From NCBI GenBank assembly GCA_022703255.1, contig JAKLDZ010000001.1, forward strand, positions 1 through 45,798: 45,798 bases of DNA, given 5' to 3'. Numbering within the stretch: the stretch's first letter is position 1; every line of letters begins with the position of its first letter. The DNA comes from Myxococcota bacterium. GTDB taxonomy: Bacteria > Myxococcota_A > Polyangia > Polyangiales > Polyangiaceae. The position numbers and the translations under genes are program-made. The notes under the pieces were generated by a model, which did no database searches, was not told the origin of the DNA, and worked only from the letters and a program-made list of their open reading frames with translations. Shown here piece after piece: positions 1 through 45,798 of the stretch.

Positions 1-138
1 GCCGATGCGTTCGAGTCCAGGGAGCAGCAGGCGCAGGAGCGCCTCCGCGTCGCGGCGCGGGCGCTTCTCGCCACCGGCCAGTCCCCCTCCGAGGTCGCGT
101 CGTTGCTCGGAATCAGCATCGACGAACTCGGCAAGTAG
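1..138 (+). CDS. Uma2 family endonuclease paralog, 3' end only (5' part outside window)
   Basis: Frame 1 is open from nt 1 and reads ADAFESREQQAQERLRVAARALLATGQSPSEVASLLGISIDELGK, with TAG at 136-138. 137 of 138 nt are identical to 1669-1806, the 3' end of the complete Uma2 gene; the only difference is A118 vs G1786. Confidence 0.6.
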   Translation, partial: ADAFESREQQAQERLRVAARALLATGQSPSEVASLLGISIDELGK

Positions 139-690
139 CAGCGCGCAGAAGAGACTGCCACTCAGCCGAACACGGCGGTCCCCCGGCCCGTCCTGCACCC
201 CGCCCCCCACGCGCCCCACGTTCTCCCCTCCCGCCTCGCCGAGGAGAGGGTTGTTCTTCGTCAGCCCGCTCCTGACCAGATACAGCAGCACCGTTCGATC
301 ATCCGGGCCCCAACGCCTGCGAGGCTCGAAGTCCGCGGCGTAGCGCGCCCCCCGCGAGATGCGCATCGGCCCCAGCGCAAGCGTCGTGGTGGTGCTCAGC
401 GAGGGACGTCGCACGGTGGCATTCGAAGCGAGCACTGCCGGAGAAGCGCGAGCCGTCGCTGCGAGGATCCCGTCCACGTACAGACGACAGGTACTCCCGG
501 ACCTCTCGCAGGCCACGTGTTGCTACTGGTGCGGACGGATGAGCCCGAATACGAAGGCGGAGCTCGTTCCCGGACCTGCGCTGAAGATTACACCGCACGA
601 GATAGCGCCGCTCTCGCCGAGCCGTCGCGTCAGCAGCCTTGAGGTCGGTCCCCCGCCCGCGTGCTCACACGACGCGCGAGGGGAGCAGCG

Positions 691-810
691 GGGTGGCGGC
701 CGCCACTTTGCCCTGGCGGCCCGCCACTTTCTCAGATCGCAGCCAATTCGTAGGTGGAATTCAACTGCCTGCCGTGTTCCGAACTGCGATCGGGGTGGCG
801 GCCGCCACCC
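691..810. repeat. 120-nt element bounded by perfect 16-bp inverted repeats containing NotI palindromes
   Basis: GGGTGGCGGCCGCCAC (691-706) is the exact reverse complement of GTGGCGGCCGCCACCC (795-810). There is an inner inverted repeat, GATCGCAG (735-742) / CTGCGATC (784-791). A degenerate third copy TGGCGGCCCGCCAC lies at 714-727. Confidence 0.6.
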
Positions 811-936
811 GGTGCGCACGCCAACTGCGCGGAATCGCGTGGCCGCGATGGTGGCACCCGACGTGCACAAGCGTCGCGAGCGCGCCGGCGGTCGGCCGTG
901 TTGGACGATCGCGAGGCTGCGCTCTATTCTCGCGGT
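795..936 (+). repeat. ~140-nt intergenic repeat, copy A (copy B at 5113-5251)
   Basis: Aligns by eye with 5113-5251 over its whole length. The last ~50 nt (GTCGGCCGTGTTGGACG..CGCGAGGCTGCGCTCTATTCTCGC) are nearly identical. Both copies end directly at an ATG. Confidence 0.7.
901..930 (+). promoter_or_regulatory. sigma70-like promoter TTGGAC-N18-TATTCT inside repeat copy A
   Basis: TTGGAC at 901-906, an 18-nt spacer, TATTCT at 925-930. ATG 937 starts 6 nt after the -10 hexamer, which is leaderless geometry. Confidence 0.4.
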
Positions 937-1806
937 ATGGCCGCAGACAAGGACGACAGTGCGATGAGCCAACCCTGGCCCTGCTACCCGGTCAAGCCAC
1001 CGCCGCGCGGAGAGGACCTCCCCTATTCCGACGGTGTGCCCATGGAAAGCGAAATGCACGTCCACCAGATGAACCTGCTGACCGAGTCGCTGCGGGTCGC
1101 CTGGGCAGACCGCGACGACTTCTACGTCGGCGGCAACATGTTCGTGTACTACAGCGAGCTGCAGTCCAAGAAGAACGACTTCCGCGGCCCCGACGTGTTC
1201 GTGGTGCTCGACACCGTCAAGAAGGTGCGGCGCTCGTGGGTGGTCTGGGAAGAAGACGGTCGCACCCCCGACGTGGTGATCGAGCTGACGTCGCCGTCGA
1301 CCGAAGCGGTGGATCGAGGGGAGAAGAAGCGGATCTACGCACGAACCCTCCGGACGGCGGAGTACTACCTGTATGACCCCTACGAGAAGCGACTCGAGGG
1401 CTACCAGCTCGACCTCGGCCGGGGCGAGTACGAGCCGATGACGCCGGACGATCGAGGGTGGTATCGGAGCAAGATGCTCGGACTGTGGCTCGGTGTGCAG
1501 CGCGGCACCTTCCAGGGGCTCGATGAGCTGTGGTTGCGATGGATCGACGACGACGGCCTCGCGCTGCCGAGCGAAGGCGATCGGGCGGCCGCGGAACGAG
1601 CCAAGGCGGCCGAGGAGCGGGCGAGGGCCGACGAACAACGGGCGAGGGCCGACGAACAACGGGCGAGAGCCGATGCGTTCGAGTCCAGGGAGCAGCAGGC
1701 GCAGGAGCGCCTCCGCGTCGCGGCGCGGGCGCTTCTCGCCACCGGCCAGTCCCCCTCCGAGGTCGCGTCGTTGCTCGGAATCAGCGTCGACGAACTCGGC
1801 AAGTAG
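937..1806 (+). CDS. Uma2 family (DUF820) putative restriction-type endonuclease with coiled-coil and HTH-like C-terminal tail
   Basis: Part of ORF 754..1806. Family-typical stretch FYVGGNMFVYY...FRGPDVFVVLD...PDVVIELTSPSTEAVDRGEKKRIYARTLRTAEYYLYDP. ATG 937 is in frame; ATG 964 is an alternative start. Confidence 0.85.
   Translation: MAADKDDSAMSQPWPCYPVKPPPRGEDLPYSDGVPMESEMHVHQMNLLTESLRVAWADRDDFYVGGNMFVYYSELQSKKNDFRGPDVFVVLDTVKKVRRSWVVWEEDGRTPDVVIELTSPSTEAVDRGEKKRIYARTLRTAEYYLYDPYEKRLEGYQLDLGRGEYEPMTPDDRGWYRSKMLGLWLGVQRGTFQGLDELWLRWIDDDGLALPSEGDRAAAERAKAAEERARADEQRARADEQRARADAFESREQQAQERLRVAARALLATGQSPSEVASLLGISVDELGK
1618..1674 (+). repeat. 21-bp in-frame tandem repeat (2 perfect units plus a partial) encoding RARADEQ heptads
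   Basis: CGGGCGAGGGCCGACGAACAA occurs at 1618-1638 and 1639-1659, with a diverged partial unit at 1660-1674, inside the Uma2 C-terminal coiled-coil region. Confidence 0.8.
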
Positions 1807-1833
1807 CTGCGCGCAGAAGAGACTGCTACTCAG
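1669..1833 (+). repeat. direct repeat, copy 2 of nt 1-165 (offset 1668)
   Basis: The coding part has 1 mismatch in 138 nt. The similarity continues ~27 nt past the stop codon with 2 mismatches (GCGCGCAGAAGAGACTGC[C/T]ACTCAG). Confidence 0.85.
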
Positions 1834-1867
1834 ACGCGCACGCGCACGCGCACGTCGAACGAGCACG
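1831..1867. repeat. left arm of imperfect inverted repeat with a (CGCGCA)3 alternating Py-Pu tract; right arm at 5035-5066
   Basis: CAGACGCGCACGCGCACGCGCACGTCGAACGAGCACG compared with the reverse complement of 5035-5066, CAGATCGCGCACGCGCACGCCGAACGAACACG. The two arms differ by one hexamer unit and a few mismatches. Confidence 0.55.
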
Positions 1868-2048
1868 TGGGGGGAGCGCGACGTCGATGGGGCTTCGGAC
1901 TCGCGAGCGGACTGTGCACGGGTTGCTCAATCGTTGAGAACGCGGTGCGCGACGCAGAGCCGGGCATCGCGAGATCCTTGGGGAATGTCCGGACGATCGG
2001 TTGGCACCCCGGTTGCTGTGATGAGCAGGACCCAACCGGAGGTGCTCC

Positions 2049-5006
2049 ATGCTTCGCACAACGAATCGGCTCGTCTTCGCCTCGCTCGCCTCGTTGATGT
2101 TCGTCGGGTGCGGTGGAGGTGGCGACGAAGCGGACCTGACGGGGGCCGGTGGTGCCGGACAGTCCGACGCGGCATCCGACACGAGCACCGGAGGCAAGGC
2201 CGGAAGTGGTGGCAGCGCCGGCTCCGCAGGCACGGCGGGTGCGGCAGGAAGCGCTGGCACAGGGGGCACTGCTGGGATGGGAGGCAGTGCGGGGACCGCA
2301 GGCAGCGCCGGGGCGGACGCCGGCGACGACGCGGCGCCGGTCTGCACGAAAGGGGACTTCAAGTGCGAGGGCGACGTGCTGCAGACCTGCACCGAAGATG
2401 GTTCGCAGTACCTCAACGTGGCGAGCTGCAAGGCAGGGCTGTGCGACGCTGCGGGCAAGCAGTGCGACAACTGCGTCGCGAAGGAGACCAAGTGTCTGAC
2501 CGATTCGCGGCTGCAGACCTGCAGCGACGACGGCCAGATGGTGTCCGAAGCCGATTGCCCTGCAAGCGCGAAGTTCTGCGCCGTGTCGGGCGGAGTCGCG
2601 AGTTGCATCGAGTGCACAAAGACCGCCGACTGTGTCGTCTCGACGAGCGAGTGCCAGATGGCGGCGTGCGGCACCGATGGCATCTGCGGCACCGTCCTGG
2701 TCGCCAAGGACACGCCGTGCGGCGCGGTGGGAGCGGGCGGCAAGTGCGACGGCGCGGGCGCATGCCGGTACTGCAGCGCGGGCGAAGTGCGGTGCAGCAG
2801 TCTGACCCCGGAGACGTGCGACGCCGAGGGGCAGTGGATCGCGGGCGCCGCGTGCGGCGGCAACGAGCCGCTGTGTCTGGGCGGGGCCTGTGTGCAGTGC
2901 GTGTCCGCAGGAGATTGCCCGGCGTCGTCGAACGAGTGCGTGCAGCCCGCGTGCGACGCCGTGAACGCTTGCGGATACACTCCGAAGGCGACCGGTACGG
3001 GCTGCGCCAACGGGCTCGGCAAGTGCGACGGAGCGGGGCAGTGCAACGTGTGTACGCCGGGGACCGCGGTTTGCAACGGCAACGTGCCGCTCGTGTGCGG
3101 CGCGAACGGGCAGTATGCACCGCAGCCGGCGTGCGGCGGCGCGACGCCGAACTGCGACGCGGCGACGGGAACCTGCGTGCAGTGCACGACTGCCACGCAG
3201 TGCGCGTTGGGCAACGAGTGTCTCACGGCTTCGTGCACGGCCAACACCTGCGGATACCTTCCCAAGCCCTCGGGAACCGCGTGCACCGGCGGAACTTGCA
3301 GCCCCCTCGGAACATGCCAGGCCTGCACACCAGGAGGGGTGAAGTGCGTGGGGGAAAGCGTGCAGACCTGCAACAGCAGCGGGCAGTACGACCCGGTCGT
3401 CGCTTGCGTGGCGCCGAAACCGTACTGCGACGATGCGACGACGAGCTGCGTGGAGTGTGAGACCGCGGGGCAATGCCCAGCAGCGAGCAACGAGTGTCTG
3501 GTGGCGACGTGCACCGGGTCGGCCTGCGGCTTCGCGCCGAAGCCGGCGGACACGAACTGCGCGGGGGGCACAGGCAAGTGCAACGGAGCAGGGCAGTGCA
3601 ACGTGTGCACGCCCGGCACGCGGATCTGCAACGGCAACGTGCCGCTGCTGTGCGAGTCCAACGGGCAATACGCGCCGCAGGCTGCCTGCAGCGGAGCCAC
3701 GGCGAACTGCGATCCGGCGACGGGGACTTGCGTGCAGTGCACGGTGGCGAGCCAGTGTCCGGCTTCGGGCAACCCGTGTCTGGACGCGGTGTGCAACAGC
3801 AACACGTGCGGTTTCGCTCCGAAGCAGCTCGGAGCGGCCTGTCCGGGGGGAACCTGCAGCGGCAGTGGCGTGTGCTGGGCGTGCACGCCGAGCACGGAGG
3901 TGTGTAGCGGCAATGGCGTGCTGACGTGCAATGTCAACGGGCAATACGACCCGATTGCGAACTGCGTAGCCCCGAAGCCCTACTGCGAACCCGGGAGCGT
4001 GGAGTGCGTGGAGTGCATGACCGCCGGGCAGTGCACCACGCCGGTGAATCCTTGTTTGCAGGCGACGTGTGCGGGCAACGTGTGCGGAATCGGGAACAAG
4101 GCCGACGGGACCTCGTGCGCGGTGGCGAGCGACACCGGTACGTGCAGCGCGGGCAACTGCCGGGTGTGCACGACGGGTGCGAAGAGGTGCAAGACGGGAG
4201 TGACCAACGTCGCGCAGACGTGCGATGCGAATGGGCAGTGGGGGGATTCGGCTACATGCAGCGGGGCGACGCCGGTGTGCGTTGCGGGGGCGTGCGTGTC
4301 GGATCAGGCCTGCGCAGACGGCACAGTCGAGCTTGGAGAGGCGGAATGGAAGCGCACGGACATTGCGTACTGTGCGACCGGCAAGCTCGACGTCCCGGCC
4401 ACGGCCGTGGCCGCCTGCGGTCCGGGCTGGCATGTCTGCACGGCGGCGGAGTTCACGTCTCGCAACGACTTCCGCGTGCTCCCGGCCGGATCCACCGGAT
4501 TCTCCGCGACGCTGGACGACGGAGTCAACTGTCGGGTGGTCGACAACGGAACGGCTACTGGCCACAATGCGACTTCGGATGCCGTCCGCGCCGGCTACGC
4601 GGGCTCGTGTACCGGGACGTTGTCGAACTCGACGTGGGGACGTCAGGTGATGTCGCCGTGGCAGGGGGGCTGCGATTGGGGATCGTCGTGCGGGGTCATG
4701 TGCTGCAGTTCCCCGCCGGCTCCAACCTGGAAGCTCATGGGCACCAAGTCTGCCCAGGTCATGTTCGGTTCGTGCAGTCAGACCGAGACCAAGACGATCA
4801 CGTGCAGCACGGGGAATCTCGGCTCCGAAGTCCGAATCTACAACAACAACGGAGTGTTGCTCAAGCCGGGCACGGCAGACACCGGTGCCTACCAGGGGAT
4901 GTCCGCCACGGTCAACGGCGCGACCATGTCACTCACCGGAAGAACCGGCTGCGGCGCTGACAACCTCCAGACCCAAACCGTGACCTACTACGTCTGCGGC
5001 TACTGA
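2049..5006 (+). CDS. giant secreted Cys-rich modular repeat lipoprotein
   Basis: 985-aa ORF. The N-terminus MLRTTNRLVFASLASLMFVGC is a signal peptide plus a lipobox-like Cys, followed by a G/A/S-rich linker. About 14 Cys-rich modules then alternate between two types: CxxGxxxCxGxxxxxCxxxGQ[YW]x5Cx5-6C and VxCxxxxxCxxxxxxCxxxxCxxxxCGxxxKxxGTxC. The C-terminal ~250 aa are non-repeat. Confidence 0.85.
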   Translation: MLRTTNRLVFASLASLMFVGCGGGGDEADLTGAGGAGQSDAASDTSTGGKAGSGGSAGSAGTAGAAGSAGTGGTAGMGGSAGTAGSAGADAGDDAAPVCTKGDFKCEGDVLQTCTEDGSQYLNVASCKAGLCDAAGKQCDNCVAKETKCLTDSRLQTCSDDGQMVSEADCPASAKFCAVSGGVASCIECTKTADCVVSTSECQMAACGTDGICGTVLVAKDTPCGAVGAGGKCDGAGACRYCSAGEVRCSSLTPETCDAEGQWIAGAACGGNEPLCLGGACVQCVSAGDCPASSNECVQPACDAVNACGYTPKATGTGCANGLGKCDGAGQCNVCTPGTAVCNGNVPLVCGANGQYAPQPACGGATPNCDAATGTCVQCTTATQCALGNECLTASCTANTCGYLPKPSGTACTGGTCSPLGTCQACTPGGVKCVGESVQTCNSSGQYDPVVACVAPKPYCDDATTSCVECETAGQCPAASNECLVATCTGSACGFAPKPADTNCAGGTGKCNGAGQCNVCTPGTRICNGNVPLLCESNGQYAPQAACSGATANCDPATGTCVQCTVASQCPASGNPCLDAVCNSNTCGFAPKQLGAACPGGTCSGSGVCWACTPSTEVCSGNGVLTCNVNGQYDPIANCVAPKPYCEPGSVECVECMTAGQCTTPVNPCLQATCAGNVCGIGNKADGTSCAVASDTGTCSAGNCRVCTTGAKRCKTGVTNVAQTCDANGQWGDSATCSGATPVCVAGACVSDQACADGTVELGEAEWKRTDIAYCATGKLDVPATAVAACGPGWHVCTAAEFTSRNDFRVLPAGSTGFSATLDDGVNCRVVDNGTATGHNATSDAVRAGYAGSCTGTLSNSTWGRQVMSPWQGGCDWGSSCGVMCCSSPPAPTWKLMGTKSAQVMFGSCSQTETKTITCSTGNLGSEVRIYNNNGVLLKPGTADTGAYQGMSATVNGATMSLTGRTGCGADNLQTQTVTYYVCGY
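3021..4130 (+). repeat. in-frame tandem duplication, 2 x 555 bp (185 aa), inside the Cys-rich gene
   Basis: KCDGAGQCNVCTPGTAVCNGNVPLVCGANGQYAPQ starts at 3021 and KCNGAGQCNVCTPGTRICNGNVPLLCESNGQYAPQ at 3576. The two copies align end to end, with roughly two thirds of residues identical by eye. Confidence 0.7.
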
Positions 5007-5034
5007 GCCCCCGTCTCCAACTGGCCTTCGTGTG

Positions 5035-5066
5035 CGTGTTCGTTCGGCGTGCGCGTGCGCGATCTG
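5035..5066. repeat. right arm of the inverted repeat flanking the Cys-rich gene
   Basis: CGTGTTCGTTCGGCGTGCGCGTGCGCGATCTG is the reverse complement of the left arm 1831-1867. It lies 29 nt after the stop codon at 5006. Confidence 0.55.
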
Positions 5067-5112
5067 CACCGCCTCTCGGCCCTCGCGTTGTTCTGCACGG
5101 CCCCCCCCGGGC

Positions 5113-5251
5113 GAGGCCGCCACCTGGGGCGCAAGCCGACTGCGCGCAATCACCTCGCGGTGCTCGCGGCACCGGACGTGCCCAGGCATGGCAACCACGC
5201 CGGCAGTCGGCCGTGTTGGACGGCCGCGAGGCTGCGCTCTATTCTCGCCGA
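5113..5251 (+). repeat. ~140-nt intergenic repeat, copy B (copy A at 795-936)
   Basis: Same order of conserved blocks as copy A: GGCCGCCACC, ACTGCGCG, GGCACC.GACGTGC, GCCGGC.GTCGGCCGTGTTGGACG, GCGAGGCTGCGCTCTATTCTCGC. Confidence 0.7.
5216..5245 (+). promoter_or_regulatory. sigma70-like promoter TTGGAC-N18-TATTCT inside repeat copy B
   Basis: TTGGAC at 5216-5221, an 18-nt spacer, TATTCT at 5240-5245. The in-frame ATG 5252 starts 6 nt after the -10 hexamer, the same geometry as copy A. Confidence 0.4.
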
Positions 5252-5326
5252 ATGACCGCGGAGTCCAATCTCGAGCACGGTGGTGGCGTGGCTGCTCGGG
5301 CTCCGCGTGGAGGAGCTGGCAGAGCC

Positions 5327-6232
5327 ATGAAGTGGGTCGTGAGCGGAGGGACCGGATTCATCGGAACCGCGCTGGTCCGATCACTCGAAGGCGCAGGCCA
5401 TGAGGTCGTGGTGCTCTCGCGCCGGGCAGGCCGCTCCGAGGGCAGGACGCGGCAGGTGGCCTGGACTCCGGGTGAGCCCGGGCCGTGGATGAGCGAGCTC
5501 GACGGCGCCGACGTCGTGGTGCACCTCGCCGGCGCGGGCGTCATGGACAAGCGTTGGAGCGCGGAGCGACTCGAGGAGATCCGCAGGACCCGCGTGGAGC
5601 CCGGGCGCCTGATCGCAGAGGCGATCGCCGGCGCCAGCCATCGCCCGCGCGTGCTCGTCAGCGGCTCCGCGGTGGGCATCTACGGGATGCGGATGGACGA
5701 CGCGGAGCTCGCGGAGGAGACTGCCGCGGGCTCCGACGTGCTCGCGAAGATCTGCGTGGAATGGGAGCAGTGCGCGGACAGCGCACGTGCCGCGGGCGTG
5801 CGCGTCGTTCATCCGAGGACCGGCATCGTGATCGGGACCGAGGGCGGAGCGCTCGCGAAGATGCTCCCGGCGTTCAAGGCCTTCGTCGGTGGGCCGCTCG
5901 GGTCGGGGCGGCAATGGGTCCCGTGGGTGCGCCGCGACGACGTCGTGGGAGCGATCACCTTCGCGGCGGACAGCGATCGGATCGTCGGCCCCTTCAACGT
6001 GACCGCGCCGTCGCCGGTGCGCATGCGGGAGCTCGCGGAGGTGATCGGACGCGTGTTGCGGCGTCCCAGCCTCATGCCCGTGCCCGCTGCCGCGCTGCGG
6101 CTGATGCTCGGTGGTGGCGCCGAGGCGCTTCTCACGGGCCAGCGCGCGATTCCCGCGAAGCTTCTGGAAGCGGGATACCCCTTCCGATTCCCAGCGCTCG
6201 AGGACGCGCTGCGGGACTTGCTGAGGACCTGA
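5327..6232 (+). CDS. TIGR01777/YfcH-type NAD-dependent epimerase family protein (SDR fold with DUF1731-like C-terminus)
   Basis: MKWVVSGGTGFIGTALV GxxGxxG N-terminus, ~300 aa as is typical for the family, GGAGG 13 nt upstream of ATG 5327. ATG 5252 is an in-frame alternative start that adds 25 aa. Confidence 0.85.
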   Translation: MKWVVSGGTGFIGTALVRSLEGAGHEVVVLSRRAGRSEGRTRQVAWTPGEPGPWMSELDGADVVVHLAGAGVMDKRWSAERLEEIRRTRVEPGRLIAEAIAGASHRPRVLVSGSAVGIYGMRMDDAELAEETAAGSDVLAKICVEWEQCADSARAAGVRVVHPRTGIVIGTEGGALAKMLPAFKAFVGGPLGSGRQWVPWVRRDDVVGAITFAADSDRIVGPFNVTAPSPVRMRELAEVIGRVLRRPSLMPVPAAALRLMLGGGAEALLTGQRAIPAKLLEAGYPFRFPALEDALRDLLRT

Positions 6233-6526
6233 CTGGGCGCGCCGTGACGGTGACTCTGAGGAGCTCGGGGAGCTGGATCGCGCCGTCCTCGCAGGGATGG
6301 ATTCGACAGTCCGCGTGGCTCGGACCATCGTACCGGACGGCGTGATCACTCCCCAGCCGCGTGGCAGCGCGAGCCACGCCGCCGCATCGGACGGGGCCGC
6401 CTCGAGGAACACGCCTGCCCCCCGCTGAGCTGGCTCGAGGCTGCGGACGCAACGCCCGTCGGGCAGCCACGCCGCTCCCCGCGGCAAGGAGTACCGTACG
6501 CCTCCAAAAACGGGAGGGTGGACGCG

Positions 6527-6753
6527 GTGAGCACGCCAGAGCTGGAGCCGCAGATCAAGGGAGCGGCCATGCAGGAGACGATTCGTTTCGTGAGCGAGCG
6601 GTTCGGCGCCGATGCGCACGATCGCGAGCTGGCAGCGTTGCGACGCGAGCCCGGCTCATCGAGGTGACCGGCGGGAAGGACCCCGCCATCGTCCACGCCG
6701 CGTGCCGGTGCCGCGGGCACAATCGGTGCGTGTTCACGTGCAGGTGGCCCTGA
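6527..6753 (+). pseudogene. internally deleted, frameshifted remnant of a small sensor-like protein (V4R / myxobacterial DUF2378-like, tentative)
   Basis: GGGAGGG lies 8 nt before GTG 6527. The ORF reads VSTPELEPQIKGAAMQETIRFVSERFGADAHDRELAALRREPGSSR and stops at TGA 6665-6667. From ~6650 another frame reads RLIEVTGGKDPAIVHAACRCRGHNRCVFTCRWP and stops at 6751-6753. These look like the N- and C-termini of one protein with the middle missing. Confidence 0.35.
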
Positions 6754-6771
6754 CGCCGGCGATCGCGTGCA

Positions 6772-8211
6772 TCACAACATCGGCAGGAGGCACACCGCCG
6801 CAGCGGCGACGAGCGACGCCGCGAACACCGCGAGCAGGTACGATCGAGCCTGGAGCGTCCTGCGCAGGACTGCGCGCGCCGACGCCCGATGGGTCGCGAA
6901 CAGCAGCAGCGACTCCTCTCCCTTGCCGCTCATGCCCGGCTTGCCGTCGATGCGCTCGATCCTTCCGGCGGCGATCGCGCTCCACCCATGGTTGATCGAG
7001 AGCGTGAGCGTGTTGCCCTGACGCCGTCGCCGCGTGGTGGCCCACACGCCCTCGGTGCCGATCTCGAGCTCGCACTCGGAGGATTCGAGCAGGAAGGGGT
7101 GGGACGCGACGCTCGTGGACGTTCCCGCGTACTTGCCGAGGTAGGTCCGCACGCACTGGCGCACGACCGACTTGTCGCAGCGTATCACGCCCTCGACGAG
7201 CGCCCAGGCTCCCTCGTCGAAGGAGCCGCACTTCGACGCGGCACCGACGAGGAGTCCGGCGCGTGTGGCCGCCCGGCGGGTGAGGAGCCACTGCGTGAAG
7301 GCCAGCGCACCCACGCCGCAGAGGAGCAGGGTCGCATATCCGCGGAGCATGTTGGCGCGTAGCCCGGCGACCGCGCCTCTCTTGGTGAGGCTCACGGCGA
7401 GGGGGTCGCCGGATGCGAGCAGCGGAATCGACTCCGTCGCGGCGGCCAGGGCCGCGACCAGCACGATGGAGCCCCCGACTGCCCACAGCACGATCAGCGT
7501 GTCGCGCCCGTCCTCGAGCTTGTTGGCGCGCACGAAGTCGGGCAAGGCGCGCCGGTTGACTGCAGCGACGAGTGCGAAGAGCGCCAATCCGAGCGCGAGC
7601 CCCCATCCGCCCGCGAGGCAAGCGGCGGTCCTCGGCAGCAGCGCGGCCTGCACGATGCCCAGCCCGGCGAACAGCGCGAGGACCGCGCACACGATCGACC
7701 AGCCTGCTGCCCAGGGGTCTGGCTCGGTCTTCTTCGACTCGTTCCGACGCTCGTGCTTCTTGTTCTTGCGAGGGGTCTTGTTCGCGGACGGGTTGAGGAT
7801 GGTCGCAACGTCGATGCGGACGGGGACCGGCTCCGGCGGCTCGTCGCGGTACGAAGCGGCCTCCGTGTCCGGTGCGGCCCGCTGCAATTCCCCGTCGAGC
7901 ACGACCGCATCGCCATCGCGCGGCCCGCGACCGCGCAACGTGGCGGACACGTGGGGGCCAGGCGCGAGATCGGCGAACAGCTCGGCGGCCGCATTGGACT
8001 GGATCTCCGCCCATGTGCCCTTGCACACGATGGCTCCGTTCCAGCCCTTGATCGCCGCCCTCGACGCGTTCACCTCGACGAGGGTTCCGTCGTCCAGCCG
8101 GAGCCGGCAGGGCGCTCGTTGGCTGCGAGTGAGCTTGGAATCCCCCGCGCGCAGCTCGAAGTCGGCAACGAAACCCTCGCCGATCTCCAAGAAGCCTTCG
8201 AGCCTGTCCAT
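6772..8211 (-). CDS. hypothetical multi-pass membrane protein with soluble N-terminal and pre-C-terminal domains
   Basis: Within ORF 6772..8307; ATG at 8211 gives MDRLEGFLEIG. Hydrophobic helices include WSIVCAVLALFAGLGIVQAALL, GGWGLALGLALFALVAAV, LIVLWAVGGSIVLVAALAAA, YATLLLCGVGALAFTQWLL and the C-terminal YLLAVFAASLVAAAAVCLL. I recognise no family. A start at 8307 would overlap the divergent rSAM gene. Confidence 0.7.
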   Translation of the reverse strand: MDRLEGFLEIGEGFVADFELRAGDSKLTRSQRAPCRLRLDDGTLVEVNASRAAIKGWNGAIVCKGTWAEIQSNAAAELFADLAPGPHVSATLRGRGPRDGDAVVLDGELQRAAPDTEAASYRDEPPEPVPVRIDVATILNPSANKTPRKNKKHERRNESKKTEPDPWAAGWSIVCAVLALFAGLGIVQAALLPRTAACLAGGWGLALGLALFALVAAVNRRALPDFVRANKLEDGRDTLIVLWAVGGSIVLVAALAAATESIPLLASGDPLAVSLTKRGAVAGLRANMLRGYATLLLCGVGALAFTQWLLTRRAATRAGLLVGAASKCGSFDEGAWALVEGVIRCDKSVVRQCVRTYLGKYAGTSTSVASHPFLLESSECELEIGTEGVWATTRRRRQGNTLTLSINHGWSAIAAGRIERIDGKPGMSGKGEESLLLFATHRASARAVLRRTLQARSYLLAVFAASLVAAAAVCLLPML

Positions 8212-8278
8212 CGCTGCGTCGAGTCTACTCCGTCTCGCCCCTTCCTGTCTCCATCGGTCCGTTCCATCATGCCCGAGG

Positions 8279-9313
8279 ATGCCGCTCCCTCCTGTCGGAA
8301 CCATCACGGTAGAGCTGACGCACCGCTGCCATCGGCGTTGCAGCTTCTGCTACGTCACCGGTCGCACCGCGGCGGATGCCTCGCATGGCGATGAGTTGCC
8401 CGTCGATGTGATCGGCCCGGCCGTGGCGAAGCTCGTCCGCGACACCGGATGCAGGCGCCTTCAGCTCAGCGGAGGCGAGCCGCTGCTTCGTCCCGACCTG
8501 CTCCCCCTCATCGACGCGTTTCGGTCGTCGGGAGCTTCGGTCTCGATCATCACCGACGGCGCGCACCTGGATGCCGAGCTGGCGCGCGAGCTCGCCGACC
8601 GCCACGTGGGCCCGATCCAGCCGACGCTGCTGGCCGGCAGCGCGGCCATTCACGACCGCATGCGAGGAGAGGGCGCCTTCGCCGCCACCTCACGCGCCAT
8701 CGCGATCGGGTCGCGAGCCGGCCTGGAGGTCGTGGTCTGCATGGTGATCACGCGTCTCAACTGGGAGGAGTCGGCCCGGGTCGCCGAGCTCGCCTTCGCG
8801 CTCGGGGCACGAAGGTTCGCGCTGAGCAGGCTCTGCCCGGCGGGCGCTGCGCGCCCGTCCTACGACTCGCTGATGCCCGACGCTGAGCAAGTCCGTCGAG
8901 CGGCGGAGTCCGCTGCGGCGATGTGCCGATCGCTTCGCCTCCCCCTTGCCGCTGCCGTCGCCGTCCCGTCCTGTGTCTGGTCCGATCCCGACAACCCTCC
9001 GCTGTCGGTCGGCGTCTGCTCGATCATGGGACCTCGAACCACGATGACGATCGGTCCCGACGGCACCGTTCGATCCTGCTCGATGAGCGATCACGTGGTG
9101 GGGAGCCTGCTCACGGAGGACAGCGACGTGCTGCGCCAGAGGTTGTGGGACCAGGAGCTCGCGCCCATGCGCGCGGCAGCTCCCGGCCCGTGCGGAGGAT
9201 GCCCGCACTACGCGCGGTGCCTGGGGGGGTGTCGCTTGTCGGCGCGCGCGGTCTTCGGCGATCTGTCCCACGCGGACCCACTCGCTCCCTGCGCGGGCAG
9301 GCCGCAGAAGTAG
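8279..9313 (+). CDS. radical SAM enzyme with C-terminal SPASM domain (peptide/protein maturase type)
   Basis: ATG 8279 within ORF 7172..9313. CX3CX2C cluster in VELTHRCHRRCSFCY. The C-terminal part GPDGTVRSCSMSDHVVGSL...CGGCPHYARCLGGC matches the SPASM CX2CX5CX3C signature. 344 aa. Confidence 0.85.
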   Translation: MPLPPVGTITVELTHRCHRRCSFCYVTGRTAADASHGDELPVDVIGPAVAKLVRDTGCRRLQLSGGEPLLRPDLLPLIDAFRSSGASVSIITDGAHLDAELARELADRHVGPIQPTLLAGSAAIHDRMRGEGAFAATSRAIAIGSRAGLEVVVCMVITRLNWEESARVAELAFALGARRFALSRLCPAGAARPSYDSLMPDAEQVRRAAESAAAMCRSLRLPLAAAVAVPSCVWSDPDNPPLSVGVCSIMGPRTTMTIGPDGTVRSCSMSDHVVGSLLTEDSDVLRQRLWDQELAPMRAAAPGPCGGCPHYARCLGGCRLSARAVFGDLSHADPLAPCAGRPQK

Positions 9314-9358
9314 CCGCACACCGGCCCTTCCCGAACCTGGCGCACGGCGGTACGTTGG

Positions 9359-10318
9359 ATGGACGCCATGCGCATCTCCCGATCCGTGATGCTGGGCAGC
9401 TTCGCCGTCTTCGCCGCAGCCGGCCTGACCGGATGCGCTGGGGGCGGCGCTGCAGGTGTTGGGTGCATTGCGCTGGCCGCCGTGGCCTTCGCCCTCGGCT
9501 GCGGAGGCCAGGCGATATCGCAAGAAGGCGACACCGAGGCCGACGCCTCCGATGCGTCGCCCTTGCCCGATTCCAACACGGGCGTCGATGCCGTGACCGA
9601 GCCGGATGCGGCGCCACAGGTTGATGCCGTCCCTGTCGATTCGACGCCACCCGAAGACGCGCAGCCCGACGCGCCGGCGTGCGACGGCACGTGCCCGTCG
9701 GGGATGACGTGCGTGCAGGCCGCCTCGGGCTCGTGGTGCATGCCCGATGCCGATCGCGACGAGCTGATCGACAGCGCGGACAACTGTCCCTACGCGGCGA
9801 ACTCGGGGCAGCAGGATGCGGACAAGGACGGGGTCGGCGACGCGTGCGACGCGTGTTCCGGCCCGAACGACACGACCTCGTGCGGAGTCGAGTGCTGCAA
9901 CGACCCCGACGGTGACGGCATTGCCGGCACGAATGTGTGGGGCTCGGTGAGCTCGGACAAGGACAACTGCCCGTACATCCCGAATCCGGGACAACAGGAC
10001 GGCGACAACGACGGAGTCGGCGACGCCTGCGACCTGTGCCCGACGGTTCCGAACTTCCTATCACCGTGCGGTGACCCCTGTCTGGACTCGGACGGCGACG
10101 GTGTGGCCGACTTCGGCTACTGCGGCCAGGGGGACACGGATACGTGCCAGTTCAATCCGTCGGATCACCTCGGCGACGCGGACAAGGACAACATCGGAGA
10201 CGTGTGCGATCCCGACGGGATCCACCCGCTCGCGATGCGCCTGCGGATCCTGGAGCGTCTGCTGGGCGAGGGGGTGCTCGAGCCAGGGACGGTGGAGCTG
10301 GCAGCGACGACCGCGTGA
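9359..10318 (+). CDS. secreted lipoprotein with thrombospondin type 3 (calcium-binding) repeats
   Basis: Signal peptide with lipobox LTGC, plus a second hydrophobic stretch ending in FALGC. Repeats include [61 protein letters not shown] and [12 protein letters not shown]. It starts 45 nt after the rSAM stop. Confidence 0.85.
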
Positions 10319-10358
10319 GGTGTCCGCCCGTGGACGTCGGCGGGCGGATGTGGTCTCA

Positions 10359-11966
10359 ATGGTGGCGATGATCCGCCTGATCCTGAACCCGGGACGTCCC
10401 GACGAGCGGACGATCCCGCTGACCGCCGGAACGCATACGATTGGCCGGGCGCCGGAGAACGAGATCGCCATTCTCAACCACAGCCTTTCGCGGCGTCACG
10501 CCCGCATCGGGCGCTCCGGCGACGAGTGGTTCGTGGAGGACCTGGAGAGCAAGAACGGCACGCACGTGGACGGCGCGAGGGTCACGCGTCGTGCGCTGCA
10601 GGGGGGCGAGACGATCAAGTGTGGCGACGTCGTCATGCGAGTCGAGACCGGGGCGACAGCGCCGGCGGTCGCACCCGCACCGGTGGCCGCGCCCACGGTC
10701 GTGCGAAGCATTCACGAGGATCTGACGCGCATGGGGTTGGCGCGGCTGTTGGGCGGCGCCCCCGAGGGTCTGCGCAGCGCCTTGAACCTGCGCCAGGGAA
10801 ACGAGGGGGATCGCGCCCAGGACAAGCTGCGCGTCTTGCTCAAGGTCAGCCAGGCCTTGTCCACACCCGAGCCGATCGACAAGCAGCTCGACAAGATCCT
10901 CGACCTGCTCGTGCAGATCCTCGACGTGGACCGGGCGGCGATCCTGCTGGTGGCGGAAGGCGGGAAGCTGGAGCCGAGAGTCGTGCGGGCGCGGGATCCG
11001 AATGACACCGACGCGACATTCAGCCAGAGCATCGTGGGGTATGTGCGCGACAACAGCGTGGCCGCGTTGTTCTCCGACGCGACCCACGACCCTCGCCTGC
11101 AGGCTGCCCACAGCGTGTTCGGCTTCTCGATCCAGGCGTCGATGTGCGCGCCCCTCAAGCCGCGCGACGAGGTCCTTGGCGTGCTCTATGTGGACAACCG
11201 GACCTCGCCCAATCGCTTCCAGGAGGAGGACCTCGAGTTCCTGAGCGCCTTTGCGAACCAGGCGGCGATTGCCCTCGAGAACTCCACCCTGCTCGAGCGG
11301 CTGGAGCGCGAGGCGGTGCGACGCAACAACCTCCTGCGGTTCTTTCCTCCTTCGACCGCGGCCCGGTTCGCCGACCAGGCCGGCACCTCCCTGGAGCCCA
11401 TCGAGACGGAGGTCACCGCGCTCTTCTCCGACATCAGCGGATTCACCGCCATGAGCACCGCGATGAAGCCCAGGGAGGTCGTCGAGCTGCTCAACCAGTA
11501 CTTCCCGCCGATGGCGGACATCGTGTTCAAGCACGAGGGGACGCTCGAGAAGTACATCGGCGACGCCCTTCTCGCCGTCTGGGGTGCACCGTTCCGTCAC
11601 GAGGAGGATCCCCGGCGGGCCGTGCAGGCGGCGATTGACATGCAACGCGCCCTGTCCGACTTCAATGCACGCCGCGCGACGCAGCCGCCTCTGCGAATCC
11701 ACATCGGCATCAACACCGGTCCCGTGGCCGCGGGCAACATCGGTTCGGCGCACTACATCCAGTACGCCACCATCGGCGATACGACCAACGTCGCGAGCCG
11801 AATCTGCAACGCAGCCGTGGCCGGTGAAATCCTCCTGTCGGACACGACCCTGAAGCGCATCGGCAAGGGGGCATTCCCGACCGAAGCGCATCCCGCGATC
11901 CACGCGAAAGGAAAAGAGGGCACCCTCGTGGTGCATCGCGTGGTGTGGGATACCGAGAGCGAGTAG
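10359..11966 (+). CDS. FHA-GAF-class III adenylate/guanylate cyclase
   Basis: FHA domain: HTIGRAPENEIAILNHSLSRRHARI...FVEDLESKNGTHVDG. GAF domain: LKVSQALS...DRAAILLV...ASMCAPL. Cyclase domain: VTALFSDISGFTAMS, EKYIGDALLAVWGAP, IGINTGPVAAGNIG, IGDTTNVASRI. The Lys in KYIGD suggests ATP. ATG 10368 is an alternative start. Confidence 0.9.
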   Translation: MVAMIRLILNPGRPDERTIPLTAGTHTIGRAPENEIAILNHSLSRRHARIGRSGDEWFVEDLESKNGTHVDGARVTRRALQGGETIKCGDVVMRVETGATAPAVAPAPVAAPTVVRSIHEDLTRMGLARLLGGAPEGLRSALNLRQGNEGDRAQDKLRVLLKVSQALSTPEPIDKQLDKILDLLVQILDVDRAAILLVAEGGKLEPRVVRARDPNDTDATFSQSIVGYVRDNSVAALFSDATHDPRLQAAHSVFGFSIQASMCAPLKPRDEVLGVLYVDNRTSPNRFQEEDLEFLSAFANQAAIALENSTLLERLEREAVRRNNLLRFFPPSTAARFADQAGTSLEPIETEVTALFSDISGFTAMSTAMKPREVVELLNQYFPPMADIVFKHEGTLEKYIGDALLAVWGAPFRHEEDPRRAVQAAIDMQRALSDFNARRATQPPLRIHIGINTGPVAAGNIGSAHYIQYATIGDTTNVASRICNAAVAGEILLSDTTLKRIGKGAFPTEAHPAIHAKGKEGTLVVHRVVWDTESE

Positions 11967-11980
11967 CAGGAGGCGAACCG

Positions 11981-11999
11981 CTGCGCCTTCATTGCGCAG
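11981..11999. terminator. hairpin between convergent cyclase and S8 genes
   Basis: CTGCGC-CTTCATT-GCGCAG, a 6-bp stem, lies 15 nt after the cyclase stop. There is no clear U-tract. Confidence 0.25.
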
Positions 12000-12023
12000 C
12001 TTCCACTGCTCCCTGTCGATCGC

Positions 12024-12803
12024 TCACGCGTCGCGCGACGCGGCCGCTCGTTCGCAAGCGCCCGCGGCATCCCTGAGCAGACTCTTGATCTCGAAGGGGC
12101 GCAGGCCGGGGAATGTCCCCAGGAGCAGCGCGCACATCGCCGATACCGCCGGCGTCGCGAAGCTCGTCCCCGTCTTCGTCGTGTATCCGCCCCCCGGCGC
12201 CGCCACCGGCACGTCCTCGCCGTGGGCCACGAACTCGATGGGTACGCCTGCGCGATACCGGAGCTCGTACGGGGACGCGAATCGCGCGCAATCGACTGCC
12301 ACGCAAGAAGAGAACTCCGCTGGATAGCCATTGTCTGCGAGAGGCATGTTCCGCTTCGACGCCACCACCACCTGCCCTTGCCGGTAGGCGGCGTCGCACA
12401 GGGCCATGAGCGATTGGGAATAGGGTGCAGTCGCCGCGAGGCTCATGTTCACCACCGGACAGCGCCTCGCCAGCGCGACCCGCATCCCCTCGATCAGCGC
12501 GGCGCCCGCGCCGCTCTGCGTGGCCCCCAGCACCCGGACGTCCACGATGCGCGCGCACGGAGCCATTCGCGTCACGATGCTGGCCACGGCCGTCCCATGC
12601 CCGAATCCGTCGTTGTTGTCCCCCACCGGAAGCTCGATCGGGCGCAGCTTGCCTTGCACGCAGTCGATGCGGAATGCCCCCGAGACTCTCCCTCTCAGAT
12701 CGGGGTGCGATGCGTCGACTCCGCTGTCGATCACCGCCACCTCGACCGCACCCAGACCCGTGGTGAGCTCGTCGATTCGGCGTCCCAGCGCTTCGCGCAG
12801 CAT
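12024..12803 (-). CDS. minimal cytoplasmic subtilisin-like (S8) serine protease
   Basis: Catalytic motifs VIDSGVD (Asp), GHGTAVAS (His), VNMSLA (oxyanion Asn) and GTSFATPAVS (Ser). About 259 aa with no signal peptide and no prodomain. The alternative GTG start at 12836 would overlap the upstream GAF gene. Confidence 0.8.
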   Translation of the reverse strand: MLREALGRRIDELTTGLGAVEVAVIDSGVDASHPDLRGRVSGAFRIDCVQGKLRPIELPVGDNNDGFGHGTAVASIVTRMAPCARIVDVRVLGATQSGAGAALIEGMRVALARRCPVVNMSLAATAPYSQSLMALCDAAYRQGQVVVASKRNMPLADNGYPAEFSSCVAVDCARFASPYELRYRAGVPIEFVAHGEDVPVAAPGGGYTTKTGTSFATPAVSAMCALLLGTFPGLRPFEIKSLLRDAAGACERAAASRDA

Positions 12804-12814
12804 GTTTGTCGAGC

Positions 12815-13480
12815 TCACGCCGCGCCGCCCACGCACAAGCCTTCCACCGTCTCCATGAGGTGGGCCACGAGCACCAGCGCGTCAGGGCGCGCCTCCGCGA
12901 TCCGCATGACCGAAGACACGATCGACGCCTCGAGCGGAGGCAAGGCAGAGGCGTCCTGCAGCGTGGTCTCCTCGCCACCGCGTTGCAGCGCGTTGAGCCG
13001 GTGACGCTGCTGCACCACGACCCCGGCCACGGCGGCGAGCTTGCCGTACAGCTCCGCTTCGCGGCTCCCGAACCGCTTGCCCTGCGCGAACGTCACCGCC
13101 GTGATCACCCCCACCACGCTCTCCCCCACCACCATCGGCGCCGCGATGACCGACTGCGGTCCTTCGCTCGCTCCTCGCTCCAACGCCTGCTGTACCTGCG
13201 AGAACGTCGGCGCGCCGAGCTGGACCTCCCGCGTCGCCGCCGCCAGCCCGGTGATCCCCTGTCCCAACGGAACCCGCTGCCCGGCCAGCGCCCGCTCCGA
13301 CGTCTTGCTTCCCACCGTCATCGCGAACACCAGATCCCCGGCCAACTCATCGAGCACCAGCAGCGATCCCTCCTCGGCCCCCACGACCTGGATTCCCAGC
13401 TCGATCAGCAGGCGCAACACGGCCTCTTCCGGACTCTGCGGAGCGATCGAGAGGTAGGTCGAGAGCGCGGTGTTCGTCAT
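12815..13480 (-). CDS. stand-alone GAF domain protein
   Basis: ATG 13480 (MTNTALSTYL) within ORF 12815..13588. GAF-like core EGSLLVLDELAGDLVFAMTVG...PLGQGITGLAAATREV...SVIAAPMVVGESVVGVITAV. Its stop lies 11 nt upstream of the S8 ATG. Confidence 0.8.
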   Translation of the reverse strand: MTNTALSTYLSIAPQSPEEAVLRLLIELGIQVVGAEEGSLLVLDELAGDLVFAMTVGSKTSERALAGQRVPLGQGITGLAAATREVQLGAPTFSQVQQALERGASEGPQSVIAAPMVVGESVVGVITAVTFAQGKRFGSREAELYGKLAAVAGVVVQQRHRLNALQRGGEETTLQDASALPPLEASIVSSVMRIAEARPDALVLVAHLMETVEGLCVGGAA

Positions 13481-13721
13481 GATGAGCCCCTGCTCGTCGC
13501 GGTCCGAACGTGGACCCGGGACGGTGCGCGAAGAGGATAGCCGTCCGGTGCGCGCACGGGTAGCGGTCTGCGCCCGCTCGCTGCGCATCGGATGACACCA
13601 GAGCCGTCGCCGGTCTTCCAGCAGCCGATCCGTCCGGCCCGCCCCGCTGTTCGATCCCCGTGCGATGCGCTATACGCTGCGTGCCGATCGTCGGCTCACT
13701 CCGAAGCCGGAGGCCCGAATC

Positions 13722-15563
13722 ATGCGCGTACCGTTCCGAGACAAGCTCAAGCAAGGCACCGTCGTGTTCGACGGCGGCATGGGAACCATGCTGTACGCGC
13801 GCGGCGTGTACATCAATCGCTCCTTCGAAGAGCTCAACCTCTCGGCGCCTCACGTGGTCAAGCAGGTTCACGAGGAGTACCTGCGGGCCGGCGCCGACGT
13901 CATCGAGACCAACACCTTCGGCGCGGGGACCTTCCGCCTCGAACCCCATGGCCTCGCAGGGAAGATGCGCGAGATCAACCTGGCGGGCGCCAGGATCGCC
14001 CGCGAGGTCGCCGGCGATGACCACTGGGTCGCCGGCGCCGTCGGCCCCCTCGGCGTGCAGATCGAACCCCTCGGACGCCTCGCGTTCGACGAGGCTCGCG
14101 CGGAGTTCCGCGCGCGCATCGAGCCGCTCGTCGAAGGCGGCGTGGACGTGATCATCCTCGAGACGTTCCTGCACCTTCCCGAGATCGAGCAGGCGATCCT
14201 GGCCGCGCGCGACGTCTGCGACCTGCCGGTCATCGCCCAGGTCGTGATCAGCTCGGGGACGCACCTGGCCCTGGGCACGCCGATCGAAGAGGCGACGCGC
14301 AAGCTCGACGAGTTCGCGCCCGACGTGATCGGGCTCAACTGCGCGGTGGGACCCAAGGAGATGCTCGACGCGCTCGAGCTGATGCTCCCGCTGACGGAGC
14401 GTCCGATCTCCCTGATGCCGAACGCCGGCGCCCCGCGCAACGTCGAAGGGAGGATGATCTACCTCACCTCGCCGGAGTACCTCGCCGAGTACGCCAAGCG
14501 CTACATCCAGACCGGCGCCCGCATCGTCGGCGGATGCTGCGGCACCACGCCCGATCACATCCGCGCCGTGCGCAAGGCCGTCTCCGCCCTCGAACCCCCC
14601 GCGCGAAAAACCGTCGTCCAGAGCCCCGGCGCGGAACCGCCTGCCTCGATCCGCCCGATTGCATTGCCGGAAAAGTCCCGGCTCGCCTGCCGTCTGGTCG
14701 ATGGACGCTTCGTCACGATGTGCGAGCTGGTGTCGCCGCGCGGCATCTCCGCGGAGCGCGAGGTCGGGATGGCGCGCCAGCTCTTCCACCACGGCGTGGA
14801 CGCGATCAACATCCCCGACGGTCCCCGGGCCAGCTCCCGCATGTCCGCGCTCGCCCTCGCCGTGCTCATCCAGCAGCGGGTCGGCATCGAGGTGCTCCTG
14901 CACTACACCTGCCGCGATCGCAATGTCATCGGCATGCAGAGCGACCTGCTCGGCGCCTGGGCACTGGGCATCCGCAACATCCTCGCCGTCACAGGCGATC
15001 CTCCCAAGCTCGGCAACTACCCCGACGCGACCGCCGTCTTCGACGTCGACTCGATCGGTCTGACCAACCTCCTCGCGCGGCTGAATCGCGGCTTGGATCT
15101 CGGCGGAAACCCGATCGGCGCGCCGACCGGCTTCCATGTCGGTGTGGGCGCCAACCCGGGTGCGCTCAACCTCGACGAGGAGCTGCGACGGCTCGACTGG
15201 AAGGTCGAGGCCGGAGCCGAGTTCATCATCACCCAGCCGGTGTTCGACCTCGACCTCTTCGATCGCTTCTACAAGCGCGTCGAGCACGTGAAGATCCCGC
15301 TCATCGCGGGGATCTGGCCGCTGGTGTCCCTGCGCAATGCCGAGTTCCTCAACAACGAAGTGCCGGGCGCCCACGTGCCGGAGCCCGTCATGGATCGTCT
15401 GCGCGCCGCACGAAGCCCCGAGGAGTCCCTCTCCATCGGCGCAGCCATTGCCCGCGAGATGCTCGACCAGCTCCGAACGCGCACCCGTGGCGTGCAGATT
15501 GCCGTCCCCTTCGGCAAGGTCGGCATGGTGCTCGACATCCTCGGCGGCGTGCTGCGCGAATAG
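13722..15563 (+). CDS. yitJ: bifunctional homocysteine S-methyltransferase / 5,10-methylenetetrahydrofolate reductase
   Basis: N-terminal S-methyltransferase domain (FDGGMGTMLY, ETNTFGA, GGCCGTTPDHI) fused to an MTHFR domain (CELVSPRG, HYTCRDRN, AVTGDPPK, FIITQPVFD). GGAGG lies 8 nt before ATG 13722. Confidence 0.9.
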   Translation: MRVPFRDKLKQGTVVFDGGMGTMLYARGVYINRSFEELNLSAPHVVKQVHEEYLRAGADVIETNTFGAGTFRLEPHGLAGKMREINLAGARIAREVAGDDHWVAGAVGPLGVQIEPLGRLAFDEARAEFRARIEPLVEGGVDVIILETFLHLPEIEQAILAARDVCDLPVIAQVVISSGTHLALGTPIEEATRKLDEFAPDVIGLNCAVGPKEMLDALELMLPLTERPISLMPNAGAPRNVEGRMIYLTSPEYLAEYAKRYIQTGARIVGGCCGTTPDHIRAVRKAVSALEPPARKTVVQSPGAEPPASIRPIALPEKSRLACRLVDGRFVTMCELVSPRGISAEREVGMARQLFHHGVDAINIPDGPRASSRMSALALAVLIQQRVGIEVLLHYTCRDRNVIGMQSDLLGAWALGIRNILAVTGDPPKLGNYPDATAVFDVDSIGLTNLLARLNRGLDLGGNPIGAPTGFHVGVGANPGALNLDEELRRLDWKVEAGAEFIITQPVFDLDLFDRFYKRVEHVKIPLIAGIWPLVSLRNAEFLNNEVPGAHVPEPVMDRLRAARSPEESLSIGAAIAREMLDQLRTRTRGVQIAVPFGKVGMVLDILGGVLRE

Positions 15564-15598
15564 TCCCCCGTCCACCACAGGCGTAAGCTCGCCTTCGC

Positions 15599-16645
15599 AT
15601 GCGCGTTGTCTTCTCCGTGCGCCCTCCTTCACCGATCACTGCGCTCGCTTGCGCTCTCGCGTGCCTCGTCGCATCCGCCGTCGCTGCGGCCCATCCCGAC
15701 GATCCCCTCGTGCAGCAGACGACCCCCAGCGCGCCGCTGGTCATCGCGACCGATGCTCCACCCCCTCCGCCTCCTCCGCCTCCTCCGCCTCCTCCTGCGC
15801 GGCCCAAGGTGCGCGCAACGCCACCTCCCGAGCGTCCGACGGAGATCCGCCCGGTCGGCGCGTGGTCCGTCTCTGTACTCGCTCCGGTGATCACCGGAGC
15901 CAAGGCAGGCCCCGTCTCCTTCACCTGGCTCGGTGTCTCGTTCGTGTCGTACACCGGTCAGATGTGGTTCCTCCCGCAACCCGGACGGTCCGGATTCACG
16001 GCGCGGGCCGGCGGGCGCCTCGCCATGGCCGAGGCGATGCCCCTGGGCGTGTACGCCAGCGAGCTCGCGGGCGGCTCGGGGTACCGATGGAACCTCGGTG
16101 GGGCGCACCACTTTGCGCTCGTCGGCGCGATCGAGGGGAGCGGTGGGCTCGCCATGCAGCACCAGTTCGCGCTGCTGCGCTTCCCCGAAGCGGAGGCTGC
16201 CTGGCAGCACCACTCGCGCACTCACCTCGTCAGCATCGGAGGTCTTGCCGGCCTGTCGATGGTCGGGCGCTACGCCATCGGCAAGAAGCTCGTGGTCGGG
16301 GCCGAAGAGCAGCATGAGAAGGATGCGCTCTCGAGCACGCACTACTTCAAGCCATACCTCGGCGCTCGCGCCGACCTTGTGGTGAACCATCTGATGCTTT
16401 CGATGGCAGCGCGGCGCACGTATCTGGGAGACGCGGAGCCGGGAGGGCCGTTGGACCACCTGCTGGGGCACCTGTGTTACGCGCGCAGGTCCGACTTCAA
16501 GGCAGCCCCCTGGGGAGGGTGTCTGGTGGGCGAACTGTATCGAGGCGAGCTCGAGCGGATCGCCCCGGTGGAAGGGCCGGTTCGCGACGCTTGGTCGTAT
16601 CGGATCGGCTTGAATCTGATGCTGGCGCAGGTGCTGCTGAAGTAG
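15599..16645 (+). CDS. secreted hypothetical protein with poly-proline tract
   Basis: Signal-peptide-like ITALACALACLVASAVAAA, a run of 13 Pro, then a ~270-aa Gly- and aromatic-rich domain. I recognise no family. Confidence 0.65.
   Translation: MRVVFSVRPPSPITALACALACLVASAVAAAHPDDPLVQQTTPSAPLVIATDAPPPPPPPPPPPPPARPKVRATPPPERPTEIRPVGAWSVSVLAPVITGAKAGPVSFTWLGVSFVSYTGQMWFLPQPGRSGFTARAGGRLAMAEAMPLGVYASELAGGSGYRWNLGGAHHFALVGAIEGSGGLAMQHQFALLRFPEAEAAWQHHSRTHLVSIGGLAGLSMVGRYAIGKKLVVGAEEQHEKDALSSTHYFKPYLGARADLVVNHLMLSMAARRTYLGDAEPGGPLDHLLGHLCYARRSDFKAAPWGGCLVGELYRGELERIAPVEGPVRDAWSYRIGLNLMLAQVLLK
15758..15796 (+). repeat. in-frame CCN simple repeat encoding 13 consecutive prolines
   Basis: CCACCCCCTCCGCCTCCTCCGCCTCCTCCGCCTCCTCCT, containing three CCGCCTCCT units. 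Confidence 0.85.
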
Positions 16646-16652
16646 GGGAACG

Positions 16653-16674
16653 CAAGGCGCCAGACGGCGTCTTG
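16653..16674. terminator. hairpin between convergent genes
   Basis: CAAGGCGCC-AGAC-GGCGTCTTG, a 9-bp stem with one G-T wobble, lies 8 nt after stop 16645 and 35 nt from the convergent stop 16709. There is no U-tract. Confidence 0.3.
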
Positions 16675-16708
16675 CCCCGCTCTTCCACGGATCTGCGCAG
16701 GGGTTGGA

Positions 16709-17659
16709 TCAGGGCGCGGGGATCGTCACCACGACCGGGAGGTGATCCGATGCCTGCGTCGCCGGAACATGGGCTTCCACGGGCGCCGACCAGGACGACC
16801 CGAGGAAGACGTAGTCGATCCGTTTGGTCGGCGTGGCCACCGGGATCGTGAACCCGTCGCCGCTCCCCGCGGTGACCCAGGCGTCGCTGAGCTTCCCGCT
16901 CAAGGTCTTCATCGACGCCTCGTTGGGCGTGGCGTTCATGTCTCCCACCAGCACGGCCCACGGCTTGCCCCCGATCGCCGCCAGGATCTCGTTCACCTGC
17001 GTCGTGCGCTCCGCGGCCGTCAGCCCCAGATGCGTGATGCAGAACGGCACGGTCGTGCCGTTCACGTCGATGTCTACCACCACCAGGATGCGCTGCTCGG
17101 AGGCCGACGTGAGGTTGAGCTTGTCCGAGACGACGATCGGGAATCGCGACAGCACGGCGAGGCCGTAGAGGCCGCCGTCGGACAGCGTGAGCGCGCTCCG
17201 GAACAGGTTCCCCATGCCGGTGAGCTGTCCGAGCCGATGGGGCTGGTCCACGTTGCCGCTGCGGTCCGCGTCGACATCCACCTCCTGCAGCCCGACGATG
17301 TCCGCCTTCTCGGCGAGGATGACGTCGGCGATGGCACCGAGGCTCGACTCGGCGCCGTGCTTGATGTTGAAGGTCATGAGGCGGAGCATGGGGGCAGACG
17401 CTTCGGGTGACGAACTGTCCGGCGGAGGTGCGACGTCGGGAGTCACTGCGTCGGGGGGGGAGTCCGCCGAGGCATCCGCGACGCTCCCCCCGGAGCCCGC
17501 AGCCCCTGCGCTGCCCGAAGCGCCGGCGCACCCCGCGGCGTCCTGGGCTGGCGGGCAGTTGCAGGGCGTCGCCTCCTGCGACTCGTCGCTGCCGCACCCC
17601 ACGAGCCACGCGCCCAGCAGAGCGCCGACGATCCGAAGGACCCACGATCGGTGGAGCAT
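16709..17659 (-). CDS. endonuclease/exonuclease/phosphatase (EEP) family lipoprotein
   Basis: Lipobox WLVGC followed by a G/A/S/P-rich linker. EEP motifs LMTFNIKHG, VGLQEVD, LVGDMNATP and SDHLPVVV. Confidence 0.85.
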   Translation of the reverse strand: MLHRSWVLRIVGALLGAWLVGCGSDESQEATPCNCPPAQDAAGCAGASGSAGAAGSGGSVADASADSPPDAVTPDVAPPPDSSSPEASAPMLRLMTFNIKHGAESSLGAIADVILAEKADIVGLQEVDVDADRSGNVDQPHRLGQLTGMGNLFRSALTLSDGGLYGLAVLSRFPIVVSDKLNLTSASEQRILVVVDIDVNGTTVPFCITHLGLTAAERTTQVNEILAAIGGKPWAVLVGDMNATPNEASMKTLSGKLSDAWVTAGSGDGFTIPVATPTKRIDYVFLGSSWSAPVEAHVPATQASDHLPVVVTIPAP

Positions 17660-17685
17660 GCCGTCATCCTAGCCCCACGGGGGGC

Positions 17686-19407
17686 TCACTCCCACAGGCT
17701 CGTGAACTGCTGCCGCTCCACGTCCACGATGCCGCGATCGGTGATCCGAACCGTCGGGATCACCGCGAGCTGCACGAACGAAAGCGGCATGAAGATGTCG
17801 CGATCCGTTCCCAGCTCCCGCAGCGCCGCGTTGATCGCGCGCAGCGCCTCGGTCACCTCGAACAGGTCGCGATTCGACATCAGCCCCGCGAGCGGCAGCG
17901 GGAGCGAGGCGATCACCCGGCCCCCGCGGACCACCACCATGCCGCCGTTGTGCGAGGCGACGTGCTTCGCCGCCGCGATCATGTCGCCGTCATCCATGCC
18001 CGCAGCGCACAGGTTGTGGGCGTCGTGCCCCACGCTGGTCGCCACCGCGCCGGACTTCAGCCCGAGGCCGTGCACGAAGCCGACGGAGAACCCGGTGCCG
18101 TGGTGCCGATCGGCCACGAGCACCTTGGCGATGTCCCGGTCCGCGTCGGCGATCGCAAACCCCCCGGAGACCTTCGGCTAGAGCAGCATCTCCCGCGTCA
18201 GCAGCGAGCCCTGCGTCAACCCGATGACCCGCAGCCTCCCTTCGCGCGCCGGCACTGCGAGCGACTCGACACTCAAGGCCGGCAGCTTGAACCTCCCCAG
18301 CTGCTCCGGCACGTCGGCGTACGTTCCGCTCACCTCCTCGACCAGCCCCCCCTCGTTCACCACCACCCGCCCGTCCTTGACCACCATGCGGATGTCGAGC
18401 TTCTCCAGGTCGCTCACGAACACCATGTCGGCCTTGTAGCCGGGTGCGATCGCACCCATCGAGCGCAGGTTGAAGTAGCTGGCCGTGTTGATCGTCGCCA
18501 TCCGGATCGCAGTGAGCGGATCGACTCCCGCGCGGATCGCGCGTCGCACCAAACAGTCGATGTGTCCCTCGGTCAGGATGGCGAGCGGGTCGCGATCGTC
18601 GGTGCAGAAGCTGAAGCGGTGATGGTTCAGCGGCGTGACGGCGCCGATGAGGTTGTCCAGGTCGCGGGCGGCGCTGCCTTCGCGGATGAAGACGTGCATG
18701 CCGCGACGCACCTTCTCGAGGGCTTCCTGCGGGGTGGTGCACTCGTGGTCCGAGCGGATGAAGGCGCACAGGTACGCGTTGAGACGCTTGCCGCTGAGCC
18801 CCGGCGCGTGACCGTCGATCTTGCGGTAACGATGCCGCAGGATCTCGATCTTCGTGAGCAGCTCCCGATCGCGCCCCAGCACGGCCGGGTAGTTCATCAC
18901 CTCGCCCAGCGCGATCACGCGCTTGAGGTTGCGATCGACGAACTCGATCATCTCGTCGGTGCCGAGCGACGCCCCCGAGGTCTCGAGCTGGGTGGCCGGT
19001 ACGGCCGAAGGGATCCCGATGTAGACGTTGAGCGGGATGCCGTCGGTGGAGCGCACGATGTAGTCCACGCCCTCGGTGCCCGCGACGTTGGCGATCTCGT
19101 GGGGGTCGGCCACGACGGTGGTGGTGCCGCGCAGGAGCACGGCCTTGGCGAACTGGCGGGGCACCAGCATCGAGCTCTCGATGTGGATGTGCGCGTCGAT
19201 GAAGCCGGGCAGCGCGATCAGCCCCGCGGCGTCGATGATCTCGTCCGCCGCGCCGTAGTCTCCGATCCCCGCGATCCGCTTGCGGAAGATGGCGATGTCC
19301 GCGGCTTCGGTCTCGCCGGTGAAGACGTTGAGGATGCGTGCGTTGCGCACGATGCAGCGTGCGCGCTGATCGCCCAGGGCGACGGGGATGATATCTCGGA
19401 TCTTCAC
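17686..19407 (-). pseudogene. ade: adenine deaminase interrupted by an in-frame TAG (18178-18180)
   Basis: ORF 18178..19494 carries the amidohydrolase part (LPGFIDAHIHIESS, ADPHEIANV). ORF 17686..18123 carries the Adenine_deam_C part (ADRHHGTG...SVGHDAHNL...LPLAGLMS). The 18 codons between them (PKVSGGFAIADADRDIAK) are in the same frame. 574 codons in total, a normal Ade length. Probable start is GTG 19407 with GGAGAGG upstream. Confidence 0.8.
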
Positions 19408-19447
19408 GTGCCTCTCCCTGCGTTCGCGCGAAGGGCCGCGCGTCGCA

Positions 19448-20290
19448 TCACGCTGGTGACTTCTGTGCGATGGCGATGGATGCCGCGGGCGCAAAGCTCA
19501 AGGGCGTGCGGGCCGAGGGCGGATCGAGCCGGGCGTAGAACGCCTCTGCCATCGCGCCCAGACGCTCGCGTCCGAGCCCTTCGACCAGGTGGACGAAGGC
19601 GCCGCCGTTGCACAACGCCTGCAGGAATCCCTCGGCGGATCCGAAGGACATCGTGTTGCGGATCACGGCGTGGCGCACCAAGCGAAGGCCGCTGGAGGCG
19701 AGCAGCTCCCCCATCGATTCGCGTGACGCCAGCGCCCAGCCTCGCCTCGCCCCGCCCAGCTCCGGCGCCGTGTGAACGAGCGCCAGCTCCGCGAGCTGGA
19801 ACGGTCCGTCGGGCTCCGGAGGCCCCCACTCCAGCACCGCGATCCTGCCGTCCTCCCCCAGCGCTTCGCTCCAACTGCGCAGCACCTCGTCCCGATCCTC
19901 GAGCTGCCACAGCCCGAAGGCGCTCACGATCAGATCCCAGGTGCCACCGAGCGTGTCCGCGGCGTCCGCCACGCGGAAGTCGATCGGCATTGCGATGCCG
20001 GCCTTCTGCGCCTCCGCGCGAGCATGCTCGATCATCGTCGGTGAGGAATCCGTCGCGGCGAGCATCCCCGTGCCCTCGAGCGCACGGCTGATCGGAAGCA
20101 GCTCGGCGCCGGGCCCCGCAGCCGTCACGAGCACCCGCTCACCGGGGCGGGGGACCGCCCTGCGGATCAGGTCTTCGTGATAGGGGATCAGCCTTGGAAC
20201 CCAGAGATCGAAGTAGGGTGAAGCCGCCCTGTCCCAGCAGTTGCCGCGCATCGCCGGGAGAATGTAGCTGCGAAACGCGTCCGTGCTCAA
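19448..20290 (-). CDS. class I SAM-dependent methyltransferase
   Basis: Motif I-like ERVLVTAAGPGAE and post-I LAATDSSPTMIE, 280 aa, TTG start as given by the ORF track. Its stop lies 41 nt upstream of the ade start. Confidence 0.75.
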   Translation of the reverse strand: MSTDAFRSYILPAMRGNCWDRAASPYFDLWVPRLIPYHEDLIRRAVPRPGERVLVTAAGPGAELLPISRALEGTGMLAATDSSPTMIEHARAEAQKAGIAMPIDFRVADAADTLGGTWDLIVSAFGLWQLEDRDEVLRSWSEALGEDGRIAVLEWGPPEPDGPFQLAELALVHTAPELGGARRGWALASRESMGELLASSGLRLVRHAVIRNTMSFGSAEGFLQALCNGGAFVHLVEGLGRERLGAMAEAFYARLDPPSARTPLSFAPAASIAIAQKSPA

Positions 20291-20327
20291 GCAAACGCCG
20301 AACCGGGCGCCCCAAGGGTGGCCCCGG

Positions 20328-21962
20328 CTACTCGGAGCGCACGCCGTCGGCAGGCCTGAGGCGCGCTGCGTACAGCGACGGAACGATGGTGGCGAGCAGG
20401 CAGATCAGCAGGGCCACGCCGCCCGTGATGACGAACTCGATGGGCCGCACCTGCACCGGCAGGCTCGAGATGAAGTAGACCTTCGGGTCGAGCGGGAACC
20501 CGTACACCAGAAGCCCCTTGCACACGGCGTAGCCGAGCAGCAGCCCCAGCGACGTTCCCACCGTCCCGATGAACATCCCCTGGTACAGGAAGATCTTCAG
20601 CACCGCCAGGTCCGTCGCCCCCATCGTCTTGAGGACCGCAATCTCTTTCTTCTTCTCGAGCACGAGCATGATCAGCGTGGCGATCACCGTGAAGGCCGCA
20701 ACGACGATGATCAGCGCGAGCACGAGGCTCATGAGGATCTGCTGGATGCGCAGGGCGGTGAACAGCCCGTGGTTGAGCTCCTCCCAGTCCATCGTGTGGT
20801 AGAGGCTCGACGGAAGCTGCTTCTGGATTCTCGCGGAGATCGCCGCGGCTTCGTCGATGTTCGAGACCTTCATCTCGACACCGGTGACCACGTCGCCCAG
20901 ATCGTAGAACGCCTGCGCCTCGTACAGGTCGCAGTAGACGAGCTTGGAGTCGTACTGATCGAAGCCGGCCTCGAAGATCGCCACGACGCGGAACTGCTTG
21001 GCCACCGGTGGCTTGACCGCTCCCGCGACGTACGAAAAGCCGATCGTCGGCGAGGTGACCTGCACGCAGCTCCCCACACCCGCATCGAGGTTGCGTGCGA
21101 GCGTGCCCCCGATCACGATGCCCGGCATCTTCGCCACCTGGGCCGGATCGGTGCAGGGGTCCGGCGCCACGTCCTCGGGCAGATCCTCCGAGCTGTCCGG
21201 CAGCTCGCTCTGGTAGCCCCCCTCGGGCTCCGCCGAACCCACAATCGCATTCTTGGGAAGCGGCTTGTCGGTGTCGTCCTCGACGCCAGCATCGGGCGCT
21301 GAAGCCGCTCCGGCCTCGCTGCCCGCGTCGCCCGTGCCCGCATCGGCCCGCGCGCTCGCCTTGCGCTCGAGCTCCTCGATCTCCTTCTCCACCGCCCGCA
21401 GCAACGTCAGATTGCGTCCCGCGTCGTCGCGATCCGGCAAGGGCGCTCCAGCGTCGCCGATGCCCGCCGAGGGCAGCGGCTGCAGCGGCACGGGCGCCAG
21501 GGATCCGCCCTTGCGCTCCGGCGGCTTCGTACCCGGCAGGCGCAGTCCTTCGATCGAGCCTTGGGTCACGTGCTTGGGCAGGTCGAGCACCTGCGGCATC
21601 AGGCCGGGGTCGATCCCCTTGAGCAAGACGCCGGTGGCGGTCTTCTCGTGGTGGGTGACCATCATGGGGTTGATGGTGAAGGGGGCGACGCCGACGACGC
21701 CGGGGACTTCCTTCATCTTCGCCATGAGGGGTCGGTACTCGTTGAAGTCGGAGGAGTACTTGAGGACCAGGACGTGGGCGTTGACGCCGAGGACTTTCTC
21801 TCGGAACTGCGCCTGGAATCCGCCGGTGACGCTCATGACGGTGAGCAGAGCGGCGACGCCGAGGGTGACGCCGAGGGCGGCGAGGATGGTCCCGAGGGAG
21901 ACGAAGGCGCCGCGGTTGCGGGTGCCGAGGTAGCGGTAGGCGATCTGGAGCGGGTATCCCAT
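20328..21962 (-). CDS. LolC/LolE-type (FtsX/MacB family) ABC transporter permease with a large acidic insert
   Basis: ATG 21962 (MGYPLQIAYRYLGTRNRGAFVS). MacB-like periplasmic domain and C-terminal FtsX block (LEKKKEIAVLKTMGAT...LYAARLRPADGVR). A ~170-aa low-complexity segment rich in D, A, G, E and P sits in the periplasmic domain. Confidence 0.85.
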   Translation of the reverse strand: MGYPLQIAYRYLGTRNRGAFVSLGTILAALGVTLGVAALLTVMSVTGGFQAQFREKVLGVNAHVLVLKYSSDFNEYRPLMAKMKEVPGVVGVAPFTINPMMVTHHEKTATGVLLKGIDPGLMPQVLDLPKHVTQGSIEGLRLPGTKPPERKGGSLAPVPLQPLPSAGIGDAGAPLPDRDDAGRNLTLLRAVEKEIEELERKASARADAGTGDAGSEAGAASAPDAGVEDDTDKPLPKNAIVGSAEPEGGYQSELPDSSEDLPEDVAPDPCTDPAQVAKMPGIVIGGTLARNLDAGVGSCVQVTSPTIGFSYVAGAVKPPVAKQFRVVAIFEAGFDQYDSKLVYCDLYEAQAFYDLGDVVTGVEMKVSNIDEAAAISARIQKQLPSSLYHTMDWEELNHGLFTALRIQQILMSLVLALIIVVAAFTVIATLIMLVLEKKKEIAVLKTMGATDLAVLKIFLYQGMFIGTVGTSLGLLLGYAVCKGLLVYGFPLDPKVYFISSLPVQVRPIEFVITGGVALLICLLATIVPSLYAARLRPADGVRSE

Positions 21963-22272
21963 GATTTCCCGGATGCGGGAGAAGCGGAGCGACGCGGGCC
22001 TCTGGGGCTGCGAAGTGTGGTCCGCGATGTAGCAGGTTGTCCGGCCGGGTGACAGTCCGCGAAGCACGTGCCGTCAATGGGCGCACGCTCGGTGCATTGC
22101 GAGCCGTCCCCCCGCCTCGGTGGAGTCGAGCCTCGGCGCATTTTCCGCCCACGCCACGGTCGTCCCGAATGGACCGTCTCTTGCCCCTCCCCCGGCCGAT
22201 CCCGCGTAGTTGTCGTGTGTTGACGGATGCGATATCACAGGAGCATCCCGACCCGTATCGGGGAGCATCTCC

Positions 22273-23951
<1,679 letters not shown>

Positions 23952-23964
<13 letters not shown>

Positions 23965-25337
23965 CCTCCGAGCTGCTCGACCTCGTCCCTCCCGACGTGC
24001 ACTCGATCGCTTCGAGGCTGCAGGCCGCAGGGCTCCGTGCGTGGATCGTCGGCGGGTGTACCCGCGACCTGCTCCTCGGTCGCCCCGTCCACGACTGGGA
24101 TCTCGCCACCGACGCGCGACCCGATCAGGTCGTGGAGCTCTTCCGCCGCGTCATCCCCACTGGCATCCAGCACGGCACCGTCACCGTGATGCTCGGTCGT
24201 TCGGGGTACGAAGTAACCACCCTGCGCGGCGAAGGCGCCTATAGCGACGGTCGTCATCCCGACTCCGTCACTTTCGTCGGAGACCTCGTCGAGGATCTCG
24301 CGCGACGCGACTTCACCATCAACGCCATCGCTCTCGACCCTCGCACCGGAGAGGTGACCGATCCGTTCCAGGGGCAGGACGATCTGCGGGCGCGCAGCCT
24401 GCGGGCGGTGGGGGAGCCTGAGCGAAGGTTTTCCGAGGACGGCCTGCGGCTGATGCGTGCGGCGCGGTTCTCCGCAGTGCTCGGCTTCGAGATCGAGCCT
24501 GCAACCTTTGCCGCCATGAGCGCGACCGTCCAGACCCTCGAGAAGGTCAGCCAGGAGCGTGTGCGCGACGAGCTGCTCAAGACCCTGCAGGCCGCGCGTC
24601 CCTCGATCGGCCTCGAGGTCATGCGCCTGTCCGGCATCCTGCGCGTCGTCCTGCCCGAGCTGCTCCCCATGCACGGCTGCGCCCAGAACCGTTACCACGC
24701 CTACGACGTCTGGGATCACACCCTCGCCGTCGTAGACAGTCTCCGCCCCGACCCCGTCCTCCGCCTCGCAGCGCTGCTCCACGACGTCGGAAAACCCGCC
24801 GTGCGAGGCGTCAACGAGACCACCGGCGATTACACTTTCTACCACCACGAAGTCGTGGGCGGCGACATGTCCCGCGGCATCTGCGCGCGGCTCAAGCTCT
24901 CCAACCAGCAGCGCGAGCTCGTCGCCGACGTGGTGCGCCATCACCTGGTGGTCTACGACGATGCGTGGAGCGACTCCGCCGTGCGACGTTGGCTCAACCG
25001 CATTGGGGAGGAGCTGGTGGAGCCGGTGCTGGAGCTCGCGACGGCCGATGCCCACGGCAAGGGGCTCGATGCCTCCGAGGTGCTCGTCGCCCTCGACAAG
25101 CTGCGTGGACGCGTGAGCGAGCTTCGCGCAGCCGGAATGGCGCTGTCGGTCCGCGATCTCGCCGTCGACGGGCGCACGCTGATGGAGGCGTGCGAGCTGA
25201 AGCCGGGACCGGTCGTCGGGCAGACGCTCCGTCATCTTCTCGACGCGGTGATAGAGAATCCCTCGCTCAACGAACGCGGCGAGCTGATCGCGCTGGCGCG
25301 CCGATATCTGGACGACACCCGGCCCCCCGCGGGCTGA
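23952..25337 (+). CDS. cca: CCA-adding tRNA nucleotidyltransferase / poly(A) polymerase family protein with HD domain
   Basis: WIVGGCTRDLLLGRPVHDWDLAT, RRDFTINAIA and LLHDVGKP motifs. The GTG start overlaps the kinase stop by 13 nt. Confidence 0.85.
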
Positions 25338-25413
25338 GATCGTTCTGGTTGCGTCAGAAACCGCGGCGACCCCTCTTGCCGCCGCGTCCCGACTCCCCGA
25401 TAAGGTCCGGACG

Positions 25414-25986
25414 ATGACCAGCAGCGCCCGGATGGAGCAGGCCCTCGCGACCGCATGCCGCATCCACGCCGATCAGCGTCGGAAGGGAAGCGGAATCCCC
25501 TACCTCACCCACCTGCTCGCGGTCTGCGCGATCGTGGGCGAGTACGGCGGTGACGAAGACCAGATGATCGCCGCTCTCCTGCACGACACCCTCGAGGACC
25601 GCCCCGAGCGCTTCTCCCGCTCCGATATCGTCGAGCTCTTCGGCTGGCGTGTCGCCCACATCGTCGTCGGCTGCAGCGACTGCACTGCAAAACCGAAGCC
25701 CCCGTGGGAGCAACGCAAGCGGGCTTACCTCGCGCGCCTCCGACACCACGATCCCGGGGTCAAGCTCGTCTCCGCTGCCGACAAGCTCCACAACACACGC
25801 GCTCTCGTGCGCGACTTGAAGTCCTCCGGAGACGTCATCTGGGCGCGCTTCAATGCCACCCGCGAGCAGCAGTGCTGGTACCTGCGCGGCTGCGTGGACG
25901 CCCTGCGCGACGACTGGCGTCACAGCGTCGTAGACGACCTCGATCACGATGTCTCCGAGCTCGAGACCCTGTGCGGAGTGAAGTGA
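25414..25986 (+). CDS. HD domain phosphohydrolase (SpoT/RelA-hydrolase-like, HD_4 type)
   Basis: HADQRRKGSGIPYLTHLLAV...MIAALLHDTLED...KLVSAADKLHNTR. 190 aa. Confidence 0.8.
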   Translation: MTSSARMEQALATACRIHADQRRKGSGIPYLTHLLAVCAIVGEYGGDEDQMIAALLHDTLEDRPERFSRSDIVELFGWRVAHIVVGCSDCTAKPKPPWEQRKRAYLARLRHHDPGVKLVSAADKLHNTRALVRDLKSSGDVIWARFNATREQQCWYLRGCVDALRDDWRHSVVDDLDHDVSELETLCGVK

Positions 25987-26288
25987 TGCAGCCCCCGATT
26001 GCCCTCCAGGTGCTGTATTCCGGAATCCTTCCGATCGGCATCGGCGTCCATGAGGACCGCCTCGAGGTGCCCTTCGGCACTTCCGTACGAGAGCTGCTCG
26101 CGATGCTCTCCGAGCGCCACGGAGAGCCCTTCCGCGAAGCGATGTTCGTCGTCGGAGACCTCGTTCCCAATGCCATCCTCATCGCGCTGGGAAGAGAGAT
26201 TCGACACGGCCGCGGGCTCGATCTGCCGCTCGAGCATTCCGGCAGGGTCGAGATCATCCTGCTGCCTGCTGCGTCGGGGGGGGGGTGA
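25986..26288 (+). CDS. MoaD/ThiS-like ubiquitin-fold protein ending in Gly-Gly-Gly
   Basis: ATG 25986 overlaps the HD stop (TGATG). 100 aa: MQPPIALQVLY...FGTSVRELLAMLSERHGEPFREAMF...AILIALGREI...LEHSGRVEIILLPAASGGG. The length and the hydrophobic-PxxSGG tail fit MoaD/ThiS sulfur carriers. Confidence 0.6.
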   Translation: MQPPIALQVLYSGILPIGIGVHEDRLEVPFGTSVRELLAMLSERHGEPFREAMFVVGDLVPNAILIALGREIRHGRGLDLPLEHSGRVEIILLPAASGGG

Positions 26289-26329
26289 GAGGTAAGGACG
26301 CGATGCGACGATCGCGTCCCGAGTCGCCC

Positions 26330-26857
26330 TCATCGCTCCTGCGTGTCTGCGCTCCCCCACGCAAAGTGCGCTGCGACGATCGCGAGGCTCATCGCGACGT
26401 TCAGGCTCGAGCCGGTGCCCGCCATCGGCACGTGAACGTGGACCGCGCACGCCTCGAGCATCGCGGGGCTGACACCCTCTCGCTCGGCGCCCGCGACGAT
26501 GGCGATCGGTGCGTCGGGGGCCAATGACAGGGCGGGGTAGGGGACGGAGCGCGAGGAGATCTCCAGCGCGATGGCGCGCACTTCCTCTTGCGAGAGTCGC
26601 TCCACGGCTTCCCTGCGTCCGATCTGCTCCCAGCGCACGTGGTCGGTCTGCATGCGCGACAGCCTGCGCAGGCCTCTGTCGGTGGCCGGCGTGATGTCGG
26701 TCTCGACGAGCCAAACGCGTGCGCACAGGGAGCCTGCGAGGCGGAATGCGTGTGCCACGTTGGCCCGATCGGCGACGCCGTCGAGGACGAAGAGCATGGG
26801 GCGAGGCGCCTGCGGTGGAGCTGCGTGCGCCAGCGCATCGAAGTGGTCGAGCTGCAT
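26330..26857 (-). CDS. SpoU/TrmH family RNA 2'-O-methyltransferase
   Basis: IAIVAGAEREGVSPAMLEACAVHVHVPMAGTGSSLNVAMSLAIV is the typical SPOUT knot region. 175 aa. Confidence 0.8.
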   Translation of the reverse strand: MQLDHFDALAHAAPPQAPRPMLFVLDGVADRANVAHAFRLAGSLCARVWLVETDITPATDRGLRRLSRMQTDHVRWEQIGRREAVERLSQEEVRAIALEISSRSVPYPALSLAPDAPIAIVAGAEREGVSPAMLEACAVHVHVPMAGTGSSLNVAMSLAIVAAHFAWGSADTQER

Positions 26858-26864
26858 GGTGTGA

Positions 26865-27968
26865 TCAGGCCAGCAGCGCTCGCATCCCGGCCAGGAACCG
26901 TTCGTTGTCCTCGCGCAGTCCGGGGCTCACGCGGATCGCGTTCGGCATGCCGTAGCCGCCCATGGGACGCACGATCACGCCTTTCTTCTGCAGCTCGAGG
27001 AAGAGCCACGAGGCGTCCTTCGGCGTGTCGATGAGCAGGAAGTTGGTCTGCGAGGGGGGAACGGTGACGGGCAGCGAGGCGAGTCCGTCGCGAAGGAACT
27101 GGATCTCGACGCGATTGAACTCCCGGGAGCGCTCCACGAACTCGACGTCGTCGAGCGCTGCCATGGCGCCTTCCTGTGCGACCAGGCTGGCGTTGAAGGG
27201 GATGCGGCAGGTCATCAAGCCGCCGAGGATGTCCTTGGGACCGATCGCGTAGCCGACACGGATGCCAGCGAGCCCGAAGGCCTTGCTCATCGTGCGCACG
27301 TAGAGCAGCCGCCGTCCGGTGCGCAGGTGCACCATCGGGTCCGGCATGTCCTGCACCGTCGTGTACTCCTCGTAGGCCGAGTCGTACACCACCAGCACGT
27401 CGCGCGGGATGCTCTCCATGAACGCGTCGAACTCGTCGCGCGTGAACCACGTGCCGGTCGGGTTCGTGGGGTTCGCCAAAAAGACGATCTTCGTGTTTGC
27501 GTCGACCAGCTTCGCCATCGCCCCGAGGTCGTAGCGATAGCCACCGTCGATCATCGGGGCGAAGCGGGCGTCGGCGCCGGCCTTGAGGGCGGCGAGGTGG
27601 TAGATCGCGAATGTGCGCTCGGAGGTCACGATGTTGTCGCCTCGCTCGAGGAAGGCGATGGCGCACAGCTCGAGCACCTCGACGGAACCCGCCGCGGCGA
27701 ACACGTTTTCCATGTCGACGCCGTAGCGAGCGGCGAGCTTCTTTCGGAAGAGGAACGCATTGTCGTCGGGATAGAGGCTGACCTCTTCGATCGCCTTGCG
27801 CATGGCGACGAGCGCCTTGGGCGAGGTCCCCAAGGGGTTCTCGTTCGACGCCAGCTTGGCGATACGGCCGGTGAGGCCAAGCTCGCGGCGCACCTCCTCG
27901 ATCGGCTTGCCAGCGACGTAGGGCTTGAAGGCACGAAGCGGTTCGCGGAGCAGGTTCTTCTCGGGCAC
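26865..27968 (-). CDS. hisC: histidinol-phosphate aminotransferase
   Basis: LASNENPLGTSP, FLANPTNPTG and RTMSKAFGLAGIRVGY (PLP lysine) motifs. I prefer the GTG start at 27968, which has GAGG 6 nt upstream; the ORF extends to ATG 28061. Confidence 0.85.
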   Translation of the reverse strand: MPEKNLLREPLRAFKPYVAGKPIEEVRRELGLTGRIAKLASNENPLGTSPKALVAMRKAIEEVSLYPDDNAFLFRKKLAARYGVDMENVFAAAGSVEVLELCAIAFLERGDNIVTSERTFAIYHLAALKAGADARFAPMIDGGYRYDLGAMAKLVDANTKIVFLANPTNPTGTWFTRDEFDAFMESIPRDVLVVYDSAYEEYTTVQDMPDPMVHLRTGRRLLYVRTMSKAFGLAGIRVGYAIGPKDILGGLMTCRIPFNASLVAQEGAMAALDDVEFVERSREFNRVEIQFLRDGLASLPVTVPPSQTNFLLIDTPKDASWLFLELQKKGVIVRPMGGYGMPNAIRVSPGLREDNERFLAGMRALLA

Positions 27969-28106
27969 GGCAACCTCGCGGTTCGGGCTTTGGGACCGCG
28001 CCGAGCATACTGCGACCCCCGTCGTCAAGTCGACACCCCCGAGCCCGCTCCCATGCCTCATTCACCCGCTTCCGTTCCGCTGCCCGTTCGCCTATGACCC
28101 CCTTTC

Positions 28107-28376
28107 ATGGCGGACAAGATCAGCAAGGAAACCCTCCGCGCCCAGCTCCTGGAGCTGTTTTCGAAGCACGCCCAGACTGGCACCACCACGACCGAGCAGA
28201 GCCACATCACCGGTGACCTCGCCATCGACTCCCTCGCGGTCATGGAAATCGTGGCCGAGATCGAGGACACCTACGAGGTCTCCTTCCCCGACGACGCCCT
28301 GCCGTCCATTCGCACCGTCGGGGATGTGATCCGCGCCCTCTCGGCCCACCTCGAGAAGGAAGGCAGGCTCGCTTGA
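28107..28376 (+). CDS. acyl carrier protein
   Basis: 89 aa with the phosphopantetheine attachment motif GDLAIDSLAVMEIV. Confidence 0.85.
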   Translation: MADKISKETLRAQLLELFSKHAQTGTTTTEQSHITGDLAIDSLAVMEIVAEIEDTYEVSFPDDALPSIRTVGDVIRALSAHLEKEGRLA

Positions 28377-30166
28377 GCGCTCCTCCGCAGAGCCTCGCCG
28401 ACGCCGTCGAGCGGCTCGCTTCGGTCCACGATCGGGGCTACCGCTTCGTGCTCGACGACAAGTTCGGCGATCGCTTCATGTCCTTCTCCGAGCTGGAGCG
28501 GACGACCGGGCGTCTGGCTGGTGCGCTTCAGGAGCTGGGGCTGGTCAAAGGCGACCGCGCAGCGTTGATACTGCCCGACAACGACGCCTTCGTGACGACG
28601 TTCATCGCGGCGTTGCGCGCGGGGATCGTTCCGGTGCCGATCTATCCTCCGACAGGCCTCGGCCAGCTTGCGGGCTACCTCGACAACACCCGGCACATCA
28701 TCGATCGGAGCGGCTCGCGCGTCGTGATCACGACCACTGTGATCAAGCAGCTCCTCGGATCGGTGCAGGCGGCTTGCCCCGCCCTCGAGCGCGTCGTCGC
28801 CCAGCCCTCCCTGGCCGACTCGACCGCGCCCTTCCGGCCCGAGCGCATCGGTCACGACGACACGGCGTTCCTGCAGTTCACCAGCGGCTCGACCTCTCGC
28901 CCCAAAGGCGTGGTGCTCACGCACGCGAACCTGCTTGCCAACGCGCACAACATCATCGATCTCGGCCTTGGGGCCACGCCGGGCAACGACGCGGGCGTCA
29001 CCTGGTTGCCGCTGTTCCACGACATGGGGCTGATCGGCTTCGTGTTGGCGCCGCTGCTCGACGGCATCAGCGTGACCTTCATGTCGCCGCTGATGTTCCT
29101 GAAGCGACCGGCGACCTGGCTGCAGGGAATGTCTCGCTACAAGGGCACGATCTCCTTCGGCCCCAACTTCGCCTACGCCCTTGCGGTCAAGCGGACCAAG
29201 GAGCGCGAGCTCGAAGGGGTCGACCTTTCCGCTTGGCGCGTGGCCGGCTGCGGCGCCGAACCCATCCGTGCCGAAACACTCGAGTCGTTCGCGTCCACCT
29301 TCGCCTCCAGGGGGTTCCGCAAAGACGCATTCCTCCCCGCCTACGGCATGGCCGAGTCCACCCTCGCCATCTCCTTCGACAGGGGGCTTCACACCGACCG
29401 GGTGCGAGCATCGGCTCTCTGGGCCGAGGGGCGCGCCGAGCCGGTGGGCAACGACGAGGACGACTCGCTGCGTCTGGTCGGCTGCGGCAAGTCCTTCGAG
29501 GGGCACGAGGTGGGCGTGTTCGCCCTCGACGACGACAAGAGCGAGCGCCGTCTGCCCGACCGCTCCGTCGGCGAGCTGCGCCTGCGGGGACCGTCGGTCA
29601 CCTCCGGCTACTTCGACGACGCCGAGCGCACGGCGGAAGCTTTTGCCGGCGGGTGGCTGCGCACGGGTGATCTCGGATACCTCGCCGACGGCGCCGTGTT
29701 CATCTGCGGCAGGTCCAAGGAAGTCGTCATCGTCAACGGACGCAACTTCTATCCGCAGGACATCGAGTGGGAGGCGAGCCAGATCGACGGCGTGCGCAAG
29801 GGCAACGTGGTGTGTTTCGGGTCCGGGGACACGAGCTCGGATCGAGAGCAGGTCGTGCTCGCCTACGAGACCGCCATCGAGGATCCGGAGCAGCGCAAGC
29901 GCATTGGCAACGACATCCGATCGCGTGTGCAGGATGCCGTCGGCGTGGCGCTCGACGACGTCGTCGCCGTGGACCCCGGCGTGCTCCCCAAGACCTCGAG
30001 CGGCAAGCTCCAGCGCACCAAGGCGCGCGAGCTGTACGAGTCGGGCGAGCTGGTCGACCGACGCAGCGCTCGAGAGGTGGACCGGCTCGATCAGGTCAAG
30101 ACCCTGGCGCGCAGCCAGCTCGACTACCTCAAGCTCTCCTTGTTCGGAAACCGCAAGAAGCAGTAG
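28373..30166 (+). CDS. fatty acyl-AMP ligase (FAAL, FadD32-like adenylating enzyme)
   Basis: FLQFTSGSTSRPKGVVLTHANL, WLPLFHDMGLIG, GYFDD and TGDLGY motifs. The C-terminal KTSSGKLQR is typical of AMP-binding enzymes. The TTG start overlaps the ACP stop. Confidence 0.9.
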   Translation: MSAPPQSLADAVERLASVHDRGYRFVLDDKFGDRFMSFSELERTTGRLAGALQELGLVKGDRAALILPDNDAFVTTFIAALRAGIVPVPIYPPTGLGQLAGYLDNTRHIIDRSGSRVVITTTVIKQLLGSVQAACPALERVVAQPSLADSTAPFRPERIGHDDTAFLQFTSGSTSRPKGVVLTHANLLANAHNIIDLGLGATPGNDAGVTWLPLFHDMGLIGFVLAPLLDGISVTFMSPLMFLKRPATWLQGMSRYKGTISFGPNFAYALAVKRTKERELEGVDLSAWRVAGCGAEPIRAETLESFASTFASRGFRKDAFLPAYGMAESTLAISFDRGLHTDRVRASALWAEGRAEPVGNDEDDSLRLVGCGKSFEGHEVGVFALDDDKSERRLPDRSVGELRLRGPSVTSGYFDDAERTAEAFAGGWLRTGDLGYLADGAVFICGRSKEVVIVNGRNFYPQDIEWEASQIDGVRKGNVVCFGSGDTSSDREQVVLAYETAIEDPEQRKRIGNDIRSRVQDAVGVALDDVVAVDPGVLPKTSSGKLQRTKARELYESGELVDRRSAREVDRLDQVKTLARSQLDYLKLSLFGNRKKQ

Positions 30167-30292
30167 GAGCAGCCCGCGGCGCTACTCCGAGGCCAGCGCG
30201 GCCAGAAACGCCGGTGTGTCGAAGACCTTCTCCAGCTTCGTGCGCCAGGCGGCCGGGTCGGTCCGATCGGAGGGCGGCGTCAGCCGCTGTCG

Positions 30293-30865
30293 TCAGCGCC
30301 GTGGCGCCTTCGTGCCCGCCTCGAGTCGCTCTCCGGTCGCGAGGAAGGTGCTCCCGGACACGTGGTGAAAGGTCCGCTTCTGCGTTGACCCGAATGCCCA
30401 CTTGCCGTCCCGGAAGACCTCGTCATCCGCCCAGGCCGCCACTACCTCGGCCACCAACACCCCGTGCTCCTTCTGCATCGAATCGTCTCTGATCAGCTTG
30501 CACTCCAGCCAGCCGATGCACGACTCGATCAACGGAGCCGCCACCCGCGACCCGTCCACCGTGCGCAGCCCGAGGCGCTGCAGCTTGTCCACCTCGCGGC
30601 CCGACAGGTTCCCCGCCTCGTGAACCTGCTCGATCATGTCCACCGTCGGCAGGTTGACCACGAGCTCCCCTGTCGCCATCACGTTCTCGAACGTCAGCGA
30701 ATCGCTCCCGATCACCAGCGCCACGCGCGGCGGGTCGGTGTCTACGGGCATGACCCAGGAGGCCGCCATCACGTTCGGCTTGCCGCCGGAACGAGTGGTG
30801 ATGAGGGTCACGGGACCGTGGTTGACGAGTCGATAGCTCCTGGTCGGTTCGATCGCTACGCGCAT
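30293..30865 (-). CDS. flavin reductase family protein (FMN-binding split barrel)
   Basis: ATG 30865 within ORF 30293..32242. VTLITTRSGGKPNVMAASWVMPVDTDPPRVALVIG...LIESCIGWLECKL is typical of Flavin_Reduct proteins. 190 aa. Confidence 0.85.
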   Translation of the reverse strand: MRVAIEPTRSYRLVNHGPVTLITTRSGGKPNVMAASWVMPVDTDPPRVALVIGSDSLTFENVMATGELVVNLPTVDMIEQVHEAGNLSGREVDKLQRLGLRTVDGSRVAAPLIESCIGWLECKLIRDDSMQKEHGVLVAEVVAAWADDEVFRDGKWAFGSTQKRTFHHVSGSTFLATGERLEAGTKAPRR

Positions 30866-30889
30866 GGTGGGAAACGATAGCGCGAGTCG

Positions 30890-30915
30890 GGCGCATCGGG
30901 ACAGCACGATGCGCC
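30890..30915. promoter_or_regulatory. perfect 9-bp inverted repeat in a divergent promoter region
   Basis: GGCGCATCG-N8-CGATGCGCC lies between the flavin reductase start (30865) and the aminotransferase start (31013). Confidence 0.35.
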
Positions 30916-31012
30916 TGGGGCGTGCGCGGAGCGCGGGAGCCGCGCCGACGGCGAGAAGTTGGCGCTGCGAGCTGGCCGCTTCACGTCCGGAGCGGTACGC
31001 TTCCATCAGGTC

Positions 31013-32467
31013 ATGAGCGTCGTCATCCCCCTCAAGAAAGCCGCACGCGCCCGCAAGACGAGGCGCCGCAAGGGGTCCAGCGCGAACGGCACGTCCGCAG
31101 GGGCTACGCCCCGGGTTCCGTCGCGCGGGTCCCTCAAGAAGCTCATCGACGAGAGCCGGCGTTGGCTGGCGATCATCAATGCGCACAAGCTCAACGAGTA
31201 CCGCCGGCGCAAGGTCGTGAGCGACACGATCGACAACTTCAGGCTCTACTACAACAAGGGCTACCTCGAGTACCGCAAGTCGGTGACCGAGGGGGGCCAG
31301 TTCGCCGCGATCGAGTGGAGCGGGCGCGGGTCGGTGTTCGAGGACATCACCGGGCGCAAGTTCATCGACTGCCTCGGCGGCTACGGCATCTACAGCGCGG
31401 GCATCAACCATCCCAAGATCGTCCGCGCCGTCCGCTCCCAGCTCGACCGCATGCCGCTGTCGTCGCAGGAGCTGCTCGACCCGTTGCGCGGCGCCCTCGC
31501 GGAGATCCTGGGGGAGCTCGCTCCCGGGGATCTGCAATGCTGCTTCTTCATCAACAACGGCACCGACGCGGTCGAAGGGGCGATGAAGCTGGCGCGAATG
31601 TACACGGGCAAGCCTGGCTTCATCAGCTGCATCCGCGGATTCCACGGCAAGTCCTACGGCTCCCTGTCCCTGATGGGGAAGGCCGAATACCGCGCGCCGT
31701 TCGAGCCGCTGCTGCCGGAGGTGTACTTCGTTCCCTTCAACGACGCCGAGGCGGTGGACGACGAGCTGAACAAGGCAGAGGCGGTGGGCAAGGAGATCGC
31801 CGCGGTCGTGGTGGAGCCGGTGCAGGGAGAGGCCGGCGCGTACGTGCCCGATCCGGACTACCTGCCCAGGCTGCGGGAGATCTGCACGCGTCACGGCGTG
31901 CTGCTCATTGCCGACGAGGTGCAGACGGGGTTGGGGCGCACCGGGCGGATGTTCGCCGTGGACCACTGGAACGTGGCTCCGGACATCATGTGTCTGGGCA
32001 AGGCCCTGGGCGGCGGCGTGATGCCCCTGTCGGCATTCATGTCCACTCCCGAGATCTGGAAGGTCCTCGAGCCCAATCCCTTCATCCACTCCTCGACCTT
32101 CGGGGGCAATCCGCTCGCGTGCGCCGCAGGCATCGCCGCGCTCAACGTGACCCTCGAGGAGGATCTGCCCGGCCAGGCCGCCGCCATGGGCGAGTACCTG
32201 CTGGGCGAGCTGCGCGCCCTGAGGAAGCGGTATCCGGAGCACCTGATCGACGTTCGCGGCCTGGGCCTGCTGATTGGCATGGAGTTCGTCGACACCGACT
32301 TCGGCTATGCCGTGGCGGCTGGGCTGTTCCGGCGCGGCGTGCTCGTGGCCGGAACGCTGCTCAGCGCCAAGACGCTGCGCATCGAGCCGGCGTTGAACAT
32401 CCCGAAGGCGCTGGTCGACGAGATGCTGGACAAGCTCGAGGATACGTTGAAGGAGCTGACGGAGTAG
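31013..32467 (+). CDS. patA: class III aminotransferase, putrescine aminotransferase (PatA/YgjG)-like
   Basis: Collinear with my recollection of E. coli PatA: GYLEYRKSVTEGGQFAAIEW, FIDCLGGYGI, SQELLDPLR, DEVQTGLGRTG, LGKALGGGVMP, STFGGNPLACAA and VLVAGTLLSAKTLRIEP. Confidence 0.85.
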   Translation: MSVVIPLKKAARARKTRRRKGSSANGTSAGATPRVPSRGSLKKLIDESRRWLAIINAHKLNEYRRRKVVSDTIDNFRLYYNKGYLEYRKSVTEGGQFAAIEWSGRGSVFEDITGRKFIDCLGGYGIYSAGINHPKIVRAVRSQLDRMPLSSQELLDPLRGALAEILGELAPGDLQCCFFINNGTDAVEGAMKLARMYTGKPGFISCIRGFHGKSYGSLSLMGKAEYRAPFEPLLPEVYFVPFNDAEAVDDELNKAEAVGKEIAAVVVEPVQGEAGAYVPDPDYLPRLREICTRHGVLLIADEVQTGLGRTGRMFAVDHWNVAPDIMCLGKALGGGVMPLSAFMSTPEIWKVLEPNPFIHSSTFGGNPLACAAGIAALNVTLEEDLPGQAAAMGEYLLGELRALRKRYPEHLIDVRGLGLLIGMEFVDTDFGYAVAAGLFRRGVLVAGTLLSAKTLRIEPALNIPKALVDEMLDKLEDTLKELTE

Positions 32468-32476
32468 GGGAGGGGA

Positions 32477-32974
32477 TTAGCGGGCGGGCTGCTCGAGGAG
32501 CTTCTTGCGCGTGTAGGGGACCAGGCCCCCGGCGTCGATGATCGCCTGGCGCGCGGGCGGCAGCGGCACCGTGGCGAACTGCTTGCCCGTGGTCTTGTTG
32601 ACCACCTTGCCCTCGGCCAGCTCGAGCTCGTCTCCCTCGCTCGCCTCGATCGTCGGGCAGATGATCAGGCTGAGCCCGAGGTTGATCGCGTTCTGCATGA
32701 AGATCCGCGCGATGCTGCGTGCGACCACGTTCAGCTCGTGACCGCGGATCGCGCTCGCCGCCTGCTCGCGGCTCGACCCGCACCCGAAGTTCTCGTCGGC
32801 CACCACGAAGCTTCCGGGCGCGATCTGCTTGGAGTTCAGACGTGCGTTGAACTCCGTGCGATCGTGGAAGCAGAACTGCGGGGTTTCCGTAGGCAGCACC
32901 GTGGCCATGAACCTGCCGGGGTAGATGTCATCGGTGCTGATGTCCCTGCCGAGCTTCAATACGACCTTGCCCAT
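32477..32974 (-). CDS. aconitase-family dehydratase small subunit (LeuD-like)
   Basis: ATG 32974. DISTDDIYPGRF...ADENFGCGSSREQAASAI. 165 aa. It begins 2 nt after the large-subunit stop. Confidence 0.85.
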   Translation of the reverse strand: MGKVVLKLGRDISTDDIYPGRFMATVLPTETPQFCFHDRTEFNARLNSKQIAPGSFVVADENFGCGSSREQAASAIRGHELNVVARSIARIFMQNAINLGLSLIICPTIEASEGDELELAEGKVVNKTTGKQFATVPLPPARQAIIDAGGLVPYTRKKLLEQPAR

Positions 32975-32976
32975 TT

Positions 32977-34269
32977 TCAACGTCCTCCCGCGCGTGGATC
33001 GGTGATGACACCGGTGATGGCGCTGGCCGCGGCCACGGCCGGGCTGCACAGGTAGACCTCCGACTTCGGATTGCCCATCCGCCCCTTGAAGTTGCGGTTC
33101 GTCGTGGCGAGCGCCACTTCGCCGTCTCCGAGCGCTCCCTGGTGAACACCGAGACACGGTCCGCAGCCGGGGTTCATCACCACCGCTCCGGCCTTCATGA
33201 AGGTCTTGAGATAGCCGGCCTCGAGCGCCTGGGCGTAGATGCGTCCCGACGCCGGGAACACCAGCATCCGGGTCCCCTCGGCCACCTTCTTGCCCTCCAG
33301 AATGCGAGCCGCGGCCGCCAGATCGTCGAGCCGCCCGTTGGTGCAGGAGCCGATCACGATCTGCTGGAGCGCCTTGCCCGCGACCTGCTGCACGGGCTTG
33401 ACGTTGTCCACCGTGTGCGGGCACGCAATCTGCGGCTCGAGCTTCGACACGTCGATCTCCAACACCGACTCGTACACCGCGTCGGCGTCGGGAAGCACCC
33501 GATCGATCGGATCGGTCACGCCGGCCTCCGTGCGCAGGTATCGCTCGGTTTCGTCATCGGCGGGGACGATGCCGCTGGTGGCTCCGGCCTCGACGCTCAT
33601 GTTGCAGATCACGAGGCGTCCGCTGGTGGACATGGCGGTGATGGTTTCGCCGTGGAACTCGAGGACGCGGAAGTTGGCGCCCTGCGCGGTGAGCTTGCCG
33701 ATGATGTGGAGGATGAGGTCCTTGGGGCCGACGAACTCGGGGAAGCGACCGCGCACGACGACCTTGATGGTGGGCGGGACTTCGATGTTGAGAGCGACAC
33801 CGAGGGCCCAGACCGAGGCCATTTCGGTGGCGCCGATTCCGAAGGAGAAGGCTCCGAGGGCGCCGTGGCTGGTGGTGTGGCTGTCGGTTCCGACGACGAC
33901 GCTGCCGGGGCGGACGTAGCCGTATTCGGGGAGGATCTGGTGGCAGATGCCGCCGCGGTCCCCGCGGATGTCGTGGAACTTGCAGATGCCGTGCTGCGCC
34001 GCGAAGCCGCGGATCATCTTGTGGTTGGTCGCCGTCTTGGGGCCTTCGGCCGGCACACGGTGATCGAAGATGAGCGCGATGCGAGAGGGATCCCAGGGCT
34101 TGGGCTCGCGGCCCGTGTCCTTGTAGATCTCCTTGAACTGATTGATGACCAAAGCCCCGTTCTCGTGCGACATGGCGAGATCGACGCGGGGTTCAACCAC
34201 GTCGCCCGCCTTGGTGGCGGGGAGGCCGGCGGCTCGGGCGAGTATCTTCTCGACGACTGTCATTCCCAT
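32977..34269 (-). CDS. aconitase-family dehydratase large subunit (LeuC-like, ~430-aa short type)
   Basis: MTVVEKILARA, GTDSHTTSHGALGAF, GSCTNGRLDDL and NPGCGPCLG (Fe-S cluster cysteines), plus TNRNFKGRMG. Confidence 0.9.
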   Translation of the reverse strand: MGMTVVEKILARAAGLPATKAGDVVEPRVDLAMSHENGALVINQFKEIYKDTGREPKPWDPSRIALIFDHRVPAEGPKTATNHKMIRGFAAQHGICKFHDIRGDRGGICHQILPEYGYVRPGSVVVGTDSHTTSHGALGAFSFGIGATEMASVWALGVALNIEVPPTIKVVVRGRFPEFVGPKDLILHIIGKLTAQGANFRVLEFHGETITAMSTSGRLVICNMSVEAGATSGIVPADDETERYLRTEAGVTDPIDRVLPDADAVYESVLEIDVSKLEPQIACPHTVDNVKPVQQVAGKALQQIVIGSCTNGRLDDLAAAARILEGKKVAEGTRMLVFPASGRIYAQALEAGYLKTFMKAGAVVMNPGCGPCLGVHQGALGDGEVALATTNRNFKGRMGNPKSEVYLCSPAVAAASAITGVITDPRAGGR

Positions 34270-34291
34270 TGGGACACCTCGTGGGTGGGTT

Positions 34292-35497
34292 TCAGATCAC
34301 GGCCTTCTGCTTGAGCTCGGCGAGGCGAGCCTCGTCGTAGCCGAGTTGGCCCAGGATTTCTGCGTTGTGCTGGCCCAGCGTCGGAGGCGGCGTCGTCACC
34401 GTCCCCTCCGTCCGATCGAACAGCGCGGTGAGCCCGAAGACCTCGATGGGCCCCATTCCGGGTACCTCGACCTTCTGCAGCACCCCGCGATGCTCCACCT
34501 GCGGCTGCCGCAGCGCGTCCTTCAAGGACAGGATCTCCCCGCTGGGAACGCCGCGGGCGTTGAGCGCGTCGACCCAGTGCTTCGTGGGCTTCTGCGTCAG
34601 CTTCACCTCCAGCAACGGCGTGAGCTGCTTGCGATTGCGCTTGCGCGTGTCGCGCTCCTGGAAGCGCGGATCGGTCTTGAGCTCCGGCACCTCCAGCACG
34701 TCGCACACCGCCTCCCACTGCTCCTGCTTGTTGGCGGCGATGTTGATGTGACCGTCCTGCGTGACGAACGTGCCGCTCGGCGCCGCGGTGAAGTTGTCAT
34801 TGCCCATCACCACCGGCTCCTGGCCGCCGATGAGCAGATTCGCCGCCACCCAGCCCATCAACGGCATGATCGAGTCGATCAACGCGACGTCGATGAACTG
34901 CCCCTGTCCGGTGCGCTCGCGGTGCAGCAGCCCCGCCATCACGGCGAAGGCCGCGTTCAGGCCGCCCACCGTGTCGCAGACCGGAAAGCCCGCACGCAGC
35001 GGCGACAGACGCTCGTCGCCGTTGATCGCCATCTCGCCCGACAAGCCCTGGATGATCTGGTCATAGGCAGGCTTGTCCGCGTCGGGGCCCGTCTGCCCGA
35101 ACCCCGAGATCGCGCAGTACACCAGCCGCGGATTGATCTCGCGAAGAACCGTGTAGCCGATTCCCAGCCGATCCATGACCCCGGGCCGGAAGTTCTCGAT
35201 CACCACGTCGGCGTCCTTCACGAGCCGCTTGAAGATCTCCTTGCCCTCCGGACTCTTGGTGTTCAGCGTCACCGACTTCTTGTTGCAGTTCTGGGCAAGG
35301 AAGCTCGTGCCCATCAGCCGCTTGTTGTACTCCGGCACAATCCCCAGCTTGCGCGCGAGATCGCCGTCCTTCGGGTTCTCTACCTTGATCACCTCCGCTC
35401 CCAGCAGCGCCAGGTGCAGCGAGGCAAAAGGACCGGAGAGCACGTTGGTCAGGTCCAGAACCTTGATTCCGTCGAGAATGCGAGGCTTGTCGTTCAT
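34292..35497 (-). CDS. family III (CaiB/BaiF) CoA-transferase
   Basis: ILDGIKVLDLTNVLSGPFASLHLALLGAEVIKVENP N-terminus, 401 aa, typical length and architecture. Confidence 0.9.
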   Translation of the reverse strand: MNDKPRILDGIKVLDLTNVLSGPFASLHLALLGAEVIKVENPKDGDLARKLGIVPEYNKRLMGTSFLAQNCNKKSVTLNTKSPEGKEIFKRLVKDADVVIENFRPGVMDRLGIGYTVLREINPRLVYCAISGFGQTGPDADKPAYDQIIQGLSGEMAINGDERLSPLRAGFPVCDTVGGLNAAFAVMAGLLHRERTGQGQFIDVALIDSIMPLMGWVAANLLIGGQEPVVMGNDNFTAAPSGTFVTQDGHINIAANKQEQWEAVCDVLEVPELKTDPRFQERDTRKRNRKQLTPLLEVKLTQKPTKHWVDALNARGVPSGEILSLKDALRQPQVEHRGVLQKVEVPGMGPIEVFGLTALFDRTEGTVTTPPPTLGQHNAEILGQLGYDEARLAELKQKAVI

Positions 35498-35509
35498 GGC
35501 TATTCCTGC

Positions 35510-36409
35510 TCAGTAGGAGAGTGGCCCAGTCTTGTATACCCGGCCCGGAAGCTCCCGTCCGAAGTGACCCGAGACGTCGCGCGCCAACCCGATGAGCGCT
35601 CCCAGGTCGATGCCCTGGCACTGGCCGCGACGCTTCAGCGAATGAACCACGTCTTCCGTGGGGACGTTGCCGGCAGCCACCTTCGTGAAGGGACAGCCTC
35701 CCAAGCCCCCGAAAGCGGTCTCGAAGGTCGTGACGCCGGCCTCGAGGGCAGCGTACACGTTTGCCATTCCGAGCCCGTAGGTGTCGTGGAAGTGGCACGT
35801 GCACTGGATGTCGGACGACAGCTCGAAAAGCGCACCGAACAGGCGCCGGACCTGCTCGGGATAGGCGTGCCCCGCCGTGTCCGCAAGGCTGATGTTGGTC
35901 AGTCCAGCCTCGAGATATGCCTTCACGATCGACAGCACTCGCTCCTCGGGAATCCTCCCCTCGAAGCCGCACCCGAAGGCGCTCTGCACCGACACCTGCA
36001 CGCGCTTGCCGAGCTCCACCGCCCGCTTCGCCGTGGCGATGATCCGACGCTGCGCCTCCTCGGTCCCCATCCCCGTGTTCTTCCGGCTGTGCGTCTCCGA
36101 AGCCGACACGCCCAGGCAGAACATCCCCACGCCGCATGCAAGGCCGCGCTCCAACCCCTTCTCGTTGAGCACCAGCCCCGAGAACACCGCCTTGCCCGCC
36201 CCGCGCTCCGTCAGCGTCCGGAACAACGCGTCCGTGTCCGCCATCTGCGGAACCTTCTCCGGATGCACGAAGGAACCCACCTGGATGATGTCCACTCCCG
36301 AGGATTCGAGTGCGCCAATCCACCCGAGCTTCGTCTCCGTCGGCACCGTGCGCGCCTCGGCCTGCAGCCCGTCGCGAAGCCCGCACTCGTGAATGACGAT
36401 GTCCTTCAT
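35510..36409 (-). CDS. HMG-CoA lyase family (HMGL-like) acyl-CoA lyase
   Basis: ATG 36409 with AGGAG upstream. ECGLRDGLQ, HFHDTYGLGMAN and GGLGGCPF motifs. 299 aa. Confidence 0.9.
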   Translation of the reverse strand: MKDIVIHECGLRDGLQAEARTVPTETKLGWIGALESSGVDIIQVGSFVHPEKVPQMADTDALFRTLTERGAGKAVFSGLVLNEKGLERGLACGVGMFCLGVSASETHSRKNTGMGTEEAQRRIIATAKRAVELGKRVQVSVQSAFGCGFEGRIPEERVLSIVKAYLEAGLTNISLADTAGHAYPEQVRRLFGALFELSSDIQCTCHFHDTYGLGMANVYAALEAGVTTFETAFGGLGGCPFTKVAAGNVPTEDVVHSLKRRGQCQGIDLGALIGLARDVSGHFGRELPGRVYKTGPLSY

Positions 36410-36602
36410 CGATTTCTCCTGAAGCCTCATGGATTGCGGCGGACGGTCTCGCCCGCCGACGTTGCGTTTGCGGCGAGCAAGAGCCCATGCGCTTGGACCA
36501 CGTCCGCGCGCTCGGGGATTGACCTCGGCGGCGGGCTCGGTGGTCCGATCATCGCGCGAAGAGCGGGCGCTCCGCAGAGCATGGCGCGCATGCTGACGCC
36601 GC

Positions 36603-36641
36603 TTGCCCCGGGGTGGCAAACGATAATTTGTCGGGTATACA
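36603..36641. promoter_or_regulatory. palindrome plus AT-rich promoter-like patch in the LysR/operon divergent region
   Basis: TTGCC-N7-GGCAA at 36603-36619. Candidate -35 TGGCAA (36614-36619), a 16-nt spacer, -10 TATACA (36636-36641), 12 nt before ATG 36654. This is the only strongly AT-rich stretch I noticed in the window. Confidence 0.3.
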
Positions 36642-36653
36642 TTCCGAAAAGTC

Positions 36654-37565
36654 ATGACCACGCGCCGCGTCCTCCCCTCCCTCTCCGCCCTGCAGTTCTT
36701 CGAAGCCGCCGCGCGTCACATGAGCTTCACCCAGGCCGCCCACGAGCTCAACGTCACCCAGAGCGCCGTCAGCCGCCAGATCCGCCACCTCGAGGACTAC
36801 ATCCGCAAACCCCTGTTTCTTCGCTACAAGCAGCGCCTCACCCTCACCGAAGCCGGTCAGGCCTACTCCCTCGCCGTCCACGAGCTGCTCGATCGCGCCG
36901 AGGCAGCCACCCTCCAGATCATGGCCTACGGGTGCGACGGCGGCCTGCTCACCATCGCGTCCCTGCCCACCTTCGGCTCTCGCTGGCTCGTCCCGAGGCT
37001 CAGCGACTTCGCCGTCAACCACCCAGAAATCCAGCTCAATCTCGTCACCCAGGTCAAGCCCTTCGACTTCGAGGGGAGCGACATCGACGCCGCAATTCAC
37101 TTCGGCACCGCGGATTGGCCCGGGGCGGTCTGCCATCGGCTCATGGGTGAGGTCGTGGTGCCCGTGGGAGCCCCGTCTCTCATCGCCTCGCGCTCCAAAC
37201 CCAGACGCCCCAGGGATCTGGCCCGGTATCCTCTGCTGCAGCACGTCACGCGCCCCGAAGCCTGGCAGGATTGGCTCCGCGCCTCCGGCATCGACGACCT
37301 CGACGCCCACGCCGGTCCGCGCTTCGAACAGTTCCACATGGTGATTCAAGCCGCCATCGCGGGCCTCGGCCTCGCCCTGCTCCCACGCTTCCTCATCCAG
37401 GAAGAGCTCGCCTGCGGTCGCCTCGTCGTGGCCATCGACCGTCCGATTCGCTCCGATCGCGCCTACTACCTCGTCCACCCCGAGAGGAAGGCTGCCTTGC
37501 AGCGCGTCGTCGTGTTCCGCGACTGGCTCCTGGGTCAGTGCTCCCCCCACGACCGCGACGCGTGA
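36654..37565 (+). CDS. LysR family transcriptional regulator (GcvA-like)
   Basis: HTH SFTQAAHELNVTQSAVSRQIRHLE, 303 aa, divergent from the lyase, CoA-transferase and dehydratase operon. Confidence 0.9.
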   Translation: MTTRRVLPSLSALQFFEAAARHMSFTQAAHELNVTQSAVSRQIRHLEDYIRKPLFLRYKQRLTLTEAGQAYSLAVHELLDRAEAATLQIMAYGCDGGLLTIASLPTFGSRWLVPRLSDFAVNHPEIQLNLVTQVKPFDFEGSDIDAAIHFGTADWPGAVCHRLMGEVVVPVGAPSLIASRSKPRRPRDLARYPLLQHVTRPEAWQDWLRASGIDDLDAHAGPRFEQFHMVIQAAIAGLGLALLPRFLIQEELACGRLVVAIDRPIRSDRAYYLVHPERKAALQRVVVFRDWLLGQCSPHDRDA

Positions 37566-37567
37566 CC

Positions 37568-37585
37568 CTGGCGGCCGCCAGTTTT
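37568..37585 (+). terminator. GC hairpin plus T4 directly after the LysR stop; first half of a palindrome doublet
   Basis: CTGGCGGCCGCCAG (37568-37581) followed by TTTT. A second unit TGGCGGCCCGCC lies at 37589-37600. The same doublet occurs at 693-727. Confidence 0.4.
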
Positions 37586-37766
37586 CGGTGGCGGCCCGCC
37601 GGATCCACGTTTCTCTCTGGGATTTCCCTCCGAAACGCCTCCGCCTGGCGGAATGTCCCCCCCGCTCCGCCACCCCGTCGTCGTGCGTTCTTCGAGATTC
37701 AGGCCCCAATCCGCCCAGCTCCCCGATGGCACGGAGGCTGCTCTGCGTGCTTCCCAGGAGGTGACC

Positions 37767-37853
37767 ATGAATCGGTCCTCGTCGACACCGCTCGTCGTTC
37801 CCTGCCCCTCGCATGCAGCAATCCAGCCCCACGCCCAGGAGGTCACACGATGA
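37767..37853 (+). CDS. candidate 28-aa upstream small ORF, translationally coupled to the next gene
   Basis: AGGAGG lies 6 nt before ATG 37767. The ORF reads MNRSSSTPLVVPCPSHAAIQPHAQEVTR, and its TGA (37851-37853) overlaps ATG 37850 as ATGA. GC3 is about 70%, lower than neighbouring genes, so coding status is uncertain. Confidence 0.3.
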   Translation: MNRSSSTPLVVPCPSHAAIQPHAQEVTR

Positions 37854-38251
37854 ATGCCTATCACCAGCAGATCGCCGACCTGCGTGATCTCGCCCGCACC
37901 AGCCACCTCGACGCCGTCGTGGAGCGCTTCCTCGAGAGCCTCGCGATGAACCCGGACTTCCACCTCGATTCCCGTCCGGAGCAGGCCTCGGTGCTCGAAG
38001 CCGTCGTGTCCGCCACCCTCACGCACCTCACCGGAACACAGCACGCCCTGCGCTGCGAGCTCTTGCGCTGCGAAGGCACCGACCTGATTCACGGTGTGTG
38101 CGTCGGCGACGGCTACCTGCTGTACCTGCTCTTCTTCGAGGACGACCGGGTCGGCGTCGTCAGCGCCGTCATCTGCCCGCCCGGCCAGCGCACCTGGAAC
38201 GCCCGGATCCGTTTCGACGTGCTCGCCGTCGGCAAGCGGGAGCTCAACTGA
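37850..38251 (+). CDS. hypothetical protein, 133 aa
   Basis: AGGAGG lies 8 nt before ATG 37850. GC3 is high throughout. MNAYHQQIADLRDLARTSHLDAVVERFLES...GYLLYLLFFEDDRVGVVSAVICPPGQRTWNARIRF. I recognise no family. Confidence 0.7.
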   Translation: MNAYHQQIADLRDLARTSHLDAVVERFLESLAMNPDFHLDSRPEQASVLEAVVSATLTHLTGTQHALRCELLRCEGTDLIHGVCVGDGYLLYLLFFEDDRVGVVSAVICPPGQRTWNARIRFDVLAVGKRELN

Positions 38252-38275
38252 CCCCGCCGAGCGCAACCCGCACCG

Positions 38276-39154
38276 CTACGGCACGGCGTGTACGCCCCGC
38301 ACCCCGAGGGCGATGTCCAGTCGCACCATGCCCCGGCCTTCGAGTGCTGATTGGCACGCATCGCAGGCCGCGGCCTCTCCCGCGCACAACACCACGTCGC
38401 CTCCGCCCGCGCCCGACGGGATCACCGCCACCCCTTCGACCTCGTCACGAAGCTCCTCGGGCACGATGGGCGCCCCCGCGGCGTCTCCCATCGACGCGAG
38501 CTCCGAGACCTGGTCTCGCAGCGCTCCCACGAACGACTCCACCGTCCCGCCCGAGGCCGCCCTGCGCGCTGCGTCCGTCAGCCGCGCGATGCGAGCCGCA
38601 TAAGCTTCGTGATCCGAACGAGCATACGCCCGCACCCGCGCCAGCATGTCCCGCGTCGACGCCTCCCGATCCGTGGCGTACACGTCGATCCGAAGCCCGG
38701 CAGGCAACACCTGCGCCCGCGACCGCACCGCCCCGCCCGCGTCCAACCAGCACACCCGCGTGGCTCCGTACCCGCTCGTGATCACGTCGATCCCGCTGCC
38801 CCCCCCTTGCGCCTCCCGATGCGCCCGCAACGCCACCGCGAAGACCCGATCCGCCAGCCCCGCGTCGTCGAGCTCAGGTCGCTCCCGCAGCGCCCTGGCC
38901 GCCAGCGACGCGACCACGATCGCCGCGCTGGAGCCCAACCCGATCTTGCGACCGTCGCGGCGCAGCTCCGAGGCGTCGAACCACGGGGCAGACGCCGAGC
39001 CGATGGCGCAGCGAACCTCGGGGGTGACGAAGTCCGCCTCCCGGCTGGCGTCGGCGATCACGTAGCGATCGACCGCCGTGACGATGGCCGGTGCGCCCTC
39101 GAGCACCGCGTAGGCTCCCGACAGCACGAGCTTGCCAGGGGCGCGCGCTCTCAT
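38276..39154 (-). CDS. mvaK2: phosphomevalonate kinase (GHMP kinase)
   Basis: APGKLVLSGAYAVLEGAPAIV N-terminus and the GHMP motif KIGLGSSAAIVVA. The ATG overlaps the mvaD stop (ATGA). Confidence 0.8.
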   Translation of the reverse strand: MRARAPGKLVLSGAYAVLEGAPAIVTAVDRYVIADASREADFVTPEVRCAIGSASAPWFDASELRRDGRKIGLGSSAAIVVASLAARALRERPELDDAGLADRVFAVALRAHREAQGGGSGIDVITSGYGATRVCWLDAGGAVRSRAQVLPAGLRIDVYATDREASTRDMLARVRAYARSDHEAYAARIARLTDAARRAASGGTVESFVGALRDQVSELASMGDAAGAPIVPEELRDEVEGVAVIPSGAGGGDVVLCAGEAAACDACQSALEGRGMVRLDIALGVRGVHAVP

Positions 39155-40146
39155 GCCTCCTCCAGCTCGACTGTGGCATCGCCTCCCACGCGCGAGACGA
39201 TCGTGTCCACCACGCCGGGAAGGGATGCCAGCTCCTGGCGCACGCGCTCCGCATCCCCGCCCGTGGTGAGCACCTTCACGTGCGGACCCGCGTCGATGGT
39301 CGCCCATGCAGCCACCCCACGGTCGCGCATCGCGCGCACGGCGTGGACGCACCCCAGGGTCGAAGGCTCCAGGTAGATCAGGGCGGGACCGGCAGCCATC
39401 GCACAGGCGTGCATGGCCAGCGCGCTCTGCTCGGCGGCTTCTCCGAGGGCCCTCAGATCCCTGGCGAGCACCGCGCGCTCGACCTCTGCGGAAAGGCGTT
39501 GGCACAGCGCGATCCAGCCTGGGTAGTACGGGCTCGTGCGCGCAGTGTGTCCCATCCCCTCCGTGGAGCCGACCTTCTTCGGCCCCTTGGTGGTCACGGC
39601 CACCACCACGCGCAGGTCCCAGTGCGAAGCCGGGGCAACCGGCTCCGCAGGCAGGAAGGCGTCGCCGGGTTCGCCGGCGCGCAGACGCACGAACCCGCCG
39701 TGGATGCTCCGTGCGGCCGAGGCGCTGGACCGCCTCGCCAGATCGCTGGCGCGGTCGCGATCGAGCTCCAGCCCCGCCGCGCTCCGTGCAGCAATCGCGA
39801 GGGCGGCGAAGCCCGAGGCGCTCGACGCGAGCCCCGAGCCGGTCGGAAAAGAGTTGCGGCTCGCAACCCGGGCGCGCGTCTCGATGCTCGCCGCTCGCCG
39901 GACCCGATCGAGCAGCGCCGTCACCCGCTCCAACGCCCGCCCCTCCGCCTCGCGGCCGTCGAGCTCGAGCCGATCGACCGCAAGCGACGGATCGAACCGC
40001 ACCTCGGTCGTCGTCGTCAGCGCCTCGAGCGTGACCGATACGCTCGTCACCGCCGGCACGTTGTGCACGTCGTCGGCCTTGCCCCAGTACTTGGCGAGGG
40101 CGATGTTCGCGTGGGCTCGCGCCACCGCGCGTCTGCCAGAGTTCAT
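39151..40146 (-). CDS. mvaD: diphosphomevalonate decarboxylase
   Basis: ANIALAKYWGKAD, SFPTGSGLASSASGFAALA and SAARSIHGGFV motifs. 331 aa. Confidence 0.9.
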   Translation of the reverse strand: MNSGRRAVARAHANIALAKYWGKADDVHNVPAVTSVSVTLEALTTTTEVRFDPSLAVDRLELDGREAEGRALERVTALLDRVRRAASIETRARVASRNSFPTGSGLASSASGFAALAIAARSAAGLELDRDRASDLARRSSASAARSIHGGFVRLRAGEPGDAFLPAEPVAPASHWDLRVVVAVTTKGPKKVGSTEGMGHTARTSPYYPGWIALCQRLSAEVERAVLARDLRALGEAAEQSALAMHACAMAAGPALIYLEPSTLGCVHAVRAMRDRGVAAWATIDAGPHVKVLTTGGDAERVRQELASLPGVVDTIVSRVGGDATVELEEA

Positions 40147-40172
40147 TCCGCTTCGCTCCGCTTCCTTCGCCC

Positions 40173-41072
40173 TCAGCTCACGGGCGCCCAGCAGTGCGCA
40201 CCCTTCCTCGGCGCGCTTGCCACCACCACCCCCGCAAGCTCGCCGAGCCCTGCAACCCGGACCGAGACGCGATCGCGATCGCGCAGCACCGGCCGTCCCT
40301 CTCCCCCGGCCACCGCCAAGGGACCGCAAGCGATGACGTCGCCCGCGAACAGATCCGCGCCCTCGCTCGCGAACGCGATCATCTCGCCGAAGGATGCCCG
40401 CCACGGGTCGCGTCGGCTCGCTGCAACCACGTGGCCGTTGACCAGGAGCGATACTTCGGAATCCGAAGGATCGAAGCGTTCGTGCGACGCGGTGAGCAGC
40501 GGGCCGAGCTGGCCGAGGCGGAAGCTTCCCCACCCCGGCGACAGCGCCTCTCGCGAGGGGAAGGTCCACAGCGAGATCGGCGCATAGCCGACGATCGCCC
40601 GCTCCGCCTGCTCGAGTGTGGCACTGCGCAGGTCGTCCCCGAGGATCGCCGCAATCCCCGCGTCGAGGCGGGGAGCGGTCTCGTCGGAGGGAACCGGCAG
40701 CGGCGCCTCGTGGCCGAGCAGACAGCGACCGAAGCCCCGACGGAACGACGGGGCAGCTTGCGGGCGCGGCTCGAAGAGCAGCAGCGCCGGGTTGGCGAGG
40801 GTCGGGACCATCCACAGGCACTGGGAGGGGTCGAGCACCGTCGAAGGCGGGGCCTCTCCGTCGGCAAGGCAGTCCACCAGCTCCTCGAGGCCGGCGAGCC
40901 CGAGGGAGAACACACGGCGACGGAAGCTGGACACCTCCGCGAAGCGCTGCGGTGAGGTTTCCAGCTCGAACAGCCGCTCGAGCTCCGCCACGCTCAGCAG
41001 GCGCCCGCGATACTCGACCGCGAGTACCTCGGCTCCGTCGTGCAGCACATGAGCGAGTCGCAAAGGGTCCAT
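40173..41072 (-). CDS. fumarylacetoacetate hydrolase (FAH) family protein
   Basis: ATG 41072. The C-terminal half follows the FAH-fold pattern: LDAGIAAILGDDL...IVGYAP, LLVNGHVVAAS, SFGEMIAFASEGADLFAGDVIACGP and RVSVRVAGLGEL. It ends 26 nt before mvaD. Confidence 0.75.
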   Translation of the reverse strand: MDPLRLAHVLHDGAEVLAVEYRGRLLSVAELERLFELETSPQRFAEVSSFRRRVFSLGLAGLEELVDCLADGEAPPSTVLDPSQCLWMVPTLANPALLLFEPRPQAAPSFRRGFGRCLLGHEAPLPVPSDETAPRLDAGIAAILGDDLRSATLEQAERAIVGYAPISLWTFPSREALSPGWGSFRLGQLGPLLTASHERFDPSDSEVSLLVNGHVVAASRRDPWRASFGEMIAFASEGADLFAGDVIACGPLAVAGGEGRPVLRDRDRVSVRVAGLGELAGVVVASAPRKGAHCWAPVS

Positions 41073-41264
41073 GATCCACCGGGCGCTCCCAGCTTCGGAA
41101 CGCTCGTGGAGTCTGCCATGCGATGCGCCCGTCGTCACGCCCGGGCGCGTCCTCGGACCGCGCTCTCCGCCCCCCCCCGCGCCCGAGGGGGAACCGCCCC
41201 ACGATGTTGGGGGAAGGCGGGGGTACCCTCCGCGCCCGCGATCGTCTAAGACCCCTCCGTCGCC

Positions 41265-42452
41265 ATGAACATCTCCCAACGCGGCCACAAGGTCCCCCCA
41301 TCCCCCATCCGCAAGCTCGTTCCCTTCGCCGAAATGGCCAAGGACAACGGCGTCGTCGTGCACCACCTGAACATCGGCCAGCCCGATGTCCACACGCCTC
41401 CGCAGTTCTTCGAGGCCCTGAGCGGCTTCCCCGATCGCACCGTTGCCTACGGCCACTCCGCGGGCTTCGCCTCGCTTCGCAAGGCCATGGCCGGCTACTA
41501 CCGTCGCGTCGGCTACGACGTCGAAACCGAACACGTCACCGTCACCACCGGCGGCTCCGAAGCGATCCTGTTCGCCATGATGGCCATCTGTGATCCCGGC
41601 GACGAGATCATTTGCTTCGAGCCGTTCTACACGAACTACAACGGCTACGCCGTGCAGGCGGCGGTCCAGCTCAAGCCTCTGCGCTGCAACATCGAGGACG
41701 GCTACCACCTGCCCCCTCGCGAGCGCATCGAGGCGCTCATCACCCCGCGCACGCGGGCCATCATCGTCTGCTCCCCCAATAACCCCACGGGGACCGTCCT
41801 GCGCCGCGACGAGATGCAGACCCTGGTGGACATCGCGCGCGAGCGCGATCTGTTCCTGATCAGCGACGAAGCGTATCGCGAGTTCGTGTACGGCGAGGTC
41901 CCCCACACGGGCGTGCTCGAGTTCCCCGAGATCGCGGACCGCGCGGTGCTCATGGACTCGCTCAGCAAGCGCTACAGCCTGTGCGGAGGACGGGTTGGCT
42001 GCCTGGTCACCCACAACCCCGATCTGCGGCGCACGTTCCTGCACCTCGGCCAGGCGCGCCTGTGCCCCCCCTCCGTCGAGCAGCACGGCTCCATCCCGCT
42101 TCTCAGCCTCGAGAACGACTACTTCCAGCAGGTCCAGACCGAGTACAAGCTCCGTCGCGACACCGTGATGCGCGGGCTCCAGCAAATCCCCGGTGTCGTC
42201 TCACGCACGCCGGAAGGCGCCTTCTACGTCATGGCGCGGATCCCCGTGAAGGACTCCGGCCGCTTCGCCCAGTGGCTGCTCACCAACTTCCGGCTCGACA
42301 ACGAGACGGTGATGGTCGCGCCGGGTGACGGCTTCTACGCGACCGCGGGGCTCGGGCTCGACGAGATCCGCATCGCCTACGTGCTCGAGGTCCCCAAGCT
42401 CGAGCGCGCGATGTTCTGCTTGAAGGAAGCCCTCGCCCAGTACCAGGACTGA
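41265..42452 (+). CDS. class I/II pyridoxal-phosphate aminotransferase (aspartate/aromatic type)
   Basis: PPSPIRKL, NIGQPD, SPNNPTG and DSLSKRYSLCGGRVG (PLP lysine) motifs. 395 aa. Confidence 0.9.
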   Translation: MNISQRGHKVPPSPIRKLVPFAEMAKDNGVVVHHLNIGQPDVHTPPQFFEALSGFPDRTVAYGHSAGFASLRKAMAGYYRRVGYDVETEHVTVTTGGSEAILFAMMAICDPGDEIICFEPFYTNYNGYAVQAAVQLKPLRCNIEDGYHLPPRERIEALITPRTRAIIVCSPNNPTGTVLRRDEMQTLVDIARERDLFLISDEAYREFVYGEVPHTGVLEFPEIADRAVLMDSLSKRYSLCGGRVGCLVTHNPDLRRTFLHLGQARLCPPSVEQHGSIPLLSLENDYFQQVQTEYKLRRDTVMRGLQQIPGVVSRTPEGAFYVMARIPVKDSGRFAQWLLTNFRLDNETVMVAPGDGFYATAGLGLDEIRIAYVLEVPKLERAMFCLKEALAQYQD

Positions 42453-42664
42453 CCCTCTCCGCCGCTCGTCACGCTCGCCTCCGATTGTTTCGCCATCCGA
42501 CACGTTTCGAGCGTCCCTGCAGCCCCCCCCCGCACAACTGTACTCGGGCAGAGAAGCAGCGGCTCCGGTTGCCGTTGCGTCGGACCGCTCCGCCTGCGTA
42601 CACTCGGCGCAGTGTGCCGGGAGTCCCTCCCGGCCGCGCATTGACTCTCACGGATGGGCGGAGC

Positions 42665-43729
42665 ATGGGACTGACACGATTGAAGGGGTGGGGATGCGTT
42701 CGTGCCGGCGCACTGGCTTGCGTCGTCCTCGCGATGTCCGCAACGACGACGTCGTCGTTTGCGCAGACTGCCCAGGATCGGGCTGCCGCGCGCGACCTGT
42801 TCAACGAGGCCCGCAAGCTCGTCAAGGCGGGCGACTACGCTTCCGCCTGCCCCAAGCTCGAGGAGAGCCAGCGGCTCGACCCCGGCGTCGGCACCCTGTT
42901 CAACCTCGCCGACTGCTATGAGCACACGGGCAAGACCGCGAGCGCCTGGTCGATGTTCGCCGACGCCGCCGCGGCTTCGCGCGCGTCCAAGGAGCCCGAG
43001 CGGGAGAAGGCCGCTCGCCAGCGCGCCCAGGACATCGAGCCCAAGCTCCTTCGACTCAGCATCCTGATCCCGCCCTCGGTCGAGGTCGCCGGGATCGAAG
43101 TCCGCCGCGATGGCACCGTGCTCAACAAGCCGATGTGGGGTCAGGCCGTTCCGGTCGATTCGGGCGAGCACAAGATCCAGGTGACCGCGCCCGGCAAGAA
43201 GCCCTGGTCCGTCACCATCACGCTCTCCGGGGAAGGCAAGACCGAGACCGTCACCATCCCGAGCCTCGAAACCGAGACCTTGCCCCCGCCTCCTCCGGTC
43301 GCTCCTGCCGCCGCATCGTCGAGCGCCGCTCCTCCTGTCTCTACGAGCCCGCCTCCTGCCGTGCAGACGTCGCCCCCTGCGGGCAATGGCAGCAACCAGC
43401 GGATGATCGGTCTCGTGGCCGGCGGTGTCGGCATCGTCTCCCTCGGCCTGGCCGGCTACTTCGCGTATTCGACGAAGTCGAAGCTCAGCGATGCCGAGGC
43501 GTACTGCGTCGACACGAAGTGCACGGATCAGAAGGGCGTGGACCTGCACGACGATGCGGTGAAGAACGCGGACATGGCGAGCATCTTCAGCGCTATCGGC
43601 GCGCTGGGGCTCGTCGGAGGCGCCGTGCTGTACCTCACCGCTCCCTCGTCCCCGTCCACCTCGTCCGCCTCCAAGCGTCCCTTCCTGCTCGCAGGCCCCG
43701 GGTCGATCGTCGTGAAAGGAGCCTTCTGA
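42665..43729 (+). CDS. secreted/membrane protein: TPR-like N-domain, PEGA-like beta domain, Pro-rich linker, two TM helices
   Basis: Signal peptide GALACVVLAMSATTTSSFA. ARDLFNEARKLVKAGDYASACPKLEESQRLDP is TPR-like and SGEHKIQVTAPGKKPWSVTITL is PEGA-like. TM segments are IGLVAGGVGIVSLGLAGYFAY and IFSAIGALGLVGGAVLYL. Confidence 0.7.
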   Translation: MGLTRLKGWGCVRAGALACVVLAMSATTTSSFAQTAQDRAAARDLFNEARKLVKAGDYASACPKLEESQRLDPGVGTLFNLADCYEHTGKTASAWSMFADAAAASRASKEPEREKAARQRAQDIEPKLLRLSILIPPSVEVAGIEVRRDGTVLNKPMWGQAVPVDSGEHKIQVTAPGKKPWSVTITLSGEGKTETVTIPSLETETLPPPPPVAPAAASSSAAPPVSTSPPPAVQTSPPAGNGSNQRMIGLVAGGVGIVSLGLAGYFAYSTKSKLSDAEAYCVDTKCTDQKGVDLHDDAVKNADMASIFSAIGALGLVGGAVLYLTAPSSPSTSSASKRPFLLAGPGSIVVKGAF

Positions 43730-45201
43730 TGCGTGCGCGCGACATCGCGTGTCTGCTGGCGACCGCGGGGTTCGCGGCGCTGCTCGGGTGCCGCGGGATC
43801 CTGGGCGCCGAGAAGGCCGAGCTCGTCGAGTCGTCGGTCGATGGCGGGGCAGGGCAGGGGGGGAGCGCCGGAGCCGCTGGGCAAGCCGGAAGTGCGGGCG
43901 AAGCCGGGCAAGCGGGAGCCGCGGGTGACGCCGGGCAAGCGGGAGCCGCGGGTGACGCCGGTCAAGCGGGAGCCGCAGGCGAAGGCGGGCAGGCCGGTGC
44001 AGCCGGGGCCGACGCTGGTTCGCCCGGTCCGCTGAGGTGCTTCTCCGTCCATGACAGCACCGTTCTCGATCTCGGCACGGAACCGGGCGTCATCAGCGGG
44101 TTTGGCGCCTTGCACATCGCACGTCTCGCCAGCGACGACGCGGTGATCGCCACGACGATTCGGGACGCCGCCGACGACCCCAAGGCTTTCATCGCGCGCG
44201 TCGGTTCCAAGGGCGTGATTGCCCGCGGATACCTCCCCACGCCGGGGACGATCGTCGGCGTGCTCGCACACAAGGCCGGCTCCGTGGCCGTGTTGACCGA
44301 AGTCCGCGATTCCGCTTCGGTGAAGTTCAACGTGTTGGAGCTCGAAAGCGCGTTCTCCTCCTCCGACGTCGAGAGCGCCGGAACGGGCTCCGAGTTCACC
44401 ACCGTGGATGACCCGCTGACCGCTGGTACCGTCGTCTTCACCAGCTCCGGGGACCGCGACATCGTCATGACACGAGCTTCGGGTCAGGCCGTCTTCCTCG
44501 CCGTGCACGCCCCCTCCGTCACCATCAACCCGACGCTCCCGGTCCAGGAGGTTTCCCTCTCCGTCTCCGGCCCGATCGACCTCCAGGCCAAGGCGGTCGC
44601 CATCAAGGACCAGATCGTCGTCTTCGTGTCCTCGGAGGACACCAAGTCCCTGAAGGTGGTCAGCGCGTCCTTTGGCTCTCTCGCGAACCCGAAGACCTTC
44701 GACATCTCCACGGCGATGGGCGACGTATTCCCGTATCCCGACGGGACCGCGGGCGTGCTCATTGTCGGCAGCGCTGGGATCCCTCCGAACATGTACTTCG
44801 GTCCGATGACGAAGACCGATCTGGAAGCGTTCGACTGGCAGTCTCTCAAGGTGGACATGAGCGCCGTCACGCCGACGATCATGTCCTTCATCGGCGACCG
44901 CCACATGCTCGTCGGCAAGAGGTCATGGGTCTCCTTCGGCTACGCCGACAACATGACGAAGATCGGCTACACGTGGCTCGACAGCAACGGCGCCCTGCGT
45001 GCCCAGGCGTACCTCGATGGCTTCTCGCTGTCGTCGAGCAAGATCTTCGACAACGTCGCGGTCCCGGGTGACGACAGCTTCTACCCGATCCAGAGCACGC
45101 TCCACTACGGTTGGGTGGAGCACTTCAACGAGCCGAGCACCAAGCCGATCCTGCACTACATGAACGTCAAGTGCCAGCCCGTGGTCGACGCCGGGCCATG
45201 A
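43729..45201 (+). CDS. lipoprotein with collagen-like Gly/Ala nonapeptide repeats and a ~390-aa beta-rich domain
   Basis: The ATG overlaps the upstream stop (TGATG). Lipobox ALLGC, then five AGQAGAAGD-type units. I recognise no family for the remainder. Confidence 0.75.
   Translation: MRARDIACLLATAGFAALLGCRGILGAEKAELVESSVDGGAGQGGSAGAAGQAGSAGEAGQAGAAGDAGQAGAAGDAGQAGAAGEGGQAGAAGADAGSPGPLRCFSVHDSTVLDLGTEPGVISGFGALHIARLASDDAVIATTIRDAADDPKAFIARVGSKGVIARGYLPTPGTIVGVLAHKAGSVAVLTEVRDSASVKFNVLELESAFSSSDVESAGTGSEFTTVDDPLTAGTVVFTSSGDRDIVMTRASGQAVFLAVHAPSVTINPTLPVQEVSLSVSGPIDLQAKAVAIKDQIVVFVSSEDTKSLKVVSASFGSLANPKTFDISTAMGDVFPYPDGTAGVLIVGSAGIPPNMYFGPMTKTDLEAFDWQSLKVDMSAVTPTIMSFIGDRHMLVGKRSWVSFGYADNMTKIGYTWLDSNGALRAQAYLDGFSLSSSKIFDNVAVPGDDSFYPIQSTLHYGWVEHFNEPSTKPILHYMNVKCQPVVDAGP
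43876..44010 (+). repeat. 27-bp in-frame tandem repeat, 5 units (2 identical)
   Basis: GCCGGGCAAGCGGGAGCCGCGGGTGAC occurs at 43903-43929 and 43930-43956, with diverged units at 43876, 43957 and 43984. Confidence 0.85.
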
Positions 45202-45459
45202 GCCTGCAGCACCTCTGACGCACTGCGAGGCATCGTTCGCGCTCCCTTCGATCCCCCCTGCACGGTCCGCGACACGCTCGATTCGTCGTCAACGCCCCAT
45301 CGCGCGATGGCGCTCCGGGGCGCGGCGCGTCGCCACCCTCGGTTCGCACGCGACGATCGGAGTCATCGCAATCACCGCGCGATTTTCGCTTGGAGCCGGT
45401 GGCCCTGGTCTTGCTCTCGCGATCGCTCAGCCAACCTCTGCTGCCATCGCGAGGTCACC

Positions 45460-45798
45460 ATGAAGCGTCTGTCGCGCTGCGTGCTGCTGTGCGCCGTCGC
45501 CATCGCAGGTTGCTCTGCCACCTTGCCTGCGTCGCGCCAAAGCTCGACCCGGGCCCACGCCGCTGCCACCCACGCCGTCGCATCGCTCCAAAATGGTTCG
45601 TTCGACGAAGCATCTCGCCAGGCTGGCGCCGTCCTCGGGACCGATCCGGACAACCCGCAGGCGCGCCTTGTCCGCCAGGCCGTGGACATCATCAAGCAGG
45701 GTGGGGTAGTGGTGTACCCCACCGATTCCGCGTACGCGCTGGGCTGCCATATCGGTGACAAGTCGGCGCTGGATCGCATCCGCCGTATCCGCAAACTC
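45460..45798 (+). CDS. yciO: YciO/TsaC (L-threonylcarbamoyladenylate synthase) family protein, 3' truncated by the window edge, with an unusual lipoprotein-signal-like N-terminal extension
   Basis: The frame is open from ATG 45460 to the window end (not in the ORF track because there is no stop). TDPDNPQARLVRQAVDIIKQGGVVVYPTDSAYALGCHIGDKSALDRIRRIRKL is collinear with my recollection of the E. coli YciO N-terminus ([36 protein letters not shown]). It is preceded by MKRLSRCVLLCAVAIAGC. Confidence 0.75.
   Translation, partial: MKRLSRCVLLCAVAIAGCSATLPASRQSSTRAHAAATHAVASLQNGSFDEASRQAGAVLGTDPDNPQARLVRQAVDIIKQGGVVVYPTDSAYALGCHIGDKSALDRIRRIRKL

Follow-up and report, generated by a model that had tools for sequence, protein, structure and literature searches.

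Can a cytoplasmic protease be controlled by a nucleotide cyclase encoded next to it? The question is raised by a locus in a 45,798-nt (45.8-kb) stretch of Myxococcota DNA, referred to here as the window, where a cyclase gene and a two-gene unit encoding a GAF protein and an S8 subtilase run towards each other (Table 1). A sequence-only reading had described this convergence, with the FHA-GAF-class III cyclase ending at 11966, and our analysis reproduces it. The distance of 11 nt that it gave from the GAF stop codon to the S8 ATG also holds, while the gap between the convergent stops is 57 nt, not 58 nt, and the GAF protein has 221 rather than 222 aa.

Table 1. Features of the cyclase and GAF-S8 locus, numbered from the first nucleotide of the window.
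Feature	Position	Strand	Basis
Radical SAM/SPASM enzyme, context only	~8270..9313	+	Pfam, NCBIfam
Cys/Asp-rich TSP_3 lipoprotein, context only	9359..10318	+	Pfam, NCBIfam
FHA-GAF-class III nucleotide cyclase, 535 aa	10359..11966	+	Pfam FHA, GAF, Guanylate_cyc
Spacer between the convergent cyclase and S8 stop codons, 57 nt	11967..12023		sequence reading
Compact cytoplasmic S8 subtilase, 259 or 270 aa	12024..12803 or 12024..12836	-	Pfam Peptidase_S8
GAF partner protein (221 aa), encoded first in the two-gene unit	12815..13480	-	Pfam GAF_2

The cyclase contains FHA (residues 27-88), GAF (174-306) and Guanylate_cyc (350-521) domains, all above their Pfam gathering scores. Its catalytic domain (PF00211) scores 98.9 bits, and the metal-binding, Asn and Arg motifs (FSDISGFT, YIGDA and TNVASR) are readable in the translation. 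Judged by these sequence features, the protein is a class III nucleotide cyclase and a candidate signal source for the GAF-S8 pair. No terminator-like site was found inside the spacer between the convergent genes; the sole site located lies within the cyclase gene. Upstream of the cyclase, the radical SAM/SPASM gene is separated by 45 nt from the TSP_3 lipoprotein gene, which is followed after 40 nt by the cyclase, and the same order is found in L170, the closest relative with genomic context. The window radical SAM enzyme has its best NCBIfam matches among PqqE/GeoRSP models. We regard these two genes as context only, and at most as candidate members of the GAF-S8 system.

The protease is assigned to Peptidase_S8 (PF00082) with E=3e-26 and 92.7 bits against a cut-off of 21.8. 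Counting from the ATG, the catalytic residues are D26, H69 and S214 and the oxyanion residue is N152; none of them varies across an alignment of 16 family sequences, and the top Foldseek match is subtilisin BPN' (E about 1e-11). With a D-H-S triad order, an oxyanion Asn and a subtilisin fold, the protein is a member of Peptidase S8. The GAF stop codon (TGA, 12817-12815) precedes the S8 ATG at 12803; alternatively, translation may start at an in-frame GTG at 12836, located after GGAAGG, which gives 270 aa and a 22-nt overlap with the GAF stop. This upstream start is used by the closest homologues, P0002 and L170, the latter again with a 22-nt overlap. With either start, the catalytic Asp (26 or 37) lies near the N-terminus, there is no hydrophobic signal segment, and the preceding sequence is too short for an I9 prodomain. 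These observations confirm the earlier description of a 259-aa protease with an intact triad and neither signal peptide nor prodomain, the longer form being an amendment. The possibility that it is an N-terminally truncated secreted protease was rejected, and its description as a minimal cytoplasmic subtilase stands: the best 120 of 810 homologues all measure 247-288 aa, and the catalytic residues are intact. Two of its three best NCBIfam matches, both below cut-off, are secretion- or maturation-linked, namely the type VII secretion mycosin (TIGR03921, 99.5 bits, cut-off 278.75) and, in second place, QhpE (NF049966, 91.6 bits, cut-off 165; match spanning positions 2-211 of 219). By profile score, the protease therefore falls short of the curated equivalog level for both.

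The GAF partner matches GAF_2 in Pfam (E=4e-9) and no NCBIfam model. It consists of a GAF domain (approximately residues 1-135) and a three-helix C-terminal extension (139-217), modeled by AF2 with a pLDDT of 87.7; among 367 homologues, the best 120 are 202-229 aa long. Its best sequence matches in the PDB are cNMP-binding GAFs: CyaB2 (1ykd, 1.8e-8), PDE6C, Lcd1 (cAMP) and PDE10A. For the ligand comparison, the cNMP-binding GAFs of PDE2/5/6/10/11 and CyaB1/2 served as reference class. Only F-x3-D of the NKFDE signature is kept in the core clade, N-K being kept in L007 and L008, and the fold matches fail to separate GAF ligand classes, two points that tell against our best explanation. Two relatives have a CHASE2 sensor joined directly to the GAF partner; genes for S8, a precursor, a B12-rSAM and an ABC protein come next, and the locus contains no cyclase. 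Elsewhere, CHASE2 is fused to the cyclase. That the same sensor is attached either to the cyclase or to the GAF partner places the GAF protein on the signal-receiving side. A C-terminal (V/I)E(G/A)L segment of the GAF protein, considered as a pseudosubstrate mimic of an EVEGQ junction, was dropped as a candidate, as it is predicted to form an amphipathic helix and is not conserved family-wide.

To follow the pair beyond the window, metagenome loci were found with the core-clade GAF alignment, and their genes were called as stop-to-stop segments searched with HMMs. A compact S8 gene lies directly downstream, with a gap of -9 to +60 nt, in 74 of the 77 GAF-seeded loci that had downstream room. 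Conversely, a GAF gene lies upstream in 15 of 17 genome loci seeded with compact S8. The co-occurrence that the sequence-only reading had asked about is thus found from both directions, and GAF and S8 are a conserved, near-obligate two-gene functional unit whose pairing is far beyond chance. The pair is spread over more than ten phyla, and the taxa include Myxococcota, Acidobacteriota, Alphaproteobacteria, Lentisphaerota, Eremiobacterota, Actinomycetota, Chloroflexota, Dormibacterota, Verrucomicrobiota and Planctomycetota. The EVxGQ precursor classes described below are found in bacteria of soil, sludge and sediment, most of them uncultured. The earlier reading knew of no described GAF plus S8 pair, and we likewise found no published description in the literature.

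A census of the neighborhoods compared 40 dereplicated groups with 53 control S8 loci drawn from other taxa, covering 6 kb upstream and 6 kb downstream of the GAF gene; cyclases were detected with a local HMM that takes in divergent TPR-S cyclases. Exporters are the most consistent neighbors, mostly on the same strand and abutting: an ABC exporter occurs in 27/40 groups (4/53 controls), and any exporter, ABC or MFS, in 31/40 (4/53). Radical-SAM peptide maturases are found in 11/40 groups and in none of the 53 controls. Class III cyclases occur in 17/40 groups against 2/53 controls and cNMP_binding proteins in 11/40 against 1/53; 23/40 groups have one or the other (3/53 controls, p=4e-8). The linked cyclases are of TPR-S, RyR-TPR-S, CHASE2, HAMP, DZR-STAND and FHA-GAF architecture, and the CAP-type cNMP receptors recur in three forms: Crp-like regulators, isolated domains, and fusions to MFS exporters. 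The link between GAF-S8 and cyclic-nucleotide signaling, proposed from the window, therefore recurs independently in many phyla. Adjacency of a cyclase, which had also been suggested as a check, is borne out by the enrichment but not by the closest relative: in L170 the cyclase is syntenic and ~5.7 kb, or four genes, from S8. The 57-nt juxtaposition in the window is a local feature. In L006, a TPR-S cyclase, carrying a sensor unrelated to that of the window, converges on the S8 stop in the same way. We counted against our best explanation both the drawing of controls from other taxa and the richness of some of these phyla in cyclases.

Small open reading frames near the pair carry a common leader end. 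The strict form, (D/E)VxGQ, occurs in 15 of 41 groups and in 0 of 53 controls (p=7e-7). One such family, of 75-82 aa, is present in one to three tandem copies just upstream of ABC-GAF-S8, and the EVxGQ end is common to at least four further core classes. Examples of precursors are a 77-aa one in L088, which has the order precursor-ABC-GAF-S8, and a 76-aa one in L171, a locus with CHASE2-GAF. The cores behind it include zinc-ribbon-like, short Cys-rich and 8-residue Trp-containing forms, the commonest resembling a zinc ribbon. These precursors belong to no family in NCBIfam or Pfam, where they give only sub-threshold zinc-ribbon matches. RiPP-type rSAM/SPASM maturases of the PapB, QhpD and B12-rSAM types lie within the same clusters. 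The features of a RiPP-type leader peptidase and export module are thus present in the GAF-S8 family, not in the window itself: its 45.8 kb contain no gene for an exporter, a cNMP_binding protein or an EVxGQ precursor, and neither do the closest relatives L081-L083, L130 and L170. Function in this Myxococcota subgroup could therefore differ, and the substrate of the window pair is presumably encoded elsewhere.

Since the pair elsewhere sits with exporters, leader-bearing small peptide genes and cyclic-nucleotide genes, it is most likely a regulated peptide-processing protease rather than a phage-defense weapon. More specifically, we consider it moderately probable that S8 is a leader peptidase regulated by GAF, which serves peptide maturation and export systems and is linked to cyclic-nucleotide signaling. 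The two genes would encode a conserved two-component cytoplasmic processing protease, its subunits forming a physical complex. By analogy with QhpE, S8 would cut the leader off small precursor peptides or proteins at the (D/E)-V-x-G-Q junction, after which an ABC or MFS exporter would carry the product out; in some lineages, the precursor would first be modified by a radical-SAM enzyme. The GAF subunit, translationally coupled and almost never absent, may be a regulatory or recognition subunit that relays a signal to the protease. This signal would be a cyclic nucleotide from the linked sensor-cyclase or, in the fused variants, would come directly from the CHASE2 membrane sensor, while CAP-type cNMP receptors in the same operon would add control of transcription and export. 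The window may then represent a reduced version, a protease pair abutting an FHA-GAF cyclase that is likely its input. A sharper form of this proposal, which we put forward only tentatively, is that a cyclic nucleotide from the sensor-cyclase binds GAF and post-translationally switches on the last cytoplasmic release step of EVxGQ-leader peptides. If so, these peptides would form a large, previously unrecognized superfamily, and cNMPs would directly control how peptide signals or bacteriocins are secreted in more than ten phyla.

The strongest alternative, which we judge unlikely, is that GAF is a PopD-like, ligand-independent chaperone or inhibitor that replaces the missing prodomain in trans; cNMP control would then act only on transcription and export through CAP-type proteins, and the window cyclase would not act directly on the protease. 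The compact S8 family lacks the prodomain that subtilases usually require, and PopC/PopD provide a precedent (PMC6434023), yet QhpE functions without such a partner (PMC7876137). The dedicated CAP-type receptors of many loci could explain the cyclases, although a cyclase is present in 17 of the 40 neighborhoods and such a receptor in only 11. Translational coupling of the pair, the distance of 5.7 kb between cyclase and S8 in L170, and the poor definition of S8 residues 150-200 when modeled alone are all consistent with a chaperone. Against this, the best matches of the GAF partner among solved structures bind cNMPs, and its direct fusions to CHASE2 mark it as a signal receiver, not a passive chaperone.

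A second alternative, quite improbable in our estimate, is that the pair switches gene expression by cutting a cytoplasmic regulator, for example a zinc-ribbon or anti-sigma-like factor, and does not mature exported peptides. An ECF-sigma-like 260-aa protein and an unknown 336-aa protein do follow S8 in L083, L088, L124, L130 and L150, the commonest precursor core is zinc-ribbon-like, and the Myxococcota loci are without exporters. Nevertheless, the exporters in 31 of 40 groups argue against it, as do tandem small ORFs, rSAM maturases, and a single leader motif shared by several unrelated short cores rich in Cys or Trp, which together make a RiPP pattern. Least probable of all is a role in phage defense by abortive infection, with the protease as an effector switched on by a cyclic nucleotide in a system akin to Pycsar, CBASS or IetAS: TPR-S sensor domains on partner cyclases, a Uma2 endonuclease-like gene ~9 kb away, and matches of the cyclase to PycC and of S8 to the PADLOC 'subtilase' profile and weakly to IetS point towards it, but PycC matches are expected of any class III cyclase, the PADLOC matches are generic domain matches, and the broad, stably distributed family lies beside exporters, precursors and rSAM genes, not defense genes. 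The anti-phage, CBASS-like framing of the sequence-only reading is not supported, and a phage or defense-island origin of the window pair was rejected: its neighbors are the cyclase, a MetH-like fusion, the TSP_3 protein and the radical SAM gene amid housekeeping genes, and an IMG/VR search returned no relatives.

As a processing protease, a compact S8 obligately paired with GAF would represent a new class of leader peptidases for RiPPs or small proteins. Genome mining gains from the EVxGQ junction and the GAF-S8 pair a simple handle on at least five unexplored precursor classes. The cyclases, CAP-type receptors and CHASE2 fusions suggest that peptide maturation is controlled post-translationally and in response to signals, a form of control that is poorly documented in bacteria. 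The case also gives the many orphan class III cyclases found in myxobacteria, actinobacteria and Chloroflexota an output that can be tested.

Among known systems, the locus resembles Pycsar in having a class III cyclase adjoining a potential effector, and IetS in having a signal-less S8. IetS proteins are about 750 aa long. The window differs in that it lacks a cNMP_binding-TM or TIR effector, an IetA-type ATPase and a defense context: the cyclase matches PycC profiles, but a cNMP_binding domain is absent across the whole window; the window gene list has no ATPase gene adjacent to S8; and the IetS matches are partial (PADLOC, at most 29.7 bits; NCBIfam IteS, 24.9 bits against a cut-off of 900).

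PopC of Myxococcus xanthus is a subtilase without signal peptide, which forms a complex with PopD; as long as the cells are not starving, PopD inhibits the secretion of PopC, and a ppGpp alarmone signal leads to the degradation of PopD (PMC6434023). Compared by description only, PopC differs from compact S8 in its size of 50.8 kDa, its extra N-terminal region and its own secretion (PMC6434023). In peptidase-containing ABC transporters (PCATs), above all HetC, a leader peptidase, an ABC exporter and a nucleotide-binding regulatory domain jointly control peptide release, as proposed here; HetC, whose cNMP-binding domain is N-terminal, sets a precedent for a peptide exporter that has its own peptidase and is regulated by a nucleotide-binding domain (PMC10986499). 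The peptidase of PCATs is a fused C39 cysteine peptidase, and their leaders are of the double-glycine type, whereas in GAF-S8 loci the S8 is separate and has a GAF partner, and the cNMP-binding domain either makes up a protein of its own or forms part of an MFS exporter.

QhpE works in the cytoplasm as a leader peptidase that has no prodomain, ahead of an efflux ABC transporter (PMC7876137). Like the compact S8, it is a subtilisin-like S8 protease of very small size that lacks a signal peptide, and it strips the N-terminal leader from a small Cys-containing polypeptide (PMC7876137), a role like the one proposed here. Both have an efflux-type ABC partner, and many GAF-S8 loci also share radical SAM/SPASM thioether-type maturases. 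The qhp genes (qhpABCDEFGR) include no GAF partner (PMC7876137), and the qhp operon setting (QhpA/B/C, QhpD, QhpF, QhpG) is not found in the window, which has no ABC exporter. Unlike the qhp system, GAF-S8 dispenses with QhpA, B, C and G genes, and it combines an obligate GAF partner, an EVxGQ junction and many unrelated cores with a link to cyclases and cNMP receptors.

All three genes described by the sequence-only reading were confirmed in the window (G+C ~68%): a class III cyclase with FHA and GAF domains converges on a GAF-only gene followed by a compact S8 protease gene, the pair. Between the stop codons of the converging cyclase and S8 genes there are 57 nt, and 11 nt lie between the GAF stop and the S8 ATG as read from the sequence. 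An alternative S8 start is an in-frame upstream GTG at 12836, downstream of a GGAAGG stretch. Translation from it would lengthen the protein to 270 aa and make the S8 and GAF genes overlap by 22 nt, an arrangement used by the nearest homologues (P0002 and that of locus L170). With either start, the catalytic Asp lies 26-37 residues from the N-terminus, and signal peptide and prodomain are absent.

Coordinates of genes in the window and in related loci (L numbers)
Locus	Feature	Positions	Strand	Description
Window	Uma2-family putative restriction endonuclease	754..1806		sole defence-flavoured gene seen; ~9 kb from the pair and cyclase
Window	radical SAM/SPASM, then TSP_3-repeat lipoprotein	8270..10318		Cys/Asp-rich, LTGC lipobox; cyclase follows on same strand; gaps 45, 40 nt
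Window	cyclase	10359..11966	+	535 aa; FHA 27-88, GAF 174-306, Guanylate_cyc 350-521
Window	S8 peptidase	12024..12803	-	259 aa; Peptidase_S8 E=3e-26
Window	GAF-only protein	12815..13480	-	221 aa; GAF_2 E=4e-9
Window	homocysteine S-methyltransferase-methylenetetrahydrofolate reductase fusion	13665..15563		632 aa; divergent from GAF gene
Window	ORF	15599..16645		348 aa; hydrophobic signal-like N-terminus, 14 consecutive prolines, no Pfam match
L048	GNAT-GAF partner	4505..5890		GNAT acetyltransferase domain N-terminal
L083	ECF-sigma-like, then 336-352-aa protein	8875..10842		directly 3' of S8
L088	ECF-sigma-like, then 336-352-aa protein	9392..11241		directly 3' of S8
L090	GAF, S8	1..2075		2-kb activated-sludge metagenome contig (UPTA01067458)
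L098	GAF partner	1298..1960		203-aa ORF without Pfam match in place of S8
L115	acetyl-CoA hydrolase-GNAT	8024..9940		directly upstream of GAF gene
L147	TonB-dependent receptor	11591..13816		Plug + TonB_dep_Rec (Pfam); directly after S8, same strand
L154	ORF	11501..13759		752 aa; position matches L147 receptor
L170	four intervening genes	2739..8454		380-aa HEAT-like (overlaps S8 stop), 462- and 472-aa uncharacterised, 454-aa with N-terminal zinc ribbon
L171	CHASE2-GAF partner fusion (P0309)	1473..3476		S8 follows

Homology searches gave 810 S8 homologues at E<1e-5. The best 120 of these all share its size (247-288 aa), which rules out a truncated protease. D26, H69, N152 and S214 are invariant in the family alignment, and the AF2 model (pLDDT 78, pTM 0.84; residues 150-200 poorly defined) has a subtilisin fold with BPN' as top structural match. 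In NCBIfam the best match is mycosin (99.5 bits against a cut-off of 278.75), then QhpE (91.6 against 165); both fall short, so the protein belongs to neither family.

The GAF-S8 pairing is near-obligate and conserved well outside this genome, as found independently from both sides. With S8 as seed and one genome per GTDB species, a homologous GAF gene lies directly upstream in 15 of 17 compact-S8 loci (L001-L017), the others being L013, near a contig end, and L017, where no such gene is present. With GAF as seed in JGI metagenomes, 77 loci extend far enough downstream, and in 74 of them a compact S8 gene follows directly on the same strand (gap -9 to +60 nt); the remaining three (L098, L102, L103) form one group, the sole clear exception. 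Named carriers include Myxococcota, Acidobacteriota, Alphaproteobacteria, Lentisphaerota, Eremiobacterota, Actinomycetota, Chloroflexota, Dormibacterota, Verrucomicrobiota, Planctomycetota and Desulfobacterota-like taxa. An exhaustive GAF-partner profile search returned 226 cluster representatives (50% identity) at E<=1e-30; among the 150 listed, ~100 are full-length proteins of about 200-230 aa, and most of the others are very large multi-GAF proteins whose domain scores add up. Neither the GAF partner (NCBIfam) nor the candidate precursors described below (NCBIfam and Pfam) matched a curated family, and we found no published description of the pair.

We compared 40 GAF-S8 groups, dereplicated at 85% GAF identity and having flanks of 6 kb or more, with 53 loci of other S8 families. 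Pfam-annotated contigs and a separate HMM census were concordant on the neighbours of the pair.

Neighbours up to 6 kb from the GAF gene in each direction
Neighbour	GAF-S8 groups	Controls	p
ABC exporter	27/40	4/53	
Any exporter (ABC or MFS)	31/40	4/53	
Class III cyclase	17/40	2/53	
cNMP_binding protein	11/40	1/53	
Cyclase or cNMP_binding	23/40	3/53	4e-8
Radical SAM/SPASM	11/40	0/53	

The ABC exporter is usually on the same strand and abuts the pair (ABC-GAF-S8, GAF-S8-ABC or ABC-cNMP-GAF-S8). In Actinomycetota and Chloroflexota, an MFS_3-cNMP_binding fusion protein serves as exporter. The linked cyclases carry varied sensors: TPR-S (L006, L135, L147 group), RyR-TPR-S (L007, L139, L145), CHASE2 (L099, L115), HAMP (L088) and FHA-GAF (window, L170), together with a DZR-cyclase-AAA_16 protein (L010; homologous ~1150-1400-aa proteins in L015 and L048) and a cyclase-kinase (L131). 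The TPR-S cyclase gene of L006 runs convergently up to the S8 stop, like the cyclase gene of the window. In L011 and L135 a Crp-like regulator adjoins the GAF gene; in L099 it lies two genes off.

Five groups (L083, L088, L124, L130, L150) have a 260-aa ECF-sigma-like protein directly 3' of S8, whose top match, below cut-off, is a type III-E CRISPR-associated RpoE-like sigma factor; a 336-352-aa uncharacterised protein follows in four of them and was not detected in L124. The L147 receptor gene brings to mind the TonB-dependent transporter Oar, which is required for secretion of the subtilase PopC.

ABC-GAF-S8 is immediately preceded by one to three tandem copies of a conserved 75-82-aa ORF, with a leader M..K.GTKI..EAK.LD..K.G...(E/D)VEGQ and a ~40-aa CxxCG...CGxCG core; the family has only sub-threshold zinc-ribbon matches in Pfam and NCBIfam. 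Other small ORFs beside the pair are unrelated in both leader and core, yet their leaders end alike.

Leader ends and following sequence of other candidate precursors
Loci	Leader end	Then	Alongside
L091/L093/L100	...SEV(A/V/S)GQ	(D)GETC(V/I)G(V/G)S(V/L)(A/G)PVTV(S/T)YCK	
L148/L126/L155	...ADVEGQ	Cys-rich 28-aa core	radical SAM
L161	...IEVSGQ	RSYGWENK	
L171	...PEVVGQ	WGDHGWER	B12-radical SAM
L086	...GEVEGQ	ACWGRIV...	

The strict motif [DE]V[EVAS]GQ occurs in same-strand small ORFs of 15/41 groups and 0/53 controls (p=7e-7). One junction motif before many cores, together with exporters and PapB-, QhpD- and B12-type radical SAM enzymes in these clusters, is the hallmark of a dedicated leader peptidase.

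In the AF2 model of the GAF partner (pLDDT 87.7), the GAF domain leads into three helices at the C-terminus. Its profile matches cNMP-binding GAFs best among solved structures (CyaB2 1ykd, 1.8e-8; PDE6C; Lcd1 with cAMP; PDE10A). The core clade retains F-x3-D alone of the NKFDE signature, and Foldseek matches do not separate GAF ligand classes. Most informative on its role is a domain swap: CHASE2, fused to the cyclase in some loci, is fused directly to full-length GAF partners in P0287 and P0309. A compact S8 and an ORF of 76-78 aa come after each fusion. In L171 (P0309) the 76-aa candidate precursor precedes a B12-radical SAM enzyme and an ABC exporter, and neither a cyclase nor a CAP-type receptor is present in the locus. 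The swap puts the GAF protein between the sensor, upstream, and the protease, downstream. A nucleotide relay would require this position, which is not in itself proof that the GAF protein binds a nucleotide.

No ABC, MFS, cNMP_binding or EVxGQ-bearing ORF occurs anywhere in the 45.8-kb window, and the genes around the pair and cyclase are housekeeping (epimerase, MetH-like/MTHFR fusion, amidohydrolase, MacB/FtsX, Ser/Thr kinase, CCA-adding enzyme). In L170, the closest relative with context (S8 85% identical), the pair and the same radical SAM-TSP_3-cyclase block stand ~5.7 kb apart, separated by four genes absent from the window. Myxococcota relatives L081 and L083 have no cyclase near the pair, and locus L001, of a Polyangiaceae genome, has the order GAF-S8-ABC-cNMP. 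The 57-nt cyclase-S8 juxtaposition is thus lineage-specific, and the functional link rests on cross-phylum recurrence, not on adjacency in the window. QhpD-type enzymes form Cys-Asp/Glu thioethers, so the window radical SAM enzyme might modify the TSP_3 protein. The L090 GAF is 100% identical to that of the window and is followed by the same S8, which suggests activated sludge as the habitat.

A defence role, for which anti-phage effectors had served as comparison, is unsupported: the neighbours are exporters, radical SAM enzymes and leader-bearing ORFs, no relatives were found in IMG/VR, and the surrounding genes in the window are housekeeping. The proposed GAF-controlled protease with cyclase input is partly borne out by comparative genomics, through pair conservation and cyclase enrichment. 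The best explanation, which we hold with moderate confidence, is a GAF-regulated, QhpE-like leader peptidase. S8 would remove leaders during peptide maturation and export, and the GAF partner would regulate it, wiring cyclic-nucleotide signalling to peptide export systems; the cleavage site, a GAF-S8 complex and the GAF ligand are inferences.

QhpE is the best functional analogue, although the window S8 lies outside its family: this subtilisin-like cytoplasmic protease cuts a 28-residue leader off QhpC, after crosslinking by the radical SAM enzyme QhpD and before export via the efflux ABC transporter QhpF (PMC7876137). HetC offers a peptidase-exporter controllable by a nucleotide-binding (cNMP-type) domain (PMC10986499). 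Compared by description only, the pair also resembles PopC/PopD, a myxobacterial subtilase and its inhibitor partner, released on a nucleotide alarmone signal (PMC6434023).
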